Virus record (IMG/VR): IMGVR_UViG_3300023296_001674
Length of the DNA: 64,000 nucleotides
DNA from: a virus
Strand: one strand, 5' to 3'
How positions within the stretch are numbered: the stretch's first letter is position 1; each line of letters begins with the position of its first letter. Shown one piece after another: positions 1 through 64,000 of this stretch. Position numbers and translations under genes: made by a program. The notes below the pieces were generated by a model. The model ran no database searches. It saw only the letters and a list, made by a program, of their open reading frames with translations, and was not told where the DNA came from.

Positions 1-1748
1 CGACACACCTTAATAATGCTCCAGTAGGCGCTACAATTGGATTGCCACCAGGATTAACGGTTAGTGCATCTGGTATATTAAGTGGATTTTCAACGGTGAC
101 TATAGATACAATATTCTCATTTGAAGTTACAGTATTTGATGGCAGTGCTAATGTACAACAACAATTTACAATAACAATAACCGATAACGCAGCAACGTCG
201 AGCGAGTTGAGTTCATTGAATGTTAGATTAACAGGCAATATTAATAAAGAATTTAAAAATTGGAATACTTCAGATTTGATTTATGACGTAGAGTTATTTG
301 CCGCTGATATTGAGGGATTTGGCAGAGTTGTTGAACCAGATGTATATGTAATGAATAATATACATTCGTTAAATCCTACAACAATTGCAGAGTCATTCAA
401 TATGCATCACAAAACATTTGATTCGCTGATTGGTATGCCAACATTTGCAGTTGTTCGTGATGTAAATGATAATATTATATATGAAGTAGTATATGTTAAT
501 ATAATAGACCCGCAACTTGGATCGTCATTTGATATAATAGATGATTATTCAATGCGCGATGATTCATTAATATTGTCTCCTAAAACAGTTTCACAGAGTT
601 TCACGCATCTTCGCACAGAGCTTCAGGTATTGCCAAATTCTGATGAATTACCCAGTTGGATGAGCGCCGAACAAATATTGGGTGATTCTTCTTCGATTAT
701 TGGGTATAATCCTTCGCTTGTATTAGCATATGTTAAACCAGGATTTGGCGATATTATAATAGATCGTTTGAATACGATAGAAACAACAACTGTTATTACA
801 CCAGCATCTGAAACCACATTCGACGATACTGCGGTATTCGGTGATGAATTTTCACCCGTAGTTAGTCCGGGCGATACATTAACAATCAAAAATGGCACAG
901 CGGCAATGGAAACCGTAACATTTAATGCACCTGGAACATTGTTACAAATAGTACAAGATATTAATGACGAAACCATAGACGGCGTTCACGCCGCAGTAAG
1001 AATAATAGAGCAATTTATTCCAGACAGTCCACCAGCCACTTGGCCAGGAACATTTCAAATAGGTCAAGTATTAGTATTAACATATGATGAAAAAACTATA
1101 GATTTGGGTGGCACCGCATTAACTATTTTGGGATTACCCGCTGTTGGAAGAGAAACATTATGGGATGATGGCACCTCTTTTGATGCATCCACGGGTACGG
1201 AAATTATAATTACTAAAGGTTTAGGATATCAACTTACTGGTCGAAATTTAATCATAGATCGTTATTTATTTGAAGATAATTCATCAGCAGTAACAGACCT
1301 TACTAGTTTTGATGGTGCTACAACGACATTTGACGGCAATTCTACAGCATTCGATTTAGTATTTGGAGTACAAAAATGGATTAAATTCAATTCAGATATA
1401 GATAATCCAGTATGGATAACAAACAAAGGTGTGATTGGCGGTTTTGATACTGGTGATACAGTGTCTATTCAACTAGAAACTGTTAATGATTCTGGTTTGA
1501 CTATATCTTATTCATTAATTTATGGTGCGCTACCAGATGGTTTAACATTAGATAGCGATGGATTGATAAGTGGAACAATAACAGGTAGTTTATACACTTC
1601 TATCTATTTTGTGGTGCACGCAATTGATTCAGATGGTAATTTTTCTGATAGAGGATTTGAGATCGTTGTTGATGGACCAACCACATTCGACACCAATCTG
1701 ACAACATTTACCGATTTGGGCGTTCCAATGACTTTGGATGTTACATAA
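1..1748 (+). CDS. Virion/tail-fibre-associated structural protein with Ig-like repeats (5' partial)
   Basis: Frame is open from nt 3, so the listed TTG at 42 is probably internal. LPPGLTVSASGILSG near the N-end and LPDGLTLDSDGLISGTITG near the C-end resemble bacterial Ig-like (cadherin/He_PIG-type) surface repeats. T/S/D/G-rich. Precedes two fibre-like genes. Confidence 0.55.
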   Translation, partial: THLNNAPVGATIGLPPGLTVSASGILSGFSTVTIDTIFSFEVTVFDGSANVQQQFTITITDNAATSSELSSLNVRLTGNINKEFKNWNTSDLIYDVELFAADIEGFGRVVEPDVYVMNNIHSLNPTTIAESFNMHHKTFDSLIGMPTFAVVRDVNDNIIYEVVYVNIIDPQLGSSFDIIDDYSMRDDSLILSPKTVSQSFTHLRTELQVLPNSDELPSWMSAEQILGDSSSIIGYNPSLVLAYVKPGFGDIIIDRLNTIETTTVITPASETTFDDTAVFGDEFSPVVSPGDTLTIKNGTAAMETVTFNAPGTLLQIVQDINDETIDGVHAAVRIIEQFIPDSPPATWPGTFQIGQVLVLTYDEKTIDLGGTALTILGLPAVGRETLWDDGTSFDASTGTEIIITKGLGYQLTGRNLIIDRYLFEDNSSAVTDLTSFDGATTTFDGNSTAFDLVFGVQKWIKFNSDIDNPVWITNKGVIGGFDTGDTVSIQLETVNDSGLTISYSLIYGALPDGLTLDSDGLISGTITGSLYTSIYFVVHAIDSDGNFSDRGFEIVVDGPTTFDTNLTTFTDLGVPMTLDVT

Positions 1749-1790
1749 ATATAATAAATAGTTTATAGGTTAAACACGGAGAAAATAACG

Positions 1791-2909
1791 ATGTCCATTA
1801 CTGAAATAAATTTAATTGATGAAGCTTTTCCTATCGCCGGAATAGATCAACCATCTGACGGATATAGAGATAACTTTAACAATATTAAAATATCATTGAC
1901 TGATCTGGATACAGCAGTCATCACCGAAATGGATGATATTAGTGATGTTGATACAACTAGTGTTGCGCCCATATTAAATGATATATTCACATTTGATAGC
2001 ACAAATTGGGTTCCTATAGCATTCGAGATTGTGAATGATATTACCCCACAATTAGGTGGATTATTAGACCTTAATGGATTTGGATTGGGTGATGGAACAA
2101 ATATTATTATTAGTTTAGTTGAAGCTGCTACCCCTGTTAACTATCTTGCTTTTGGTAATGCGGATACGGGCGTTTCGCCTATCATTGCATCGATTGGCAC
2201 AGATACAGATGTTGGATTAGTATTAAAACCAAAAAATGCTGGTAAAGTAACCATAAGTTCAGATGATGCAGAAGCAGATATAACAACCGATGGAGTTTTG
2301 CCGTTGTTAATTAGACCTGCTAATTCATTGACATTGCGTTCTGGTGGTAATACATCGGGTAATGGTTATTCCACTGTACTTCGCGGTGGTGATAGCACAG
2401 GTGGCGATGGTGATGGTGGTGAAGTAATTATTAAACCTGGCGTATTCGATGGTTCTGGTAGTCAAGGCGGCGTGACGGTTAGAGATGAAACAGATGATGA
2501 AATAATTAGATTTAGAGGAACAAGCACAGGTACACCAGTAAATTCAATTTTGATTGTTAACTCTATAACCACAGAAGGACCAGCATTGTTAACAATTGGC
2601 GACGACGCCAATGTAGATTTTCTTATTGTTCCCAAAGGAACTGGAAAATTAGATGTTTCTGGTATTTTATATCCAAACACCGATGGAACAACTGATGGCG
2701 ATGTTATGAAAACTGATGCTGCTGGTGTTCTTTCGTTTGACGCACCAACCGATTTAGGTGAATTTACAGTTGCTGGCTTGCCTGCTGCTGCTACGAATGC
2801 CGATTCATGGGCGCTGGCAACAGATGCTAGTGGCGGAAGAACAATCGTGCGTAGCGATGGCACCGCATGGAAGGTGATAGCGTTAGAGAGTGCAACAGTA
2901 GTAACATAA
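1791..2909 (+). CDS. Tail-fibre-like structural protein
   Basis: GGAG RBS upstream. N-terminus GIDQPSDGYRDNFNNIKISLTDL is paralogous to the next ORF. G/T/D-rich composition. C-terminal DGTAWKVIA motif is shared with 2925..3227. Confidence 0.5.
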   Translation: MSITEINLIDEAFPIAGIDQPSDGYRDNFNNIKISLTDLDTAVITEMDDISDVDTTSVAPILNDIFTFDSTNWVPIAFEIVNDITPQLGGLLDLNGFGLGDGTNIIISLVEAATPVNYLAFGNADTGVSPIIASIGTDTDVGLVLKPKNAGKVTISSDDAEADITTDGVLPLLIRPANSLTLRSGGNTSGNGYSTVLRGGDSTGGDGDGGEVIIKPGVFDGSGSQGGVTVRDETDDEIIRFRGTSTGTPVNSILIVNSITTEGPALLTIGDDANVDFLIVPKGTGKLDVSGILYPNTDGTTDGDVMKTDAAGVLSFDAPTDLGEFTVAGLPAAATNADSWALATDASGGRTIVRSDGTAWKVIALESATVVT

Positions 2910-2924
2910 GGCATATAAATATAA

Positions 2925-3227
2925 ATGGCTTCTTCAATAATAGAAACAGACCCACAATCAGGTATAGATCAACCAGCATCAGTTGTTAGAAATAATTTTG
3001 TTCGAGCGAAAATCGAAATAGAAGAGTTGCAGGATGAAAAAATTAATAAATCAGGCGACACTATGTCAGGATTGTTAAAACTTGCTGCCTTAAATATTGC
3101 TGAACTCCCCGATCCAGCAACAAACTTAGCAGGTATTGCAGTAGTAACAGACTCTGGCCCTAACCCTATTCCAGTTTATAGTAATGGTATAGCTTGGCTT
3201 AAATTTTCGGATGATTCTGCTATATAA
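2925..3227 (+). CDS. Short tail-fibre-like protein (paralog of the termini of 1791..2909)
   Basis: SGIDQPASVVRNNFVRAKIEIEEL plus a GDTMSG motif common in phage fibre N-termini. C-terminal NGIAWLKF matches DGTAWKVI of the upstream gene. Confidence 0.45.
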   Translation: MASSIIETDPQSGIDQPASVVRNNFVRAKIEIEELQDEKINKSGDTMSGLLKLAALNIAELPDPATNLAGIAVVTDSGPNPIPVYSNGIAWLKFSDDSAI

Positions 3228-3228
3228 A

Positions 3229-3257
3229 TTGACATTAATACAGTAATCATGTAGTAT
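3229..3257 (+). promoter_or_regulatory. sigma70-type promoter candidate
   Basis: TTGACA (3229-3234), 17 nt, TAGTAT (3252-3257). Intergenic, 33 nt before the mazG ATG. Contains the ATGTAGTAT box. Confidence 0.5.
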
Positions 3258-3289
3258 TCATCAAATAATTAAACTAAAGGTGAATAATA

Positions 3290-3727
3290 ATGACTGATTT
3301 AAACAATACATTTAAACAATATCAAACATTCGTAGAGGGTGTAACTAGTGAAACAAGTAAAGATACTGAAATGTTTCAAAAACGCATTACAGAATTAGAA
3401 CAAGCTGGTATTAATTTTGCAGAATTTGATACTGCTATTGCTGGCATCGGCGGTGAAGCGGGTGAGATTGGCGATTTATGGAAAAAATTAAAATATCATG
3501 GTAAGCCATGGAATGAAGAAAATAGACAAAATTTTATTGACGAAGCAGGAGATATGTTTTGGTATCTAGCAAAATATATGCAATCATTGAATATCACGAT
3601 AGAAGAAGTATTAGATAGAAATGTTGCAAAATTAGAATCGAGATATCCCGGTGGAACTTTTTCAATAGAACGATCAGAAGTTCGTGATAGAGAAATTGAT
3701 CCGAGTTACGAAGGTAAAAATACATAA
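3290..3727 (+). CDS. mazG: MazG-like nucleoside triphosphate pyrophosphohydrolase
   Basis: GGEAGEIGDLWKK ... EAGDMFWYL ... NVAKLESRYP, the EExxE/D helices typical of MazG. AAAGG RBS. Confidence 0.8.
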   Translation: MTDLNNTFKQYQTFVEGVTSETSKDTEMFQKRITELEQAGINFAEFDTAIAGIGGEAGEIGDLWKKLKYHGKPWNEENRQNFIDEAGDMFWYLAKYMQSLNITIEEVLDRNVAKLESRYPGGTFSIERSEVRDREIDPSYEGKNT

Positions 3728-3740
3728 GAGGTATTTAAAA

Positions 3741-4025
3741 ATGCATCCAGGTTTAGAAAAAGAAAAAGCAAGCGAAATGTCTATAGAAGATTGTCACGAA
3801 AAGATAACTGAAATAGATAGACGCATGGGAATAGCATATCAATTAACGCACACTGACGTATTGCCGCAAATGCGATTATTAAAAGAGCATTATCAAATGA
3901 TAATAAAAGATAAAATGGACGCAGAGATGCAAGAAATGATAGATTCTGATCCTAAACTTGGACGCACCGTTATTGATATAGATTGGCCCGATCCTGCTGA
4001 TGAAGAAGATGAAGACACGTTTTAA
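3741..4025 (+). CDS. Hypothetical protein
   Basis: ATG at 3741 is preceded by an AAGAGG RBS. The longer listed ORF (3684) overlaps mazG and is less likely. Acidic C-terminus. Confidence 0.5.
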   Translation: MHPGLEKEKASEMSIEDCHEKITEIDRRMGIAYQLTHTDVLPQMRLLKEHYQMIIKDKMDAEMQEMIDSDPKLGRTVIDIDWPDPADEEDEDTF

Positions 4026-4026
4026 C

Positions 4027-4056
4027 TTGACAGGTGTATAACAAATATATTATATT
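4027..4056 (+). promoter_or_regulatory. sigma70-type promoter candidate overlapped by a palindrome
   Basis: TTGACA (4027-4032), 18 nt, TATATT (4051-4056). 28 nt before the ATG at 4084. Confidence 0.45.
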
Positions 4057-4061
4057 TGTTA
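4039..4061. repeat. 23-bp perfect palindrome (TAACAAATATA-T-TATATTTGTTA)
   Basis: 11-bp arms around a central T, checked base by base. Covers the -10 region of the 4027 promoter. Confidence 0.8.
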
Positions 4062-4083
4062 ACTCTAAAAGAGGATAAAAGTG

Positions 4084-4296
4084 ATGACAAAAGTTTCACA
4101 TGTTGTATTGAGTGCAGAAGACCAAACCAAGAAAGATATCGAATCTTTAAAAACTATATTTACTGAACATGGTATATCGATTGGGTTAAATATTTTACAT
4201 AATGCATGGTCATATAGTTTAATAGAACAATGCCATATCAATCAAAGTGTTGTACACGCAGTAGATGAATATAATACATCAGTAACGGATAAATAG
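4084..4296 (+). CDS. Hypothetical protein
   Basis: AGAGGA RBS. GTG 4081 and ATG 4084 are both possible starts. Confidence 0.4.
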   Translation: MTKVSHVVLSAEDQTKKDIESLKTIFTEHGISIGLNILHNAWSYSLIEQCHINQSVVHAVDEYNTSVTDK

Positions 4297-4298
4297 TA

Positions 4299-4835
4299 GT
4301 GATTAAAGAGTTAAAAGATAGATATATTGATGATATAGGCAGGGTGATAATGACCACCGATGGTCTTATTGATATGTTAATGAAGCAACAATCAATCGAA
4401 GGTTTATTGGTTGAAGAATGTGACGACACACTTAAATATAATACAAATATCGATAACAACAAACAGTTAGAAATATACTCAGACGAGAAAGCGAACGAAA
4501 CACCTGATATATATGATTCAATTGCCACAACTAGGTGGAAAACACCAGAGAAATATCAAATTGCAGATGATGCATTAGTAACGTGGTTATTTGAGAAATG
4601 TAAATCTGAAAATGAATACAACAGAGTTTTAATGGAATTAGAAATGTTTGATGATCGTGGGTTATATCCATTACTTAAACATTTAATATTTTTGGTAGAT
4701 CATTTTAGAAAAAACAATATTGTATGGGGTATAGGGCGCGGATCGAGTGTTTCATCATATATTTTATTTCTCATTGGAATACACAGAGTTAATTCGATTG
4801 ATTTTAATTTAAACATCAACGATTTTTTAAAATAA
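4299..4835 (+). CDS. Stand-alone DNA polymerase III alpha (DnaE) fragment-like protein
   Basis: C-terminal 70 aa (YNRVLMELEMFDDRGLYPLLKHLIFLVDHFRKNNIVWGIGRGSSVSSYILFLIGIHRVNSIDFNLNINDFLK) parallels the DnaE segment ...GYFLIV.DFI.W.K.NGI.VGPGRGSAAGSLVAY.L.IT..DP..F.LLFERFLN. The ORF stops just before the position of the catalytic PDFD.DF motif. GTG start is uncertain. Confidence 0.55.
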   Translation: MIKELKDRYIDDIGRVIMTTDGLIDMLMKQQSIEGLLVEECDDTLKYNTNIDNNKQLEIYSDEKANETPDIYDSIATTRWKTPEKYQIADDALVTWLFEKCKSENEYNRVLMELEMFDDRGLYPLLKHLIFLVDHFRKNNIVWGIGRGSSVSSYILFLIGIHRVNSIDFNLNINDFLK

Positions 4836-4846
4836 GGAAAAATTAA

Positions 4847-5209
4847 ATGGTAAAAAGACATAAAAGTGCTAAAGGTGATCAAATAGATTTTGATCTTTTG
4901 CAACTTAATAATAAAGAAGTGGTAGCCATTGGTAATGCCAGCATGAATGCAAACGGCGATACATTAGGAAGGGGTGGAGTAATTGTTCGAAAAGTAGACG
5001 ATATCCCCAAATCACAATTAGCAGACCCTAATGCAGCATACAATCAACAAAATCCAAAATCGACTAAATTAGTTAGTTTAAAGAGTGCAGTTGTAGTTGA
5101 TGACGTTGTTGTAGAAGCGACACCCGAAGTGGTGGTTGAAGAAACAGTCGTTGATGAAATCGAAAAAAAGCAAAAATCTAAAAGAAAAATAATTGACAGC
5201 GAAGAGTAA
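4847..5209 (+). CDS. Hypothetical protein
   Basis: AAGGAAAA RBS. V/E-rich C-terminal half with a KKQKSKRK tail. Confidence 0.5.
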   Translation: MVKRHKSAKGDQIDFDLLQLNNKEVVAIGNASMNANGDTLGRGGVIVRKVDDIPKSQLADPNAAYNQQNPKSTKLVSLKSAVVVDDVVVEATPEVVVEETVVDEIEKKQKSKRKIIDSEE

Positions 5210-5222
5210 AATGTAGTATACT
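5193..5222 (+). promoter_or_regulatory. sigma70-type promoter candidate
   Basis: TTGACA (5193-5198), 18 nt, TATACT (5217-5222). ATGTAGTAT box at 5211-5219. 33 nt before the ATG at 5255. Confidence 0.5.
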
Positions 5223-5254
5223 TCATTATAATAAAGTATTAATGGAGTATACAA

Positions 5255-5644
5255 ATGGCTACCGATTTTGATTATAGTACAACTGGTGTATTAACACCAA
5301 TTCGCGATCATGTTATAGTTACAGAAATGGACAACGAAGATGAGCGAATAGTTAACGGCATCATTCTGTTAAGTGAAACAGGATCAGACCGTGGCATCCA
5401 CCCAAGACAAGCATATGTAACCGCAGTAGGGCCAGATCAATCAGATGTGGCACCCGGCGATTGGATATTGGTCGAACACGGACGATGGACACGTGGTGTA
5501 AAATTAGACGATGGAAATATATATCGCAAAGTTGACCCATCTTGCATATTGGGAATAACTGGCGATAAGACTGACGATCTTCAGGTAATGGGCGACAAAG
5601 TTGTTAATAATTCTAGACATAATATGGGCGGGTTTGACGAATAA
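5255..5644 (+). CDS. groES: GroES-like co-chaperonin (T4 gp31 analogue)
   Basis: LTPIRDHVIVTEM..ERIVNGIILLSETG...AYVTAVGP....VAPGDWILVEHG follows the GroES pattern (P.GD.V.V...E....GGI.LP......G.V.AVG.G....V..GD.V). TGGAG RBS. Confidence 0.6.
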   Translation: MATDFDYSTTGVLTPIRDHVIVTEMDNEDERIVNGIILLSETGSDRGIHPRQAYVTAVGPDQSDVAPGDWILVEHGRWTRGVKLDDGNIYRKVDPSCILGITGDKTDDLQVMGDKVVNNSRHNMGGFDE

Positions 5645-5695
5645 ATCAAACGATTATACCAGTAAGTTATAACCCCCAATAAAGAGAAATAAAGT

Positions 5696-6619
5696 ATGTC
5701 AATTAAAGAATTATGGACCGAAAAATATCGTCCAAAACGAATCGAAGATTATGTATTTCGTGATGAAAAACAGAAAAAACAAATAGAAGCATGGGTTTCA
5801 GAAAAAGCAATACCACATTTGCTATTATCTGGCACCCAAGGTATCGGCAAAACAACAATCGCGAAGGTTTTATTTCGTGAATTAGAAGTTCCACCAGAAG
5901 ATATATTAGAGTTGAATGCCAGTGATAACACTGGTGTTGACGATATGAGAAATCGCGTTGGTAGTTTTGCAAGCAGAATGCCATTTGGTGAATTTAGATA
6001 TATTTTATTAGATGAAGCAGATTATTTAACACCTAACTCACAAGCAGTATTGCGTGGATATTTAGAGAAATATTCGGCAACCTCGAGATTTGTGTTGACC
6101 TGCAATTACGATTATAAAATCATACCAGCATTGAAAAGTAGAACGCAAGGGTTTCATTTAGAAAAACTTGATCGTGGTGAATTCGATATTCGAATTGCTA
6201 CCATATTGGCGTCAGAAGGCGTTGAATTTGATGCATCACTTATGGATTCATTTATTGAAGCCACATATCCAGATTTGCGCAAGTGTATTAATGATTTACA
6301 ACAAAACGTCGTTGATGGAATATTGACATTACCAGTGGTAAGTTCAGGCAATGATGATTATAAAATATTAATGGTTGAATTGTTTAAAGATAAAAAAATA
6401 AGAGAAGCAAGAAAATTGATTTGCACACAAGCAAGACCAGAAGAATATGATGATATATATAGATTTTTATATCAAAACTTGCAATATTTTGGTAATGAAC
6501 AAAATCAAGAAACTGCCATTATTAAAATAAAAGAAGGTTTGGTTAATCACGCTATTTGTGCCGATCCTGAAATAAATCTTGCCGCTACAATGGTAGAACT
6601 AGGATATTTGATGGAATAA
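5696..6619 (+). CDS. Sliding-clamp loader large subunit (RFC small-subunit / T4 gp44 type AAA+)
   Basis: LWTEKYRPKRIEDYV, Walker A SGTQGIGKTT, Walker B ILLDEADYLT, sensor-1 FVLTCNY, SRTQGF. Confidence 0.85.
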   Translation: MSIKELWTEKYRPKRIEDYVFRDEKQKKQIEAWVSEKAIPHLLLSGTQGIGKTTIAKVLFRELEVPPEDILELNASDNTGVDDMRNRVGSFASRMPFGEFRYILLDEADYLTPNSQAVLRGYLEKYSATSRFVLTCNYDYKIIPALKSRTQGFHLEKLDRGEFDIRIATILASEGVEFDASLMDSFIEATYPDLRKCINDLQQNVVDGILTLPVVSSGNDDYKILMVELFKDKKIREARKLICTQARPEEYDDIYRFLYQNLQYFGNEQNQETAIIKIKEGLVNHAICADPEINLAATMVELGYLME

Positions 6620-6665
6620 TCATGAAAGAAAACGAATAGTTACACAAAAAACACGAGGACATGAT

Positions 6666-6998
6666 ATGAAATTAGTTATTATAGAAAGCCCATTCGCCGC
6701 CCCCACCGATGAAGGTGTTCAAGAAAATATTATATATGCAAGGAGATGCGTTCGTGATAGTCTTGACAAAGGTGAAGCACCAATAGCATCACATTTGCTT
6801 TATACGCAAGATGGTATATTAGACGATACGATACAACATGAACGCGATTGGGGCATAAATGCCGGATTGGCGTGGCGGAAAGTGGCTGAAGGATCGGTTG
6901 TATATACTGATAAAGGTATAACAAAAGGAATGGAATATGGCATTAAAGCCGCAGAAAGTTCTGGTATATCGGTTGAATACCGAAAACTCGATAATTAA
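6666..6998 (+). CDS. Hypothetical protein (possibly nucleoside 2-deoxyribosyltransferase-like fold)
   Basis: MKLVIIESPFA...ENIIYARRC...PIASHLLY pattern is reminiscent of small Rossmann-like phage proteins. Family assignment not secure. Confidence 0.45.
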   Translation: MKLVIIESPFAAPTDEGVQENIIYARRCVRDSLDKGEAPIASHLLYTQDGILDDTIQHERDWGINAGLAWRKVAEGSVVYTDKGITKGMEYGIKAAESSGISVEYRKLDN

Positions 6999-7012
6999 AA
7001 AGGATAAAATAA

Positions 7013-7441
7013 ATGGTTTTTTCAAAATATGACAAAGGTCGCCCATTTTTGGTGGTAACACAAAATTCAAGACCCGCAGAAGGCGAGAATACTTCAACAA
7101 AAAACTGGGGCAAAACTGGCAAGAAAGTAATACAAGAAATGGTTTCAATTGTTGATACCGTCAAAGATAAGCATCTTTTCGAAGCCGCAGTTATTGTTGA
7201 TGTTTTACAACGACGCATCGTTAAATCAAGATTTTCTGATGATAATAGCGCCACATTAACTCATTATTTGACACAATACAAAAAAGAAATTGCTGAAGGT
7301 ATTCAGGTTTGGATGAGTAGACAATATGAAAATCAAGATGAAGCCCAAGCATTCATGGATAATCTTGATTCAGAAATAGTAAAAATGGATGTACCAACTG
7401 ATATAGTGGATGTAGTACCAGATGAAACAGTTAGCGAATAA
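7013..7441 (+). CDS. Hypothetical protein
   Basis: AAGGA RBS. No recognisable motif. Confidence 0.5.
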   Translation: MVFSKYDKGRPFLVVTQNSRPAEGENTSTKNWGKTGKKVIQEMVSIVDTVKDKHLFEAAVIVDVLQRRIVKSRFSDDNSATLTHYLTQYKKEIAEGIQVWMSRQYENQDEAQAFMDNLDSEIVKMDVPTDIVDVVPDETVSE

Positions 7442-8042
7442 TATAATACTTTGCGATATCGATGGATGCTTGCTAAATTGGCTTGATTCATTCATTGATT
7501 ATATGAAAACCCAATGGGGCTATACATGGAACCATGAATTGGGTGAGCCACATCAATATGATATGGCACCACATTTTGGAATAACACATGACGAAGTTGT
7601 TATACATATAACAAACTTCAATGTTGGGTTCTGGCAGTTTGGTGCGTTAAAACCGACTGATGGTGCACAGGATGCTATGATTAAACTTTCTGATATGGGA
7701 TATAGATTTGTTGCTATCAGCAGTTGTTCCACTGATAATAGAACTGTTGCACTTAGAAAAGCAAATTTATATAATCATTTTGGTGATATATTCGATGATG
7801 TGCACTGTATTGACATACATGAAAACAAAAAATCATACTTAACAAAGCATCAACCAACGTTTTGGATTGAAGATAATTTCAACAATTGCGTTGATGGATT
7901 GCAGTATGGTCACAATTGTATACTTGTAAATAGAAATTGGAACGAAAATGATCATCATGATGAAATAACTCGATTTGATGAATGGTCGCAAATAGTTGAT
8001 TTCATTGGAGAAAATAAAAATTTTAATAAAGTCCGCACTTAA
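7422..8042 (+). CDS. HAD-superfamily phosphatase, 5'(3')-deoxyribonucleotidase-like
   Basis: N-terminal ILCDIDGCLLNW (DxDx motif I), ISSCS (motif II-like), FWIEDN (motif IV-like). Confidence 0.55.
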   Translation: MKQLANNIILCDIDGCLLNWLDSFIDYMKTQWGYTWNHELGEPHQYDMAPHFGITHDEVVIHITNFNVGFWQFGALKPTDGAQDAMIKLSDMGYRFVAISSCSTDNRTVALRKANLYNHFGDIFDDVHCIDIHENKKSYLTKHQPTFWIEDNFNNCVDGLQYGHNCILVNRNWNENDHHDEITRFDEWSQIVDFIGENKNFNKVRT

Positions 8043-8121
8043 TAGCACCCAATATTAGACTAAATACTATTAGGTTGAATGGCCGTTCGCCGCTTTCTTT
8101 TAACATAAGCAAAGGAGCATT

Positions 8122-8874
8122 ATGGTGACTAGACATAAAGCGAAACATAAAAAAAACAACCAAGGAAATCAACGATCTAACGATAATATCGTTAATATCA
8201 ATGATTATAAGACCCCAACGAAGAGTAGAAAGACAAAAGTAGATATTATACCACGAAATGAAGCACAGGAAGATTATATTTTCGCAATAGAAGATTGCAG
8301 AGTTGTGTTTGGTGTTGGCCCTGCTGGCACCGGTAAAACATATATTCCGACATTGATGGCAATCAAATCCCTTAAAGCAGGCGAAGTTGAAAAAATTGTA
8401 ATGACTCGACCGATGGTAAGCGTGGATGAAGATATAGGTGCATTGCCAGGTGCATTGCCAGGTGATATTGTGGCAAAAACTGCACCATGGGCTAGACCCA
8501 TTGTTGATATATTAGAAGAATTTTACCACCCAACTCAAATAGCATCAATGATGGAATCGGGAATTATAGAATTTTCACCATTAGGATTTATGAGAGGTAG
8601 AACATTTAAGAACAGCTTTATCATCTTCGACGAAGCACAAAATGCTACCGTATCGCAGATGAAAATGGTATTAACACGGATTGGTCAAGGAAGTCAGATG
8701 GTTATTATTGGCGACTTGAACCAACATGACAGAGGATTTGAGGCGAATGGCCTTAAAGATTTTATTGATCGTTCTATTAATTCAGAAAATATCGACGTAA
8801 TCGAATTTAGCAGGGGTGACATTGAGCGCGACGAGGTTGTTGCAGATGTTCTAGAAATTTACGGCGAAGAATAA
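8122..8874 (+). CDS. phoH: PhoH-like ATPase
   Basis: Walker A GPAGTGKTY, VMTRP, IGALPG, IIFDEAQN, IIGDLNQHD. Contains an in-frame 12-bp tandem duplication at 8437-8460. Confidence 0.9.
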   Translation: MVTRHKAKHKKNNQGNQRSNDNIVNINDYKTPTKSRKTKVDIIPRNEAQEDYIFAIEDCRVVFGVGPAGTGKTYIPTLMAIKSLKAGEVEKIVMTRPMVSVDEDIGALPGALPGDIVAKTAPWARPIVDILEEFYHPTQIASMMESGIIEFSPLGFMRGRTFKNSFIIFDEAQNATVSQMKMVLTRIGQGSQMVIIGDLNQHDRGFEANGLKDFIDRSINSENIDVIEFSRGDIERDEVVADVLEIYGEE

Positions 8875-8891
8875 CAAAATCTCCTAATTGG

Positions 8892-8928
8892 TTAGGTGCA
8901 GATATAAAAATTCTGCACCTAACTATTT
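8892..8928 (+). terminator. Terminator-like hairpin
   Basis: Perfect 11-bp stem TTAGGTGCAGA / TCTGCACCTAA with a 9-nt loop, 18 nt after the phoH stop. The trailing T-tract is weak (CTATTT). Confidence 0.5.
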
Positions 8929-8955
8929 GACATATCATCATTTTTAGTGTATTAT
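8927..8955 (+). promoter_or_regulatory. sigma70-type promoter candidate
   Basis: TTGACA (8927-8932), 17 nt, TATTAT (8950-8955). Confidence 0.5.
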
Positions 8956-9039
8956 ATCGAAAATATGAGATAAATCAATAATGTTTTTTATGTATGTATA
9001 AATAGTATTACAGTTATTACATACATAAAAGGATTTATT

Positions 9040-9933
9040 ATGAAATGCGAAAATGGTTGCGGCAAAGAATCTATATATATAACCAAGCGTGGAAGGCATA
9101 TATGCGCCAAATCTGGAAATTCATGTCCCGCTGTTAAAGAGAGAAAAAAACTATCGTATTTGAAAAAATATGGAGTTGAAAATCCGCAACAATCAAAAGA
9201 AATAAAAGATAAAACAAAAAAAACAAATCTTGACCGATATGGTTCAGAATATATTGTTATTTCTAAAGATTTTAATAAAAAAAGCAAAAAAACATTAATG
9301 GAAAATTATGGTGTCGAATATAATATGCAATCGGATATAATACAAAATAACAGAAGAAAAAAATCATTAGATATATATGGCGTAGATCATCAAAGTAAAC
9401 GTGAAGACATTAAAGATAAAAAAAGGCAGACGTCATTAAAACGATATGGGGTAGAAAGTTATTTTCAAACCGATGAATTTAGAGAAAAATATATAAAAAC
9501 AATGTTGGATAGATATGGCGTCGAGAATCCCATGCATGATAAAAAAATAAGAGAAAAATGTATTAAAGCTGCCATATCTTCATATTATAAAAAGGGCATA
9601 GGTATATCGTCTAACGGTGAACAGCGATGGCTTGATAGCCATAATATAGATATAAAAAATAGACAAAAAGTTATTGAATGTAACAGTGGCAAAATTTATA
9701 GTGTTGATGCATTAGTTGATAATACGGTTTATGAATATTTGGGTGTTTTTTGGCACGGACATCCAAAATATTTTGATCATGAAAAAATTAATACAGTCGT
9801 TGATATATCATTTGGCGAGTTATATATAAAAACAACACAGCGCATTAATGATATTATTGACACTGGATATGAAATTATTGTAGTATGGGAAGATGGAACA
9901 AATTTTACAGGAAATGAAATACATGAGACGTGA
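9040..9933 (+). CDS. Homing-endonuclease-like protein (Zn-ribbon, tandem YGV repeats, restriction-endonuclease-like C-terminal domain)
   Basis: N-terminal CxxC...C..C. About 7 repeats of (K/R)YGVEN..Q......K...T. C-terminal NTVYEYLGVFWHGHP...GELY...GYEIIVVWE is homologous to the C-terminus of 14165..15295. Its 3' end overlaps the start of the topoisomerase gene. Confidence 0.6.
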   Translation: MKCENGCGKESIYITKRGRHICAKSGNSCPAVKERKKLSYLKKYGVENPQQSKEIKDKTKKTNLDRYGSEYIVISKDFNKKSKKTLMENYGVEYNMQSDIIQNNRRKKSLDIYGVDHQSKREDIKDKKRQTSLKRYGVESYFQTDEFREKYIKTMLDRYGVENPMHDKKIREKCIKAAISSYYKKGIGISSNGEQRWLDSHNIDIKNRQKVIECNSGKIYSVDALVDNTVYEYLGVFWHGHPKYFDHEKINTVVDISFGELYIKTTQRINDIIDTGYEIIVVWEDGTNFTGNEIHET

Positions 9934-11284
9934 TATGACATCAAGTGAATATATTTTAGATACATCAAAAGAATATTCTATATACACTTGCCACAAGCGC
10001 GGAATCCCAAGAGTCACCGATGGGCTAAAAAATGGTCAACGGCAAGCATTATGGCTTATTAGAAACAAAACAGAAAAAATAAAAGTTATTGCACTAGCGG
10101 GTGCAATGATTGAATCTGAATTATATCTTCACGGTGATAAATCTGCCGCTGATTCGATATCAAAACTTGCTGCACCTTTTTGTAATAACGTTCCTTATCT
10201 TGTTGGAAAAGGAAACTTTGGAACACGTGTATCACCCGTTGGTGGTATTGGTGCGCCAAGATATGTTTCAGTCAAAAAAGGCCAAGCAGTCGAACGGTTG
10301 ATATATCCTGATTTGGACATAGTTCCATTAATGGATAATCACGATGGTTCAACCAAAGAGCCTGAAACGTTCCTTCCTATCATTCCCACCGTTCTATTAA
10401 ATGGGGTAGCAGGAATTGCCGTAGGTTGGTCAACTGATATCCTGCCACATAAGTTAGAAGATTTAATAAAGGCTACCAAAGCAGCACTAGAAGGCAAGAA
10501 AGTGCCTAAATTGATACCATCATATGATTATTTTGATATCACAGTCAAAAAAGTTCCAGGTGTTGAAAATTCTTGGGAGTTTACTGGAAAAGTGGAAATC
10601 ATTAGCACAAGTGTCGCACGAGTTACCGAGTTACCGCCAGATTTGACATTAGAAAATTTTAGAGCACAGTTAGCACAAATGGAAGATAATGGCGCAATTA
10701 TGGATTATACTGACAAATCCACGAAAGCAATCAATATCGAAATTAAATTCAGACGTGGTTCACTTAAAGATATGTCACCTGAACAATTAATTGATACTCT
10801 TAAATTGAAATCTCGAAAAAAAGAACGCATCGTTGTTATTGATTGGGATGGACAAGCAATTCGCACATATGATAATCCCGAACAAGTTGTGGTTGATTTT
10901 GTTGCGTGGAGATTTACAAAATATATTGAACGTTATGAAAAATTGCGAGATGTAACTAATAGTGAAATAAAATTTTGGAAGGGTGTGCAAATGTGCTATC
11001 TTGATGATCTACCAGATAGATTAACAAAAATGGCAAACAAAGCGGAAATGGACAAAGAAATTCAAGATATAACAAAATCAGTCAAATTATCTGACGCACA
11101 GATTGATCGTATTTCGAATTTTGCATCATATAGATGGACTAAAGATGGATATAAACAATGTGTTGAAAAAATACATGAATTAGAACAACAATATAAAGAA
11201 TATATTAGATTGTTAAAAAATCCTGATGATATCAAAGATATTTTCATTGAAGAAATAGATGCATTAAAAAAGGTTAAGTTCTAA
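9923..11284 (+). CDS. DNA topoisomerase II medium subunit (T4 gp52-like, GyrA-type cleavage core)
   Basis: YSIYTCHKRGIPRVTDGLKNGQRQALW matches the GyrA/gp52 N-terminal motif (AIP...DG.KPVQR). ATG 9923 was chosen because AGGAAA lies 8 nt upstream and the N-terminal length matches T4 gp52 as recalled. In-frame alternatives: 9893, 9914, 9935. Confidence 0.85.
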   Translation: MRRDMTSSEYILDTSKEYSIYTCHKRGIPRVTDGLKNGQRQALWLIRNKTEKIKVIALAGAMIESELYLHGDKSAADSISKLAAPFCNNVPYLVGKGNFGTRVSPVGGIGAPRYVSVKKGQAVERLIYPDLDIVPLMDNHDGSTKEPETFLPIIPTVLLNGVAGIAVGWSTDILPHKLEDLIKATKAALEGKKVPKLIPSYDYFDITVKKVPGVENSWEFTGKVEIISTSVARVTELPPDLTLENFRAQLAQMEDNGAIMDYTDKSTKAINIEIKFRRGSLKDMSPEQLIDTLKLKSRKKERIVVIDWDGQAIRTYDNPEQVVVDFVAWRFTKYIERYEKLRDVTNSEIKFWKGVQMCYLDDLPDRLTKMANKAEMDKEIQDITKSVKLSDAQIDRISNFASYRWTKDGYKQCVEKIHELEQQYKEYIRLLKNPDDIKDIFIEEIDALKKVKF

Positions 11285-11526
11285 TGAGCGATCCACACAA
11301 ATATATAATAACATATGGGCCATGCACGGGCAATCCATCCAATCATTTAAATTTTCAAAAAAAACATGACGGAAATAAAGTGAAAGAAATAAATGACACA
11401 CATGGATTGAATGTCAAAGTTGAATATGATATGGAATTTCATGGTAATGATCTTCATACACTTACCGTTATATACAGTTCGGATGAAGAATCAGATTTGG
11501 TTGCATTTAAATTGTTAACAATATGA
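11284..11526 (+). CDS. AFKLRW-tail family small protein (divergent tail ...DLVAFKLLTI)
   Basis: C-terminal VAFKLL motif. TAATG overlap with the upstream stop and ATGA overlap with the next gene. Confidence 0.6.
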   Translation: MSDPHKYIITYGPCTGNPSNHLNFQKKHDGNKVKEINDTHGLNVKVEYDMEFHGNDLHTLTVIYSSDEESDLVAFKLLTI

Positions 11527-11786
11527 CATTTGAAATAATAGATGCAGATGGTACCAAACCGCAATATATCGACGGCAAAGAAATATATGGATGCACACAT
11601 TATGTTGATTTTGACGGATATGTAAAAGACAAATATGATTGGATGCTTGACAATGTTGCCTTATGGTATTATGATGTTCAGCACGAGCCAATGGATAGAA
11701 ACGGTGATTGTGGCGGTGGTGAATTATTGACAATATATTTTACTACGATTGAAGACGCGATGGCGTTTAAATTAGCATGGACTTAA
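11523..11786 (+). CDS. AFKLRW-tail family small protein (...EDAMAFKLAWT)
   Basis: DWMLDN plus C-terminal DAMAFKLAW. Confidence 0.65.
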   Translation: MTFEIIDADGTKPQYIDGKEIYGCTHYVDFDGYVKDKYDWMLDNVALWYYDVQHEPMDRNGDCGGGELLTIYFTTIEDAMAFKLAWT

Positions 11787-11790
11787 CGAA

Positions 11791-12039
11791 ATGGTGTTAA
11801 AGAATATGAAAAAACAATATGAATATATGTTTTATGGCGACAATTATGATTTCGAAGATGTTCGCGAAATAGAAGAATGGTGTGTGGAAAATATTGTTGA
11901 CATTAATGATTGGTGGTTTGATGAAAAAATAACAAGACATTCTGAAGGTATTAATTATATTGGCACTCAATATGAATATGTATTTGGCTTCAAACACGAT
12001 ACAGATGCAATGGCATTTAAAATATTATGGGTTTTTTAG
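11791..12039 (+). CDS. AFKLRW-tail family small protein (...DAMAFKILWVF)
   Basis: EEWCVEN plus C-terminal DAMAFKILW. Confidence 0.65.
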   Translation: MVLKNMKKQYEYMFYGDNYDFEDVREIEEWCVENIVDINDWWFDEKITRHSEGINYIGTQYEYVFGFKHDTDAMAFKILWVF

Positions 12040-12052
12040 AGAGGAATATATC

Positions 12053-12256
12053 ATGACAACTGCTACGAAAGAAGAACAAATAATGTCTGCTTTTTATCTT
12101 GTTGGTAATAACGATACCGAACATGATATTAGAGCATGGTGGAAACAATATGGTGATTTATACGACGAAGTATTTGCCGATGAAAATAACAGAAAACGAT
12201 CCCAAGAAATAGCCGATGAGTTATGGATTGAAAAATGTCCACTTGACAAATCATAA
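12053..12256 (+). CDS. Hypothetical protein
   Basis: ATG 12053 follows a GAGAGGAA RBS. The listed 11960 start overlaps the preceding gene. Confidence 0.5.
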   Translation: MTTATKEEQIMSAFYLVGNNDTEHDIRAWWKQYGDLYDEVFADENNRKRSQEIADELWIEKCPLDKS

Positions 12257-12271
12257 ATAATGTAGTATAAT
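12243..12271 (+). promoter_or_regulatory. sigma70-type promoter candidate (full consensus)
   Basis: TTGACA (12243-12248), 17 nt, TATAAT (12266-12271). ATGTAGTAT box at 12260-12268. 31 nt before the ATG at 12302. Confidence 0.6.
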
Positions 12272-12301
12272 CAATACATTAACATAATAAAGGACGGCTT
12301 A

Positions 12302-14182
12302 ATGGTCAATAAAGATGAAGAAATTGATGCACTCAATCCATATCAACACTCGCGGTTGCGTACAGAAGTGTATAGTGGTTCAAGACAACCACACACCCAA
12401 GAAGTTATCATATACAATGAAAAACATGAACCAATAATCGAAGAAGTTACGTGGATTCCTGCATTATTAACATATTATAGAGAAATAGTCGATAACGCTT
12501 GTGATGAAGTTATCGGTCTTGGCAATGGCAATCGCGTCGACATAAACTTTGATAAAGACACCTTCGTGTTTAGTTGCACGGATAATGGTAGAGGTATTCC
12601 TATAAAGCCGGTTTCGAAAACTGATGATACACCGATGGCAACCGCCGTATTGACTAGAACTATGATGGGAAGAAATTTTAGAGAGCGCAAACAAGTTGGT
12701 GGACAGAATGGTATGGGTGTAGCCATTTCTGTATATTGCAGCAAGTGGTCTAAGGTAGAAATTCGCCGTGATAAAAAATTGTTTACACAAAGTTTCGCGG
12801 AACACGATATTGAATTAATGATCGAGTTTCCTAAAACAAAAAAAGATAAAAATGTTACCACTGGAACAAAAATAACTGTATCACCAAGTGAAAAGGTGTT
12901 TCATGGTGGATTGATTATGCCTGAACAATTTTTATATTCACGTATATTTGATGTAGCATTGGCTAATCCTACTGTGCAAATATTTTATAACGGTAAGCGC
13001 ATTCGTGTTAGACCGGCAAGTGAAAAAACATTATTTCCTAACGATGATACCGTGTATATCGACATTCGTGAAAATGCATTTCGATCACGATTTATATTGA
13101 AACCAGATTTTCGTGTTGGTGATGTAATGATGCATTCGATTGTAAATAACATACCTGTTTTTGATGGTGGTTCACATATCGATGCTTTCACCACCGCGTT
13201 CTATTCTGGCTTACTTAATGCTATGGCATCGCAAGCAAAGAAACGCAAATTGACGTTGCATAGAAACGACGTCAACAGCGGATTATTAATATACAATATC
13301 ACAACTATGGATGCTCCTGATTTTAACTCACAAGCCAAAACAAAATTGATCAATGAAGATGTTGGTAAGATAATCAAAAATTATTTTACTGATGAAAAAG
13401 TATTCAAAGATATTATTAAAAAGAATCCAACATGGGCCGAATCGATATTAGAACGTTGTGAAGCAAGAACGCAGAAAAAAGAAGAAAAGGATGTTGCAAA
13501 ATTATCCAAGAAAAATCTACGAGGGCGCGTTCCTGAATTGCTAGATGCTGCTGGTAAAGATAGAAGCAAGTGCATACTATTGCTTGGTGAGGGCGATTCT
13601 GCTGTATCAGGCATACCACCAGTGCGCGATCCTGACATTCATGGCGTATTGGGCATTCAAGGTAAGATCATGAACGTTAACGGCGAACGTCCAAAGAAAG
13701 TATTAGATAGTGCAACGCTGTCATCATTGATGACAACCATTGGCTTAGTTATGGGGCAAGTAACTGTTCGCAAAGAAATGAACTACGGTAAAGTTTACTT
13801 TGCTACTGATGCTGACCCTGATGGATTAAATATTGCTGCATTGTTAGCCAATTTCTTTTATACTTATTGGCCTGAATTATTTGACCCTGATAAAGAACCT
13901 GTGTTCTACATCTTCAATACGCCGTTTATTATTGCCCGTAAAGGAAAACAAAATAAATATTGGTATTCACACGACTTTAATGATTTCATACCAACTGAAT
14001 TTAAAGGATGGGAAATAACAAGAGCAAAAGGTTTAGCGGCATTGGAAGAACCTGATTGGATTTATTCATTGGCTAAACCCGATTTATACCCGCTAACTGA
14101 TGATGGCAGAATGGTAGAAGCATTAGATTTGATATTTAATTCGGATTTAGCGGACGCACGCAAATTATGGATCGGACTTTAA
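12302..14182 (+). CDS. DNA topoisomerase II large subunit (T4 gp39+gp60 equivalent, GyrB-type ATPase + TOPRIM)
   Basis: GHKL ATPase motifs EIVDNACDE, DNGRGIP, GQNGMGV. TOPRIM LLLGEGDSA and ATDADPDGLNIAALL. Single uninterrupted ORF. Confidence 0.9.
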   Translation: MVNKDEEIDALNPYQHSRLRTEVYSGSRQPHTQEVIIYNEKHEPIIEEVTWIPALLTYYREIVDNACDEVIGLGNGNRVDINFDKDTFVFSCTDNGRGIPIKPVSKTDDTPMATAVLTRTMMGRNFRERKQVGGQNGMGVAISVYCSKWSKVEIRRDKKLFTQSFAEHDIELMIEFPKTKKDKNVTTGTKITVSPSEKVFHGGLIMPEQFLYSRIFDVALANPTVQIFYNGKRIRVRPASEKTLFPNDDTVYIDIRENAFRSRFILKPDFRVGDVMMHSIVNNIPVFDGGSHIDAFTTAFYSGLLNAMASQAKKRKLTLHRNDVNSGLLIYNITTMDAPDFNSQAKTKLINEDVGKIIKNYFTDEKVFKDIIKKNPTWAESILERCEARTQKKEEKDVAKLSKKNLRGRVPELLDAAGKDRSKCILLLGEGDSAVSGIPPVRDPDIHGVLGIQGKIMNVNGERPKKVLDSATLSSLMTTIGLVMGQVTVRKEMNYGKVYFATDADPDGLNIAALLANFFYTYWPELFDPDKEPVFYIFNTPFIIARKGKQNKYWYSHDFNDFIPTEFKGWEITRAKGLAALEEPDWIYSLAKPDLYPLTDDGRMVEALDLIFNSDLADARKLWIGL

Positions 14183-15295
14183 TTTTATTTTCTTCCAGTC
14201 TCTTTCCCACATTGTAATGACATTATATCCTGCATTTATTAACATTAATTCTTTTTTAATAGTATTATCATATAATTCACCCATTGTGCATTTTGTTCGT
14301 TTATTATAAACCGATCTATCAAATATTTCTGGATTGCCGTGCCAATAATCGCCATTGAATTCATAAACAGTGTTGGTTATTGGGTTATAACCATCTACAA
14401 ATTTATCATTGATTTTTTGTTCTAATATTATATTTTTATCATTTAAACTATTGAACCATTCGGTTGCTGGTTTTGATATACGATACCTACATGATGGACA
14501 TCCGGTACCCATTTTGTGTGAATTTGCCTCTTGATAAAATTCGCCATGTTTTGGACATATTATAATTATTTTTTCAACGCATCCATTATATTCGGTTTTT
14601 GAATAATTGTATTTGTAATTATGTATAATTTCTACCTGTTTAATGTATTCTTCGGTTGATATTAATTTGTCTTTATAAAAGCATTTGATGCATCCACCGC
14701 CATTATAATGCGTATCGATTCGTTTTTTAAAAATTCCATGTGTTTTACATATTATTTTTATTTCTTGTTTATAGTTAGTATATTGATTGATTAACGAATA
14801 GTCATATTTATTATCGTGTACAATATTAAATAAATTTATCATATCGATGTGTGTTTCAAATTGTTTTAATTTATTTCGTCTTATTATTTCACTACATTGT
14901 TGACAGCCTTGACCTTCTAAATGCCTTGACGCTTGTGTGATGAATTTTCCATGCTTTTTGCATATAATTGTAATTTTATCATGTGAGTGTGTGTAGACAG
15001 TATCCGTGTAATCATATTCATTATCAAATATTTTTTTTGATTTTTTAATAAATTCTTGAATATTGCTTTTGTTTTTGATTTTATTTTTAATTCCTGCGCT
15101 TATTCTACCGCATTTATAACAGCCGACCCCTTTTTTATGTTGCCATGCCATTAATTCAAAAATGCCATGTTCTTGACATATAATTTTAATTTTTGTATCT
15201 GCATTTTTATAATCAACTAATGAATAATCAAATCGATTATTCCATTTTTTAACAAATCGATCAATAACAATAGCAGTGGTTAATTTGCTTGACAT
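14165..15295 (-). CDS. Homing-endonuclease-like protein (repeated Zn-ribbon modules, restriction-endonuclease-like C-terminal domain)
   Basis: Five repeats of (Y/F)DYS...Y.....KI.IIC..HG.F......H..G.GC..C. C-terminal NTVYEFNGDYWHGNP...MGELY...GYNVITMWE is homologous to 9040..9933. Its 3' end overlaps the topoisomerase gene by 18 nt. Confidence 0.6.
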   Translation of the reverse strand: MSSKLTTAIVIDRFVKKWNNRFDYSLVDYKNADTKIKIICQEHGIFELMAWQHKKGVGCYKCGRISAGIKNKIKNKSNIQEFIKKSKKIFDNEYDYTDTVYTHSHDKITIICKKHGKFITQASRHLEGQGCQQCSEIIRRNKLKQFETHIDMINLFNIVHDNKYDYSLINQYTNYKQEIKIICKTHGIFKKRIDTHYNGGGCIKCFYKDKLISTEEYIKQVEIIHNYKYNYSKTEYNGCVEKIIIICPKHGEFYQEANSHKMGTGCPSCRYRISKPATEWFNSLNDKNIILEQKINDKFVDGYNPITNTVYEFNGDYWHGNPEIFDRSVYNKRTKCTMGELYDNTIKKELMLINAGYNVITMWERDWKKIKLKSDP

Positions 15296-15317
15296 GGTTT
15301 ATATACCTTGATATAAT
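15289..15317 (+). promoter_or_regulatory. sigma70-type promoter candidate (full consensus)
   Basis: TTGACA (15289-15294, overlapping the start codon of the minus-strand gene), 17 nt, TATAAT (15312-15317). Confidence 0.6.
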
Positions 15318-15392
15318 GTATTACTATACTTATTTAGTCTTTTTTATAGATAATGTATAAATAAAAGAAATAACTTGATAGGAATGATAAAT

Positions 15393-15791
15393 ATGACATC
15401 TAAAATATTGCGTTTTCAAAAAACATTAACCCCAAAATACGTTAGAGTAATGGCGGATTTTGGTGCCGATGGATTGTGGGACAGCCAAGGTCGCATGAGT
15501 GATTGTGATATCGACCTACCCGATGATATTGGATTTCGTTTAGACGAATGGCAGACATGGTTTAGTAGCAAATATGATTGCGAGTTAGACGATAGGTACT
15601 TAACAGAAGTATTTAAAGTTAGAGATTTTGCCGATGAAGGGTTAGAAATCGCACGCGATCTTAAAATTTATTTGGGTGATGCATGGACTGTAGTTTATTT
15701 TGATGCATTTCGATCTATGGTTCATAGCCGTGACAAACTAACTGTAAATAGAACATTTTTTGAGTATGAAATAATATGCGATACAGAGTAA
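15393..15791 (+). CDS. Hypothetical protein
   Basis: ATG 15393 lies 9 nt after AGGA. In-frame alternatives: TTG 15375 and ATG 15384. Confidence 0.5.
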   Translation: MTSKILRFQKTLTPKYVRVMADFGADGLWDSQGRMSDCDIDLPDDIGFRLDEWQTWFSSKYDCELDDRYLTEVFKVRDFADEGLEIARDLKIYLGDAWTVVYFDAFRSMVHSRDKLTVNRTFFEYEIICDTE

Positions 15792-15994
15792 CAACATTAT
15801 TGCGCGAAGGAATCAGAGATAATGCCGGTGTGGCATCAACACTTGCTTTACATCGATTAGGGTTTCCTGACGTCACCAGTGTCCTCATTGGTAATACTTA
15901 TGAATTTGATTACGAAGGAGACGTTGACGAAATCGTAAAAGAGTTGTATAATCCAGTAATGGAAGATTATACAGTGGAGGTTATTGAAGAATGA
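15776..15994 (+). CDS. purS: PurS-like protein (FGAM synthase small subunit family)
   Basis: RVTTLLREGIRDNAGVASTLALHRLGFPDVTSVLIGNTYEF....DVDEIVKELYNPVMEDYTVEVIE parallels the PurS pattern V.V.LK.GVLDPQG.AV..AL..LG...V..VR.GK..E...........V..MC..LL.N.VIE.Y..E. Confidence 0.6.
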   Translation: MRYRVTTLLREGIRDNAGVASTLALHRLGFPDVTSVLIGNTYEFDYEGDVDEIVKELYNPVMEDYTVEVIEE

Positions 15995-16338
15995 AAGTAT
16001 ATTTAGATGATTATCGTAAAATACCAGATGACACTTGGACTTTGGCTACGTCATATCAAAACTTTAGACATGTTATTGAAGATGGCGATGAAGAGATAAC
16101 TGAAATATCATTCGACCACGATTTGGGGGTAGATAGTAGCAACCATGTAGCCTTAACAGGCATGGATGCAGTTAAATGGCTAATCAGCCATATAGAATGC
16201 TTTGCACCAGAATTAAATAGATCATTAAAAGCCATATATGTTCATAGTGCAAATCCAGTTGGTGCAGAAAATATACGTTCATACTGCAAAAGCGCACAAA
16301 AGCACGGAATTTTAAATATGGACGTGGTCGTTAAATAG
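15991..16338 (+). CDS. Conserved phage protein, receiver-like (cyclic-phosphate-processing receiver-type) fold suspected
   Basis: MKVYLDD.R..P..W......F.......ITEISFDHDLG......TGMDAVKWL pattern, recalled from a widespread phage family. Not verified. Confidence 0.4.
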   Translation: MKVYLDDYRKIPDDTWTLATSYQNFRHVIEDGDEEITEISFDHDLGVDSSNHVALTGMDAVKWLISHIECFAPELNRSLKAIYVHSANPVGAENIRSYCKSAQKHGILNMDVVVK

Positions 16339-16382
16339 TATTATAATAAATATATTATACACGATTTAACGAGGATAAGCAA

Positions 16383-16691
16383 ATGAAGCACTTATTACTA
16401 TCATTATCTATACTTATGGGTTTAACGTATACAACAACATCAGCACACGCACAAGCGGTATGTGGACCACGCGATAGCATGGTAAAACAGCTAGGTAAGG
16501 GTTATACAGAAACACAAAAAATGATAGGTTTAGCGGCAAATGGCAGTTTGATGGAAATATTTACATCAGACATTTCTGGATCGTGGACTATTATGTTAAC
16601 TGCGCCAAATGATACCACGTGTTTAATGGCGGCAGGAAAATTTTTTGGTATGGTTAAGGAAACAAAAAAGCCAAATAGTAAAGAAAATTAA
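16383..16691 (+). CDS. Secreted small protein (signal peptide)
   Basis: MKHLLLSLSILMGLTYTTTSAHA/QA gives a signal peptide with an AHA cleavage motif. Two Cys. GAGGA RBS. Confidence 0.6.
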   Translation: MKHLLLSLSILMGLTYTTTSAHAQAVCGPRDSMVKQLGKGYTETQKMIGLAANGSLMEIFTSDISGSWTIMLTAPNDTTCLMAAGKFFGMVKETKKPNSKEN

Positions 16692-16707
16692 CAATTAAAG
16701 GTGATTG

Positions 16708-17169
16708 ATGAAAATTAGATATAAAATAGGAGATTTGTTGGATTGTCCTGAACAAACAATATTGCAGGGAGTTAATATGCAGATCAAAATGCGATCTGGG
16801 ATAGCCAAAGCAATTCGTGAAAAATACCCAGAAGTTTACGAAGAATATAAAAAAGTCGCAGAAACAAAGGGTTTACACCTTGGTGATGTTATATGGGTGG
16901 CAACAGATGATAAATTGATAGCCAATGGTGTCACACAAGAATTTTATGGCAGAGATAATAAGTGCTATATTGATTACGAGGCGATACGAACGGTAATGAA
17001 AACTATTAATTCTTGTGCTATATTGAGTAATATTACGCATGTATCCATGCCATTAATAGGTGCAGGATTGGGCGGCGGCGATTTTAGTATAATTTCAAAA
17101 ATTATTGAAGAAGAGTCCAAGAATTTTCAACCGGTTGTGTATGTATTAACAGAATCTGATCTTCCGTGA
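16708..17169 (+). CDS. Macro-domain protein (ADP-ribose binding / hydrolase family)
   Basis: GVNMQIKMRSGIAKAIREKYPEVYEEY and HVSMPLIGAGLGGGDF match macro-domain signature segments. ATG 16708 preferred over TTG 16705. Confidence 0.7.
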   Translation: MKIRYKIGDLLDCPEQTILQGVNMQIKMRSGIAKAIREKYPEVYEEYKKVAETKGLHLGDVIWVATDDKLIANGVTQEFYGRDNKCYIDYEAIRTVMKTINSCAILSNITHVSMPLIGAGLGGGDFSIISKIIEEESKNFQPVVYVLTESDLP

Positions 17170-18037
17170 GTTTTTTACATTGCCAATTTTTTAATAGTCC
17201 GCGATTGGGTTTATAGTTTTCGTTTTTCCACATTTTGGTTAAAGTCCATATTGGCAAGTTCAAATCTTCCGAAAACGTGATTAAAGTTCCGTATGCTAAA
17301 TATATATTGTTATCGGGTGCAACAATCCTCCAAATATGTTTTTTTGCATTATTATATTTTAATGTATCTGTTCTTTTTTTAATAGACTGTGGTGATAATG
17401 GGTTAGTTTTTATACCTTTATTCCATGGAATATTACCTTTTAGTGTGTTGCTTATTTTCTGTCTCACATCTAATCGTTTTGATGAACTAAGAGCGCCCGT
17501 TCTGCCAGTTGGTCTACCGGTCAAAGTTTTGCTTATTTTTTGTTTTATATTATCTGCATTAGAACCAAATCGTTCCATAAATGATTTTCCTTTATGGCGT
17601 AAACTCATTTCATATTTTATTTGCGTCGCTTTTTCTTTTCCGTATCTTTGTTCTAATGTTATACCTTTTAATTTTTCTCTAAGTAAATTTTTTGTATATT
17701 CTGAAGTTTTGCTACCTTTTCTGTTTGGTGGTCTAAGACCAAGGCATATATTGGTTAATATTCCGTTTTTTTCAAAATCTATTCTGCCATATTGACGAAT
17801 TAATTTATCTTCTAAATCATATGCATCATTTTCAGATAAATGTTTTGATACAATATGTATAATAGGATGTTGACCATTTTTCAATATATTTTGTATTTTT
17901 TTAAACTTTCTTTTATTATCAGCATTGGCTTCAGTTTCCGTCAAATGTATGAGATAGCGATTTTTGCATCCTTTGCCGATATAAAACGGCTCATTGGTAT
18001 ATGGATCATAATAAATATAGACATAATAAGTATTCAT
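17102..18037 (-). CDS. GIY-YIG homing endonuclease (Seg-like) with NUMOD3-type repeats
   Basis: Starts MNTYYVYIYYDPYTNEPFYIGKGCKNRYLIH (GIY-YIG), with an AGGAG RBS 8 nt upstream on the minus strand. The listed start (18193) adds an implausible 52 aa. Repeated K.K.S..L.G. modules. Its 3' end overlaps the macro gene by 68 nt. Confidence 0.85.
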   Translation of the reverse strand: MNTYYVYIYYDPYTNEPFYIGKGCKNRYLIHLTETEANADNKRKFKKIQNILKNGQHPIIHIVSKHLSENDAYDLEDKLIRQYGRIDFEKNGILTNICLGLRPPNRKGSKTSEYTKNLLREKLKGITLEQRYGKEKATQIKYEMSLRHKGKSFMERFGSNADNIKQKISKTLTGRPTGRTGALSSSKRLDVRQKISNTLKGNIPWNKGIKTNPLSPQSIKKRTDTLKYNNAKKHIWRIVAPDNNIYLAYGTLITFSEDLNLPIWTLTKMWKNENYKPNRGLLKNWQCKKLTEDQILLIHTQPVENSWTLLQ

Positions 18038-18091
18038 GCTGTAAACTCCTGTATAGTTTATAGTGTAATTGGGTGTTCCATCACCGCGAAT

Positions 18092-18123
18092 TACATTACT
18101 ATTTATTAATAAATAGTAATGTA
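18092..18123. repeat. 32-bp perfect palindrome
   Basis: TACATTACTATTTATT|AATAAATAGTAATGTA. All 16 pairs verified. Lies in the divergent intergenic region between 18037(-) and 18170(+). Confidence 0.9.
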
Positions 18124-18169
18124 TCCAACAATTGAGGATTAATATTATGCAGGTGAATGACACAATATA

Positions 18170-18784
18170 ATGGCAAATAATGATATACATCAACTTTTAG
18201 TTGAATCAAAACAACGAATATCCAAGTATGATGATATGCTAAACGAAGCAGAACGCACTTTTCGTGAATTAAACTCCCGTAATATGCAAGCAACGTTAAT
18301 ACAGATCGAAGATTTCTTTGACTCCAATAATCTATATGCATTTAATAATTGGTTTGAAGGTATCGTTTGGGATGGCCCAAATATTACCAAATATTGGATT
18401 GAATTAACGTTGAAATATACGTATGAATCAATGCCAGAGCCAGTTGCGATGAATCGTTTCAGTGAAATGGGCGTTCAATATGATTTTGTTGATACCATAA
18501 TAATGAAATCCAAAAAAGTTCAAAATCCTGACGACCTTGATCCAGTGACACGTAAGCCAAAAGAAGAAAAAGAACGTATATGGTTGGTTTCACTTAAGAT
18601 TCCTAGACATTTAGTTGAAGACCCAATGCCTGATGATTCAGAAGATGTTGATAATGTTCAAAACTTAGAAGCCACTGCGAACGCTGAAGAAGAAGCTAAA
18701 GGCAATCCAGACATGGAAGAAGCAGATGATATGACTGCGGACGATGGCGCAAGCGATGAAGGCGGCGACGAACTTGATTTATAA
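18170..18784 (+). CDS. Hypothetical protein with strongly acidic C-terminal tail
   Basis: The C-terminal ~55 aa is D/E-rich (…EEADDMTADDGASDEGGDELDL). Confidence 0.5.
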   Translation: MANNDIHQLLVESKQRISKYDDMLNEAERTFRELNSRNMQATLIQIEDFFDSNNLYAFNNWFEGIVWDGPNITKYWIELTLKYTYESMPEPVAMNRFSEMGVQYDFVDTIIMKSKKVQNPDDLDPVTRKPKEEKERIWLVSLKIPRHLVEDPMPDDSEDVDNVQNLEATANAEEEAKGNPDMEEADDMTADDGASDEGGDELDL

Positions 18785-19526
18785 CATTAACATAAACGAA
18801 GGCTTGAAAGTAGCCGATCTCAATGATTTAGTTGATGAAACTATATCAATAGACAAATTTGCCAGCAAGATTGATACTGACGCAATCGTTGTTGCATTTA
18901 AATCACATAGCACCATAACATTACCAATGGATGACTTATCAGAATTTATAGAAACCGGTAAGAACGAAGTTTTAGATACAGAAGTGAGTGCTGGCCCAGA
19001 TAAAGATGGAAAATACCTATTGTTTGTAGAGTTTTTAAGAAATGAAAATTTTCCTAAAAATTTAATAGAAGTTTTAGATAGTATGAGATCACTAACATTA
19101 ATAAAAAATTGGTCATATACATTTTATGGCGACTCAGATGAAATAAAGGACGTGACGATGGAAAATTTAACCAATGACATTAGATTAGAGAAATTAGACC
19201 GCGATGTTACACCAGATGAAATCAAAGAAACGGTTGAATTCTTCAAAAATAGCGATTTAGATGATATAAATTTCGATGGCGACAATCAAATATGTTTTGA
19301 ACAAACGGGTCAAACCATAGTAAAACAACAAATAGCATTAGGTGACCCAACAATGGTTCTTGATGCATTAAACATGAGAGTTTCTCCTATTCAATTAGAT
19401 AATGACAGTCTTCGCGAATGTAGATACTTGAGGGGTTTTCTTGGGTCGAACTGGGAAGTTACTAAAATAAATGAACATTTCGTTCTAGCCAACGATGCAG
19501 ATGAGAGAGTAATGATTATAAAATAA
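18744..19526 (+). CDS. Hypothetical protein (start uncertain)
   Basis: Long ORF. ATG 18744 overlaps the upstream gene by 41 nt. In-frame TTG 18804 is the alternative. Confidence 0.45.
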   Translation: MAQAMKAATNLIYNININEGLKVADLNDLVDETISIDKFASKIDTDAIVVAFKSHSTITLPMDDLSEFIETGKNEVLDTEVSAGPDKDGKYLLFVEFLRNENFPKNLIEVLDSMRSLTLIKNWSYTFYGDSDEIKDVTMENLTNDIRLEKLDRDVTPDEIKETVEFFKNSDLDDINFDGDNQICFEQTGQTIVKQQIALGDPTMVLDALNMRVSPIQLDNDSLRECRYLRGFLGSNWEVTKINEHFVLANDADERVMIIK

Positions 19527-19532
19527 TAATAC

Positions 19533-19561
19533 TTGACATCACCAAAGCCTTCGTTTAAGAT
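19533..19561 (+). promoter_or_regulatory. sigma70-type promoter candidate
   Basis: TTGACA (19533-19538), 17 nt, TAAGAT (19556-19561). 36 nt before the ATG at 19597. Confidence 0.45.
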
Positions 19562-19596
19562 ATACATAATGTAATAATCTAAACGGAGGTTTTTTT

Positions 19597-20229
19597 ATGC
19601 CAAATACACTAGATGAATGCGCCACCATTGAACAAGTTGCCGAGTTTTATGAAACAAATACGGGAGATGAAGATTTTGACACTGATGTTGTTTATCGCAT
19701 GGCTGAAATTTCGGCTGAAACAGACGAAAATTTAGATAATTCATTAAGTTACCGAAATATGATGATCGGTGCGGATGAATACTGTGAACAACTTATCGGT
19801 GAGATCAATGAAGCAATTGCCGCGTTAGATGAAGCATATGATGCCGAACAATGGGATCAATTAACCGATGACATATTTACTGATTGGGAAAGCGATGAAG
19901 CAATGTCTGATGCCGCAGCGGAAATCGACGATGTAAACAACCTACTACACGACTTTAAAGGATATCTTAATGATATCGGCGAATCAGTAACTGGTTTGTA
20001 TGGCTCCGATTTTGATTTCGGATTCGGCGACATGATGAATGAATCATTTTTTGGTGACTTTTGGGGAACCGAAATGAACATGAATAAAATCCAACAATCA
20101 CAAGACGAAATGGTATTGCTGTTAAATCGCATCATCAATGCACAAGAGAAATTTGTCGATAATTTAGATGATATTGAAACAGAAATTCAAGATCACGTTA
20201 ATGGTGTTTGGGACGATATCGCTGCGTAA
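19597..20229 (+). CDS. Highly acidic hypothetical protein
   Basis: GGAGG RBS. D/E-rich throughout. Confidence 0.55.
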   Translation: MPNTLDECATIEQVAEFYETNTGDEDFDTDVVYRMAEISAETDENLDNSLSYRNMMIGADEYCEQLIGEINEAIAALDEAYDAEQWDQLTDDIFTDWESDEAMSDAAAEIDDVNNLLHDFKGYLNDIGESVTGLYGSDFDFGFGDMMNESFFGDFWGTEMNMNKIQQSQDEMVLLLNRIINAQEKFVDNLDDIETEIQDHVNGVWDDIAA

Positions 20230-20255
20230 TTTAATTTTATATAAGGAGAAATAAT

Positions 20256-20507
20256 ATGACTGAAGAACAGAAAAAAGCAGAACAAAAGAAAAACACTACA
20301 AATGCTGCCGTAGGTGGTAGTGCAGGAATTGCTGGCGAGGACGTTGTTGATACAATTCTTGGTATCGGCGAAACCGCACTGGATGTAACATTGGATGTGT
20401 TATCTGCTGGTACTGAAGTTGCTGGTGATGCATTAGGCGTTGCAGGTGATGTTGCTGAAGGTGCCGCAGAAATCGTTGGTGGCGTGCTTGGCGCAATAGC
20501 AGATTAA
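20256..20507 (+). CDS. Gly/Ala/Val/Asp-rich small protein
   Basis: AAGGAG RBS. Repetitive AG(D/E)(A/V) segments. Confidence 0.5.
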   Translation: MTEEQKKAEQKKNTTNAAVGGSAGIAGEDVVDTILGIGETALDVTLDVLSAGTEVAGDALGVAGDVAEGAAEIVGGVLGAIAD

Positions 20508-20509
20508 TC

Positions 20510-20728
20510 ATGGCTGAACAAAAATTGATTAATGCGCTAGAACGTGAAACCGAAGGGCTACGAATTGATTACATGGATCACTTAAAGGTGCTGACGATGG
20601 TTAAAGATAATGACCATGATGGCGTTCGTGACCAACTGTATGATATGGACACATGCCAACGTGATTCAATTTATAGCGAAATAGAACGATATGATACAGT
20701 GTTTTTTGAAGCATTAGGAGATATGTAA
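20510..20728 (+). CDS. Hypothetical protein
   Basis: Tightly packed between neighbours (TAATG overlap at the 3' end). Confidence 0.5.
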   Translation: MAEQKLINALERETEGLRIDYMDHLKVLTMVKDNDHDGVRDQLYDMDTCQRDSIYSEIERYDTVFFEALGDM

Positions 20729-21267
20729 TGGATGAACGTGAATTTACCAAAACGTGGTGGAAAAATTTGTGTGCAGACGAAGATCGATTGATTAAATGGC
20801 TCCAGAAACTGCAACATACAGAACGACACGGTTTCTACGATAATCACGATGCGATAGAACGATTTACTGATCCAATGAAGGATAAAAATGCAATCAAAGT
20901 TCTTACACAAACCGCTATTGATGAATGGCGTCATGCCGATTTGTTAGTAGGGTTGATTCATAATCGCGGTCTTGCTATTACCGCACCAGTGAAAAGTTTG
21001 TATTGGGACGAAATGGAAAAAGTTATCGTCGACCTTGATACATGCATGGCTGCATTTCACTTGGCAGAGACACTTGCCGCATGGAGATTTGAAATATTCT
21101 ATGAATATGAAAATACACCCAATGATGTGAAACAATGGCTGGAGACAGTTATACCAGATGAACAATATCATGGCAAAATCTTTCGCAAATTAACATCCGA
21201 AGATACTATTGCACGAATTAAAATCGAACAGCAACGTGTCATCGAACTTATGAAATCTAAAAAATAA
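20728..21267 (+). CDS. Ferritin-like / di-iron-carboxylate-type protein (tentative)
   Basis: Two ExxH motifs in helical context (AIDEWRHADLL and IPDEQYHGKIF). Confidence 0.35.
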   Translation: MDEREFTKTWWKNLCADEDRLIKWLQKLQHTERHGFYDNHDAIERFTDPMKDKNAIKVLTQTAIDEWRHADLLVGLIHNRGLAITAPVKSLYWDEMEKVIVDLDTCMAAFHLAETLAAWRFEIFYEYENTPNDVKQWLETVIPDEQYHGKIFRKLTSEDTIARIKIEQQRVIELMKSKK

Positions 21268-21278
21268 TGGAGAGACAA

Positions 21279-21377
21279 ATGGGATTAAATCATAGAAACA
21301 CTTATATCGTGGTGAATATTGATACAGGAATAACATCTATTCTTGACAATGATGAACAACTACAACAGTTTTTATAA
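21279..21377 (+). CDS. Possible 32-aa micro-ORF
   Basis: GGAGAG RBS 4 nt before the ATG. Not in the ORF track (below 60 aa). Overlaps the start of the next ORF in another frame. Confidence 0.3.
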   Translation: MGLNHRNTYIVVNIDTGITSILDNDEQLQQFL

Positions 21378-22260
21378 AGATTCAGTAGAATATTATGAAA
21401 GTGAAGAAAAATTTAATAGAAATAATGTTGTGATTGCAGGTGGTAACATCGTTGAATTGAAAACTAGTGTTATCGTTGTTACTCCTAAAAAAGAACCGGT
21501 AACACGCGATTCTATGATTGAAGATTTATTAGGTGACGCTGGTGTAAAACGCACTCGTATGCGTAATTCTGGTAATGAATTTGTGAAATATACCAAGCTA
21601 CCCAATGACGATGACATCGATGACGATTTGACAGAAGAAGATTATATAAATGAATACGATATTGAAACCGTCGCGTATGATAACAAACAACGAATAAGTG
21701 GCGTTGACGAGGGATTGCTTTACGGTGGTTCAACCGCCAAATTGAATAATGAATTAGCCAAATCTATTGTAGATGATATGGACGACACAGGTAATACAAC
21801 GGATAAACTTGACGAAGTGCTTGATCGCATAGGAAAACGCGTTGAAACACCAACCGAAATCAATAAAATGATTGATCCTATTGTCGAAATAGCCGAAGAT
21901 ACAATCAATAAAGTTACCGATGCAGCACGTGAAGGAATCGTCAGTGCACTTGATCGTATTTCATCACCCGATTATCCTGATTTCATTAATGAAATAGTCA
22001 ATAAAAACATTGATCTTGAAATAGAAAATGATGATACATCATTAGGATCAATGCCACGAGCGTCTGATCCCAAACCACAGGTTGACAAATTGGGTGAAAT
22101 AGACGATACGGAATATTTTAACAGCGATATCATTCGTGGTGGAGTGCCACAAAAAAATGATACACAAGAGAGTGATGCACCTACACCCGAAGCTGAACGT
22201 TTTCATGAAATGCTCCGTAAACGAGATTTCGGAATGGGCGGTGGTGGTAGTGCTGGATGA
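21349..22260 (+). CDS. Hypothetical acidic protein (start uncertain)
   Basis: First ATG of the ORF is 21349. No obvious RBS. Ends GMGGGGSAG. Confidence 0.5.
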   Translation: MMNNYNSFYKDSVEYYESEEKFNRNNVVIAGGNIVELKTSVIVVTPKKEPVTRDSMIEDLLGDAGVKRTRMRNSGNEFVKYTKLPNDDDIDDDLTEEDYINEYDIETVAYDNKQRISGVDEGLLYGGSTAKLNNELAKSIVDDMDDTGNTTDKLDEVLDRIGKRVETPTEINKMIDPIVEIAEDTINKVTDAAREGIVSALDRISSPDYPDFINEIVNKNIDLEIENDDTSLGSMPRASDPKPQVDKLGEIDDTEYFNSDIIRGGVPQKNDTQESDAPTPEAERFHEMLRKRDFGMGGGGSAG

Positions 22261-22477
22261 TGATTCGTTAAAGATAGTTAGAACCGCCGCAAGTGAGGCA
22301 GGAGACTATCTGAAGGATGTGTTAGAACCATGTGAAGGGCATCCTGTGCGAAATGCATACGCACACGTATGGGAGCGCCTTAAACACCATCTAGGCGGGT
22401 GTTCATACAAAGACTGTGATAACGACGATGTTCCACTATTGTTGGAACTGATTGAAGAAATAAGAAACAAAAAATAG
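22205..22477 (+). CDS. Hypothetical protein (start uncertain)
   Basis: ATG 22205, or GTG at 22241-22250, in frame. Overlaps the end of the upstream gene. Confidence 0.4.
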   Translation: MKCSVNEISEWAVVVVLDDDSLKIVRTAASEAGDYLKDVLEPCEGHPVRNAYAHVWERLKHHLGGCSYKDCDNDDVPLLLELIEEIRNKK

Positions 22478-22506
22478 TTGACAGTAAAGGGTTAATGTAG
22501 TAGATT
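22478..22506 (+). promoter_or_regulatory. sigma70-type promoter candidate for the tRNA pair
   Basis: TTGACA (22478-22483), 17 nt, TAGATT (22501-22506). tRNA 5' end is 12 nt downstream. ATGTAGTAG box at 22495-22503. Confidence 0.5.
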
Positions 22507-22517
22507 ATAGATATTAA

Positions 22518-22594
22518 GGGCGTGTATTCCAACCGGTAGAGAAACGAGACTTAAAATCTCGACAGTGTGGGTTCGAATCCCACCACGCCTACCA
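22518..22594 (+). tRNA. tRNA with anticodon UAA (Leu by anticodon) but class-I architecture; CCA encoded
   Basis: Hand-folded cloverleaf. Acceptor GGGCGTG/CACGCCT (G1-U72). D loop with GG. Anticodon stem CGAGA/TCTCG, loop CTTAAAA (TAA at 22552-22554). 5-nt variable region ACAGT. T arm GTGGG-TTCGAAT-CCCAC. Discriminator A, then CCA. Confidence 0.75.
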
Positions 22595-22598
22595 CATA

Positions 22599-22676
22599 GC
22601 TTCCGTCGTCTAACTGGATAAGGCACCCGACTTCTAATCGGGATATTTGTAGGTTCGAGTCCTACCGGGAGCACCA
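22599..22676 (+). tRNA. tRNA-Arg (anticodon UCU); CCA encoded
   Basis: Acceptor GCTTCCG/CGGGAGC. D stem GTCT/AGGC. Anticodon stem CCCGA/TCGGG, loop CTTCTAA (TCT at 22633-22635). T arm GTAGG-TTCGAGT-CCTAC. Discriminator A, then CCA. The variable region reads as 6 nt. Confidence 0.8.
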
Positions 22677-22677
22677 A

Positions 22678-23679
22678 TTAAAAAATATTAATATTTTTTA
22701 AAAACATATGAAATGAACTGTATTCGATATTAAAATATTGTTGAATTTCATTTGGGGTTTTTTTATCTATATGATACATATGGCATAATATATTTATGCT
22801 GTTAAGTATATTGCGTTCAGTGTTATATGGATCACCCAACACAAAATTAAACATTTTGGATAATACTTTTGCTGATATTTTGTTGGGATTATTCCAACCT
22901 AGTGCTGGTTTCAATTTGTTATTATATACACGACCTGTTATAGATGAATATTTAATCGGAGTATATGGATGTTTAATCGCAGAACGTCGATTGATATGTT
23001 TTATATTGGCTGTATCGATTTTTTGTTCAAATAAATAATTGTCAAATGGTTCATTGTGTTTAGTTGCCCATTTTAAAATATTATCAAATAATATTTCTTT
23101 GGATATTGCATTATCTGAACCTTTTAATGAATTAACCGAATTCATTAAAAATTGACAATTAGCAGGATGTGAAATAATATCAGGATGCATTTTTAAATCA
23201 AATCCGCTTTTTACTGAAAACATATGATCATGGCAGACGCCATCTTTTTTTGTTAAGGGATTATAAAATCCATGCTTAACATATAAATCATAACCAAGAA
23301 ATGTATCATAATATTTTTCAATAAATCTAAATGAACATAATTGTTTATATCGTTTATATTGCACGCCGTGCGTTGTAGGCAAACCATTACTTTTTATTAA
23401 TGACGCACGTTGCCGCTGTCTTGATTCGGTTGTGCGTATATTATTAGAATGTATACCACCACATTTGGACGAACAAAAAATATTACCATTTTGATGCTTT
23501 TCGTATGATATAATAGATTTACATATGGAACATAATTTTGGATTTTCTTCATATACATTTTTAACTTTAGCACGACTGTATTTTTGTGAACAGGTTTGTG
23601 TACAAAATTTGCTATGACGCTTATCTTTTGGTGTAAACTCTATTTTACACTGATGGCATATATATTTGTTTGTTGACAT
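22678..23679 (-). CDS. HNH-type homing endonuclease-like protein with N-terminal Zn-ribbons
   Basis: CHQCKIEF...FCTQTC and CSICK...FCSSKC ribbons. DGVCHDHMFSVKSGF....HPANCQFLMNSVNSLKG resembles an HNH (H-N-N) core. Its stop codon lies 2 nt from the tRNA-Arg CCA end. Confidence 0.55.
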   Translation of the reverse strand: MSTNKYICHQCKIEFTPKDKRHSKFCTQTCSQKYSRAKVKNVYEENPKLCSICKSIISYEKHQNGNIFCSSKCGGIHSNNIRTTESRQRQRASLIKSNGLPTTHGVQYKRYKQLCSFRFIEKYYDTFLGYDLYVKHGFYNPLTKKDGVCHDHMFSVKSGFDLKMHPDIISHPANCQFLMNSVNSLKGSDNAISKEILFDNILKWATKHNEPFDNYLFEQKIDTANIKHINRRSAIKHPYTPIKYSSITGRVYNNKLKPALGWNNPNKISAKVLSKMFNFVLGDPYNTERNILNSINILCHMYHIDKKTPNEIQQYFNIEYSSFHMFLKNINIF

Positions 23680-23783
23680 ATTGGTATCCTTTCGATTATA
23701 AATACGATGGCGGTTGGATTTTCCTTTCGGTGTCCTTGTGATATATATTTCCAGTATGTATCACGCCGCTATTACTATTTATC

Positions 23784-23810
23784 TTGACAAACCTTATTTT
23801 CTCCTATAAT
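23784..23810 (+). promoter_or_regulatory. sigma70-type promoter candidate for the fliG/fliM-like operon
   Basis: TTGACA (23784-23789), 15 nt, TATAAT (23805-23810). The spacer is shorter than ideal. 32 nt before the ATG at 23842. Confidence 0.4.
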
Positions 23811-23841
23811 ATGAACACATCATTATAAAGGGAGAAATAAT

Positions 23842-24021
23842 ATGTTTGATATTTTAGAAGATGCATTTGATATTTTAACTGCGCCAATTCGCAACACGGT
23901 TGATGTACTTGAAGGATTGTCGGAAGGCGAACTTCGAACGCATGCTATTGCGCAACTTGGTTCGAGTGCGGTTGCGGGTTTGGAAGCATATGAAATCATT
24001 GAGCTATTGTTGGAAGATTAA
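23842..24021 (+). CDS. Hypothetical 59-aa acidic helical protein (missed by the 60-aa cutoff)
   Basis: AAGGGAG RBS 7 nt upstream. MFDILEDAFDILTAP...EIIELLLED. TAATG overlap with the next gene. Confidence 0.55.
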   Translation: MFDILEDAFDILTAPIRNTVDVLEGLSEGELRTHAIAQLGSSAVAGLEAYEIIELLLED

Positions 24022-24257
24022 TGGCAAAAGTTATTTTACGCGAACCAGTAGATGTAATACGTTGGTGGCCGGGGGGCGACGAAATTGAAAATGTTACCGA
24101 GGTTCGTCATACTCAACTAGGATTTATTGGTCATTTGCAACAAGATGGAAATACGCTCATGGTAAAACCTGGTGATTATGTATTGTCATTTCTTGGAAAG
24201 CAAATAATAATGAATGAAGAAATTTTCAAAATCAACTTTAAAGGTCACAAAGAATGA
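24021..24257 (+). CDS. Hypothetical protein
   Basis: Translationally coupled on both sides (TAATG, ATGA). Confidence 0.5.
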   Translation: MAKVILREPVDVIRWWPGGDEIENVTEVRHTQLGFIGHLQQDGNTLMVKPGDYVLSFLGKQIIMNEEIFKINFKGHKE

Positions 24258-24646
24258 ATCAAGATATATGGGATCGATTAGATAAAGTTAGCACATTCAG
24301 GCTTACTTCATATTTGAAAAATGAATATCCACAAGTGGTTGGTGTCATTCTTTTCAATTTGTCTAGGAAAACGGTTGCTGGTGTAATGGATGAATTACCA
24401 GAAAATTTTGCTATGGAAGTTGTAATGCGTATGTTGCGCACGGATGATGTTCGCAAGGAAGTTATTGATATCATTGAAGACACATTACAGGATGAATTTT
24501 TTAATAATGTAGTCACTTATGACAATAAAGAAAAATTTATAGGTGATATGTTCGATGTTATGGTTCATTCTGATCACATGGTAGAACAGCTTGAAGAACG
24601 CAATCGTGAAATGGCTGAAAAAGTTAAGGGGTATATGGACACATGA
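24254..24646 (+). CDS. FliG middle-domain-like protein (flagellar rotor/switch homolog)
   Basis: LKNEYPQVVGVILFNLSRKTVAGVMDELPENFAMEVVMRMLRTDDV aligns by eye with E. coli FliG [46 protein letters not shown] (recalled), including the EHPQ-type motif. Confidence 0.7.
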   Translation: MNQDIWDRLDKVSTFRLTSYLKNEYPQVVGVILFNLSRKTVAGVMDELPENFAMEVVMRMLRTDDVRKEVIDIIEDTLQDEFFNNVVTYDNKEKFIGDMFDVMVHSDHMVEQLEERNREMAEKVKGYMDT

Positions 24647-25161
24647 TTAATCAATCTATGATAGAAGCATTAATACCGACAATGAAGAACACTGCATTTA
24701 AAGGTATTTGCACTAATCCAGATATTCAACTTGATAATTTGGCACTTATGACATTTGGTGAATATGTTGATACAATACCGCTTCCTGCAATGTGTTGTAA
24801 GTTTGATTTTGCTGGATATGCTGCATTTATCATATTTGATAGTTCATTGATATATTCTATGGTTGATGTTTTATCTGGTGGTCGTCGTGGCACCGCTGCA
24901 ATGCGAATTGAAGGCAGGGGATATACAACAATTGAAAAGCGCATTATTAAAGAATTAGTAATGGAATCAATTGTGAATGAGTTATTGTATGAACTCAATA
25001 TATTATCAAAAGATATATATATGGAAATAGAACATATAAGTCTCAGTCCAGATAATATGAGAAAGCAATTATCTGAAAATGAAATGGTTCAAATTGCACG
25101 AATGAGAGTAGACTTGGATGACCGTGGTGGTCGTTTCGAATTATGCGTTGAAGAACATTAA
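24643..25161 (+). CDS. FliM-like protein (N-terminal peptide + middle domain; no FliN-like C-terminal domain)
   Basis: AAFIIFDSSLIYSMVDVLSGGRRGTAAMRIEGRGYTTIEKRIIKEL versus E. coli FliM GLVVFSPSLVFIAVDNLFGGDGRFPTKVEGREFTHTEQRVINRM (recalled). GGxG motif present. N-terminal INQSMIEALI resembles LSQAEIDALL. Confidence 0.75.
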   Translation: MINQSMIEALIPTMKNTAFKGICTNPDIQLDNLALMTFGEYVDTIPLPAMCCKFDFAGYAAFIIFDSSLIYSMVDVLSGGRRGTAAMRIEGRGYTTIEKRIIKELVMESIVNELLYELNILSKDIYMEIEHISLSPDNMRKQLSENEMVQIARMRVDLDDRGGRFELCVEEH

Positions 25162-25173
25162 AGGAGAAATAAT

Positions 25174-25950
25174 ATGGGTTGTGACATTCACATATATCCT
25201 GAAATATTTAAAGACGGAGTTTGGCAATTATCTGAACCGTTAAATCTTGCTGCATGGTGGGATGAACGTATTTTAGATGAAGCAGATGATTATGATGCTC
25301 TTGATGAAGAACATAAATCTATGTCGAAAGAGCAAATATTAGAACAATATAAAAACGACACGCGTGTTCAATGGGAAGGGCCGTGGGATTCTAATTATTC
25401 ACTTAGGGGTAGAAATTATAATTGGTTTTCGATACTTGCCAATGTTCGCAATGGATATGGATTTGCTGGTGTAGACACTGGTGATAGTTTTGTTCCTATT
25501 CATGCACCTAATGAAGAACCACGCGGTCTTCCTGATGATGTGTCATCGGATGTTAAAAAACTTTCTGATAGTTGGGATTCCGACGGTCATTCACATTCAT
25601 ATAACACACTGCAAGAATTATTAGATTATGATTGGGATGGTCAAACACGGATAACACGTGGTATTGTTAACGTTGAGAATTTCAAAGAATTTAAAGAAAA
25701 AGGTGAACCATCAGCATGGGCGGGTGGTGTTTCTAATGTAGAAATAGTTTCTAACGAAGTCATGGCACAAATCGCATTAGGAATTTATGGCACACTTGAT
25801 AGAAATGAAACTAGATATTATACTCATGTAGAATGGAAAAATACTTATCGTGAAAATGTTGGTGCAAGTTATTTGCAAGGCATTCTTGATGAACTAACAA
25901 AATATGGTAAACCAGAAAATGTAAGAATAGTATTTTGGTTTGACAATTAA
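25174..25950 (+). CDS. Hypothetical protein
   Basis: AAGGAG RBS. Begins MGCDIHIYPE. No family recognised. Confidence 0.55.
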   Translation: MGCDIHIYPEIFKDGVWQLSEPLNLAAWWDERILDEADDYDALDEEHKSMSKEQILEQYKNDTRVQWEGPWDSNYSLRGRNYNWFSILANVRNGYGFAGVDTGDSFVPIHAPNEEPRGLPDDVSSDVKKLSDSWDSDGHSHSYNTLQELLDYDWDGQTRITRGIVNVENFKEFKEKGEPSAWAGGVSNVEIVSNEVMAQIALGIYGTLDRNETRYYTHVEWKNTYRENVGASYLQGILDELTKYGKPENVRIVFWFDN

Positions 25951-25958
25951 GGAGATCA

Positions 25959-26174
25959 ATGATGAAACACAATCTTCGGCATATAAATGATGCCCCTATA
26001 GATAAACCATTTATTGCATATAAAACGGATGGCGATACTGTTATAGCAAAATATGGAGATAGCAATCAACCAGATAATTTACCTTGGGTTAGCGAAAGTC
26101 GTGGTTTTGGTAATGAAGATTTTATTGCTTGGCAACCGCTGCCTGATCTATACATGAATCGTGGTGATTTGTAA
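25959..26174 (+). CDS. Hypothetical small protein (DUF551-like C-terminus?)
   Basis: AAGGAG RBS. C-terminal FIAWQPLPDL resembles the W.PLP ending of DUF551 phage proteins. Confidence 0.45.
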   Translation: MMKHNLRHINDAPIDKPFIAYKTDGDTVIAKYGDSNQPDNLPWVSESRGFGNEDFIAWQPLPDLYMNRGDL

Positions 26175-26611
26175 TGCCACATGACAAAATTATAAAAGCG
26201 CGTGAAGAAATGCGCAAATCATATGGTTTTTATGGAAAACTATTAGATGTGTTTGATATACACGCAACTGGCAATGATGAACAACCTGTTTCGACCATTG
26301 CTATATATGATAATATTATAGAGTATAATCCTGATTTTATAAATGATTTAGAACATGATCAAATTATATTTGCTTTGGCGCATGTTATATTGCTTATGAT
26401 ATTCAAATGCAATGAACGTCGTGGTGATCGTGATCGGTTAATATGGAACAGTGCGTGCAATTATTCAATTAACAATATACTTGTTAAACAAAACATAGGT
26501 CGCAAGACTAATGAATGCTTGCTATCTGATGATTATGATGATATGATAATTGAACAAATTTACGAAGATTTAATATCAAAAGGATTCAATTATGGGCAAG
26601 GTAAAAAATAA
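26174..26611 (+). CDS. DUF2201_N-like putative metallopeptidase-domain protein with degenerate HExxH
   Basis: ...YNPDFINDL....IIFALAHVILLMIFKCNERRGDRDRLIWNSACNYSINNIL follows the family pattern (..HE.lH....H..R.....lWn.A.D..iN..L), but HExxH is replaced by LAHVI. Confidence 0.45.
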   Translation: MPHDKIIKAREEMRKSYGFYGKLLDVFDIHATGNDEQPVSTIAIYDNIIEYNPDFINDLEHDQIIFALAHVILLMIFKCNERRGDRDRLIWNSACNYSINNILVKQNIGRKTNECLLSDDYDDMIIEQIYEDLISKGFNYGQGKK

Positions 26612-26639
26612 TAATTGAATATATTATAGAAAGGACTTT

Positions 26640-27083
26640 ATGATGGGTAAATCCATTTCACAAAACCGCAAAGTGCGCCATAACTATACCATTGATGATG
26701 AGTATGAAGCGGGTATTGTATTACAGGGCAACGAAGTAAAAAGTTTGGCTGTTGGACAGTGCAGCATTGCTGAATCGTATGTTACCATTGAAGGCAATGA
26801 AGCATTTTTGGTTAATGCGCATATTGATCCATATGATTTAGGTTCTAAGTTTGTGGCACAAGAGCCACGACGTCGGCGCAAATTATTGTTGCATAAACGC
26901 GAGATAAAGAATTTGCTTGTCAAATCGCAACAAGGGGGTTATACTATAGTTGCATTATCGATGTACTTCAATGACACGGGCAAGGTAAAACTTAAAATTG
27001 CCACTGCCAGAGGAAAGAAGAACTACGATAAGCGTGCCACGGAGAAGCAACGTGATTGGGATCGTGATAAGCGCAATTTATAG
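26640..27083 (+). CDS. smpB: SsrA-binding protein SmpB
   Basis: NRKVRHNYTIDDEYEAGIVLQGNEVKSL....I.ESYV...........H.DPY.......EPRRRRKLLLHKREI....K.QQGGYTIVALSMY....KVKLKIATARGKK.YDKR matches SmpB end to end. Confidence 0.9.
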   Translation: MMGKSISQNRKVRHNYTIDDEYEAGIVLQGNEVKSLAVGQCSIAESYVTIEGNEAFLVNAHIDPYDLGSKFVAQEPRRRRKLLLHKREIKNLLVKSQQGGYTIVALSMYFNDTGKVKLKIATARGKKNYDKRATEKQRDWDRDKRNL

Positions 27084-27097
27084 GAAAGGTTAATACA

Positions 27098-27457
27098 ATG
27101 GATTCAGTGTTTATTATTTCATCGACCTCGGCTGGATATGAACATTCAGATACTGTGTTACAGGGTGCATGTTTGACTATGCAAGACGCAATAATTTCAT
27201 TGGATCGCGTTAAAAAATGCATTGAGTTTGGTTACTTGAAAAAATTATTTAAAAGATATAGCGAACGCAAATATAACGACAATGATGAAAATTTATATAT
27301 TAACGTCGTTTCACCAGAATATCGAATAATTGTCATGGAACAATATAACCAATTTGTAAAAAGTATGACACACAATGATGATATGTATTCTTGGGATTTG
27401 GGGCACGGCGATTGGATGGATTTGTTTATCGAAGAAGTTGAATTTTTTAATAGTTAA
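27098..27457 (+). CDS. Hypothetical protein
   Basis: GAAAGG RBS. No motif recognised. Confidence 0.5.
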   Translation: MDSVFIISSTSAGYEHSDTVLQGACLTMQDAIISLDRVKKCIEFGYLKKLFKRYSERKYNDNDENLYINVVSPEYRIIVMEQYNQFVKSMTHNDDMYSWDLGHGDWMDLFIEEVEFFNS

Positions 27458-27471
27458 GAAAGGAAGACAAT

Positions 27472-28503
27472 ATGTTTAATTTTAAAGATGTAGGATGGAA
27501 AAAATTAACGGCAGTGGGGACAATTAGTTTCTTTGTTATATATTTCATTGTTACGAGCATTCATGTTCAATACGCATCGGTTCGACCACATGTACTCAAT
27601 GAAAACATTATCGTATATGATGAAATTGATGTTGTTGGTTATCGAACGATTTCTGCTGCAAGGCAGCTTATCACAATGTTGACTAATAAAACTGGTGGAT
27701 ATATGTCTAACGACAAACTACCACCATATAGTTGGGCTGATGATATGCCTAATTGGGAGTTTGGTGTTATTAAAGTTCTTCGTGGTTATAACATTGTTCT
27801 TCGTGAAAACTTTACACGATCACAAACACAATCAGTTGAAGATAAAGACGCGGTTGCAGCGATGACTGCACTTAACGTAGACAATCTTTCATGGATGTTC
27901 CCATCAGTTGAAGGGTGGCCTTGGACAAAGGGCGAGTATGTTAAATCCAGCGAATCGTTGTTTGCACTTGAAAAACGATTACTTGATAACAATCCTGCCG
28001 ACGGAAACTTTTTCACACGTGCTACATCGTTGGCGACATTTATTAATCGCAGCAATAAAGTTTTAGGTAGCCACAGCCAACTATTATCGGCATCTGTTAC
28101 CAAAGAACGCATTAACACCGATATGACGGGTGACAAAAATGCAGAAGAAGCCAAACCACAAGAATATATCAACTCTGATATTTTAACATCGTGGTTACAA
28201 ATCGATGATAATTTTTGGGAAGCACAGGGTTCAATCTATGCATTGAGTGTTATCCTTAAAGCGATGGAAAGCGATTTTTATAAAGTGCTTGAAGATAAGA
28301 ACGCACTGCCAGCGCTACGCCAGATCATTGTTGAACTGGAAACTGCTCAGGGATTGGTTTATTCGCCACTAATTATTAATGGTGCAGGTTTAAACTCGAC
28401 GCCTTATGGACTTGGTGCAAACTATTCGTTAATTTTGGCAAACTACGTTAGCCGTGCAAGTGCTGCATTGACTGATTTGGAAAAGTTGCTTAAAAACGGA
28501 TAA
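27472..28503 (+). CDS. Membrane-anchored protein, DUF2333-like (tentative)
   Basis: N-terminal TM (LTAVGTISFFVIYFIVTSI). NDKLPPYSWADDMPNWEFGVIKVLRGYNIVLRENFTRSQTQSVEDKD resembles my recollection of DUF2333 proteins. Unverified. Confidence 0.45.
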   Translation: MFNFKDVGWKKLTAVGTISFFVIYFIVTSIHVQYASVRPHVLNENIIVYDEIDVVGYRTISAARQLITMLTNKTGGYMSNDKLPPYSWADDMPNWEFGVIKVLRGYNIVLRENFTRSQTQSVEDKDAVAAMTALNVDNLSWMFPSVEGWPWTKGEYVKSSESLFALEKRLLDNNPADGNFFTRATSLATFINRSNKVLGSHSQLLSASVTKERINTDMTGDKNAEEAKPQEYINSDILTSWLQIDDNFWEAQGSIYALSVILKAMESDFYKVLEDKNALPALRQIIVELETAQGLVYSPLIINGAGLNSTPYGLGANYSLILANYVSRASAALTDLEKLLKNG

Positions 28504-28509
28504 TAACAC

Positions 28510-28537
28510 TTGACGTAATGTAGTATTATGTTATATT
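28510..28537 (+). promoter_or_regulatory. sigma70-type promoter candidate
   Basis: TTGACG (28510-28515), 16 nt, TATATT (28532-28537). ATGTAGTAT box at 28518-28526. 33 nt before the ATG at 28570. Confidence 0.5.
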
Positions 28538-28569
28538 GATAATGAAATTGAAACTGTAGGAGAGATTAG

Positions 28570-29649
28570 ATGCAAGAATTTGAAACACAGATTAAAGAAA
28601 TTAGACAACAGATTAAAAATGGTGATGTTGATCAGGATGCGATTGCTGATGTGTTACAAAAATCTGGTATGGATATTGGTGATCTTGGTATTGACATCGA
28701 TATGGAAAATGCCAAACTTTCTGATATCATGCAACAACAAGAAGTTATGACTGGTAACATTGCTGGTTTGATTGTTGATTTGGATGGTGTTACCTCTGCC
28801 TTTGGTAGCCAGTTTAATGAAATGAAAGAAAAAACTGCGCTTGAAACGATTGTTGGTATTTTTATGAAATCCAAATCGATTGAAATGAGCCAAACACGTG
28901 TTCGTAATACTGATATCAGCGGCAACTTGAATGAGTTGATTCGTAAATCAGATACGATCACAACCATTCTCCAACAACAGTTGGAAGTTCTGGACGGCAG
29001 ATTTAATATTTCTAAAGACAGCCTTAAAGGCGTATTATCTGATCGTGAACAAACTGTTGGCGAACTTACTGATACACGTGAAAAGATTTCGGCACTTGAT
29101 CCGAGACTCATTGAAGCGGAACAAGCAGTTGAAAACGAAGCAGACCCCAAATTGCGCACACAAAAAGAAACTGCGTTGCAATTGTTGAATGAAGAATACA
29201 ACACACTTGTTAATGATGAGCAGCGGCTTACTGCACTTTCACAGACGCAAGAAAAATATGTGGAAATGTATAAAACGTTTGTTGATTCATTGGAGAACCA
29301 ACGTTCTACGCAGATGGTGTTGATTGCCAAGTTGCAAACAGACACGAAGCATCGTACTGTATTATATGATGCGTTAGCCAAATCATTGGTTACTGCATCA
29401 CAGCAAGAAGTTGCTCATAAAATCAACGACATCGGTTCAGCGGTTGATAATGAATCACAAGTAACAATGGCAAATCTTGGTTCGGCGGCAAACAATCGCA
29501 TGGCAGATATGATGGAATCACATGATGGCAATATGCTCGTTGCTAAAAAGGTTCAAGAAGAGAAAGCGAAAGCGGATGATCGTTTTGAGCGACGGTTTGG
29601 TGAAATTATGAAAAAGCACGATGCTGGAGAATATGGCAAAGCTGCTTAA
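28570..29649 (+). CDS. Coiled-coil protein, TelA-like (toxic-anion-resistance family) tentative
   Basis: 359 aa, the size and all-helical/coiled-coil composition typical of TelA/KlaA/YaaN. Local resemblance IVGIFMKSKS...LNELIRKSDTITTILQQQLEVL. Unverified. Confidence 0.4.
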   Translation: MQEFETQIKEIRQQIKNGDVDQDAIADVLQKSGMDIGDLGIDIDMENAKLSDIMQQQEVMTGNIAGLIVDLDGVTSAFGSQFNEMKEKTALETIVGIFMKSKSIEMSQTRVRNTDISGNLNELIRKSDTITTILQQQLEVLDGRFNISKDSLKGVLSDREQTVGELTDTREKISALDPRLIEAEQAVENEADPKLRTQKETALQLLNEEYNTLVNDEQRLTALSQTQEKYVEMYKTFVDSLENQRSTQMVLIAKLQTDTKHRTVLYDALAKSLVTASQQEVAHKINDIGSAVDNESQVTMANLGSAANNRMADMMESHDGNMLVAKKVQEEKAKADDRFERRFGEIMKKHDAGEYGKAA

Positions 29650-29686
29650 TCAATAGTTTTTATCTAAGATTAGAAAGGGATAGATT

Positions 29687-30844
29687 ATGAATAATGCGCG
29701 AGTAGTACAACAAGCAAATGACGAACACTTTGAGTTAACTGACAATGCTGAAACGAAAAGATATTTTGCTAAATTCTCGCGCATTATTTCCCTTTTGAGT
29801 TCGATATCGGAATCAGAACGCAAAGCACATAAAGAAGATTATGAAGCCGACATTATCATTGATGAATTAAGAAAGTTGTCGAATACATTCGAAGCATTAT
29901 CGATGAAGTATTTGTTTACAGGTGTTGTTCACAATAAACTACCAAAAAATCTTGAGATTGACACAACCGATTCTGGATTTCCGGTATTTCATGAGATATT
30001 ACAACTTGAAAATGATATGAGCCGGGCAACTGATGAATTTGATTCGTTGCCAGATTTTAAAACATTTAAAGATGATATGATCGATCACATGTTAAAGTAT
30101 CGCACACCCGCCCGTGAATTGCAATTTGGTATGTCACAAAAATGTTATTATGATTTGTTGACGCAGCGACGCATGTTTGTTACACGCAATATGCCAACGA
30201 TTGTTCCAATTGCAACAGAAGGCGACAACGAACTTACTTCAAAAAATAAAAAATATCTTATTCATTGGAGTGTTTATGATAGCGCCAAAAACTATCCTAA
30301 TGTTTATATCATGGTTGTAGAAGATTCTGCCAAACGTTTTGGTGAGAATACATTGTTGGACGATCCTGAAATATTGAAAGAACTTAAAGATACCATTCTA
30401 AATCAATCATTGTCATCATTGAAAATGGTAACGATTGCGATGAATATCGACAAAGATTTTGAACACTTGCATCCATTAAGTTTGAAACGGATTTATATTG
30501 GACCAATGTATAGCAATCGTTATACACACCACAATGATAACATCCAACGGGTTCTTAAAGAAGCAAAGCAGGGTTCAGATTGGGTGTTTGCATGGACGGT
30601 AGAAACATTGCTTTCAAAAGGAACCAAGACAATCAAGAAAGGATTGTTTGGCGACCAATTGCTTCAAGTGTATTATGTTGATCAGCACGATCATGAATCA
30701 TTCCAAAGCGGTAGCACTGAAACTGAGTATCATATGGTATTACCATACGAATCGTATCAGTGTTTACACGAAGACCCAACCAATCCATTGCATGGAATTT
30801 TCATCAAGGTGGTTGATAAAGATGGGCGGATATTGGAATTATGA
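29687..30844 (+). CDS. Hypothetical protein
   Basis: AAAGGGA RBS. 385 aa with no motif recognised. Confidence 0.55.
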   Translation: MNNARVVQQANDEHFELTDNAETKRYFAKFSRIISLLSSISESERKAHKEDYEADIIIDELRKLSNTFEALSMKYLFTGVVHNKLPKNLEIDTTDSGFPVFHEILQLENDMSRATDEFDSLPDFKTFKDDMIDHMLKYRTPARELQFGMSQKCYYDLLTQRRMFVTRNMPTIVPIATEGDNELTSKNKKYLIHWSVYDSAKNYPNVYIMVVEDSAKRFGENTLLDDPEILKELKDTILNQSLSSLKMVTIAMNIDKDFEHLHPLSLKRIYIGPMYSNRYTHHNDNIQRVLKEAKQGSDWVFAWTVETLLSKGTKTIKKGLFGDQLLQVYYVDQHDHESFQSGSTETEYHMVLPYESYQCLHEDPTNPLHGIFIKVVDKDGRILEL

Positions 30845-31068
30845 TACATTTTGATTTTGTATTAAGTGATGTCGATGCAGAGAATTTAATGTCTTTATTC
30901 GGTACTGCTATTGGCAATGATAATAATCAAATCATGAAAGAGATGGTTAAAGACGACCATGATGTTGATATCATTAAAGCATACAAACGCGATATTGAAT
31001 ATTTAAAAGAGTTGAAACTCAAAATGTCGAATACGCGGGTTGCAGAAAATGAAATCATTGCCGAGTAA
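30841..31068 (+). CDS. Hypothetical small protein
   Basis: ATGA overlap with the upstream stop. Confidence 0.5.
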   Translation: MIHFDFVLSDVDAENLMSLFGTAIGNDNNQIMKEMVKDDHDVDIIKAYKRDIEYLKELKLKMSNTRVAENEIIAE

Positions 31069-31252
31069 AGGTCATTTATTTTGGCGCAAAGAATTTTATT
31101 CTATGTGTTCTAAACATCAGATTAATAATCCCGATTGTTCATTGTGTAAAAATGGTAGATGGTGTAATGTATGGAAGCAGCACGTATCGCATATAATATT
31201 TATGATTGCTCCAGAGTTGTGGCGTTGGTGGGTTAATAAAAGGAGATCGTAA
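31049..31252 (+). CDS. Hypothetical Cys-rich small protein
   Basis: First ATG of the ORF. CSKHQINNPDCSLCKNGRWC. Confidence 0.4.
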   Translation: MKSLPSKGHLFWRKEFYSMCSKHQINNPDCSLCKNGRWCNVWKQHVSHIIFMIAPELWRWWVNKRRS

Positions 31253-31253
31253 T

Positions 31254-31439
31254 ATGGCATCATTTTCAAAAGAAGAATACATTGCTTATTTGACTAGCAA
31301 AATGAAACATCGATGCACAAGATATAAACGTGCTTCTGATGATAATCAACTTATCAAAAATGATTTGGATATCATATACGATGAACTATCAGAGTTGGAA
31401 ACAATTATGAATAGTTCTAGAGACACATTTTACTTATAG
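31254..31439 (+). CDS. Hypothetical small protein
   Basis: ATG 31254 lies 7 nt after AAGGAG. The listed 31206 start overlaps the upstream gene. Confidence 0.5.
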   Translation: MASFSKEEYIAYLTSKMKHRCTRYKRASDDNQLIKNDLDIIYDELSELETIMNSSRDTFYL

Positions 31440-31450
31440 GAGATTGTGAT

Positions 31451-31660
31451 ATGACTTTATTATATTTTAATGACGAAGAAAATGCTGCGATTGAAGAATT
31501 GGCGGCAAAACAAGGTCTTAGTTGTGCTGGTGTGTTACGCCAAGCAGTTCGGCTATATCAACAAGCGCACCATGAACTTGAAAAGGGAAATCAACTTGGT
31601 TATTATAATGCACAAGGGAATCGAGTGATTGATAAGCCGTTTGGATGCATGGGCGATTAA
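31451..31660 (+). CDS. Ribbon-helix-helix (CopG/antitoxin-like) DNA-binding protein, tentative
   Basis: TLLYFNDEENAAIEELAAKQGLSCAGVLRQAVRLY shows the beta-strand, helix, helix pattern of RHH proteins. TAGGAG RBS. Confidence 0.4.
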   Translation: MTLLYFNDEENAAIEELAAKQGLSCAGVLRQAVRLYQQAHHELEKGNQLGYYNAQGNRVIDKPFGCMGD

Positions 31661-31668
31661 TAAAGCAC

Positions 31669-31696
31669 TTGACGAATATTGTATTGCGAGTATAAT
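31669..31696 (+). promoter_or_regulatory. sigma70-type promoter candidate
   Basis: TTGACG (31669-31674), 16 nt, TATAAT (31691-31696). Confidence 0.55.
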
Positions 31697-31739
31697 GTAA
31701 TCAAACGCCCTATAATGAATGAAATGGAGATAAAGAACA

Positions 31740-33662
31740 ATGGATAAAAATTTAATGGAAATCAAAGAAGCAGACATTCTTAAACATTATACATCGGTGT
31801 TTGGATTGGTTACTGACTTCAGTTATACTCCTAAAGCCAAAAAAGATTCAGGCACAGAAGAAGTAGTTTCCGATACCACATACGTTCGTCGCACTAAGCG
31901 TTCTCATGTGTCGGGTATTAAATCAACTGGTTCTAAATCTAGTGTTGCATTAATGGATACAATCGAAGGCGTTGATGGTGATGATCCGTTGATTACCGAA
32001 ATTCAAAGCCATATGATTCGTGTCATTCGCCGTGCTATGGCTATTGCCAGTGAAGTGGTAGACGTGTTTGGAAATTCAACTAATCTCAATCGTCTTAAAG
32101 AAGCAAATGGCAATGGACGTGTTTCCGAAATTGAACGAATTGAATTTCAAGAATTATTGAACACTGCGTCATTGATTGGATTGTTTGTTACCACAAGTTA
32201 TGTAACATTTATTCTTTCTGATTATATGACCGACAGTGACACCATGCAAATTTCCATCGATCCAACCGAAGAAATTGTAATTGACAATCCGGTTATCGCA
32301 CTGAAAGGCGCACTATGGGAACTTGATGACAATATTAAAAAATACGCAAAAGATGATATTACGCTAGTCCGCGTAGTGAAAGATTATTTTGCACAGTTGA
32401 TGGCTGAATTGCAAATTCGTAAATCAGGAATTCGTCACGCCGAAGTATTCATTGACAATAACTATCGGGTTGAAGAAGATAAATTTGACATCATTGGTTT
32501 TGATACAGCCAAAAAAGGTAAATCAACCAAACTTATTATGCAATTTGTTAGACCAGATCAAGTTGTTGGTAATCACATCGCGAAATATCAAGCATTAAAA
32601 TTAGCAAAAATGGTTGCACTATATGATTTCACACGCCAACGTAATCCGATATTGGATGTTGCTGGATTTCCACTTGGTGTTATTGGCGACGGTAATCCTG
32701 GAACTGGTAAGACAACTCTTTATCAAATGTTTTGTGGATTGGTTAATGATTATGCACAGGCGCAAAATCGCCCATTCGTTGTTGAAGTGTTTACGCCTGA
32801 TATGATTAGTTCATATCAAGGTAAAACCGCACAGAACGCTAAACAGGCGCTAACAAGCGGTATGGACCCACACGTATTCGGCAGTGTGCTGTTTGATGAT
32901 GTCGATCAAACGACAGCAAGCCGTGGTGATGATAAAGCATCCGCTGGACAACAAGAAGTAACGTCGGTTCTTATGGAAACACTTGCTGGTGCCAATACAA
33001 TCATCCGTGGGAACGCTTCTGCCTTTTTGTTTAGTAATTATCCAGAAAAAGTAGATGACGCCCTACGGCAGCGATGTGGGCTTCGTTGGTTGGTTGATGG
33101 GCCACAAACATTGGAAGATTATCAAGATATTCTTGCTTTATTGTTGGGTAAAAATCATACACTTGACTTGGGTGGTATTGAGTTGTATACTACACAAGAT
33201 ATCAAGAAAGCGATTGGACGTAGTTACGAGAAGCATAATCGCCCCACAGAAACTGCATTGATTGAAGTATTTGATCGCGTAGTTGATGAACAGGGCGAGT
33301 TGAATACCATCGAAAAAGTTGGTATTTACCTGAAAGCGATTCAAGGTGCTGATCCACGATTTACAGGTCGATCAATTAAGAATATTACCGATACTTGTAA
33401 AATGCGTTCGGCTGATTTTGAAGTTCCTGACGAATGGGTTGAAAATCCAGAAGTATTTGTTGAACTTGACTATGATCGCAAGGTTGATATGCTTAAAGAG
33501 TTAGTTACGCCTATTACAAGCGAAATGGTTTTACAAGAAACTAACCGTTATGCTGATTCAGAGTTTCGTTATTCTGATAAAAGCGATGAAGCCGAAATTG
33601 TAAATATGGTTCGTTATCACCATAATAAAACTGAGGCTGACAAACGTATCAGAAATGATTGA
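31740..33662 (+). CDS. Classic AAA-family ATPase with ~300-aa unknown N-terminal region
   Basis: Walker A GDGNPGTGKTT, Walker B VLFDDVDQ, FLFSNYPEKVDDALRQRCG (ATN.P..LD.A..RR-type second region of homology). Confidence 0.75.
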   Translation: MDKNLMEIKEADILKHYTSVFGLVTDFSYTPKAKKDSGTEEVVSDTTYVRRTKRSHVSGIKSTGSKSSVALMDTIEGVDGDDPLITEIQSHMIRVIRRAMAIASEVVDVFGNSTNLNRLKEANGNGRVSEIERIEFQELLNTASLIGLFVTTSYVTFILSDYMTDSDTMQISIDPTEEIVIDNPVIALKGALWELDDNIKKYAKDDITLVRVVKDYFAQLMAELQIRKSGIRHAEVFIDNNYRVEEDKFDIIGFDTAKKGKSTKLIMQFVRPDQVVGNHIAKYQALKLAKMVALYDFTRQRNPILDVAGFPLGVIGDGNPGTGKTTLYQMFCGLVNDYAQAQNRPFVVEVFTPDMISSYQGKTAQNAKQALTSGMDPHVFGSVLFDDVDQTTASRGDDKASAGQQEVTSVLMETLAGANTIIRGNASAFLFSNYPEKVDDALRQRCGLRWLVDGPQTLEDYQDILALLLGKNHTLDLGGIELYTTQDIKKAIGRSYEKHNRPTETALIEVFDRVVDEQGELNTIEKVGIYLKAIQGADPRFTGRSIKNITDTCKMRSADFEVPDEWVENPEVFVELDYDRKVDMLKELVTPITSEMVLQETNRYADSEFRYSDKSDEAEIVNMVRYHHNKTEADKRIRND

Positions 33663-33678
33663 TTGAAGGGATAAAATA

Positions 33679-34956
33679 ATGCAATTACTTGTCGATAATG
33701 AGTTAAAGTATGGAAATTTGTTGTTGGTTGATTCTGCACATTTAATCGCACGGTATAATCGTGCATTGAATGTTATATGTGGAAAAAAGACCGAGTTGGA
33801 AATTTTTCATATTGATGGCAGTGGATATAGCCCCGAAGTCGCGAAAGAACTCGACGATAAAGAATATATGAATCCACACGGTGTTAATAAGAAAATCATC
33901 ATTTTGTCATTAGAACAAGAAGGTCTTCCAGTATTGGATTCTTATTTCTCCACTACACGTGATTTGATTAGACGATTTATTCAAGATAATAAATCTGAAC
34001 TTTTTGCACTAACGAGTCGTGATGTGGTTTATGGCGAACTGGAGAATTCAACATTCAAAATTGAAAGTTTCACGGATTTGCTATGTATTAAACGCATCAT
34101 ATTTGAAATCAATACAGTTGGTGATTCCATCAAAAAAGGAAAACAGCTTACCAGTTTGATTAAATCATTTATGGTTAACGATAATATGTGGCATGATGAA
34201 AAAACGGTTGAAGAGATTATTGGGTTATCATCTGTGGTTGGTGATATTCGTCGACACCAAGTGACGCCGTCGCACACCGAATATAAACAAATCAATTTTT
34301 ATTCACGGCATTACGGCGGCGTATATGTATTCAATCACGACAATGGTGATTATACAGTTATTGCGCATGAAGAACAATACAGAAAAGAGGCTGAAACTTG
34401 TCATTTAAATGTTAAATTCATCCACATAGATGATAAAAAAGAAGTGATTGCATTTTTAAAGAAGAATAACATCGTTGAGATGTATAGTGATCGATATTTG
34501 CGCAAGAATATAGATTTGATGCGTGAAAAAATTAATTTCATCGCAATTGATCATATGTCACAGACGCACACAGACGCAGATTTGACGGATATTAGCGATG
34601 ATGAAATTAAAAAATATATTTATGATCACTATGATGAGTTACCTAAAGAGTTCCGCGTTCTTTCAAAAGCAGTAAAATTGATTGATAACGGATATTCTGT
34701 GGATTTGGAATCTGGTTCTGATGATATATTTTTCTACTTTGCTCGTTCTAGCGATCACGATCTCAAAGATTTGGTTAATCAATTGATTGCGTATTACACG
34801 CCGTTAGATTTTCTAAATGTGTTTATATCCAACAAACGTGCTTTTTATGAGTTGTATGACGAGTGGTCCAATAGTAAAAAATCATTTGTTGTTAATTACT
34901 TGGTTAGAGAATATCAACAAGATAAACACAGAATTAAAGGTAAATTCTTTGGGTAA
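33679..34956 (+). CDS. Hypothetical protein
   Basis: GAAGGGA RBS. 425 aa with no motif recognised. Confidence 0.55.
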   Translation: MQLLVDNELKYGNLLLVDSAHLIARYNRALNVICGKKTELEIFHIDGSGYSPEVAKELDDKEYMNPHGVNKKIIILSLEQEGLPVLDSYFSTTRDLIRRFIQDNKSELFALTSRDVVYGELENSTFKIESFTDLLCIKRIIFEINTVGDSIKKGKQLTSLIKSFMVNDNMWHDEKTVEEIIGLSSVVGDIRRHQVTPSHTEYKQINFYSRHYGGVYVFNHDNGDYTVIAHEEQYRKEAETCHLNVKFIHIDDKKEVIAFLKKNNIVEMYSDRYLRKNIDLMREKINFIAIDHMSQTHTDADLTDISDDEIKKYIYDHYDELPKEFRVLSKAVKLIDNGYSVDLESGSDDIFFYFARSSDHDLKDLVNQLIAYYTPLDFLNVFISNKRAFYELYDEWSNSKKSFVVNYLVREYQQDKHRIKGKFFG

Positions 34957-34972
34957 TGCAAAATATCGATAT

Positions 34973-35614
34973 ATGAAAACTCGCGAACAACAATGGAAAT
35001 ATGATGTTGAGGCAGTAATATGTAGATTGGAGCAATACACTAAACTCGCAGTGCATAATATATATAATTTTTCTCACGACCATGAAGTAATGCGTTATGG
35101 ATTGTATAAAACATGCAATTATAAAATGACAAAAAATAAATGGTATGTTACATTAATGCGGTGGATTAAAACTGAAGATGTATTTGGGCCGTTTGATTCT
35201 AAAAAAGAAGCAGAAGAATATATCGAAATTAACCATGTTATATATTTAACATCGGGAACCAAATTTGATGAGTTAAAAAAAGGCAACGCAATGAATAATT
35301 TAGAAGCAGAAAGCAAAGAAGCAATCGTGGATTGGATTAAAGAAAATAGCGGATATGTGTATTCACAATTTACATTTGTAAAACAAACCGAAGACGAAAT
35401 ATTACCAACAGTTGACGAGTTTGAAAAAAATTTATATAATGTAGCTGAATGGTTGCTTGAATCCGAAGAAGTGTTATCTGATGAAAATAGAGACAATTAT
35501 CCAGATGCAGAATATCATCAAAAATATATTTTTGGTCCACTTGATGGTAATTTATATGCACACACCTTTTCAAATGAAAGTGGTGATATTCTATATGTAG
35601 TTGTCGGATCGTAA
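34973..35614 (+). CDS. Hypothetical protein
   Basis: First ATG downstream of the upstream stop (34956). The listed 34817 start overlaps by 140 nt. Confidence 0.5.
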   Translation: MKTREQQWKYDVEAVICRLEQYTKLAVHNIYNFSHDHEVMRYGLYKTCNYKMTKNKWYVTLMRWIKTEDVFGPFDSKKEAEEYIEINHVIYLTSGTKFDELKKGNAMNNLEAESKEAIVDWIKENSGYVYSQFTFVKQTEDEILPTVDEFEKNLYNVAEWLLESEEVLSDENRDNYPDAEYHQKYIFGPLDGNLYAHTFSNESGDILYVVVGS

Positions 35615-35698
35615 AAATAATCTATATATATTAAAACCGTATAATATAACTGATAAATATATCATAAATATTAAACCGAAACAGTTGAGGATAAAACA

Positions 35699-36574
35699 TT
35701 GTTTACAGGATATGAAAGTTGGGTGGAGCAATATTTCAAAGATATTGAATCATCAGAAAAAGTCGTTATTTGTTGTAACGATACATCTGCGTGGAAAATG
35801 TATCCAGACTATAATTGGGTGTACAATAAACTTGAGTTATGCAAATCACAAAATATAGAATCTGGCCCACATGGCGTAAAGCCATCATTTGAACCTGTTT
35901 TTAGTAAACCAGTTATTAATTTATATGGTCAAAATCGTCGTGCGTTGAAAATATTCAGTTGGGAAGATGCGGAGTATTATCCTGGACATTTTTGGATGCC
36001 GGTATTTAATGGAACACATCTATCGTCTGATATGGCTTTGGTTGATGGCGTAAGTCAATGGTGTTATACAATGCAAGCATTTGAAAACGATGACGGGCAA
36101 TTAACAAGGTATGAATCTGCAAATGGCGAATTTGAAGAATTGGTTGACAAAGCAAAACTTTGGGCACTGACTAATTTAAAAGGTTATACAGGTATCGTTA
36201 ATATAGAAACCATAAATGGTAAAATTATTGATTGTCATTTGCGTATGATGCCACGATTGGTTGATTTATATAGCGAGGGTTGGTTGGAAGCAGTTTCTAT
36301 ATTATATGACAAACAAACATGGACTTTTAATCGTGGCACTGAAAGTGGATACAGTTATACGTTACGTGCATCAGAAAATGGAACATGTTTGATATCTGAT
36401 AAGGATCGATTTGATGAAATAAAAAACACAGTGAGTTCTATTCAAAAAATATTTAAAAACGATTGTAATATAGTAAAAAATGGGAGACTTGTAATAGTTA
36501 ATGGATGCGATGCAACAATAGTAAATGATGCAATAAATGAACTTAATGAAATTATTATTTTGACTGATGAATAG
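35699..36574 (+). CDS. ATP-grasp-fold enzyme (tentative), TTG start
   Basis: GAGGA lies 7 nt before TTG 35699, and there is no in-frame ATG for 32 codons. PVFSKPVINLYG......pGHFWMP...G.H.S.D and GIVNIETINGKIIDCHLRM resemble ATP-grasp segments. Confidence 0.45.
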   Translation: MFTGYESWVEQYFKDIESSEKVVICCNDTSAWKMYPDYNWVYNKLELCKSQNIESGPHGVKPSFEPVFSKPVINLYGQNRRALKIFSWEDAEYYPGHFWMPVFNGTHLSSDMALVDGVSQWCYTMQAFENDDGQLTRYESANGEFEELVDKAKLWALTNLKGYTGIVNIETINGKIIDCHLRMMPRLVDLYSEGWLEAVSILYDKQTWTFNRGTESGYSYTLRASENGTCLISDKDRFDEIKNTVSSIQKIFKNDCNIVKNGRLVIVNGCDATIVNDAINELNEIIILTDE

Positions 36575-36618
36575 ACAGTGTGTTATTATATATAAAATAA
36601 CATAATGGAATATTATAA

Positions 36619-37419
36619 ATGACAAAAATTCAAGAATTTCTACAAGAAGCTACCGTAATAGATACCGAAACTACCGGCGTAAATTTTAAAGAAGATGAAG
36701 TAGTCGAAGTTGCAGGTGGACGTTTAATAAATGATGAATGGAAAGTTGAATCGCTTCTCATGGGTTCAAATAATCCAGTTCCACCCGGTGCAAGTGCCGT
36801 TAATAACATCAGTAATAAAATGATTGCAGGGCTACCAAAATTTGATCAATGCATAGAAACTATAAATGATATTGTACATGTAGATTCAACAAAATATATG
36901 GTTGCACATAACTCCAATTTTGATAGACGAATGATGCTTGTTTCTTATGAACGAGCAAATGATACAGTATTCAATAAATTCGAAATTCAAGAAGATTGGA
37001 TTTGCACATGGAAACTGGCACAACAATTATATCCAAAAGATGGTGTGATGAAATACAGTTTGGCGTATTTGCGATACTATCTTGAGTTAGACATCAGTGA
37101 TGATATGCTTGCTCACCGCGCTGGCGCAGATGTTACAATGTGTGGCATATTGCTTCAACGATTGATAGAAGAAGCCATCAAGCAAGATAAAATCGATGAT
37201 ACACAAGACATTGGTACACAATTACAAAAACTTTGTTGGCAACGAATGAATATAGATTTATGGCCTTTAGGAAAGCACAAAGGAACTAAGATATCAGAAG
37301 TTCCAACAAAATATCTCATGTGGTGCACCGATAAAATTGATTTATTGGATGAAACTCACACTAAATTCGATAAAGATTTATTCACTTCAGTAGTAAAAGT
37401 ATTAGAATCGAGGCTGTAA
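36619..37419 (+). CDS. DnaQ/ExoX-like DEDDh 3'-5' exonuclease
   Basis: Exo I VIDTETTG, Exo II MVAHNSNFDRRM, Exo III HRAGADV. C-terminal KHKGTKISEVPTKYLMWC resembles the ExoX C-terminal module. Confidence 0.85.
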   Translation: MTKIQEFLQEATVIDTETTGVNFKEDEVVEVAGGRLINDEWKVESLLMGSNNPVPPGASAVNNISNKMIAGLPKFDQCIETINDIVHVDSTKYMVAHNSNFDRRMMLVSYERANDTVFNKFEIQEDWICTWKLAQQLYPKDGVMKYSLAYLRYYLELDISDDMLAHRAGADVTMCGILLQRLIEEAIKQDKIDDTQDIGTQLQKLCWQRMNIDLWPLGKHKGTKISEVPTKYLMWCTDKIDLLDETHTKFDKDLFTSVVKVLESRL

Positions 37420-37462
37420 TAGCCGGTTTTTAATAAATATCATTAGATCAAAGGGAGATTTA

Positions 37463-37981
37463 ATGATGTTTGGATTGGGTACACTTGGAACTAAATTAAT
37501 TATTGCTGGTATTGTAGTTGCCGTTATTAGTACTGCTGTTGGTGGGTTTTTTCTTTATCAAAAAAGCATTGTTTCGGATTTGCAAGATAAAATAGACTTT
37601 CAGGCTGAAGAAATAACGACGCTGACTGGCAATGTTATAAAGTTGAAGGCAAGCAATGAAAGCTTGGAGTTACAGGCAACAAAAAAAGCAGCAGAAACAA
37701 AAGCAGCGTATGCTGAAATAACACGCTTGCGTGTGGTAGACAGCGAATCTACGGCTCGGGTTAATGAAGTGGAAAGTATACTTCGTGATAGTAATAGAAA
37801 TAAACAATTAGATTCTGTCAGAAAATCTAAAAGAGCTAGTTTTCTACTTAGATTGATGGATTTGGATGCTACATGTCAAGTTGTTAATTTCGATAATGTT
37901 AATGGAAAATGCGTAAGAGGAAAATGGGTTCCAAAAGGAGAAAGAGTTATTGAGTTGGAGGTAAAATCCGATGAAAAATAA
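37463..37981 (+). CDS. Membrane-anchored coiled-coil protein (i-spanin-like candidate)
   Basis: N-terminal TM (LIIAGIVVAVISTAVGGFFLY) followed by coiled-coil. Overlaps the next (lipoprotein) gene by 11 nt. Confidence 0.45.
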   Translation: MMFGLGTLGTKLIIAGIVVAVISTAVGGFFLYQKSIVSDLQDKIDFQAEEITTLTGNVIKLKASNESLELQATKKAAETKAAYAEITRLRVVDSESTARVNEVESILRDSNRNKQLDSVRKSKRASFLLRLMDLDATCQVVNFDNVNGKCVRGKWVPKGERVIELEVKSDEK

Positions 37982-38531
37982 CATTTTATATGCCGTAGTA
38001 TTATTGATGGTGTTAACTGGATGTGAACAAGTGCAAAAAACTGAATCTATTAAATTGGTAACTGCTACCACTTATCCTGAATTACCAGACATCGAACCAT
38101 TATCTGATCCGGGGTTACTACCATGGAAACATAATATGCCACGCGATATGGAAGTTATGTCAGTTATAAACAACACTGCATGTCGTAAAGTTAAAACCAA
38201 AATAAATGAACGCATACCTTATGTGGTTGAACCTGTTGAAGAACAAACTAAAACATGGTGGAAAAAATGTGGTGAGCATCCAATATTTCCAGAAACTAAT
38301 ATTCATGTTGGTTTCGATTTAGAAAATTGGAATATAGTACTTTCTAATTTATTCAAATTAAAAGAACGCAATTGGCAGTATAAACAACGTGTATTGGAAA
38401 TAAATAATCAACGCGAAACATGGCGCAATCAAGCAGAGCGCGAACGTATAAAAATACCCATAGAACCACCAAAAAAAGAAGAACCAAAAGAAGAAAAATC
38501 GTTTTTTAAATCATTGTTCAGTGACGATTAA
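37971..38531 (+). CDS. Lipoprotein (o-spanin-like candidate, unusually long)
   Basis: Signal peptide plus lipobox LLMVLTG/C. P/E/K-rich C-terminus. Confidence 0.5.
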   Translation: MKNNILYAVVLLMVLTGCEQVQKTESIKLVTATTYPELPDIEPLSDPGLLPWKHNMPRDMEVMSVINNTACRKVKTKINERIPYVVEPVEEQTKTWWKKCGEHPIFPETNIHVGFDLENWNIVLSNLFKLKERNWQYKQRVLEINNQRETWRNQAERERIKIPIEPPKKEEPKEEKSFFKSLFSDD

Positions 38532-38535
38532 GTTA

Positions 38536-38564
38536 TTGACAAATATGCATTATTGACGTATATT
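38536..38564 (+). promoter_or_regulatory. sigma70-type promoter candidate abutting the dnaJ start
   Basis: TTGACA (38536-38541), 17 nt, TATATT (38559-38564). The ATG at 38571 lies 7 nt after the -10. Confidence 0.45.
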
Positions 38565-38570
38565 ATATCT

Positions 38571-39416
38571 ATGAAAAAATATTATGAAACATTAGAAGTC
38601 GAAAAAACAGCAACCGATGCCGAAATTAAAAAATCGTATCGCAAGTTGGCTATGAAATATCATCCTGATACAAATCCCGATGATGTAACAGCCGAAAATA
38701 ATTTCAAAGAAATAAATGAAGCATATGAGGTTTTATCCGACGAAACGAAAAAATCTAACTATGATACATTTGGCGATCCTGATGGTAGACCTACACCACA
38801 CACTAGCCAGCACGGTTTTGGTGGTGGTTTTCAATCAGCAACAGATTTTAATGATATTTTCAATGATATTATGAATGCACGAAGTGCACCAAAAAATGCT
38901 CATGCACAATCACAAATGACTATTACATTGGAAGAGGCGTATGTAGGATCATCAGTTGAGATAGAAATAACTAATCATAAAAATATATCATCAAAGCAAA
39001 ATATAAGAATTCCCGCTGGTATTAAACATGGTATGACGTTACGCCTTGCGGGTGCCGGTCATCATCACATTGAGGAGTTGCCACCCGGTGATTTATTGGT
39101 TAATATACAAATCACACCACATTCCATATTTACTGTGGTAGATTACAATTTAATCATGGAAGAAAAAATTAGCATGATCGAAGCCGTGTTTGGCAAGGAA
39201 ATAGAAGTTACTACATTGGCTGGAAAAACTTTGAAATTAGAAATTCCAAAAGGAACGCAACCAAATCATAAAATTCGATTAAAAGGTAAAGGAATGCCCG
39301 TATTAAACAGAAAAGATGTATTTGGTGATTTATATATAATTGTCAATGTTGAAATACCTACGAATATAACACAAAAACAACGAGATTTATTAAGTGAATT
39401 TAATGAAGTTTCTTGA
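38571..39416 (+). CDS. dnaJ: DnaJ/CbpA-like J-domain co-chaperone (no zinc-finger domain)
   Basis: J domain YYETLEVEKTATDAEIKKSYRKLAMKYHPD. G/F region GFGGGF. C-terminal beta domains. No CxxCxGxG repeats. Confidence 0.85.
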   Translation: MKKYYETLEVEKTATDAEIKKSYRKLAMKYHPDTNPDDVTAENNFKEINEAYEVLSDETKKSNYDTFGDPDGRPTPHTSQHGFGGGFQSATDFNDIFNDIMNARSAPKNAHAQSQMTITLEEAYVGSSVEIEITNHKNISSKQNIRIPAGIKHGMTLRLAGAGHHHIEELPPGDLLVNIQITPHSIFTVVDYNLIMEEKISMIEAVFGKEIEVTTLAGKTLKLEIPKGTQPNHKIRLKGKGMPVLNRKDVFGDLYIIVNVEIPTNITQKQRDLLSEFNEVS

Positions 39417-39441
39417 CAAAATATAAGTGTTAAGTTATAGT
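39413..39441 (+). promoter_or_regulatory. sigma70-type promoter candidate
   Basis: TTGACA (39413-39418, overlapping the dnaJ stop), 17 nt, TATAGT (39436-39441). 33 nt before the ATG at 39474. Confidence 0.5.
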
Positions 39442-39473
39442 TAGTTAATAGTTAATAGCACATAGGATGAAAT

Positions 39474-40004
39474 ATGATAGAAATTGTTTTAGAAGATGAT
39501 CCAGCATTAAAAATTGTTGTGCCACTATATGATTTTGACGAGCCGTTGAATATTGTAACTACACAAGATGAATTCGGTTTAACTGAATTCATTGATGCTA
39601 TGTTTGTGACCATGAAATTGAATAAAGGTCTCGGTTTGGCGGCTAATCAAATAGGACAAAACGTTCGCGTATTTGTTATGGATTTTTACGGCGAAGAATT
39701 TATTTGTATCAATCCAATAATTGAACAGTCATCAACAGAATTTACAATAGATCAAGAAGGCTGTTTAAGTTTTCCAGATTTATCATTAAATGTAAAACGA
39801 TCATCTGAAATATTTGTATCGTATTCAAATATCGATGGCGTTGAAATTCAAAGATGGTTATCTGGTATTACAGCTAGGTGTTTTCAACATGAACTAGATC
39901 ATTTGAATGGGATAACATTCGATTCACAAGTTGCAAAGCTAAGTTTAAAAATGGCTAAAGACAAAAGAAGAAAAAAAATAAAACAAAAACAAAGGAATAC
40001 CTAA
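39474..40004 (+). CDS. def: Peptide deformylase
   Basis: Motif 1 GLGLAANQIG, motif 2 EGCLSFP, motif 3 QHELDHLNG. Confidence 0.9.
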   Translation: MIEIVLEDDPALKIVVPLYDFDEPLNIVTTQDEFGLTEFIDAMFVTMKLNKGLGLAANQIGQNVRVFVMDFYGEEFICINPIIEQSSTEFTIDQEGCLSFPDLSLNVKRSSEIFVSYSNIDGVEIQRWLSGITARCFQHELDHLNGITFDSQVAKLSLKMAKDKRRKKIKQKQRNT

Positions 40005-42263
40005 ATGCCTAACGGATTTGACCAACGACACATTTCTATAATGCTTCAAAAAGCAGTAACATTAGCAGAAAAATACGATCACATATATATAACATTAGAA
40101 CATATCAGTTTAGTATTACTGGATGATAAGTCCGTTGATCACGGTATTAAAGAATGCGGCGGCGACATAAAACTTATTAAAGAAATGGTTTTGACTGCAT
40201 TGTTAGATGAAGCAGATATAACTGAAGCAGGAACTGAGCCACAACCAACAAGAGCAGTCATCAATGTTATTCAACGGGCAATCCAGCATTCTGTTGGATC
40301 AGGCCGCAATACAGTTGAACCATTTTATCTTATGGCAAGTTTGTTAATGGAAAAAGATTCCGTTGCTGTATGGGCATTAGCACAACAAAATGTTGATCGT
40401 GTAAGTTTTATTAGAACTATAAATGTTCCACCATCAGGACAAAATAAAGGTGGCCCGATGAATGAACTCGATCCTATAACGGGTCAACCTATGCCACAAC
40501 CTGAAAATGCATTAAGAGATTATTGTGTTAATTTGAATGAAAAGGTAATTGCTGGTGATATTGATCCATTGATAGGTCGCGAAAAAGAAATTGAACGGTC
40601 ACTACAAGTTTTATCTAGACGACGCAAAAACAATCCATTGCTTGTTGGTGAGCCAGGAGTTGGTAAAACCGCTATTGCAGAAGGATTGGCATGGAAAATT
40701 GTTAATGAAACCGTGCCAAATTATATCAAAGATTCTATTGTATATTCGTTGGATATTGGTGCACTTATGGCTGGTGCCAAATTTCGCGGTGATGTCGAAG
40801 AACGATTAAAAGCGGTTCTTGCCGGATTGGAAGAAGTTGGCAAAACCAACAAAACCATATTATTCATTGATGAAATTCATACCATTATTGGTGCGGGTGC
40901 TACATCAGGTGGAAGTATGGATGTTAGTAACCTATTGAAACCCGCACTTGCTGCTGGTTCATTACGTTGCATGGGTTCCACCACATATGCTGAATATAAT
41001 AAGTATTTCGAAAAAGATGCGGCACTTAAGCGTCGTTTCAAAAAAATTGATATTATTGAACCTACTGTTGATGAAACAAAAACTATTATCAAAGGTTTGG
41101 CAAAATATTTTGCTGAGTATCATGAAGTTAAATTCACAAAAGAAGCATTAATGAGTGCAGTTGATTTATCCGTTAAGCATATACACGATAACAAACTTCC
41201 AGATAAAGCGATTGATGTTATTGATGAGGCGGCGGCAGCACAAAGATTATTCGATGGCGAAGATCGCCTTGAAATCATTGATGTTAAACAAATTGAAGAA
41301 ACCGTTGCAAAGATTGCAAGGATTTCTATTGATGCAACATCAAAAACCGACAAAGATAGATTGCGTAACCTTGCAGAAAATCTAACAACACATGTGTTTG
41401 GTCAAGAAGAAGCGATTGATGTTCTAACCAAGGCAGTTAAATTAAGCAAATCTGGATTGCGTGAAGAAAATAAACCGATTGGTAATTTCTTATTCAGTGG
41501 ACCTACAGGCGTAGGTAAAACCGAAGTTGCAAAACGTCTTGCCGATGAACTAGACGTTCCGTTGGTGCGATTTGATATGTCTGAATATATGCAAAAGCAC
41601 GAAGTGTCTAAACTTATTGGATCGCCACCTGGTTATGTTGGTCATGATGATAGTGATGGATTTTTAATTGAAGAAATTGATAAGCATAATTATTGTGTTT
41701 TATTGTTAGATGAAATCGAAAAAGCACACCAAGATATATTCAACGTTCTGTTACAAGTTATGGATAATGCAACACTAACCGGTGGTCGCAATAAAACAGT
41801 GCGCTTTGACAATGTTATAATCATCATGACATCAAATGCTGGTGCATCAGACCTTGCAAAAGAAGTTATGGGATTTGGCAACGAAGAGCGAGTTGGCGAT
41901 GATCTTATAGCCATCGAAAAATTATTTACACCTGAATTTAGAAATCGTTTGGATAAAATCGTTGGATTTAAACCATTACAACAAGAAATAATGAATAAAG
42001 TTGTTGTTAAATTTATAAAACAATTGAAAGTTCAACTTAAAACACAGGATGTTAAACTTACGTTGATGAAGAAAGCCATTGAGTGGCTTGCCGTTAAAGG
42101 ATACAGTTCCAAATATGGAGCACGACCACTTTCGCGTGTAATAGACAATCATATCAAGCAGCCAATATCTGAAGAGTTATTATTTGGTCAACTTGAAAAT
42201 GGTGGTTCAGTTAAAATTGACATCGTTGAAGACGAACTTGAATTCACTTACAAACCAAAATAA
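40005..42263 (+). CDS. clpA: ClpA-type double-AAA+ unfoldase
   Basis: N-domain [67 protein letters not shown]2 [13 protein letters not shown] and [10 protein letters not shown]. About 750 aa without a long ClpB middle domain. MGFG loop in the ClpP-docking position. Confidence 0.9.
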
Positions 42264-42277
42264 CGGAATAATACGCG

Positions 42278-42463
42278 ATGACAGAAGTATTAAAATCATT
42301 ATATATACAAAGTGAAATATCGCGCATAACTAAACGCATTAAACAATATAATCAAATTTACCATTCGTTAGAAATAAAAGATTTGAATTTAAAACGATTG
42401 ATAACTAATAAACAACGAGAAATAGATATCTTAGATATGATATCAAGAGGAAACAATCAATGA
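42278..42463 (+). CDS. Hypothetical small protein
   Basis: Coupled to the next gene (ATGA overlap). Confidence 0.45.
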   Translation: MTEVLKSLYIQSEISRITKRIKQYNQIYHSLEIKDLNLKRLITNKQREIDILDMISRGNNQ

Positions 42464-42783
42464 CTGAAATAGAAACAAGAGCTACATTATTCGCCGTAAA
42501 ATCTATGTTCCCAGCAGAACACATTGAAACAGCCAATCGATTAGAATGGTGTCAAGAAAACAACATGGAATTTTTTAATGTTAGCATTCGTGGCACCAAA
42601 GTGGGTGATGTATTTTATGACGAACAAGAAATGCAAGAAATTGGCGTTCTTGAATTGCTTGATGCAGATGGTGTCAAAAAAGGCGAGATAAACCTTGAAA
42701 CATTACCACCAATCAACATCGGTATGGGATTTGTGTTTCATGATGAAACAGATGCCGCAGCATTTAAGCTGCAATGGAACTAA
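42460..42783 (+). CDS. AFKLRW-tail family small protein (...DAAAFKLQWN)
   Basis: LEWCQEN plus C-terminal DAAAFKLQW. Confidence 0.65.
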   Translation: MTEIETRATLFAVKSMFPAEHIETANRLEWCQENNMEFFNVSIRGTKVGDVFYDEQEMQEIGVLELLDADGVKKGEINLETLPPINIGMGFVFHDETDAAAFKLQWN

Positions 42784-42977
42784 TAAAAGTATCAGTTGGC
42801 AGTGATACAAATTTAGTTGATAATTCTATAATATGGTGCAAAGAAAATAATATAAACTTTGAAAAATATGAACCAATTCATAAATCTAATAAATTTGATC
42901 GTGATATAATCGTTGGTTTTATTTTTTATTTTTTAGCAGAAGAGGACGCGTTTGCATTTAAACTGCGATGGGTTTAA
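42774..42977 (+). CDS. AFKLRW-tail family small protein (...DAFAFKLRWV)
   Basis: IIWCKEN plus C-terminal AFKLRW. Its ATG is embedded in the CAATGG (Q-W) codons of the upstream tail (10-nt overlap). Confidence 0.65.
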   Translation: MELIKVSVGSDTNLVDNSIIWCKENNINFEKYEPIHKSNKFDRDIIVGFIFYFLAEEDAFAFKLRWV

Positions 42978-42980
42978 GTG

Positions 42981-43009
42981 TTGACATTACCATATTATTA
43001 ATATATTAT
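42981..43009 (+). promoter_or_regulatory. sigma70-type promoter candidate
   Basis: TTGACA (42981-42986), 17 nt, TATTAT (43004-43009). 35 nt before the ATG at 43044. Confidence 0.55.
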
Positions 43010-43043
43010 ATAGTATAGTGAAAATAGAGAAGGATTATAAAAT

Positions 43044-43823
43044 ATGAAATTTACATTTCTAGGTGCAGGTAGCGCATTTACGATGGAAAACTATCAATCT
43101 AATATGATAGTGACATCAGATTCTGGAAAAAATTTATTAATTGATTGCGGTGGCGATGTGCGCCATAGTATGAAAGCGGCAGGATTTGGCGTAGCCGATA
43201 TTGATGCGATATATGTCAGTCATCTACATTCAGATCACACTTCTGGAATCGAATGGTTGGCGTTTAATACATATTTTAATGATGCCTTAAAACAACCAAA
43301 AATGTTTATCAATGAAAAACTTTCACGTGAACTTTGGGAAAATACACTACAAGGTGGACTTGGAAGCATACAAGGAAAAATAACCACCCTTGATTCATAT
43401 TTTGAAGTTACTCGTGTTATAAAAAACAAATGTTTCATTTGGGAGGATATTGAATTTAGACTCGTTCAAGTGATTCATTATATGGATGGATTTGACATTG
43501 TTCCATCATATGGTTTGTTGTTTACAGTGAATGGATTGAGATATTTCTTAACTACTGATGCTCAACATGCTCCTTCGCAAATTCAAGATTTTTACAACAT
43601 GAGTGATGTTATCTTTCAAGATTGTGAAACTACCCCGTTTGCATCCGGTGTTCATGCGCACTATGAAGAACTTATAACACTTAATGAAGAAACAAAAGCC
43701 AAAATGATACTATATCATTATTCAGATGGCGACAAGAAAGATTGCACCAACGATGGATTTAGATGTTGGGCAACAAATCAAATGGAAATTGATTTAAATA
43801 CAGGAACGGTAATTAACGCATGA
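43044..43823 (+). CDS. Metallo-beta-lactamase-fold hydrolase (RNase Z/PhnP-like)
   Basis: LLIDCGG, then the HxHxDH motif SHLHSDHTSG, then a later TTDAQH. Confidence 0.75.
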   Translation: MKFTFLGAGSAFTMENYQSNMIVTSDSGKNLLIDCGGDVRHSMKAAGFGVADIDAIYVSHLHSDHTSGIEWLAFNTYFNDALKQPKMFINEKLSRELWENTLQGGLGSIQGKITTLDSYFEVTRVIKNKCFIWEDIEFRLVQVIHYMDGFDIVPSYGLLFTVNGLRYFLTTDAQHAPSQIQDFYNMSDVIFQDCETTPFASGVHAHYEELITLNEETKAKMILYHYSDGDKKDCTNDGFRCWATNQMEIDLNTGTVINA

Positions 43824-44023
43824 CAAAAACGTGGTGGTTTTGGATAATGTTAGCATTGGGTATTATAATACAATATCCATTTGAATTATTCACTTATGGA
43901 ATGTTGCTAGAGTCAGGCGTGGCTGCATTTTTAGGACTCACATCTGGACTAAATATTTTAGAATATTATATGTGGGTTTTGGTGCTATATGCATATCATA
44001 TGGACAAATTATATATTAAATAA
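43820..44023 (+). CDS. Small membrane protein
   Basis: Two hydrophobic segments. ATGA overlap. Confidence 0.5.
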   Translation: MTKTWWFWIMLALGIIIQYPFELFTYGMLLESGVAAFLGLTSGLNILEYYMWVLVLYAYHMDKLYIK

Positions 44024-44055
44024 TATAGACAATCTAACACAAAAATGGTATTATA

Positions 44056-44364
44056 ATGGCAGAACTAAGTGAAGATGAAGAATTAAAACAACTATTAGAC
44101 GACGATGATTTAAGAGATTATTTCAACGGACGCGACCCTAATAGAAAAAAATCAGACCCTTTTATATCTGAAGAGACCGCGAACCGTCATAGAGGAAAAT
44201 CCACTGTTTTAACGACAAAGGATGTTCCAGAAGAAAAACAAGAAACACACGGAATATCTTTTACACAACACGTTAAAAGCATTAAAGAAACAGCTAGGCA
44301 ATACATGTGGATAGGCATATCTGTTGGATTATTCTTAGCAATTATCATAACCTTAATATTATAG
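44056..44364 (+). CDS. Tail-anchored membrane protein
   Basis: Charged N-terminal region and a C-terminal TM (WIGISVGLFLAIIITLIL). Confidence 0.5.
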   Translation: MAELSEDEELKQLLDDDDLRDYFNGRDPNRKKSDPFISEETANRHRGKSTVLTTKDVPEEKQETHGISFTQHVKSIKETARQYMWIGISVGLFLAIIITLIL

Positions 44365-44373
44365 AGGAAAAAT

Positions 44374-44745
44374 ATGCAATCTATCGATACATTTATGGCC
44401 GATTGGTCATCTAGACAAGATGCACCGGCACATACTTCCCGTGCTAAAATTTATGAACATTTATTAGTTGAGCTAACAAAGAGCGCACGCGACAATAAAA
44501 CGGTTCGTATTAACCACATTAAATCAACATATAACAGAAGTGGCGATTTAAGAACTTTCTTGAAATGGATTACTGGCGAAGCTGATCAAAAATCATTTTC
44601 GTTAACTATGGCAGTTCAACCATCTGGTCGTCATTTTGAAGATGCCCCCAACAAAGATAAGTTGAAAACTGTCGCAGAAAAGTATGGATTTAGGGTCAAA
44701 TTTGAATATCCTGATAATCAAGGGTATGAGATGGAACGAAACTAG
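44374..44745 (+). CDS. Hypothetical protein
   Basis: AGAGGAAA RBS. Followed by a strong terminator. Confidence 0.55.
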   Translation: MQSIDTFMADWSSRQDAPAHTSRAKIYEHLLVELTKSARDNKTVRINHIKSTYNRSGDLRTFLKWITGEADQKSFSLTMAVQPSGRHFEDAPNKDKLKTVAEKYGFRVKFEYPDNQGYEMERN

Positions 44746-44765
44746 GATTCCGAACGTATGTTAAC

Positions 44766-44805
44766 AAAAAAGGCTACAACGATAAATATTGGTGTAGCCT
44801 TTTTT
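44766..44805 (+). terminator. Rho-independent terminator
   Basis: AAAAAAGGCTACA-(loop)-TGTAGCCTTTTTT. GC-containing stem flanked by an A-tract and a T-tract, so possibly bidirectional. Confidence 0.75.
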
Positions 44806-44984
44806 ATGGGAAATTATTGATACATGGAAGACAAAAAAGATTTATGGTGGGTGCTTTACGAATATGGATTATATGATGCTATTAAAATTATATATCCCCC
44901 ACCTTGGAATTTTACATATATATCAAAAAACTAGCATATAAGGTTATTAAACTGATAATATAACTAATACGGGTGGAAAAAACT

Positions 44985-45221
44985 ATGAAAAACATTAGAC
45001 CTGCTACCGATTATAAAATATCTTGTCAAATTACTGAATACTTTGCGGAATATAACGAAATAAGCAAATGTGTTGAAATGCTATCAGAAAAAATAGATAA
45101 TACATCATTATCACCAAAAGAAATGGATATGATTCATCAAGAATTGGATGAAAACATGGGAAAACTGGAGGAAGTATCTGGCATCCTTGCAGATTTGGGT
45201 TATATACGATTATATGATTAA
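44985..45221 (+). CDS. Hypothetical small protein
   Basis: ATG 44985 after GGGTGGA. GTG 44973 is the alternative. Confidence 0.5.
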   Translation: MKNIRPATDYKISCQITEYFAEYNEISKCVEMLSEKIDNTSLSPKEMDMIHQELDENMGKLEEVSGILADLGYIRLYD

Positions 45222-45275
45222 ATAATGACTATTTACTAAATTTATGCTACAATAATAAAAAATAAGGAAGCATTA

Positions 45276-46064
45276 ATGAAGCAATTTACGAATAATATAT
45301 ACTTAGGCGATACTCTCGATATGATGAAACAGATTGATGACGAATCTATTGATCTGATTATCACCGATCCACCATACGGAATGGCTTATCACGGCAATAG
45401 ACGCAATGAAAAGGCTGATGCATGGGGAAATGTCGATAAAAAATTTGATCATATCGAAAATGATAGCGGCGAAGAGTTTGAAGCGTTATTGTTGAGTTAT
45501 ATCACGGAATGCCTACGTATAATGAAACCAGATACTGCAATGTATATGTTTTGTAGTTGGCACAAAGTTGGTTTCTTTCAAGCAGAACTTGAAAAGCATT
45601 TCACATTAAAGAATTTATTGGTGTGGAACAAAAATAATCATACAGTTGGTGATTTGTACGGCAGTTATGCACCAAAGCACGAACTTGTGTGGTTCTGCCA
45701 TAAAGGTCGCGTGACTATGCAAGATACCAAAAGACACACCGATGTATTAGATCACGATGATGAAACTATATTGAATGATATGGTTATAATGGATCATAAA
45801 AAAATACATGATCCAGTTCATCCAACAATGAAACCGATTGATATGTTACGAAAGTTTGTTAGAACATCAAGCAAAGAGAATGATTTGATATTTGATGGAT
45901 TTATGGGTAGCGGCTCAACTGCGGTTGCAGCAGCAAAAGAAGGTAGACAGTTTATGGGTGCAGAACTATCACCTGAATATCATAAAATAGCATCAGATAA
46001 AGCAAATGCAGCCATACAGGATAAGGAAGCAGAAGATGCTAGTAAAAGTTACCTTGAATGGTAA
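45276..46064 (+). CDS. DNA methyltransferase, beta-class (N6-A or N4-C)
   Basis: Motif IV IITDPPYG is N-terminal. HPTMKP. Motif I FDGFMGSGST is C-terminal. Confidence 0.85.
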   Translation: MKQFTNNIYLGDTLDMMKQIDDESIDLIITDPPYGMAYHGNRRNEKADAWGNVDKKFDHIENDSGEEFEALLLSYITECLRIMKPDTAMYMFCSWHKVGFFQAELEKHFTLKNLLVWNKNNHTVGDLYGSYAPKHELVWFCHKGRVTMQDTKRHTDVLDHDDETILNDMVIMDHKKIHDPVHPTMKPIDMLRKFVRTSSKENDLIFDGFMGSGSTAVAAAKEGRQFMGAELSPEYHKIASDKANAAIQDKEAEDASKSYLEW

Positions 46065-46066
46065 AT

Positions 46067-46291
46067 TTAGCCCCAGCGTAGCTTAAAAGCCATCGCTGAT
46101 TCAAGATTAAAAAATAAAACACCAGTGGAACACATGCATGCACCACTGGTGTATCCATCTAAAATAAAATCTTCTTTTACTTTTAGATTTTCAAATAACC
46201 AATTATCTATAAATTTTTCAGATATCACTGTATCATATTCAAAATATAAATCACTTGTTCTTCTTATTTTATAAAATTCTTCTACAGCCAT
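46067..46291 (-). CDS. AFKLRW-tail family small protein (...SAMAFKLRWG)
   Basis: NWLFEN plus tail. Its ATG is embedded in the AGATGG (R-W) codons of the upstream member. Confidence 0.65.
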   Translation of the reverse strand: MAVEEFYKIRRTSDLYFEYDTVISEKFIDNWLFENLKVKEDFILDGYTSGACMCSTGVLFFNLESAMAFKLRWG

Positions 46292-46488
46292 CTCATTTTG
46301 AATCCCATTGAATCTTCTTCATCTAACAACCAGACCACCGATGATGGTGGTTTTCGGACATCGGCAGAATCACATATGGCATAACTGTCTTCATCGATAT
46401 TGTCGATCAGCCATAGTTTAACTTCATCCATTTCGTTGTTGGAAATATAGAATTTTGTGTTGTTTATTTGACGTATTTTCATATCCAT
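46282..46488 (-). CDS. AFKLRW-tail family small protein (...[10 protein letters not shown])
   Basis: KLWLIDN plus tail. 10-nt overlaps on both sides. Confidence 0.65.
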
Positions 46489-46847
46489 CGTAATTTAAAT
46501 GCAACCACGTCGCTTTCATTATTGAATACAAATTTATACGTTAAATTATTTCGTTTGTCTTCAGTATAAGACCGGACGTAATATTCTTCAACGTTTTCTT
46601 TGAGCCACTCATTCATGTTATTTACCGTGACTTCATCATAGTTTTGCAACAACGCATAATATGATTGCTGTTCAACAATTTCAAATGATGGCTCCAATGA
46701 TTTAGACTGAACTGTGTGTATCGTTTCACTGCATATATCAACGCATTCATTGCAAATATATACATCTACACTAGCAATTAAATGTTTTACTTGCGATTGA
46801 TCTTTTTTACAAAATGAACATGTAGGTACTTTATTTTTTATAGCCAT
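46479..46847 (-). CDS. ClpX-type C4 zinc-finger fused to an AFKLRW-tail domain
   Basis: [34 protein letters not shown] versus E. coli ClpX [34 protein letters not shown] (recalled). C-terminal NEWLKEN...[10 protein letters not shown]. Confidence 0.75.
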
Positions 46848-47188
46848 TTTAATTTAAACGCTGTAACGTCTTCCTTGCATGTAAAGGTGAATTCAACGGT
46901 ATTAGTGCCGTTGATCGAATAATTGGTTTTGTTTTCAAATATGTATACTATATCATTATCCACGCACCAATCATCTATTAAATCAACGCCGTCTGCAATC
47001 ATGGCTGAATATACGTCATACGTTACAATAAATTTATACTTAAAAAATTTTTCTACTTGAGAATGAAAGCCAACTATATCATTTAATAACGTAATATTTG
47101 TTGGATTGTTTATTTTTTTAGTATCGACATCAAAATCTTGTAATATTTCAAATAATACTGCTTTGCGTAATGTATCTATATCATTCAT
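46838..47188 (-). CDS. AFKLRW-tail family small protein (...[10 protein letters not shown])
   Basis: DDWCVDN plus tail. Confidence 0.65.
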
Positions 47189-47207
47189 AATACTCGCCCA
47201 TTATTTA

Positions 47208-47555
47208 TTATATCCATCTTAATTTAAACGCCATCGCAGATTCTTTGTCATCATAAAACAACACTTCTATTTCTACCATTCCATTATCATCTTCGTCCCA
47301 ACCAGACCAATCCCAACGCCAATCACTAGTGCAATTTTCAAGCAACCAATCATGTTCTTCGTGATTGTTAAAATCCCATTCTTCACTAACTTTCGTTCCG
47401 TTTTTTTCACGACGTGGTGGATTTATTTTTGTCCCTGATATTTTAATATTAACTGTATTTTCGGATATGATCGATTTGTTATATGATGGCGTCGGTATAG
47501 ACGCTGTCGATACTTCTAATGTATATTTTCTACCACAATGAATATCGCCTTCCAT
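47208..47555 (-). CDS. AFKLRW-tail family small protein (...SAMAFKLRWI)
   Basis: Start moved to MEGDIHCG (47555), which has an AAAGAGA RBS and its own promoter upstream. DWLLENC plus tail. Confidence 0.6.
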   Translation of the reverse strand: MEGDIHCGRKYTLEVSTASIPTPSYNKSIISENTVNIKISGTKINPPRREKNGTKVSEEWDFNNHEEHDWLLENCTSDWRWDWSGWDEDDNGMVEIEVLFYDDKESAMAFKLRWI

Positions 47556-47591
47556 GATTAATCTCTTTTTAATTGTTAATACTTTTTCAGT

Positions 47592-47621
47592 ATAATACCA
47601 AATATATACTGATAATGTCAA
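47592..47621 (-). promoter_or_regulatory. sigma70-type promoter candidate (minus strand) for the 5-gene family cassette
   Basis: Minus-strand TTGACA (47621-47616), 18 nt, TATTAT (47597-47592). Confidence 0.5.
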
Positions 47622-47627
47622 TATCTC

Positions 47628-47655
47628 TTGACATACATTAATGATGTGATATAGT
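47628..47655 (+). promoter_or_regulatory. sigma70-type promoter candidate (plus strand), back-to-back with the 47592 promoter
   Basis: TTGACA (47628-47633), 16 nt, TATAGT (47650-47655). 33 nt before the ATG at 47688. The two -35 boxes are 6 nt apart. Confidence 0.55.
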
Positions 47656-47687
47656 GTTCTTATAACTGATCTTGAAAGGATTTTATA

Positions 47688-48431
47688 ATGGCTTATGTTC
47701 GCGCAGTTCAAAACATTTTAGATATGGAAATTGAAGATTTATATTTTGAAAGTGATGGAAAATATCACAAAAAAGGCGAGTTGAGGCGATTGGGTGCACG
47801 CACAAAATACGTCAAATTAAAGATTTTATTTTATAGTGCACAAGACAACATGGATGACGAATTGGCATCACAAGCAGAAAAAGCAGCAGATGAAATTAAA
47901 AATCCTTGTTACGTCGGCGATGAACGTCGCGAGGAAATTTTAGCAAAAATATCACACATCACAGAAGAAGAACGTGCTCAAGGTAAAACGAAACATGCCA
48001 CATTTTCAGTGGAGGATCGCAACTGGCGCACAAAAGGTGTTCATGGTATATTTCATAATGAATCTAATTCTATTGTTATTTTCAAAGAGAAACATGGTGA
48101 TTCATTGTATGATATGAGTTCTGCATTTAATGCTGCTAGCGCGTTTCTTACTGTGCTACGCGAACGATTGAATGATGGTTGGTATAACGATCAACTCGAG
48201 GATGAAGATCATGAATCCAACCAATTGGATTTATTGAAATCCAATGAAATTATATTAACCGAAGAACAGGAAGCTAGAAAAATTGTCGACATGGCTACCA
48301 ACCGTAAAATAACAGGAGATTTTATTCGTGCTGGAAAAGATGCGTATGAATTCTTGCAAGATCGTAGCGAATATGAATATGGTTGTTTTTCTATTGAGAC
48401 GCCATCGGTTGCTGATTTTACATTGACATAA
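47688..48431 (+). CDS. Hypothetical protein
   Basis: GAAAGGA RBS. No motif recognised. Confidence 0.55.
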   Translation: MAYVRAVQNILDMEIEDLYFESDGKYHKKGELRRLGARTKYVKLKILFYSAQDNMDDELASQAEKAADEIKNPCYVGDERREEILAKISHITEEERAQGKTKHATFSVEDRNWRTKGVHGIFHNESNSIVIFKEKHGDSLYDMSSAFNAASAFLTVLRERLNDGWYNDQLEDEDHESNQLDLLKSNEIILTEEQEARKIVDMATNRKITGDFIRAGKDAYEFLQDRSEYEYGCFSIETPSVADFTLT

Positions 48432-48450
48432 TTGATTAATGTGTTATTAT
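48423..48450 (+). promoter_or_regulatory. sigma70-type promoter candidate (extended -10), followed by an 8-bp hairpin
   Basis: TTGACA (48423-48428), 16 nt, TGtTATTAT (48442-48450). Hairpin TCTATATG-AAA-CATATAGA at 48451-48469, just before the RBS. Confidence 0.5.
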
Positions 48451-48483
48451 TCTATATGAAACATATAGAAAAGGATTATCGCT

Positions 48484-48879
48484 ATGGTACAAAAAATGAC
48501 ACGTGACGAATTTCAAAAAATGGTTGATGACGCGGCTGGTTATCAGTGCAAGAAAACTGATGGAGTGGTGACTGCACTTAAAATCGAATGGTCTGTTGGC
48601 GGTCAATCTGGTGGTAGTTGTTGGGATGAAGGAGACTCGACATATCATGGAACAAGCGGTGAAGCAGAGCCAGAGTTCGAAGACCTTGATAGTATCTTGC
48701 TGGCGGTTGCCCCACAACTCAGTTTTTTACATTATAAAAAATTAATGCAAAAAATTGAAACCGACGATTACCGTCAAAACGATTACTATGGAAACTACAC
48801 CGATTACGCAACAAAAACAATCACAGTCGATGATATTTGGGTGTTTTTGATTGAGTATGACATGATTGAACAAGCATGA
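48484..48879 (+). CDS. Hypothetical protein
   Basis: AAAGGA RBS. Confidence 0.55.
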   Translation: MVQKMTRDEFQKMVDDAAGYQCKKTDGVVTALKIEWSVGGQSGGSCWDEGDSTYHGTSGEAEPEFEDLDSILLAVAPQLSFLHYKKLMQKIETDDYRQNDYYGNYTDYATKTITVDDIWVFLIEYDMIEQA

Positions 48880-49256
48880 CGCATATATTTTTAATAATCG
48901 GTTTGCCCGGTAGTGGTAAAACACACTTAGCAAACCGATTAAAAAATACTTGTGGTTTAATCATAGATGATATTGTATCATTAGATCAGTTGCCTGATGA
49001 CGGTAATATCATCATCACTGATGTAAATTTATGCGATAATGGCATCTACCATAAAGCATGTGATAAGTTAAAAGAAAAATATGACAATGATGTTAACATA
49101 CATTCAATATTTTTTCAAAACAATTCTTATGCTGCACGATGCAATGTTGAATATAGAAACGACGGACGCGATGTTGAAGGAACTATTCGGAGGTTTGAGA
49201 AGATTTATAAACCGCCTATTAATGCAAGGAAAATATGGAATGGTGTTAACGGTTAA
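48876..49256 (+). CDS. Small P-loop NTPase/kinase-like protein
   Basis: Walker A IGLPGSGKTHLANRL at the N-terminus. ATGA overlap. Confidence 0.55.
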   Translation: MTHIFLIIGLPGSGKTHLANRLKNTCGLIIDDIVSLDQLPDDGNIIITDVNLCDNGIYHKACDKLKEKYDNDVNIHSIFFQNNSYAARCNVEYRNDGRDVEGTIRRFEKIYKPPINARKIWNGVNG

Positions 49257-49308
49257 TCAGTTCTATGATTATTTGATAATTGTAATATATTTTCCGCTAA
49301 TTTTTGCA

Positions 49309-49337
49309 TTGACATTATCTATTTTTACTGTTAAAGT
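49309..49337 (+). promoter_or_regulatory. sigma70-type promoter candidate
   Basis: TTGACA (49309-49314), 17 nt, TAAAGT (49332-49337). 35 nt before the cysS ATG. Confidence 0.45.
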
Positions 49338-49371
49338 GTATTATTATTTATCATAAAAAGGATTAATTATA

Positions 49372-50673
49372 ATGACACATATATCGTTATATAATAGCAT
49401 GTCGAGAGAAAAAGAAAAATTCAAACCAATAGACGATTCTCGCGTAACTATGTATTATTGCGGTATCACCCCTTATGATAAACCACATCTTGGTAACGTA
49501 AGAGCGAGTATCACTGGTGATATGATATATAGACTGTTGCGGGTTTTTTATAAATCAGAAAATGTCATATATGCTAGAAATATTACTGACATAGATGATA
49601 AAATCGAAGCAAAAAGCCAAGAAACAGGAAGGTCTGCGATTGATATAACGAATGAAACTATTCAATGGTTTCATGAAACTATGAAAGTATTACATGTATT
49701 GCCACCGGATTTGGAGCCAAGGGTTTCTGATAATGAAGAATCTATGATGGATATGATTAACATATTACTTGATAAAAATATCGCATATAAATCAAATAAT
49801 GGTGACATTTATTTTGAATTAGATAAATTTCCAGAACACGGAAAATTATGCCGCCACAGTCGCGAAGATTTAAATATAAATGAAGAACATTCTTCAGAAA
49901 AAAAACATCCACAAGATTTTGTTTTATGGAAAGAAAATCATCAACGATTTGGTTGGCATATTGAATGTTCCGCGATGATTAAAAAGCATTTGGGTGACAC
50001 TATCGATATTCATGGTGGTGGTGGTGATTTACGTTTCCCACATCATGAGAATGAAATAGCTCAAAGTGAAACTGCTAATGGTGTCCCATTGGCTAATTAC
50101 TGGATGCATAACGGTATGATTACAGTGAACGGAAAGAAAATGGCTAAATCTACTGGAAGCTTTATTACAGTCGATGAAGCACTAGATCGTGTTCCCGGCG
50201 AAGCGATACGATTTTACATGCTTAAGACGCATTACCGTAAACCGTTTGATTGGTCGTGGGATGGTTTGATGGAAGCCAAGTCTGAACTTGATGGGTTATA
50301 TAGAAAGATGCAGAAACGCACTTATGTTAAAATGGGTGGCGTGTCAGTACAAGTATTATATGCGTTGGCTGATGATTTGAATACACCATTGGTGATATCA
50401 GAATTATACAAAGAAGCGGATAAGGAAATATCTTCTTTATTGGATTCGGCGCAGCTATTGGGTATACTGAATCATACACCAGAAGAATGGTTTCATGGCA
50501 CAACGAAAGATTCATTACTTGATGCATCGTCAATCGAGGCACTTATTGAAGTACGGAAACTATTGAAAGAAAATGGCGACTATGAATCTGCGGATATAAC
50601 AAGAGATATATTATTAGGACAAGGCATTATACTTGAAGATAAACCAGATGGGACAACTTGGCGAAAAATATGA
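49372..50673 (+). CDS. cysS: Cysteinyl-tRNA synthetase
   Basis: MYYCGITPYDKPHLGNVRA (HIGH-type), GWHIECSAM, HGGGGDLRFPHHENEIAQSE, KMAKSTGS (KMSKS). Confidence 0.9.
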   Translation: MTHISLYNSMSREKEKFKPIDDSRVTMYYCGITPYDKPHLGNVRASITGDMIYRLLRVFYKSENVIYARNITDIDDKIEAKSQETGRSAIDITNETIQWFHETMKVLHVLPPDLEPRVSDNEESMMDMINILLDKNIAYKSNNGDIYFELDKFPEHGKLCRHSREDLNINEEHSSEKKHPQDFVLWKENHQRFGWHIECSAMIKKHLGDTIDIHGGGGDLRFPHHENEIAQSETANGVPLANYWMHNGMITVNGKKMAKSTGSFITVDEALDRVPGEAIRFYMLKTHYRKPFDWSWDGLMEAKSELDGLYRKMQKRTYVKMGGVSVQVLYALADDLNTPLVISELYKEADKEISSLLDSAQLLGILNHTPEEWFHGTTKDSLLDASSIEALIEVRKLLKENGDYESADITRDILLGQGIILEDKPDGTTWRKI

Positions 50674-50921
50674 TTATAACACAACAAACTAATAGTCTAG
50701 ATGAGTGTAGATATGTATGTTTGGACGACAATCAAAATCTTACAGAATTAATGGATTTACTATATTGGCTGTCTGAAAATTGTTATAGAGTGCCAGGATT
50801 GGAATGGGTGTTTAGACGATTGGATCGATATAATCAAATAATTATCACATTTGGTTTTAATTCATTAAGTGATTGTTATAATGATGAATATCATATGGCA
50901 TTCAAGTTAAAATGGTTGTAG
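50670..50921 (+). CDS. AFKLRW-tail family small protein (...YHMAFKLKWL)
   Basis: ATGA overlap with the cysS stop. LLYWLSENC plus tail. Confidence 0.65.
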   Translation: MIITQQTNSLDECRYVCLDDNQNLTELMDLLYWLSENCYRVPGLEWVFRRLDRYNQIIITFGFNSLSDCYNDEYHMAFKLKWL

Positions 50922-51005
50922 TATAATGTAAATAATAGATAGACAATTACTTAATAAAGTGTTATATTTAAAGAACATAATATTTTAAAATAGGAAGAGT
51001 TATAT

Positions 51006-52060
51006 ATGTTATATAATGACGATTGTTTAGTCGCAATGAAAAAATTAATTGAAGAAAATACACAAGTGGATTCTATTGTAACCGATCCGCCATATCATCT
51101 AACCAACACAAATGATGAAAATAAAGGTTTCATGGGTAAACAATGGGATGGTGGCGATATTGCGTTTAATGTTGAAACATGGAAACTCGCATACGATCTT
51201 TTAAAACATGGTGGTCATTTAATAGCGTTTAGTGCATCAAGAACATATCATCATATGGTGGTAGCCATTGAAAATGCGGGATTTGAAATACGTGATCAAC
51301 TTATGTGGCTTTATAGTTCAGGTTTTCCTAAAGGACATAATATATCTAAAGGATTAGAAAAAACCGGTGCAACACCTGTTGACATTGAAACATGGGAGGG
51401 ATGGAATACGGTGTTAAAGCCAGCACATGAACCAATAGTTTTAGCCAGAAAGCCATTAGAACCTGACTCGACTATTGCGCAAAACGTGTTGAAACATGAC
51501 ACAGGTGGTTTGAATATAGCCGACTGTAGCGTGGGCGATGAAAAAAGATTCAATCCAAGTGCAAGTAGCAATAAAATTTATGGTCAATTTGAAGGATCAG
51601 AAAAAGATGGTAGAGATTCTACAGGTAGATATCCAACAAACGTAATTCATGATGGATCAGATGATGTCAATGACGCTTTTCAAAAATATGCCCAATCGGG
51701 TGAAAATCCTATTCGTTTTTTTATGGGTCTAAAACATCTGAAACTGAACGCAATCATGGATCAGCAAATATTAAAAATACACACCCAACTGTTAAACCAC
51801 AAGATTTGATGCGTTATTTATGTCGTCTTATTACGCCTAAAAATGGAATAGTGTTTGATCCATTTATGGGTTCTGGATCAACCGGAATAGCTGCTAAAAC
51901 TGAGGGTTTTGATTTTATTGGCATTGAACGCGAATTAGAATATTTTGAAATATCTAAAAAACGAATAGAAACTGCATATCATGTTCCTAACAAAAAAGTA
52001 GTGTTGTCTACAGACAACAATGATTCTGTGCCAGACCTTGATGATATATTCAAAGAATAA
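51006..52060 (+). pseudogene. Beta-class DNA methyltransferase interrupted by a frameshift at a T7 run (pseudogene, sequencing error, or slippage-dependent)
   Basis: ORF 51006..51809 carries motif IV VTDPPYH. ORF 51806..52060 carries motif I FDPFMGSGST. Frame 2 is open from 51706 and reads ...FFYGSKTSSETERNHGSANIKNTHPTVKPQDLMRYL. The frames meet at TTTTTTT (51716-51722), and one extra T would give a single ~351-aa ORF. Confidence 0.75.
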
Positions 52061-52080
52061 ATGTAATAGATTTAAATAAA

Positions 52081-52329
52081 ATGTGTAATCCATATATAAA
52101 AATATTTGAATATATCATGGATACACAATATTCAGAGATATATAAATGGTTGCGCAATCACGGCGAAGATGGTATAGATTGGTGCATAGAAGACTACAAT
52201 CAACAATATGTAATCAATGGTATGGATAATAACGTGAGTGTGGAATGTGATATGGTTGTAAAAATATATAATATTGATGTAGCGGCAGTTTTTGAAATGG
52301 AGCAAGTTGGTGGGCATAATGGAAAATAA
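52081..52329 (+). CDS. Divergent AFKLRW-family-like small protein (tail degraded to ...VAAVFEMEQVGGHNGK)
   Basis: IYKWLRNHGEDGIDWCIEDY resembles the family N-motif. The C-terminal motif is degenerate and extended. Confidence 0.45.
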   Translation: MCNPYIKIFEYIMDTQYSEIYKWLRNHGEDGIDWCIEDYNQQYVINGMDNNVSVECDMVVKIYNIDVAAVFEMEQVGGHNGK

Positions 52330-52540
52330 AAATAGACATATATCAGAAACAGGGCGTCATATTCTTGAAACACATCCATATGTAGTTGAGAATATTGATG
52401 ACAGCGATTGTTTTGTTGATATCATATATTGGACACGGGCGGTGTTTGGTGGTAAGGAAGAACGGGTAATAACATGTTGGAATAATTATTATTTTAGACA
52501 TGAAGTCGATTGTTTTAATTTTAAAATGAGGTGGTTGTAA
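52319..52540 (+). CDS. AFKLRW-tail family small protein (...DCFNFKMRWL)
   Basis: ATG 52319 after GGTGGG. TTG 52292 is the alternative. Confidence 0.6.
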   Translation: MENKNRHISETGRHILETHPYVVENIDDSDCFVDIIYWTRAVFGGKEERVITCWNNYYFRHEVDCFNFKMRWL

Positions 52541-53133
52541 TGATTATAGGATTGACTGGTGGAATGGCATGTGGTAAATCGACATGTTCTAATATGATTA
52601 AGAAAATGGGAATTCAAGTGTTTGATGCTGATGCAGAAGCACACAAGTTGCTTGAGAGAGATGTGCGTGTTATTCGTGATATACAAGATCAACTACCACA
52701 GGCGGTGGACACAATTGATAGTAAAGAATTTATTAGTCGTGATAAATTATCGAAATTAATGCTAAATGATGATTCAGTTATTGAAATAGTCACTGAAGCA
52801 ATAACTATTCCATTAAAATATGCTTTACTCCGATTTATTGAACGCAATCGAGATAATAGATTCGCCGTTGTGGATGCGCCGATGTTATTTGAGTATAAGT
52901 GGGATACATATTGTGAAAAAATAATCACAGTTGATGCACCGAGAGATCGACAAGAATTGCGAATAATGAAAAGACATGGTATGACTGAATTAAAAATGAT
53001 GATATTACTTGATTTGCAGATGACATCAGAAGAACGAAATTTAAAATCAGATTATGTCATAGATAATGGATCGAGTTTATATAATACCAATGAACAAATA
53101 GTAAATATATTCTTGACATTGCAGCAAATATAA
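52540..53133 (+). CDS. coaE: Dephospho-CoA kinase
   Basis: MIIGLTGGMACGKST.....K..GIQVFDADAEAHKLL. ATG 52540 (TAATG overlap), or GTG 52531 embedded in the upstream AGGTGG (10-nt overlap). Confidence 0.85.
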   Translation: MIIGLTGGMACGKSTCSNMIKKMGIQVFDADAEAHKLLERDVRVIRDIQDQLPQAVDTIDSKEFISRDKLSKLMLNDDSVIEIVTEAITIPLKYALLRFIERNRDNRFAVVDAPMLFEYKWDTYCEKIITVDAPRDRQELRIMKRHGMTELKMMILLDLQMTSEERNLKSDYVIDNGSSLYNTNEQIVNIFLTLQQI

Positions 53134-53141
53134 AGTAAAAT
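53113..53141 (+). promoter_or_regulatory. sigma70-type promoter candidate
   Basis: TTGACA (53113-53118), 17 nt, TAAAAT (53136-53141). 27 nt before the ATG at 53168. Confidence 0.55.
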
Positions 53142-53167
53142 ATATTTTTAATCAATGGAGTATAAGA

Positions 53168-53329
53168 ATGGCAAAAAGTTCAAGAGGGCGCGGAAAAGGA
53201 TCAACTGGAACCCGTAGCAAATCAAAACATAATAGCAAACGCGGTAAAGGCGTATTGAAAAAGGCAGCACGTCGTGTGACACGAACTAATTGTGTCCGCC
53301 GACCATGTCGTCAAGCAAGAAAGACATAA
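53168..53329 (+). CDS. Very basic 53-aa protein (missed by the 60-aa cutoff)
   Basis: TGGAG RBS. MAKSSRGRGKGSTGTRSKSKHNSKRGKGVLKKAARRVTRTNCVRRPCRQARKT. Own promoter. Confidence 0.5.
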   Translation: MAKSSRGRGKGSTGTRSKSKHNSKRGKGVLKKAARRVTRTNCVRRPCRQARKT

Positions 53330-53333
53330 TACA

Positions 53334-53936
53334 ATGCAGTTTCCATTCATCAAATCAAATGTAACATTGGGGCTATTCATGAAAAATGAATATGTCAAAG
53401 TGAAATCACGATATACCAAATTATATGAACTTGCGAGACATTATTGGTTTGAATTGGTTTGTTTATCTATTTTAATGATGGTTATTATATCAAGTATGGA
53501 TAAAACATATACGCCAGTGGTTATAACACCAGTAGGTGTGGAAACAACATCAAACACTATCGCCGTTCAACCATCAAATACATACATTGATTTAAATTCA
53601 ATTGTGCGATATAAATCGACGATGATGGACAATGAAACTGTTGGTGATATAGAACGGCACGATCTTATTAATGCGCATGAAAACAAGTTTGTTGGTCAAC
53701 GTATAATTCACACTGGCAAACTTGATATAATAGATACAAAATATGATCATTATGCATTATATATATCAACCGCCAGTATATATGATGACGCGAAGTGTAA
53801 AATTGATATAGATGATAAAAAAATAATATATACACTACGCGAGGACGCAATTGTAACTATAAAAGGGTCAATTGAAGAAATCACGTTCAATTATAATATT
53901 GCAGATTGCGTTGTTGTGATGCCTGATGAAAAATAA
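53334..53936 (+). CDS. Single-pass membrane protein
   Basis: First ATG after the basic ORF. TM WFELVCLSILMMVIISSM. Confidence 0.5.
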   Translation: MQFPFIKSNVTLGLFMKNEYVKVKSRYTKLYELARHYWFELVCLSILMMVIISSMDKTYTPVVITPVGVETTSNTIAVQPSNTYIDLNSIVRYKSTMMDNETVGDIERHDLINAHENKFVGQRIIHTGKLDIIDTKYDHYALYISTASIYDDAKCKIDIDDKKIIYTLREDAIVTIKGSIEEITFNYNIADCVVVMPDEK

Positions 53937-54190
53937 TGAGTGATGAAAAATCTATATTTCATGACGTTGAAGAATCCAACACCGACGTGGGAATTGAGTA
54001 TACACTTTGGGGAAGTTATGATATAATCATCGAAGTTATGAATTGGCTACATGAACATTATCCATCGACGTGGGGAATTGAATGGACTGTCGATCATCAT
54101 AATAGACACGACGCGATAAACGTTGTATTCAATTTAAAAGAATGCAATACTGATGCAGCACTTATGGGGTTTAAATTGAGATGGTTGTAA
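53936..54190 (+). CDS. AFKLRW-tail family small protein (...ALMGFKLRWL)
   Basis: VMNWLHEHY plus tail. TAATG overlap upstream. Confidence 0.65.
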   Translation: MSDEKSIFHDVEESNTDVGIEYTLWGSYDIIIEVMNWLHEHYPSTWGIEWTVDHHNRHDAINVVFNLKECNTDAALMGFKLRWL

Positions 54191-54570
54191 AAAATTTTAT
54201 AGCATTGCCACACGATCCGTATTTTTCTAATGTAGTAATAACTAATAGAGAGCCGGATAAAATGAGAGTGTATATACAACATAAAGGAGCAACGCCGTAT
54301 AATAATCAATCACATACAACATTATCTATATTGGCTACATCTGTTTATGTAATAGAATTAAACACCATGCCAATAGCAAAATATGTTTTTATAATGTTGT
54401 ATCATTCAGATGTCATATTGATAAAAAATTTTGTTAAACAAAACAACCTTGCTTGTTCGTTTTCAACGGGAAAAATTATAAAGGATCGAAATAATAATAA
54501 AAAGACTGGTTATCTATGTTCTACTAATGATGAAACCGCCGCAATGGCTATTAAAATGATGTGGAGTTGA
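54181..54570 (+). CDS. AFKLRW-family-like protein (tail ...AAMAIKMMWS)
   Basis: Its ATG is embedded in the AGATGG of the upstream tail (10-nt overlap). Degenerate tail. Confidence 0.5.
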   Translation: MVVKNFIALPHDPYFSNVVITNREPDKMRVYIQHKGATPYNNQSHTTLSILATSVYVIELNTMPIAKYVFIMLYHSDVILIKNFVKQNNLACSFSTGKIIKDRNNNKKTGYLCSTNDETAAMAIKMMWS

Positions 54571-54573
54571 ATA

Positions 54574-54849
54574 ATGAAAATTAACTGCGTGGAAAAAATG
54601 GATCATAAACCGGCATATGAAACTGTTGATGTTTGTAATGACGGAATACAGGTACATATAATAAAACAGTGCCCGGCAAAATATACATGTTTGTTTCCTA
54701 CTAGAAATGAGGCAATTATTTTTATTCGTGAATTGAAAAAAATACCAAGTATTGATTATCAACAGTATCATTTGGGTGATAGAAATCTATTGGAAGTTAA
54801 TATTCATTCGAAAGACGCATTATTTTTGTTTTCATTGAGATGGTTATAA
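54574..54849 (+). CDS. LRW-tail subfamily protein, tandem copy 1 (...ALFLFSLRWL)
   Basis: About 91 aa. Collinear with the next two ORFs (..HKP.....). Confidence 0.6.
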   Translation: MKINCVEKMDHKPAYETVDVCNDGIQVHIIKQCPAKYTCLFPTRNEAIIFIRELKKIPSIDYQQYHLGDRNLLEVNIHSKDALFLFSLRWL

Positions 54850-54850
54850 T

Positions 54851-55129
54851 ATGTCAATACATATAGAATGCGTAAATCGAATGATTGAACGACCTGTATT
54901 CGTAGACATCGAAACTGTTGGTGGTAGAGGTGTTATAATACAAGACCAGCATGATTCGATACCAGCAGAATTTAATATATTTTCAGATACGAATAAAGAG
55001 TTGCATAAAATAATGAATGAAATATCACGTATGCATGGTGTAACAATTACAGATACTCGTGATCTCTGGGCAACTATTAATGTTAATACAAAAGAATCAT
55101 TGCTTTTGTTTTCATTGAGGTGGCGGTAA
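54851..55129 (+). CDS. LRW-tail subfamily protein, tandem copy 2 (...SLLLFSLRWR)
   Basis: Shares IPAEFNIF / VPAEFICN and the K(E/D)(S/T/A)LL(L/I)F(S/W)LRW ending with copies 1 and 3. Confidence 0.6.
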   Translation: MSIHIECVNRMIERPVFVDIETVGGRGVIIQDQHDSIPAEFNIFSDTNKELHKIMNEISRMHGVTITDTRDLWATINVNTKESLLLFSLRWR

Positions 55130-55130
55130 T

Positions 55131-55412
55131 ATGACGGAATTGTATATACATCAAACTGTGCGGATGCACCATAAGCCATCATTTGAACAATACAACACCT
55201 TGGGTGGTGGTGGTTACATCAATTATACGAATGAGTTTGTACCAGCAGAATTTATTTGCAACGCAGATGATTCTGCAACATTACTTGCGTTTATAGACGA
55301 GTTGAGAATATTACCCGGTCTTCAAGTTGACAGAGAGCATCATCAATCTGAGATTACCGTTAAAATTCATTCAAAAGAAACATTATTAATATTTTGGTTG
55401 AGGTGGATGTGA
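55131..55412 (+). CDS. LRW-tail subfamily protein, tandem copy 3 (...TLLIFWLRWM)
   Basis: Same length class and motifs as copies 1 and 2. Confidence 0.6.
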   Translation: MTELYIHQTVRMHHKPSFEQYNTLGGGGYINYTNEFVPAEFICNADDSATLLAFIDELRILPGLQVDREHHQSEITVKIHSKETLLIFWLRWM

Positions 55413-55570
55413 TGTTATATAGATTTAAAGATATGGACGTTAAGCCGGATGAAAACATAAAAGAATGGTGCAATGAAAATTTAACAGACGGTGAAGTAGA
55501 ATTTGGTGCTACTACCATTTACATACAATCGGAGATAGATGCAATGGCGTTTGAATTAAGATGGATTTAA
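55412..55570 (+). CDS. AFKLRW-tail family small protein, 52 aa (...DAMAFELRWI), missed by the 60-aa cutoff
   Basis: TGATG overlap. IKEWCNEN plus DAMAFELRWI. An in-frame GTG at 55403 would recreate the 10-nt overlap. Confidence 0.6.
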   Translation: MLYRFKDMDVKPDENIKEWCNENLTDGEVEFGATTIYIQSEIDAMAFELRWI

Positions 55571-55572
55571 CA

Positions 55573-56295
55573 TTATTTATGTTTACAATTGTCATTATGC
55601 CACCTATTTAATGCTCCATAATTTCGAGTTGATAAATTGCAATGAGGGCATGTTTTATATGGCTGTGATAATTTTGCTTTAGACATTTTATTTTTAGCCG
55701 ATATTGTTTTAGGTTTTCCTTTTGCCGCATTGCTCATTTTTTGTTTAGTTGTTTCGGAGTGTGTTCTTCCGTATTTACCTGTTAATGCCGCGCTAATACA
55801 TTTTTTAGTTTCTTTGCTGAGTTTTTTACCTATATTCGCCAAAAATAATTTTTGTTTGGTTTCTGCTGTATGTTTTTTGCCTACCCCCGCTAAAGATAAT
55901 TTTTGTTTGGTTTCTTCTGATAATTTCTTACCTTTATGAGCATTGCTTATTTTTAATTTAGTTTTTTCAGTATGTTTGTATCCACTTTTACAATAAAATT
56001 TATTGTCGCCGTTGTGTTGATTTAGATAATTTGTATTATTGGCTGCGTCAATTTTTGATAAAACTTTGCTTTCCCATAATCTGGCTTTTTTTGGATTATT
56101 TGGAAATTCTTTACGTATTTCATATATAAAATTTTCTAATCCATATTTTTGTATAAGGCTTTCGATAATTGCCGATGAAGTAAAATATGTAGACCACAAA
56201 TCAGATGGGTGGCAGTTTTTAGCATATCTTACCCCATAATAATGTTGGCCCGTTTCTAAAAAAGTTATGCGATATGTATAAGGTATATGATTCAT
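55573..56295 (-). CDS. GIY-YIG homing endonuclease (Seg-like) with NUMOD3 repeats
   Basis: YTYRITFLETGQHYYGVRY (GIY-YIG). Five repeats of HTEKTKLKISNAHKGKK-type modules. C-terminal CPHC..C Zn motif. Confidence 0.85.
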   Translation of the reverse strand: MNHIPYTYRITFLETGQHYYGVRYAKNCHPSDLWSTYFTSSAIIESLIQKYGLENFIYEIRKEFPNNPKKARLWESKVLSKIDAANNTNYLNQHNGDNKFYCKSGYKHTEKTKLKISNAHKGKKLSEETKQKLSLAGVGKKHTAETKQKLFLANIGKKLSKETKKCISAALTGKYGRTHSETTKQKMSNAAKGKPKTISAKNKMSKAKLSQPYKTCPHCNLSTRNYGALNRWHNDNCKHK

Positions 56296-56425
56296 CTTGA
56301 TTTTCCTTGGCTTTTATGATAGTATAAATAATAAAGTAGTGGGACAGCCCAACTTCCTTGGCGGGTTTTAGTTGTTGAAACCAACTAATTACCACTATAT
56401 CTATTTATTTTTTGGAGTTAAAATC

Positions 56426-57643
56426 ATGAATGACCATCGCGAGATTGCTACAGCTTTAGACTTATTTCATTTTGAGGAGCATTCACCAGGAATGGTATAT
56501 TGGCATCCTGAAGGGTTTAAATTATATCGAACCATAGAAGAATATATGCGAAGCATGCATGAAAAATATGGATATAAAGAAATTAGAACACCAATAATGG
56601 TCAATAAATCTTTATGGAAATTGTCTGGTCATTGGGATAAATTTCAAGACAATATTTTTATTGCTGGTGAAATAGGTGAAGTAATAAGCGATGAGTTAAT
56701 TTATACTGACGGGCAATATGTAATGTCTCCGATGAATTGTCCAAATCATATACAAGTGTACCAAAAGGGAACAAAGTCTTACAAGATGCTACCTGATCGT
56801 TTATTTGAATTTGGTGTGGTGCATCGCAATGAACCATCTGGATCATTGGCTGGCATTATGAGATTGCGAAGTTTTACACAAGATGACTCGCATATACACT
56901 GTACTGAAGATCAAATTTTGAGTGAAACAACCAATTTTATCAATATGCTTCAAGAAGTTTATTCTAAGTTTGGGTTCAATGACGTCGCTGTAAAACTTGC
57001 CACTCGATGTGAAGAACGCATTGGCGACGATGCCAGTTGGGATAAAGCCGAGAAAGCATTAGAAGATGCTTGTATACATCTTGGATTGGAATACACAATT
57101 AATCCCGGTGAATCAGCATTCTATGGCCCAAAACTTGAGTTCACGCTACAAGATAGCCTTGGTCGTGATTGGCAATGTGGAACCATCCAGATTGATTTTA
57201 ACATGTGCGAACGATTGGGTGCTACATACATTGACGAAAATGGTGATAAGAAACATCCGGTATTGATTCACCATGCTGTATTGGGAAGTTTGGAACGCTG
57301 GGTTGGTGTATTGCTTGAGAACAGCAATGGTGAACTACCGTTGTGGCTTGCCCCTACACAAGTGGTTGTTGCCAGTATTACCAGTGATGTTAATGACTAT
57401 GCTGAAGAGAAAATGGTTACACTTAGTGGTATCGGATATCGAGTTGAGTTGGATGACCGAAATGAAAAAATCGGTAAGAAAATCAAAGACGCACAGAAAC
57501 GACGTATTCCATATATGCTTATTGTGGGTAAAAAGGAAAAAGAGAATCAAATGGTCAACGTTCGCAAATTGAACGGCGACCAAGATGATATGGAGTTGAT
57601 AGATTTTATAGGATCATTCGTCAAATCTACAAATGAAAGGTGA
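56426..57643 (+). CDS. thrS: Threonyl-tRNA synthetase, catalytic + anticodon-binding domains only (no TGS/editing region)
   Basis: Starts MNDHREIATALDLFHF.E.SPGMVYWHPEG, the segment that opens the ThrRS catalytic core. HRNEPSG, FTQDDSHIHC, class II motifs. C-terminal anticodon-binding domain. TGGAG RBS 8 nt before ATG 56426. Confidence 0.85.
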   Translation: MNDHREIATALDLFHFEEHSPGMVYWHPEGFKLYRTIEEYMRSMHEKYGYKEIRTPIMVNKSLWKLSGHWDKFQDNIFIAGEIGEVISDELIYTDGQYVMSPMNCPNHIQVYQKGTKSYKMLPDRLFEFGVVHRNEPSGSLAGIMRLRSFTQDDSHIHCTEDQILSETTNFINMLQEVYSKFGFNDVAVKLATRCEERIGDDASWDKAEKALEDACIHLGLEYTINPGESAFYGPKLEFTLQDSLGRDWQCGTIQIDFNMCERLGATYIDENGDKKHPVLIHHAVLGSLERWVGVLLENSNGELPLWLAPTQVVVASITSDVNDYAEEKMVTLSGIGYRVELDDRNEKIGKKIKDAQKRRIPYMLIVGKKEKENQMVNVRKLNGDQDDMELIDFIGSFVKSTNER

Positions 57644-57836
57644 ACGTGTTTTTGATAAAATGAAACTCCCATATCCATGTTACGTTAATTATGGCGTTGA
57701 CCCAGATATGGTAATCGAATGGTGTGATGAGAATATCGAGTGTAAATGGGGGTATTTTCATCAAAATAACGGAACTCTTTATATATACATTACAGATGAT
57801 GTATATGGAATTGCATATAAGTTAAAATGGTCTTGA
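57633..57836 (+). CDS. AFKLRW-tail family small protein (...YGIAYKLKWS)
   Basis: VIEWCDEN plus tail. Overlaps the thrS end by 11 nt (alternative ATG at 57660). Confidence 0.6.
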   Translation: MKGERVFDKMKLPYPCYVNYGVDPDMVIEWCDENIECKWGYFHQNNGTLYIYITDDVYGIAYKLKWS

Positions 57837-57859
57837 CTGTTTTTATTTCTGTGTTAATA
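57832..57859 (+). promoter_or_regulatory. sigma70-type promoter candidate (extended -10)
   Basis: TTGACT (57832-57837), 16 nt, TGtTAATAT (57851-57859). 29 nt before the ATG at 57888. Confidence 0.5.
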
Positions 57860-57887
57860 TACGTATGAATATTAATGGAGAAGTAAA

Positions 57888-58193
57888 ATGGGCATGTTTG
57901 ATTGGGTTAAAAGTGAATATTCGCTGCCACAAATGCAACCACCAACCGATGAGTTTCAAACCAAAGACGCTTTCTGCAATCTTGATGTATACACATTAGA
58001 TAAAGATGGCATACTGTGGGTTGAATATCAAGATTGGAGCATGAATGATCTTGGTGATAAAAAACTATCACATTTTGATGGCGAAATGTATTTCTATGGG
58101 TCTACCAAAGCTACAGGGCGCATGCAAGAATACTTAGCAGTATTCATTGATGGGACACTTGAAACAGTAGAGAAAGTTAATTATGGGCCGTAA
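57888..58193 (+). CDS. Hypothetical protein
   Basis: TGGAGAAG RBS. Confidence 0.55.
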   Translation: MGMFDWVKSEYSLPQMQPPTDEFQTKDAFCNLDVYTLDKDGILWVEYQDWSMNDLGDKKLSHFDGEMYFYGSTKATGRMQEYLAVFIDGTLETVEKVNYGP

Positions 58194-59337
58194 ATCAAGA
58201 CAGCGCGAAGAAGAAATGTTGGCTGGTGAACAAAAAATCACCAACCGCTTGAGTTCGCATACGTCACAAACAAAGAAAAAATTTGGCGCACTTGGATGGC
58301 AGGAAGTTATATTCAAAGCGATTGCTGAAAATCATAAACATTGGATCAATGCACCATCAACGTGGGTGAACACCAAAAAAACTAAAAATATAGACGCGTT
58401 GCGCCACGACATGGTTCGTTATGTATTCGGTGTATACAAGTGTCCCAAATTTCTTGAAGACGTTTGGCTCCCAACCCATCGCGAAACATATAATTATGCT
58501 AATCATAGACGGCATGAATCAGATGAAATTGAGAATAAAGATGTTCATTATGTTGCATGGTATCTAACTGTCGCACAGGGCGGATCGTTATATAAGTCCA
58601 ACACCAAAGGTATACTGACCAAAAAAGAAACACATGCATTTTTACATGCACCCAAGAATAACACAGTCAAACAAAATATTTGGTGGGCACGTGCTTATTG
58701 CGAGAGTGATAACATTGGAACAGCAACAAGAATTGCTCAATCCAGACTTGTAAATCGCTCGATGTCTAATGAATTTTGGATTTCGGTGATGAGATTCTTT
58801 TCAAAATATCCAACCAGCGTCAATGAAATAAATGATTTGTTGGATTATTTTATATACGCATTACAAGAAAACGAGGATTACACACTTAAAGGTCGTTCAT
58901 TGGAAGCGGTAAAAATTAGTTGCGTGGAATGGCATAGATTTCTTAACAAACAAAAATCTATTGGTGGTGGAACGTGGGCTGGAAGTGCCGTTGATAACGG
59001 AAGTTATACCACAGGAAAAGATGAACATAAAGTCAAGTGGTTGATAACACAAATCAGAACAGGCAATGAATTACTCAAAGAAGGGCAGAAAATGCGCCAT
59101 TGTGTTGTTTCATACAAACGACGATGCTCAGAAGGGCATTGTTCTATTTGGTCACTAACTTCACATGATATGATTGGTAATAACAAACGCTGTTTAACAG
59201 TCGAGTTATCTAGTAACAATCAAATCATTCAGTGTCGTGGATTGGCGAATCGTATGCCGAGACCAATTGAAAATAATATCCTTGGACGATGGTGTGTTGA
59301 TAATAGTCTTCAGGCCAATCGTAATTCAAGATGGTAA
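58183..59337 (+). CDS. PcfJ-like protein
   Basis: C-terminal EGQKMRHCVVSYKRRCSEGHCSIWSL.....KRCLTVEL..NNQIIQCRGLANR matches the PcfJ-like domain pattern (recalled). Confidence 0.55.
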   Translation: MGRKSRQREEEMLAGEQKITNRLSSHTSQTKKKFGALGWQEVIFKAIAENHKHWINAPSTWVNTKKTKNIDALRHDMVRYVFGVYKCPKFLEDVWLPTHRETYNYANHRRHESDEIENKDVHYVAWYLTVAQGGSLYKSNTKGILTKKETHAFLHAPKNNTVKQNIWWARAYCESDNIGTATRIAQSRLVNRSMSNEFWISVMRFFSKYPTSVNEINDLLDYFIYALQENEDYTLKGRSLEAVKISCVEWHRFLNKQKSIGGGTWAGSAVDNGSYTTGKDEHKVKWLITQIRTGNELLKEGQKMRHCVVSYKRRCSEGHCSIWSLTSHDMIGNNKRCLTVELSSNNQIIQCRGLANRMPRPIENNILGRWCVDNSLQANRNSRW

Positions 59338-59344
59338 TGAATGG

Positions 59345-59373
59345 TTGACATTATGTTGATTATGATTTATACT
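59345..59373 (+). promoter_or_regulatory. sigma70-type promoter candidate
   Basis: TTGACA (59345-59350), 17 nt, TATACT (59368-59373). 29 nt before the ATG at 59402. Confidence 0.55.
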
Positions 59374-59401
59374 CCATATTGTAATAATATAGGATACAAA
59401 A

Positions 59402-59752
59402 ATGCATAAACGAAATATACTCGACGAGCCATATTTTGCCAGAGAGCCTGATTGCAGAGGCGAAGGCGATGATGGCTATATCGGATTTGGCGCAGGTAGT
59501 GATTTTAATCGTGAAATAATCGAACCTGGAATTAACGATAATTATCCTGATGGTGTTGTTGGTGTTCGCATTGATGGTGATTATTGGGTGGTTGCTATTT
59601 TGCCGTATGAAACATATAAAGACGTCTCGATGCAGGACATTATTTCAGAATATTGGCCCGAGTTTACCGACGTCGTATGTAGGCCAGATAGTGGCGATCC
59701 ATGGTGGGACGATGTATATTGGAAGAGAGATTATAAAGATGGAGAAAAATGA
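59402..59752 (+). CDS. Hypothetical protein
   Basis: TAGGA RBS. W/D/Y-rich. Confidence 0.5.
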   Translation: MHKRNILDEPYFAREPDCRGEGDDGYIGFGAGSDFNREIIEPGINDNYPDGVVGVRIDGDYWVVAILPYETYKDVSMQDIISEYWPEFTDVVCRPDSGDPWWDDVYWKRDYKDGEK

Positions 59753-59753
59753 T

Positions 59754-60173
59754 ATGAGCGACACAGATGAAATAAGAACACCAGTAGAAAATATTGATGC
59801 AATTCTTGATGTCGACAATTATTTTAATTTGCAAGAAAAAATTCACAATTATTTTGGATATGTTGAAGATTGGAAAGTGATGGCATTGGTCGATCATCGA
59901 TCTGATTATTGGATATTACACGAAATTAAAAATGATGACGGTGAAACATATGGCGGCGAAGTTTTTTATCACGATGATCCATTTATAGATGGATATAAAA
60001 CCGAAGGAAATTACTACAGCGCAGTTCTTTATATGCAACGATTTCTTCCACAGTGGATATATCGTACAAAAGATTTTACCATGATTTGTATGGACACGCA
60101 ATGCGACGATAACAAATATATTGGTATATTTTCTAATATGAATGAACAACCAAATATAGTTCCATACGTATGA
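59754..60173 (+). CDS. Hypothetical protein
   Basis: ATG 59754 lies 9 nt after GGAG. The listed 59550 start overlaps the upstream gene by 200 nt. Confidence 0.5.
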   Translation: MSDTDEIRTPVENIDAILDVDNYFNLQEKIHNYFGYVEDWKVMALVDHRSDYWILHEIKNDDGETYGGEVFYHDDPFIDGYKTEGNYYSAVLYMQRFLPQWIYRTKDFTMICMDTQCDDNKYIGIFSNMNEQPNIVPYV

Positions 60174-60445
60174 TAATACGTTATTCAGACTCTTCAAAAT
60201 TTTGGAGATATTTAACATTATTTATATTGCCAAAACATAAAGCACGTGTATATAATGCAACAGATGAGGAAATAAACGAGTTAAAAAAATGGCTGAGTGA
60301 TCAAAAAATATGGTTTTTTAGTAATAAAATAGATTACTACTCTGCTAAAAATGCGGATCATGCAAAATCATCCAAACCATTGATAACAATACATATTAGA
60401 GATGAAGAAGTATTGATGGGTATGAAATTGGCATGGGAAAATTAA
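60170..60445 (+). CDS. AFKLRW-family-like small protein (tail ...VLMGMKLAWEN)
   Basis: ELKKWLSDQKIWFF plus MGMKLAW. ATGA overlap. Confidence 0.5.
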   Translation: MIIRYSDSSKFWRYLTLFILPKHKARVYNATDEEINELKKWLSDQKIWFFSNKIDYYSAKNADHAKSSKPLITIHIRDEEVLMGMKLAWEN

Positions 60446-60468
60446 TAAGATAATAAAAAGGAAAAACA

Positions 60469-60762
60469 ATGAGTAATATGTATACCATACAGTGGATGGG
60501 GTTTAACGAACAACCCAATTACAATCGCGTCTGGGGTCATATAAAAATGAAAGACGGCAGAGATTATGTTTTTTGGGGAGTCAAAGATAAAAAAATAGAA
60601 TTCAAACTTCATGATCACGATAATAAAATATCTTATATTATTAACCAAAATGAAAAAAAAGGTTATAAAAAAATACATCCCGCACACTATGAAATAATAT
60701 GTCCAGATTTTATTGAGAATATGGAAATATGGTTTACCACACACGTGTTAATGGGAGATTAA
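60469..60762 (+). CDS. WGR-domain-like protein, tandem copy 1
   Basis: YTIQWMGF.....YNRVWGHI......YVFWGVKDKKIEFK.......NEKKGYKKI resembles the WGR pattern (...WGRIG..G......K..KGY). Paralog of the next ORF. Confidence 0.5.
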   Translation: MSNMYTIQWMGFNEQPNYNRVWGHIKMKDGRDYVFWGVKDKKIEFKLHDHDNKISYIINQNEKKGYKKIHPAHYEIICPDFIENMEIWFTTHVLMGD

Positions 60763-60763
60763 A

Positions 60764-61063
60764 TTGAACGGTTCATATGAAATGCAGTGGGTGGGATGGG
60801 ATAACTCAAAAAACCATGATAAAGTATGGGGTTGGTTTATCATGAAAAACGGCAAAGCTTGGTGTTTTTGGGGTGCAAGAGGTAAAAAATTAAAATTTAA
60901 AATACATCCATCACATGATTCTGCTGAAAAGGTTATGGAACAAAAAGAAAAAGCAAAATATAAGTTTGTTCCACCGTCGAAGTATGATACACTGGTTAAA
61001 GATTTCCTCGACGACGTTGAAGTATGGTGTATGACCGCAATAATAGAAGAAAAGGTAATGTAA
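60764..61063 (+). CDS. WGR-domain-like protein, tandem copy 2 (TTG start)
   Basis: GGGAG lies 6 nt before TTG 60764. N-terminus is collinear with copy 1 (MNGSYEMQWVGW versus MSNMYTIQWMGF). CFWGARGKKLKFK. Confidence 0.5.
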   Translation: MNGSYEMQWVGWDNSKNHDKVWGWFIMKNGKAWCFWGARGKKLKFKIHPSHDSAEKVMEQKEKAKYKFVPPSKYDTLVKDFLDDVEVWCMTAIIEEKVM

Positions 61064-61761
61064 TGAAAATATTATTAGTAAGGCACGGACAATCCGAAGC
61101 TAATGCAAATAAAGATTTGCATTATACAATGGCGGATCATGCCATACCATTATCAGAGTTGGGTGTAAAGCAAGCACGCGAAGCCGGTAAATTTTTAGGA
61201 ACTTATTTAGATAACATTGTTGGTATTCCTGCGGTCAAACCACTTATAAGATTATGGTTAAGCCCATATGAAAGAACTCGCAGAACCGCAAGTAATATAA
61301 TGATGGGCATCAATGACACCGCCAAGAGCGGCAAACATTCAACTTTTAAAATGGATAAACGCGAAAGCATCCGATTGTGTGAACAGCAGTTTGGATTGTT
61401 TGATGGTATACCCGACGATGAACGCCACATTAAATATCCTGATGAGGCAGATCATTATCAAAAATGCGAAGATCAAAATGGTCATTTTTGGGCACGGATG
61501 CCTCTTGGTGAAAGTCGATTCGATGTAGCAAATCGTGTTCACGAAACATTTGGAACATTTCATCGAGATAATGAAAAACACGGCATTAATACTATTGTTG
61601 TGGTATGTCACGGTGTTACGTTGCGTGCATTTGTGATGGAATGGTTACATCTTACACCCGAATGGTTTAATGATGAACCCAATCCTGGTAATTGTGATAT
61701 TCGATTGATTGAAAACAACAAGGATGAAGGTTATATTCACAGAGGTAAAATAGATGAGTGA
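61063..61761 (+). CDS. Histidine phosphatase (phosphoglycerate-mutase superfamily)
   Basis: MKILLVRHGQSEAN (RHG motif), SPYERTRRTA, VVCHGVTLRAF. TAATG overlap start at 61063. Confidence 0.85.
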   Translation: MKILLVRHGQSEANANKDLHYTMADHAIPLSELGVKQAREAGKFLGTYLDNIVGIPAVKPLIRLWLSPYERTRRTASNIMMGINDTAKSGKHSTFKMDKRESIRLCEQQFGLFDGIPDDERHIKYPDEADHYQKCEDQNGHFWARMPLGESRFDVANRVHETFGTFHRDNEKHGINTIVVVCHGVTLRAFVMEWLHLTPEWFNDEPNPGNCDIRLIENNKDEGYIHRGKIDE

Positions 61762-62056
61762 TATTACTATAACCATAACTGAACGCGAACGTGAAATATT
61801 AAACACAATCGTCAATGTTTGGGGCAGCGAGGATGATGATTTACTTATGCATGGTCATGCATCATATTCAGAAGTTAACGATTTATTAGAAAAAATGAAT
61901 ATTGATATTCCAGAAGGATTGGCTAACATGATGTCTGGAAAAACATTTAAAAGATATGAAGATATCAAAAAACGTCAAGAAACAAAACATCATTTTGATA
62001 AAATAATTACCGACAATCTTAATTCAAAATTTATGGAGACTAAAAATGACAAATAG
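61754..62056 (+). CDS. Hypothetical protein
   Basis: Overlaps its neighbours by 8 and 11 nt. Confidence 0.5.
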   Translation: MSDITITITEREREILNTIVNVWGSEDDDLLMHGHASYSEVNDLLEKMNIDIPEGLANMMSGKTFKRYEDIKKRQETKHHFDKIITDNLNSKFMETKNDK

Positions 62057-62306
62057 TATAGATTTTAATATTAATGAAATGGTTCGTGTTAAACTTACTG
62101 ATCATGGTCGGATGATGCACAAAAAATTTCATGATGATTTATTTATGGATTTCTTATTGACACAAAAATATACGCCACCCGAAGAAGATTCCGAGGGATG
62201 GAGTAGATGGCAACTTTGGATGTTGATGGAAGTGTTTGGTTCGCATTTTTCACATGGCTGTGATCTTCCATTTGATATGGGCATACAAATAATACAGGAG
62301 AAATAA
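62046..62306 (+). CDS. Hypothetical protein
   Basis: Compact operon context. Confidence 0.5.
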   Translation: MTNSIDFNINEMVRVKLTDHGRMMHKKFHDDLFMDFLLTQKYTPPEEDSEGWSRWQLWMLMEVFGSHFSHGCDLPFDMGIQIIQEK

Positions 62307-62307
62307 T

Positions 62308-62745
62308 ATGGGAATTTATATGACACATTACGCATTCATTGGGGTTAAATTTTCACCTAGTACACAACTTGTTGATCGCATACAACGTGGATGTAGTCAC
62401 GATGGTGCAAAAGCCAAATTTTGTTCCGAGTGTGGTGCTCCGATGTGGAAAGACAAACAAGATCGCGTGAATCAATTTGACGATATACATGAGGAATTAA
62501 TAGAACCACTATATGAAGAACTAGAAGAGCATTTTAATGAACATGTAGTTGTTGGAACAGATCACGATGGTGATGCGATTTATATTGGATACGGAACATC
62601 TGTTGAAAATTTTGAAGAATCTAATATTCCATTAATTGACCAAGAAATTGTAAAAAGTGTGTTACAGCCCATTCTTGAGAAATATAAAATATGGAATCAA
62701 TGTTCTGATACATTAGGATTTTGGCTTGTGAGTACAGGGCATTAA
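62308..62745 (+). CDS. Hypothetical protein with zinc-ribbon motif
   Basis: GGAGAA RBS. CSHDGAKAKFCSECGAPM. Confidence 0.5.
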   Translation: MGIYMTHYAFIGVKFSPSTQLVDRIQRGCSHDGAKAKFCSECGAPMWKDKQDRVNQFDDIHEELIEPLYEELEEHFNEHVVVGTDHDGDAIYIGYGTSVENFEESNIPLIDQEIVKSVLQPILEKYKIWNQCSDTLGFWLVSTGH

Positions 62746-62751
62746 TAATAT

Positions 62752-62904
62752 ATGAAAATATTCAGTCCATGCATTGGTCGATGTAATCTTAAAGAAAATG
62801 TATGCACAGGATGTTTACGCACTAAAAATGAAATAATTAAATGGCGAAATATGATATTCACTGAACGCATTAATGTAATTAAACGAATTTCTTCTATAAA
62901 ATAA
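62752..62904 (+). CDS. DUF1289-like small Cys-rich protein, 50 aa (missed by the 60-aa cutoff)
   Basis: SPCIGRCNL.ENVCTGCLRTKNEIIKWRNM...ER follows the DUF1289 pattern SPC.G.C.L.....C.GC.RT..EI..W (recalled). Confidence 0.5.
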   Translation: MKIFSPCIGRCNLKENVCTGCLRTKNEIIKWRNMIFTERINVIKRISSIK

Positions 62905-62912
62905 ATCAACAC

Positions 62913-62941
62913 TTGACATAGATGTTAATTCGTTATATATT
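62913..62941 (+). promoter_or_regulatory. sigma70-type promoter candidate
   Basis: TTGACA (62913-62918), 17 nt, TATATT (62936-62941). 30 nt before the ATG at 62971. Confidence 0.55.
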
Positions 62942-62970
62942 ATTCATACACAGAATGAAGGATAATTGCT

Positions 62971-63228
62971 ATGAAAACCAATCATCGACGCAGTTTCAGT
63001 GATAAACGACATTCACGTGCTGTATTCAATGAATACATTGTCGGCAATTTTTCCAAAATTGCCGATGATGGAAAATATATATCTGCGGGATCGACGTCGG
63101 GTGATCATTGTTGTGGTAAACGCGGTATTCGACGCGATAAAGCGGGTGCAAAGAAATATGTAAATTCGCGCACAAGATTTCATAACAAAATGGCATTAGA
63201 TAGACAGATAAACGAAGTGGAGATTTAA
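62971..63228 (+). CDS. Hypothetical basic protein
   Basis: GAAGGA RBS. R/K/H-rich. Confidence 0.5.
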   Translation: MKTNHRRSFSDKRHSRAVFNEYIVGNFSKIADDGKYISAGSTSGDHCCGKRGIRRDKAGAKKYVNSRTRFHNKMALDRQINEVEI

Positions 63229-63229
63229 A

Positions 63230-64000
63230 ATGAAAACCGATGAATACGGAAATCGCATGAAAGATTACGAAAGAATGGAAACCGGAAGACGGTTTATGCC
63301 ACTTCTACCCGTATATGCGCGGATTGATGGTCGTAGTTTTAGTAAGTTCACCAAAGGAATGCGCCGCCCTTATGATAAACGCATGTCACGATGTATGATT
63401 GAAACAGCAAAATATCTTGTCGATCAAACCGACGCTATGATAGGATATGTCCAAAGTGATGAGATTTCTCTTGCATGGTATAGCGATTCAGTTGATAGCC
63501 AAATTTTCTTTGATGGCAAGATTCAAAAGATGGTTTCAGTTCTTGCTGGTATGGCATCAGTTAAGTTTCTCCACGAATATCGAAATACATTTGGTGCACA
63601 GGCAGATATGGATGCGCTACCGTTGTTCGACGCACGTGTATTTCAACTACCTACTAAGGTAGAACTTGCAAACACATTTCTTTGGCGAGAACGTGATGCT
63701 ACCAAAAATGCTATCAGTATGGCTGCACGATCATTTTATAGCCATGCTGAATTACATAAAAAATCTGGTTCTGAAATGCAAGAAATGATGTTCCTAGCAG
63801 GACAGAACTTCAACGACTATCCAGCATTTTTTAAACGTGGAACATTTGTTCGCCGTGAATTAGTAGACATTGAACTGTCTGCTGGTGAATATGCCAACAT
63901 TCCAGATCGTCATAAACCACATAGCATGTGGGTTAAACGCCATCGCATGGTTGAAATGGATATGCCATCATTTGGAACAGTAATGAATCGCGACGATGTA
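63230..64000 (+). CDS. tRNA-His guanylyltransferase (Thg1)-like protein, 3' partial
   Basis: Not in the ORF track because it runs off the window. GAAGTGGAG RBS. PVYARIDGRSFSKFTKGM..PYD.RM, then YVQSDEISLAW.......FFDGKIQKMVSVLAGMAS..F, the Thg1/TLP signature segments. Confidence 0.8.
   Translation, partial: MKTDEYGNRMKDYERMETGRRFMPLLPVYARIDGRSFSKFTKGMRRPYDKRMSRCMIETAKYLVDQTDAMIGYVQSDEISLAWYSDSVDSQIFFDGKIQKMVSVLAGMASVKFLHEYRNTFGAQADMDALPLFDARVFQLPTKVELANTFLWRERDATKNAISMAARSFYSHAELHKKSGSEMQEMMFLAGQNFNDYPAFFKRGTFVRRELVDIELSAGEYANIPDRHKPHSMWVKRHRMVEMDMPSFGTVMNRDDV

Follow-up and report, generated by a model that had tools for sequence, protein, structure and literature searches.

In a family of small phage proteins, the last four codons and the stop codon of one gene appear to double as the translation-initiation region of the next gene. 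Most junctions would do so by a Shine-Dalgarno sequence written in the tail codons and a minority by an ATG lying 10 nt before the upstream gene's end (-10 ATG), where reinitiation would take place, while the residues themselves are set by the protein. We give this joint reading a probability of roughly 70%. The analyzed window, a stretch of 64 kb, is contained in a huge-phage-like contig of 570,750 bp. Alignments and profile searches revealed 17 genes of the family in it, which are packed head to tail in co-directional arrays. The family, characterized by its FKL(R/K/Q)W tail, is undescribed. Its fold is ferredoxin/ACT-like (beta-alpha-beta-beta-alpha), and the C-terminus reads (E/D)DA-x-AFKL(R/K/Q)W-x-COOH, with the stop nearly always one codon past the Trp.

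42460..57836, both strands: region with 16 of the 17 family genes (alignments A1 and A3, profile searches)
11523..11786, plus strand: the 17th family gene, outside the main region
42772, 42966, 50910, 52529, 54179, 54559, 54838, 55118, 55401, 55559 and 57825, plus strand: starts of family tails
47219, 46849, 46490, 46293 and 46078, minus strand: starts of family tails

For comparison, 508 tails (464 non-redundant) from 84 related metagenomic or viral loci and the window were used. The pattern AMAFKL[QRK]W served to recruit the related loci, and the tail regex demands W at position -2, so the invariance of W is not judgeable from this set. Redundancy above 85% identity was removed; the junctions are still phylogenetically non-independent. 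The main signal, overlooked in the first-pass annotation of this DNA, is that at about 80% of the junctions AGG-TGG serves a start between -4 and +1 as its Shine-Dalgarno sequence. Leu-Arg-Trp is tuned to TTG-AGG-TGG, which reads GAGGTGG, a strong Shine-Dalgarno sequence. In the non-redundant set, AGG makes up 67% of the Arg codons in the tails but 8% of those in the corresponding gene bodies (p=1e-144); for TTG among Leu codons the shares are 53% and 17% (p=1e-65). Strong bias is found only at the K, L, R and last codons, while the E, D, A, A and F codons are near background. AGG is used for 229 of 306 Arg codons with an ATG at -4..+15 and for 13 of 36 without one (odds ratio 5.3, p=7e-6). 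It still reaches 36% in tails without a detected downstream gene; part of the bias may be inherited, or result from missed ORFs or another cause.

The mean anti-Shine-Dalgarno duplex energy of proximal ATGs behind tails is -8.4 kcal/mol, compared to -5.2 for generic genes and -3.4 kcal/mol for random positions, as calculated with an anti-Shine-Dalgarno that may differ from the host's. In other window genes AAGGA(G) is found at -13 to -9, and the GAGG of the family at -12 therefore lies in the normal place. Three junctions of this type are the following:

52526..52542, plus strand: junction before coaE, ATG-AGG-TGG-TTG-TAA-TG; GAGGTGG 5 nt before the ATG at 52540 (TAATG, 1-nt overlap)
55115..55133, plus strand: TTG-AGG-TGG-CGG-TAA-T-ATG; GAGGTGG 7 nt before the ATG at 55131
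55398..55414, plus strand: TTG-AGG-TGG-ATG-TGA-TG; GAGGTGG 5 nt before the ATG at 55412 (TGATG, 1-nt overlap)
55412..55570, plus strand: family member after the preceding junction, 52 aa, of the same size in the public gene call

Two of these had been listed earlier as offering a GTG start in the -10 register, at 52531 and 55403. The GTGs exist, but are not supported as -10 starts: both junctions have an in-frame ATG at -1, which a strong Shine-Dalgarno sequence precedes. Any junction with an AGG Arg codon shows such a GTG automatically once the downstream gene is in that frame. Position 1 of the TIGR00152 profile corresponds to residue 5 of a GTG-started CoaE and to residue 2 of the ATG form, and the public gene call of 197 aa for CoaE corresponds to the ATG at 52540. 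A GTG or TTG at -10 is needed in only 2 of the 464 junctions.

A proximal ATG is present at 369 of the 464 non-redundant junctions, and in about 80% of the family junctions the start of the following gene lies at -4, -1, 0 or +1, for most of them exactly at -4 or -1. An ATG at -10 only was found at 27/464 and a proximal GTG or TTG only at 10/464; 45/464 show no start within 15 nt and 11/464 reach a contig end. The -10 start is thus a minority mode, with about 6% in the family compared to 4-5 of 17 in the window.

In the window, five 10-nt overlaps had been described, each with a downstream start formed by xxA-TGG. The ORF listing and direct reading confirm all of them, at 42774, 46291, 46488, 46847 and 54181. 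The upstream ORF ends in each case with ..FK(L/M)(Q/R/K)W-x. No other 10-nt overlaps occur in the 64 kb between ORFs of 50 aa or longer; the remaining overlaps are mostly -4, -1 and -11. An independent public gene call on the same contig agrees with the five -10 ATGs.

42772..42783, plus strand: junction 1, CAA-TGG-AAC-TAA; upstream gene 42460..42783 (..AFKLQWN)
42774..42977, plus strand: downstream gene of junction 1, ATG 42774-42776; 67 aa, family member; 10-nt overlap
46282..46293, minus strand: junction 2, AGA-TGG-CTG-TAG; upstream gene 46488..46282 (..GFKMRWL)
46291..46067, minus strand: downstream gene of junction 2, ATG 46291-46289; 74 aa, family member; public call agrees
46479..46490, minus strand: junction 3, CGA-TGG-ATA-TGA; upstream gene 46847..46479 (..AFKLRWI); downstream gene 46488..46282, 68 aa
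46838..46849, minus strand: junction 4, AAA-TGG-CTA-TAA; upstream gene 47188..46838 (..AFKLKWL)
46847..46479, minus strand: downstream gene of junction 4, ATG 46847-46845; 122 aa; ClpX-type zinc finger, then the family domain
54179..54190, plus strand: junction 5, AGA-TGG-TTG-TAA; upstream gene 53936..54190 (..GFKLRWL)
54181..54570, plus strand: downstream gene of junction 5, ATG 54181-54183; 129 aa; divergent tail ..AIKMMWS; public call agrees

Translation very likely does start at the xxA-TGG ATG at four of these junctions (42774, 46291, 46847 and 54181). At junction 1 no Shine-Dalgarno sequence precedes the -10 ATG, and the first 40 codons of gene 42774 contain no further ATG, GTG or TTG. 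In the AF2 model of its product (pLDDT 92.9) strand beta-1 comprises residues 4-8, so that a later start would delete it. Gene 46291 has no further in-frame start candidate before the GTG of codon 22, and a start there would cost it the beta-1 segment seen in alignment A3. Gene 46847 matches Pfam PF06689 at residues 9-44 (E=1.9e-15), and since the zinc finger spans these residues its start must precede codon 9. Its open frame begins 6 nt upstream of the ATG with no other start codon there, and no alternative ATG, GTG or TTG occurs within 40 codons. The homologous zinc-finger fusion in locus L046 starts at offset 0, right behind an AGG-TGG tail. Gene 54181 has a single alternative nearby, the TTG of codon 9, which lacks a Shine-Dalgarno sequence. 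Thus, at no fewer than three junctions the -10 ATG is the sole canonical start that retains a conserved N-terminal element (ClpX zinc finger or strand beta-1). Junction 3 has two in-frame ATGs, 46488 (-10) and, 6 nt downstream, 46482 (-4, a canonical ATGA). The start of gene 46488..46282 is ambiguous between them, and the ATG at 46488 is possibly a real start; such junctions with both the -10 and the -4 ATG are frequent in related loci.

It could be argued that the -10 ATGs are not used at all, and that translation starts at a non-canonical codon near the stop (e.g., the ATA in xxA-TAA) or further downstream, the overlap being an artefact of ORF calling. The -10-only ATGs indeed lack a Shine-Dalgarno sequence, with a mean of -1.7 kcal/mol, weaker than random positions, as calculated with an anti-Shine-Dalgarno that may not be the host's. 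Many of these junctions read xxA-TAA, which is one mutation from ATGA, and the -10 overlap falls in the rarer 'phase 2' long-overlap class, which was found to be rare in 1,695 prokaryotic genomes (PMC10666635). However, genes 42774 and 46847 offer no replacement start within 40 codons, their conserved elements begin as early as residue 4 (beta-1) and residue 9 (zinc finger), and ATA is a very poor initiator, here with no Shine-Dalgarno sequence to assist it. Nor would an irrelevant -10 ATG be expected to influence the starts further downstream. Among tails with an open downstream frame, the -4/-1 ATG is missing in 32 of 74 with A before TGG and in 17 of 230 with G, i.e., about six times more often (Fisher odds ratio 9.5, p=1.7e-11). 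We regard unused -10 ATGs as improbable.

Part of the pattern is mechanical. The tail geometry leaves three ATG positions in a single compatible frame, -10, -4 and -1; the final G of the Trp codon TGG rules out a start at -7. The F-K codons TTT-AAA place a TAA in the downstream frame 9 nt ahead of the -10 ATG, so that no start in that frame can come before this ATG. A-ending Arg, Lys and Gln codons correspond to the background preference of the AT-rich genome (AGA 45%, AAA 79%, CAA 76%), so the ATG arises without selection in many tails. In the window, xxA-TGG is present in 12 of 17 tails, and only five of them open a long ORF. With seven of the 12 unused, the overlap might be a pure by-product of preferred AGA, AAA and CAA codons beside an obligatory TGG, with packed genes capturing the nearest ATG; the -10 starts would then be real, yet unselected and without constraining anything. 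This would also fit near-identical homologous junctions (77-99% identity) which switch between AGG and AGA and retain the proximal ATG. It is an unlikely account, though the most serious of the alternatives; against it speak the strong tie between -4/-1 ATG loss and the -10 ATG, and the -10-only state being common to both members of nine homologous junction pairs. From this sharing it follows that the A, once it belongs to a start codon in use, is held in place by purifying selection. The by-product account and the joint reading differ mainly in emphasis, and the former is compatible with most of the data. The first-pass annotation had proposed to look for the same overlap in related genomes. 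Homologous arrays contain 23 further non-redundant -10-only junctions, so this conservation test does not refute the -10 starts.

The arrangement of the family also resembles a recombination cassette. PeSL elements sit between small ORFs of T4-type phages, and the conserved tail could be likened to them, chiefly as a DNA-level recombination sequence by which genes are shuffled and arrays grow, with the initiation signals being secondary. The dense arrays, with up to 23 members in 13 kb, speak for this, as does the fact that the 3' end of each gene bears an initiation signal for whatever gene comes behind. Against it, the tail is not DNA-identical as a whole: synonymous usage at the E, D, A, A and F codons is near background, none of the six Leu or six Arg codons is missing, and strong bias is limited to codons forming the Shine-Dalgarno sequence or the start. 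In addition, the members of one array are only about 20-35% identical in alignments. This possibility seems rather remote. Least credible of all, and next to negligible, is the idea that programmed -1 frameshifting in the tail yields the downstream ORFs as fusion products. The downstream gene is always in the -1 frame (equivalent to +2) and the TTTAAA of the tail resembles part of a slippery site, but its phase is XXX-YYY and not X-XXY-YYZ. Since TTT-AAA creates a TAA in the -1 frame, the shift would have to fall within the last four codons, where no slippery heptamer was found. Moreover, the -4, -1, 0 and +1 starts with strong Shine-Dalgarno sequences show that genes of the family are as a rule initiated separately.

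It had further been suggested that the protein motif and the coupling signal constrain each other and that the overlap explains the invariance of the RW dipeptide. As the junction geometry bears out, nucleotides of the tail are at the same time nucleotides of the following gene's initiation signal. The explanation of RW invariance does not hold: the Arg and Leu positions make use of all their synonymous codons, R is kept in 36 of 45 tails without a gene close behind, and the ATG is present in only about 30% of tails, with about 6% depending on it. The constraint therefore runs from the protein to the codon choice. R and W are conserved for protein-level reasons, and the coupling acts on the synonymous choice and the free last residue. 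As a cause of the array-like spread of the family, which the same suggestion also covered, coupling is at most a candidate.

Taken together, the joint reading would comprise two modes. In about 80% of the family, TTG-AGG-TGG would provide GAGGTGG 2-8 nt before an ATG at -4 (xxA-TGA), -1 (TAATG or TGATG), 0 or +1. In the other mode, an A-ending Arg, Lys or Gln codon would create the xxA-TGG ATG at the -10 position. Since the -10 ATGs have no Shine-Dalgarno sequence, their use in vivo would probably depend on termination-reinitiation, by ribosomes that have just terminated 7 nt downstream, and the A/U-rich TTTAAATTA leader may help. Evolution may have started from junctions with a proximal ATG, passed through a state with both ATGs and arrived at the -10 ATG as the only one.

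In operons, Shine-Dalgarno sequences are embedded in the 3' coding end of upstream genes. The GAGGTGG of the family likewise lies inside the upstream coding sequence at the usual distance, the same position as in other window genes. Unlike the textbook case, it is written in the codons of a conserved L-R-W peptide motif, and hundreds of paralogous junctions repeat an approximately eight-fold shift in the use of synonymous codons. In RNA phages, the lysis gene is restarted after termination at a start codon upstream of the stop, for which Adhin and van Duin reportedly proposed a scanning model in 1990. Here too, as judged from the sequence, a terminating ribosome would reach a start shortly upstream of the stop that has no Shine-Dalgarno sequence of its own. 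In contrast, the present case concerns a DNA phage, and the products are paralogous small proteins and not a lysis protein. As in co-directional coupled genes described in 2019 and 2023 (PMC6728339, PMC10666635), the downstream start lies within a few nt of the upstream stop and the frame relation equals that of -4 and -1 overlaps, whereas the five window junctions are of the -10, 'phase 2 long' type without a Shine-Dalgarno sequence. Reinitiation requires overlaps or very short distances (PMC10666635). The same 10 nt recur in the family because the conserved protein tail fixes the overlap length. The junctions of this phage family are thus a tidy case of ordinary translational coupling, by a mechanism that is already known and not new.

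The window contains 17 ORFs whose C-terminus reads (E/D)DA-x-AFKL(R/K/Q)W-x-stop or a close variant (FKLRW-tail family). For this family the first-pass annotation had reported five 10-nt overlaps, in which the downstream gene starts at an ATG formed by the pre-Trp and Trp codons of the upstream tail (xxA-TGG, offset -10 relative to the end of the upstream gene). All five are present as reported and join co-directional pairs, and the public gene calls on the same contig, which were made independently, use identical starts. No other pair of ORFs of 50 aa or more in the window overlaps by 10 nt. The in-silico evidence on each predicted start as a genuine initiation site is as follows.

46847, minus strand: ClpX zinc finger at residues 9-44 (E=1.9e-15); no other start codon
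42774, plus strand: 40 codons without another start codon; strand beta-1 at residues 4-8 of the AlphaFold model
46291, minus strand: another candidate appears only at codon 22 (GTG), beyond the aligned beta-1 segment
54181, plus strand: apart from a TTG at codon 9, no alternative nearby
46488, minus strand: ambiguous, with a canonical ATGA start 6 nt downstream

Part of this pattern is automatic. The Phe-Lys codons TTT-AAA read TAA in the downstream frame, so that the ATG in the Arg-Trp codons is always the first available start of that frame, and the A-ending codons for Arg, Lys and Gln reflect the background preference. The arrangement xxA-TGG occurs in 12 of the 17 window tails and opens a long ORF in only 5 of the 12.

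Pattern-seeded searches yielded 4 viral and 80 metagenomic loci with related arrays, in which as many as 23 genes are packed into 13 kb. With the window included, these loci comprise 508 family tails, reduced to 464 after junctions with more than 85% identity were dropped. The junctions were classified by the position of the downstream start, including starts in frame with the upstream gene (offsets of 0, +3, +6 etc.).

Downstream starts at the 464 non-redundant family junctions
ATG at -4 to +15: 369
ATG at -10 only: 27 (4 in the window)
Proximal GTG or TTG as the sole start: 10
GTG or TTG at -10 as the sole start: 2
No start within 15 nt: 45
Contig end: 11

The geometry is that of coupled gene pairs, since the genes are co-directional and about 80% of the family junctions fall at -4 to +15, mostly at -4 and -1. 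Among the 369 junctions of this class, offsets -1 (132), -4 (129), +1 (33) and 0 (25) are the most common. The 10-nt overlap also recurs in homologous arrays elsewhere, as a minority mode, and its share is higher in the window (4/17) than in the other loci (23/447). In the related loci (L001-L084), where the GC content is about 36%, TGA is the stop codon of 44% of the family genes; that it is so frequent despite the low GC content is largely due to ATGA overlaps. Of the 508 tails, 59 end in Met (ATG), which often gives GTGA or TGATG combinations.

In addition to the ATGs, GTG codons at 52531 and 55403 had been suggested as starts in the -10 register. This assignment is rejected. At each of the two junctions an in-frame ATG is located at -1 with GAGGTGG 5 nt before it, the public gene calls use these -1 ATGs, the CoaE profile begins at residue 2 of the ATG form, and only 2/464 junctions have nothing but a GTG or TTG at -10.

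Codon usage was compared between the tail and the bodies of the same family genes.

Preferred codons in the tail and in gene bodies (non-redundant set; all 508 tails give the same picture)
Arg, AGG: 67% in the tail, 8% in gene bodies (p 1e-144)
Leu, TTG: 53% in the tail, 17% in gene bodies (p 1e-65)
Lys, AAG: 38% in the tail, 20% in gene bodies (p 7e-16)
Last residue (Leu), TTA: 64% in the tail, 37% in gene bodies (p 8e-13)

The strong bias is confined to the codons which form an initiation signal. TTG-AGG-TGG contains GAGGTGG, a match to the Shine-Dalgarno consensus GGAGGUGA, which is placed like the AAGGA(G) of other window genes and precedes the ATGs at 52540, 55131 and 55412 by 5-7 nt. A-ending last codons such as TTA combine with a TGA stop to ATGA overlaps. 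The codons for E, D, A, A and F further upstream in the tail are near background, so that DNA-level homogenisation of the full tail is rejected as an explanation. AGG is used for 229 of 306 Arg codons followed by an ATG at -4 to +15, compared to 13 of 36 without such an ATG (p=7e-6). The AGG/TTG bias, limited to the signal codons and stronger before a gene, shows selection on the tail sequence beyond the need of the protein. Switches between AGG and AGA in which the proximal ATG is kept were seen at 77-99% identity.

Duplex energies were computed against the 3' end of 16S rRNA.

Mean duplex energies
Proximal ATGs after tails: -8.4 kcal/mol
Generic genes: -5.2 kcal/mol
Random positions: -3.4 kcal/mol
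ATGs at -10 only: -1.7 kcal/mol

Both spacing and duplex energy identify a Shine-Dalgarno sequence inside the coding region of the upstream gene. The value for the -10-only class indicates that these starts have no Shine-Dalgarno sequence, which is consistent with a downstream gene that would depend on translation and termination of the upstream one. In tails with an open downstream frame, an ATG at -4 or -1 is absent in 32 of 74 cases with A before TGG, compared to 17 of 230 with G (p=1.7e-11). This points to the -10 ATG as a substitute for the canonical start. In most of these 32 A-tails, the next in-frame start candidate is distant or absent. The -10-only state is common to both members in 9 homologous junction pairs.

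The fixed 'W-x-stop' end offers an ATG three places within the tail in the sole compatible frame, namely -10, -4 and -1; a start at -7 is impossible because TGG ends in G. In the first mode, the Leu-Arg-Trp codons provide the Shine-Dalgarno sequence for a start at -4 to +1. In the second mode, the ATG spans the pre-Trp and Trp codons without a Shine-Dalgarno sequence, and initiation would presumably be carried out by ribosomes terminating 7 nt downstream. Reinitiation is efficient only for overlaps or very short distances, and the -10 overlap is one of the long phase-2 overlaps, a rarer class in prokaryotes (PMC10666635). The unusual feature here is its repetition, which results from the invariant tail. 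A programmed -1 frameshift, by which neighbouring proteins would be fused, is rejected, as TTT-AAA is out of phase and creates a TAA stop in the -1 frame.

The first-pass annotation had further suggested that the start codon may explain the invariance of the Arg-Trp dipeptide. This is not supported, since every one of the six Arg codons and of the six Leu codons is found, Arg is kept where no gene follows, and only about 6% of the junctions depend on the ATG. The related idea that motif and start signal constrain each other is valid in part: some starts very probably do lie in the (R/K/Q)-W codons, but the dominant dual use is the Shine-Dalgarno sequence, which constrains the synonymous choice and not the residues. 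Trp is penultimate in 150 of 163 fetched database proteins (92%), mostly top hits of the profile search; the tail set was drawn by a regular expression demanding Trp at this position and says nothing on its invariance.

The window is part of a metagenomic contig of 570,750 bp and has a GC content of about 34%. It encodes DnaJ and peptide deformylase as well as the following features.

40005-42263: ClpA-like ATPase
45276-46064 and 51006-52060: DNA methyltransferases
49372-50673: CysRS
52540 (start): CoaE
55573-56295, minus strand: homing-endonuclease-like gene with repeated NUMOD3 motifs, on the opposite strand and flanked by the family array and the ThrRS gene
56372-57643: ThrRS

The best matches of the ClpA-like protein are only distant homologues from jumbo phages (e.g., Atu_ph07, Phosso and PA5oct; 42-48% identity), and no relatives at the DNA level were detected when 16 kb were compared by megablast with 50,697 phage records. 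We treat the source as a huge phage. The N6/N4 DNA methyltransferase (PF01555) at 51006-52060 seemingly consists of two ORFs with a 4-nt overlap (51006-51809 and 51806-52060, plus strand; 267 and 83-84 aa), which may represent a frameshifted or a truly split gene. Directly 3' of two family genes, an MBL-fold protein is encoded (43044-43823, plus strand), for which the public record lists PF23023 (Anti-Pycsar Apyc1) and Lactamase_B. It also shows weak NCBIfam matches to RNase Z and cyclic-nucleotide phosphodiesterase and may be an anti-defence nuclease for cyclic nucleotides.

The FKLRW-tail domain has no significant profile match in Pfam or PHROGs, and a full-text literature search for 'FKLRW' gave nothing relevant. 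A profile search revealed at least 2,099 family clusters at 50% identity. No relatives were found in one genome per species of 185,579 prokaryotic species, so that prophages give no clue to the host. The AlphaFold model of the 67-aa member starting at 42774 (pLDDT 92.9) has the topology beta1(4-8)-alpha1-beta2-beta3-alpha2. One member (46479-46847, minus strand) combines the FKLRW-tail domain with a ClpX-type C4 zinc finger (PF06689) in a single chain, and its gene lies a few kb away from that of the ClpA-like ATPase; the same fusion was found in an unrelated metagenomic locus (L046, near position 928). The fusion and the nearby ATPase gene hint that the family may work with the Clp machinery, as adaptor or decoy.

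Several variants of the family were observed. Three tandem paralogues of 91-93 aa (54574-55412, plus strand) with the tails LFSLRWL, LFSLRWR and IFWLRWM and a different N-terminal region form a sub-family within the array; two of their junctions read TAA-T-ATG, with the Shine-Dalgarno sequence in the tail. The ORF 52081-52329 (plus strand), which overlaps the next family ORF, has a family-like N-terminal helix similar to 'W-x-x-(E/D)N', but '..DVAAVFEMEQ' replaces DAMAFKLRW and 7 more residues follow. It looks like a decayed member which has lost the Trp tail. Some database proteins of 143-183 aa (P0026, P0028, P0029, P0034 and P0052) contain two family domains per chain and could be true tandem fusions or the result of read-through at array junctions.

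For annotation, the predicted -10 ATGs should be taken as the starts of these small genes, being supported in silico by the lack of another start codon, the conserved N-terminal zinc finger or beta-1 strand, the frequent loss of the -4/-1 ATG in A-tails and the independent gene calls; a GTG in this register should not be annotated as a start. The probable mechanism is translational coupling of the textbook kind, which leaves the knowledge of coupling unchanged. The value of the results lies mainly in a large uniform set of junctions and in an undescribed family, a large phage protein family brought to light without any database model. Over 400 paralogous junctions that share a single fixed geometry represent an unusually clean natural dataset, in which a conserved peptide motif and a translation-initiation signal share nucleotides. 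As Shine-Dalgarno-driven starts and starts without a Shine-Dalgarno sequence (presumably by reinitiation) occur side by side in the same context, the rules of distance and frame that govern reinitiation could be tested on these junctions. A tentative reading, to which we give a probability of roughly one in five, is that the FKLRW-x tail acts as a portable expression module which propagates itself and which allowed the family to grow, in huge phages, into arrays with between 10 and more than 20 genes, with 'W-x-stop' held jointly by the protein and the initiation spacing. If so, the 3' end of each family gene would bring the full initiation signal, either Shine-Dalgarno sequence or ATG, for any gene behind it, and a duplicated or inserted gene would be expressed in stoichiometric coupling without evolving a ribosome-binding site of its own.

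Follow-up and report, generated by a model that had tools for sequence, protein, structure and literature searches.

A huge-phage threonyl-tRNA synthetase reduced to the catalytic core and anticodon-binding domain

In textbooks, threonyl-tRNA synthetase (ThrRS) exemplifies discrimination by zinc with the support of an essential editing domain in cis. Until now, the natural ThrRSs known to lack an editing domain came from yeast mitochondria and some Crenarchaeota. What, then, should be made of a phage gene that encodes a bacterial-type ThrRS with nothing in front of its catalytic core? Is it a working enzyme, one half of a split system, a protein with another job or simply a damaged gene? The gene lies in a window of 64,000 nucleotides (the whole stretch of DNA that was analysed), which is part of a ~570-kb AT-rich huge-phage genome.

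Gene and domain architecture

The features of thrS itself are as follows.

56426..57643, plus strand: thrS (deltaN form), encoding a 405-aa ThrRS made up of the class II catalytic core and the anticodon-binding domain only
56414..56417, plus strand: Shine-Dalgarno-like GGAG read in the sequence, with an 8-nt spacer to the thrS ATG
56711..57322, plus strand: class II catalytic domain, Pfam tRNA-synt_2b (aa 96-299), E=5e-44
57359..57613, plus strand: HGTP anticodon-binding domain, PF03129 (aa 312-396), E=4e-19

The start, ribosome binding site and length are those first annotated. The ATG at 56426 and a stop codon ending at 57643 give 405 aa, and the protein begins MNDHREIATALDLFHFEE. An upstream in-frame extension had been named as a finding that would speak against this reading. 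The longest ORF possible in it begins with a TTG at 56372, and an in-frame stop limits the gain to 18 codons at most. Therefore, an N-terminal extension of thrS is impossible.

The ORF is a ThrRS reduced to its catalytic core and anticodon-binding domain. Pfam finds the two domains listed above, and neither TGS (PF02824) nor the tRNA_SAD/N2 editing domain (PF07973, with its HxxxH and CxxxH motifs) in the protein. Its layout is not the canonical bacterial one of N1/TGS, N2 editing, catalytic and anticodon-binding domains. The NCBIfam thrS equivalog model TIGR00418 gives 489.8 bits (cutoff 383.65) over model positions 171-559 of 565. From residue 1-3 onward the protein aligns to residues 242-621+ of E. 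coli ThrRS (1qf6), and its start falls at residue 1-2 of 1evk and 8wij, both truncated constructs made for crystallisation. Comparison with solved ThrRS structures by phmmer gives E=1e-134, far beyond chance. An AF2 model of moderate confidence (pLDDT 76, low in aa 82-151) matches 1evk, the truncated E. coli enzyme, with TM 0.90/0.91. Pfam, TIGR00418 and the E. coli alignment therefore agree with the first-pass annotation that the protein begins at the opening of the catalytic core and runs through the anticodon-binding domain. Together with the structure match they also bear out the absence of a ~240-aa N-terminal region carrying TGS and editing domains; set against the bacterial architecture, the N-terminus is not complete but starts at E. 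coli residue 242. An 11-residue insertion at about aa 83-100 occurs in the window's ThrRS (P0001) alone, where model confidence is low, and was weighed against reading the protein as an active enzyme.

The zinc-, threonine- and ATP-binding roles of E. coli ThrRS residues are established by structural work. By alignment, the predicted zinc ligands are C105 (codon 56738-56740), H156 and H282, equivalent to E. coli C334, H385 and H511. Motif-2 R134 corresponds to R363, and the predicted Thr-binding residues D154, Y233 and K236 correspond to D383, Y462 and K465. All seven are invariant, or nearly so, in 18 truncated homologues. N346, K348, E371 and R380 align to E. coli N575, K577, E600 and R609, which in the 1qf6 structure paper reportedly read G35/U36. 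Overall, the zinc, Thr, ATP and anticodon-contact residues checked are conserved in the window's ThrRS.

The clade to which this protein belongs has fixed changes of its own at E. coli positions, namely R512H, D300N and N333S, all within the catalytic domain. R512H (H283 in the window's protein) lies beside the zinc ligand H511; R512 is invariant in the 126 full-length and 16 other truncated ThrRSs compared. In one member of the clade (P0008) the zinc-binding Cys is replaced by Tyr. R512H and this replacement were both weighed against an active enzyme.

Neighbours and relatives

On either side of thrS, and further upstream, the window carries the following.

49372..50673, plus strand: complete CysRS, 433 aa (TIGR00435, 385.8 bits, cutoff 340, model positions 2-465 of 466)
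55573..56295, minus strand: homing-endonuclease-like gene, 240 aa, with a GIY-YIG-like N-terminus and four NUMOD3 repeats
56296..56425, no strand: intergenic leader of 130 nt between the divergent endonuclease gene and thrS
57633..57836, plus strand: 67-aa ORF ending AYKLKWS, overlapping the thrS stop by 11 nt, no Pfam match

The GIY-YIG endonuclease gene noted earlier upstream of thrS is recognised by its NUMOD3 repeats; its SegE-type GIY-YIG match scores 20.6 bits, less than the cutoff of 25. Judged by gene order, the homing endonuclease is incidental and not part of ThrRS function, because a syntenic relative with 72% identity lacks it and yet has the same truncated thrS. In the syntenic relatives L001 and L002 there is no endonuclease. 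About 520 bp before thrS they carry a MetRS core gene (502 aa), and the sole ORF between the two genes is 55 aa long. A split of thrS by the endonuclease was considered and rejected, since these relatives have the same start with the MetRS gene upstream. The order ClpB, CysRS, MetRS core, ThrRS, PcfJ, His_Phos_1 and Thg1 is kept in the 72%-identical relative.

The leader is non-coding, as had been stated, with no credible ORF in its 130 nt. An RNA element (operator, T-box) was also sought there; no Rfam family was found and the fold (z = -0.95) is not above shuffles. Promoter-like matches in the 2.9-kb region 55400-58300 are no more numerous than in shuffles. Downstream, the gene described as having an AFKLRW tail does overlap the thrS stop. 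At least 14 small ORFs in the window, this one among them, form a family with an AFKLRW-like tail, and L001 and L002 have no such ORF downstream of thrS. Around thrS the phage has translation and proteostasis genes for CysRS, SmpB, peptide deformylase, DnaJ, ClpB and Thg1. A tRNA-Thr gene was sought in the window and none was found, which was weighed against an active enzyme.

Is the truncation peculiar to this phage? Sixteen homologues with 53-74% identity form a purely truncated clade; all are 391-407 aa long and start 1-13 residues before the DHR motif. A catalytic-domain pattern scan of IMG/VR viral contigs found every interior ThrRS gene (18/18) truncated at the same boundary, 13 of the 18 contigs being 114-608 kb long, with GC contents of 27-62%. 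The thrS of LR756504, a published 636-kb phage, is truncated likewise. Most of the other huge phages examined share this cut-down form, which suggests a design favoured by selection and not a broken gene. Among the best 150 representatives of 50%-identity clusters ~16 are deltaN forms, and the contexts of the two that were read are ORFan-rich and phage-like. The deep branches of an NJ tree of ThrRS, with its narrow bacterial sampling, are only 0.005-0.03 long, so that one truncation and many are not separable in it. In some phages (L008/L040, L071, L054) phage tRNA-Thr genes stand immediately beside the truncated thrS; they have the canonical G1-C72 pair and NGU anticodons. Unusual acceptor stems were sought in these tRNAs, and the stems proved mostly canonical (G1-C72, mostly C2-G71).

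A number of database matches were set aside. Megablast of the region against deposited phages gave no match. Four of the top six "phage" tblastn matches (Vibrio and Acinetobacter records) are not phage genes but host thrS-infC-rpmI-rplT operons at prophage borders. Likewise, ~46 full-length IMG/VR ThrRS matches lie within 1-108 nt of contig ends and were not counted as phage genes. P0091 (412 aa) was excluded as a phage form; its distance from full-length bacterial ThrRS is 0.13 and it is probably a miscalled or fragmentary gene.

Function and rival explanations

The gene probably encodes an active phage ThrRS without the N1/TGS and N2 editing domains, which would supplement Thr-tRNA charging in infection, its truncation being inherited and selected. 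Such an enzyme would form the usual class II dimer, activate threonine on the active-site zinc and recognise tRNA-Thr mainly via the anticodon-binding domain. It would charge the host's tRNA-Thr during infection and probably phage tRNA-Thr too. Ser-tRNA-Thr would not be hydrolysed by it, N2 being absent. Fidelity might then rely on zinc-based discrimination plus whatever pre-transfer hydrolysis the core has, or the host's own full-length ThrRS might deacylate in trans. Alternatively, some Thr-to-Ser substitution may simply be tolerated in a short lytic cycle. The first-pass annotation had proposed that either a trans-editing factor or tolerance of Ser would be needed. Tolerance is kept as an option. 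However, a factor of the phage's own would not be strictly needed, because, in a cell infected by a huge phage, the full-length ThrRS of the host is there as well. The truncated architecture would be shared within a clade of related phages and would predominate among huge phages.

What else could the gene be? A 5'-truncated pseudogene, produced by homing endonuclease insertion, or a misassembly might be suspected when a homing-endonuclease-like gene stands immediately upstream on the opposite strand. However, six contigs assembled independently of one another encode an identical protein, the gene has an intact frame preceded by an RBS, and relatives without the endonuclease share the same thrS start. 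The same N-terminal boundary recurs in 34 other truncated homologues, and dN/dS is about 0.1 (0.09-0.15 for the window's thrS versus that of the 72%-identical relative). On these sequence comparisons the idea of a remnant or artefact is refuted and retains next to no probability. It is also very unlikely that the protein is a decoy with a non-translational role, a regulator that binds tRNA-Thr or mRNA, or an inhibitor-insensitive spare ThrRS, instead of a bulk charging enzyme. There are known cases of truncated aaRS paralogues that have taken on new roles (PMC4787780, PMC9437257), and the clade-specific changes in the catalytic domain would suit such a role. Nevertheless, the residues checked for catalysis and for zinc, ATP and anticodon contacts are conserved and the score is above the thrS equivalog cutoff. 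Nor is there a biosynthetic gene cluster, as there is for the antibiotic self-resistance ThrRSs of borrelidin and obafluorin producers. No biosynthetic enzymes were found near thrS, whose neighbours are phage replication, translation and small ORFan genes.

Another question is whether a phage-encoded, free-standing editing protein elsewhere in the genome keeps fidelity in trans. Such a split enzyme has a precedent in Sulfolobus and Aeropyrum, where ThrRS-cat is accompanied by a separate editing protein (PMC4267643, PMC4787780). The structure of A. pernix ThrRS-1 matches the phage model (TM 0.77), and the about 84 kb inspected for an editing factor are a part of the ~570-kb genome. However, a six-frame search with an HMM of 95 ThrRS N-termini gives no match at E<=10, either in the 64-kb window or in L004, a sequence that shares part of the window and continues about 7.4 kb past its end. 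The same is true of L001-L003 and L008, and of 10 kb either side of the gene in 17 IMG/VR phages. Pfam likewise finds no tRNA_SAD, YbaK, DTD or TGS among the ORFs scanned in the window, which were the longest ones (70 aa or more) that do not overlap each other, apart from five small-tail ORFs and some spurious ones. In IMG/VR, a pattern scan restricted to ThrRS-type N2 motifs, which misses divergent editing factors, gives 37 N-terminal-domain loci, 0 of them on contigs with a truncated ThrRS. The adjacent editing-domain ORF and the free-standing editing protein, both named earlier as things to look for, are thus absent from the window as scanned, the former from L004 as well, and a split enzyme seems unlikely. 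Could the absence of the N-terminal module be of benefit in itself? The phage might escape host factors or inhibitors that act through N1/N2, or translational autoregulation of the ThrRS type. The enzyme might make looser demands on the acceptor stem of phage tRNA-Thr, or the purpose might be deliberate statistical mistranslation of Thr as Ser. The recurrence of one boundary speaks for this, in huge phages whose GC content runs from 27 to 62% and in separate 50%-identity clusters that number at least about 16, as do the tight linkage of truncated thrS to phage tRNA-Thr genes in several phages and the relative's MetRS, which is likewise core only (positions 4-508 of a 648-position model). Yet a benefit is not distinguishable from mere tolerance or genome economy, the acceptor stems of the phage tRNA-Thr are ordinary, the NJ tree does not separate one truncation from many and in the cultured phage Phosso the ThrRS is still full length, its editing motifs intact. 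We consider a loss with a purpose improbable.

Significance and known systems

A broader possibility is that editing-less ThrRS is a hallmark of huge phages, that N1/N2 loss is advantageous and that the truncated forms are old phage-specific lineages and not repeated recent host captures. This is doubtful, although it has some chance of being right. If it were true, the pairing with phage tRNA-Thr genes would provide a Thr-charging route beyond host control and inhibitors or, alternatively, Thr/Ser fidelity would be deliberately loosened in phage proteins. A selected, recurrent editing-less ThrRS of bacterial type would mean that huge phages routinely translate partly without proofreading, or use the host's. 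A literature search found no account of such an enzyme recurring across huge phages. The automated label "threonyl-tRNA synthetase" conceals a functionally relevant domain loss. The truncated phage ThrRSs are also a naturally occurring set of minimal enzymes, some of them accompanied by cognate phage tRNAs, and could serve for work on fidelity, on how tRNA is recognised without N2 contacts and on possible orthogonal pairs.

How does the active phage enzyme proposed here compare with known ones? The 'minimalist' yeast mitochondrial ThrRS, MST1, is a structural match to the phage model (TM 0.87/0.84) but only about 32% identical, whereas full-length proteobacterial ThrRSs are 52-56% identical. 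Therefore, the N-terminal loss in the phage is independent of the MST1 lineage; the two have the architecture alone in common, not common descent. MST1 has co-evolved with an unusual tRNA-Thr1, and nothing comparable is seen for the phage ThrRS. The yeast enzyme, naturally minimal, is active but error-prone and defective in post-transfer editing (PMC4267643). The crenarchaeal ThrRS-cat (Aeropyrum pernix ThrRS-1, PDB 3a31) likewise has no editing domain in the same polypeptide. However, it is of the archaeal type (26% identity, TM 0.77) and is paired with ThrRS-ed, a partner not seen in the phage sequence searched. Sinorhizobium phage Phosso (469 kb, cultured) has a bacterial-type ThrRS with 46.6% identity over the catalytic and anticodon part, but this is a 640-aa protein with TGS and N2 and with HxxxH/CxxxH intact, and the window's ThrRS has neither domain.

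A further close counterpart in layout is an engineered one. E. coli deltaN-ThrRS (residues 242-642; PDB 1evk/1evl/1fyf/1kog) has the same two domains with boundaries within 1-2 residues, and 45-46% identity in the Foldseek alignment (TM 0.90/0.91). Bacterial ThrRS without the editing domain is a dimer that is fully active in amino acid activation (PMC4267643), and ThrRS without N1/N2 has no editing activity (PMC4787780). Deletion of the N-domain also lowers the efficiency of tRNA charging (PMC4267643), an observation that was weighed against an active phage enzyme. The phage protein differs from the E. coli construct by its 11-residue insertion and by the clade changes at D300, N333 and R512. 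Moreover, the E. coli form is a laboratory deletion, whereas the phage protein is the product of a natural gene maintained by selection.

A threonyl-tRNA synthetase reduced to its core

The first-pass annotation had described a 405-residue threonyl-tRNA synthetase (ThrRS) with its own ribosome-binding site and without the N-terminal TGS and editing domains. Every detail of that observation is correct.

56426-57643 (+): thrS, a 405-aa ORF, ATG at 56426, stop ending at 57643
Residues 96-299: class II core, Pfam tRNA-synt_2b (E=5e-44)
Residues 312-396: anticodon-binding domain, Pfam HGTP (E=4e-19)

A GGAG precedes the ATG by 8 nt, and Pfam detects no further domain in the protein. An additional ~240 in-frame residues are impossible because the frame reaches only 18 codons further upstream, its longest reading starting at TTG 56372. 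When solved structures are searched (ThrRS E-values 1e-123 to 1e-134), residues 1-3 align with residue 242 of E. coli ThrRS (1qf6) and the N-terminus also aligns with the start of 1evk and of 8wij, both engineered truncated enzymes. In other words, the protein begins where these constructs begin and not where a complete ThrRS does.

The thrS equivalog model TIGR00418 (NCBIfam) is matched at 489.8 bits against a curated cutoff of 383.65, but only over model positions 171-559 of 565. The AlphaFold model (pLDDT 76, pTM 0.77) matches 1evk, deposited as "a truncated form of threonyl-tRNA synthetase", with TM scores of 0.90/0.91, and the yeast mitochondrial enzyme MST1 with 0.87/0.84. By alignment, the zinc ligands C105, H156 and H282 (E. 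coli C334, H385 and H511) are conserved, as are motif-2 R134, D154, Y233 and K236. So are N346, K348, E371 and R380, which we take to be anticodon-contact positions. Among the ThrRS traits compared, the canonical N-terminal architecture is the only one missing. The reading of the gene as a ThrRS without an editing domain is thus supported. An 11-residue insertion (the EIGEVISDELIYTDG region, residues 83-100, window ~56672-56725) is unique to this phage's enzyme; it is missing from the 72-74% identical relatives and modeled with pLDDT below 50.

The truncated clade and its genomic setting

The nearest 14 proteins in the database (56-74% identity), together with two somewhat more distant, all have lengths of 391-407 residues and start 1-13 residues ahead of the same DHR...LDLFH motif. 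The next-best matches are ordinary bacterial ThrRSs of 634-665 residues (52-56% identity) with TGS and tRNA_SAD domains. In a neighbor-joining tree of the catalytic and anticodon-binding parts, the 16 make up a clade free of full-length sequences (stem 0.117). One residue also marks this group. His283 (codon 57272-57274), beside zinc ligand H282, occupies the position of E. coli R512, which is His in 16/16 members of the query's clade (P0001-P0014, P0042 and P0102) and Arg in 126/126 full-length and 16/16 other truncated ThrRSs compared. D300N and N333S are also carried by the clade.

The source genome is that of a huge phage. An identical ThrRS protein is found on a 570,549-bp metagenomic contig and five others; no near-identical DNA was found among deposited phages. 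GC content in the window is 31-38% and nearly every gene lies on the same strand. Encoded here are a T4-type clamp loader, a DNA polymerase exonuclease subunit, several homing endonucleases, topoisomerase II subunits, a complete CysRS, PhoH, MazG and DNA methylases. DnaJ and peptide deformylase, with a ClpB-like double AAA+ ATPase, make up a proteostasis and translation cluster. Next to this cluster (38553-42263 (+) and 43044-43823 (+) for the whole stretch) comes the gene of a metallo-beta-lactamase protein whose match to the anti-Pycsar Apyc1 family was graded sub-threshold (93 bits, E=3e-26; cutoff stated as 50). SmpB is encoded at 26640-27083 (+) (PF01668, E=7e-52); ARAGORN and Rfam find no tmRNA gene in the window. 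The only tRNAs are tRNA-Leu(UAA) and tRNA-Arg(UCU). Adjoining ORFs at 24254-24646 and 24643-25161 (+) match the FliG middle domain (E=1e-14) and FliM (E=3e-20), flagellar switch protein domains that are unexpected for a phage. Consecutive ORFs at 51006-51809 (267 aa) and 51806-52060 (84 aa) (+) share a split N6/N4 DNA methylase domain; both halves match PF01555, and the split is identical in L004, an independent contig that overlaps the window. The ORFs at 15991-16338 and 16705-17169 (+) encode a cREC_REC (cyclic-phosphate processing receiver) protein and one with a Macro domain; a second GIY-YIG (LEM-3-like) endonuclease gene is on the other strand at 17102-18193 (-).

Both neighbors of thrS named by the first-pass annotation are present, a divergent NUMOD3/GIY-YIG-like endonuclease gene upstream (55573-56295) and a small ORF overlapping the thrS stop. 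The latter belongs to an extensive family of short ORFs (52-129 aa; 14 found by regular expression, two by eye) in which an AFKLRW-like tail, AYKLKWS for example, immediately precedes the stop. Trp is the sole invariant residue in their alignment, and Pfam matches none of the members scanned except 46479-46847(-), which has a ClpX-type zinc finger. Six form a tandem array immediately upstream of the endonuclease gene.

11523-11786, 11791-12039, 42460-42783, ~42780-42977: AFKLRW-tail ORFs, first set
46067-46291(-), 46479-46847(-), 46838-47188(-): AFKLRW-tail ORFs, minus strand
50658-50921, 53936-54190, 54181-54570, 54574-54849, 54851-55129: AFKLRW-tail ORFs
55131-55412, 55394-55570, 57633-57836 (overlaps the thrS stop), 60170-60445: AFKLRW-tail ORFs

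Did the endonuclease cause the truncation? A relative with a 72%-identical ThrRS (loci L001/L002) has the same gene order (ClpB, zf-ClpX, CysRS, ThrRS, PcfJ, His_Phos_1, Thg1, DUF3307). Its ThrRS is truncated with no endonuclease 5' of thrS, and the homing endonuclease is therefore ruled out as the cause. A gene for a 502-aa MetRS core (7974-9482) lies there instead, where the window has its small-ORF array and endonuclease gene. This MetRS matches PRK12267 positions 4-508 of 648 and so lacks the C-terminal tRNA-binding domain. The order of the Thg1-family (tRNA-His guanylyltransferase-like), His_Phos_1 phosphatase and DUF3307 genes, all downstream of thrS (L004 16805-17719, just past the window's end; window 61024-61761), is kept in the relative.

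Truncated ThrRS genes in huge phages

Scanning IMG/VR with two peptide patterns from the catalytic domain, so that the N-terminus plays no part in detection, gave 65 loci. About 46 full-length genes lie within 1-108 nt of the ends of 13-66-kb prophage contigs and are host thrS. Inside viral contigs there are 18 truncated genes and one full-length gene. The contigs with truncated genes range from 27 to 62% GC, and 13 of the 18 are 114-608 kb long. Where the DHR motif can be located, the start falls 1-15 residues ahead of it; one locus (L068) has diverged too far for this. A 386-aa truncated ThrRS starting MEDHRIIG is also encoded by LR756504.1, a published phage of 636 kb. Among the best 150 matches from 1.84 billion cluster representatives, ~16 are truncated forms (396-430 aa), and the two contexts read are ORFan-rich and phage-like. 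However, Phosso, a cultured phage of 469 kb, encodes a 640-aa ThrRS whose editing motifs are intact, and N2-bearing ThrRS genes occur on some small IMG/VR contigs. Therefore the truncated form is predominant but not universal in huge phages. The internal full-length gene (L065/L098, IMGVR_UViG_3300036770_007878; 44 kb, GC 30-32%) encodes 641 residues in which the editing motifs (HxxxH/CxxxH) look degenerate, with RYTLTSQ for RHxxAH and CYGPS for CRGPH. Judged from these motifs, editing deficiency in ThrRS could have arisen here by a second route.

As far as context goes, the strongest sign that the truncated enzymes work as true ThrRSs is their adjacency to tRNA-Thr genes. In LR756504 and locus L040, thrS has one such gene on either side: tRNA-Thr(GGU), which stops 1 nt short of the thrS ATG, and tRNA-Thr(UGU), 100 nt 3' of thrS.

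5929-6000 and 7261-7348 of L008, the LR756504.1 locus: tRNA-Thr genes

L071 has three tRNA-Thr genes (9642-9951) within 360 nt upstream of thrS, L054 has one ~470 nt upstream, and L062 and L063 have two within 6-7.5 kb. Acceptor stems are ordinary (G1-C72, mostly also C2-G71) and the anticodons are NGU. The length of the downstream tRNA-Thr(UGU) gene of LR756504, 88 nt, points to an insertion or to an expanded variable region.

Function and known counterparts

Bacterial N2 hydrolyzes Ser-tRNA-Thr because zinc is unable to exclude serine, and ThrRS lacking N1/N2 shows no editing (PMC4787780). Bacterial ThrRS minus the editing domain is a dimer with fully intact activation and less efficient charging, and the naturally minimal yeast mitochondrial ThrRS is active with pre-transfer editing only, so that Ser-tRNA-Thr builds up in vitro (PMC4267643). 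The phage enzyme would probably charge tRNA-Thr without post-transfer proofreading, adding Thr-tRNA capacity during infection beside other phage translation factors. Any Ser-tRNA-Thr that it formed would either be tolerated or be removed in trans by the full-length ThrRS of the host.

A trans-editing partner encoded elsewhere in the phage genome is unlikely. An HMM of 95 ThrRS N-terminal regions picked up all the full-length genes among the loci retrieved; against the window, L001-L004, L008 and the flanks of the IMG/VR huge-phage thrS genes, translated in six frames, it gave no hit at E<=10. Among the longest ORFs of the window that do not overlap (70 aa or more; the remaining 63 joined into two pseudo-proteins; five small-tail and a few spurious ORFs omitted), Pfam detected no tRNA_SAD, YbaK-type, DTD or TGS domain, and no ORF next to thrS encodes an editing domain. 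Within the phage's own ~570-kb genome these searches cover about 84 kb. An IMG/VR scan for ThrRS N-terminal patterns, which detects ThrRS-like N2 motifs only, gave 37 loci, none on a contig with a truncated ThrRS. Perhaps the loss is itself advantageous, through escape from host control or inhibitors or through deliberate mistranslation; we consider this just as improbable as a partner. A non-translational role seems more doubtful still. The idea of a gene remnant is effectively refuted; dN/dS between the query and its 72%-identical relative is 0.09-0.15, with dS saturated. The preferred reading remains a charging enzyme without post-transfer editing.

Huge phages encode up to 15 aminoacyl-tRNA synthetases (PMC7162821). 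No description of ThrRS truncation in them was found in the literature searched, and a natural, selected, bacterial-type ThrRS without editing recurs across huge phages, a regularity that is apparently undescribed. Given the precedents it is mechanistically unsurprising, but so clean a regularity opens viral translation fidelity to direct testing. The query equals laboratory deltaN-ThrRS (catalytic core plus anticodon-binding domain) in architecture and in predicted function. At 52-56% identity to full-length bacterial ThrRS, it is by sequence a proteobacterial-type bacterial enzyme in descent. MST1 (32% identical) and the crenarchaeal ThrRS-cat, a catalytic enzyme paired with a separate editing protein (A. 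pernix ThrRS-1, 26% identical), are parallel in architecture but are not relatives by descent.
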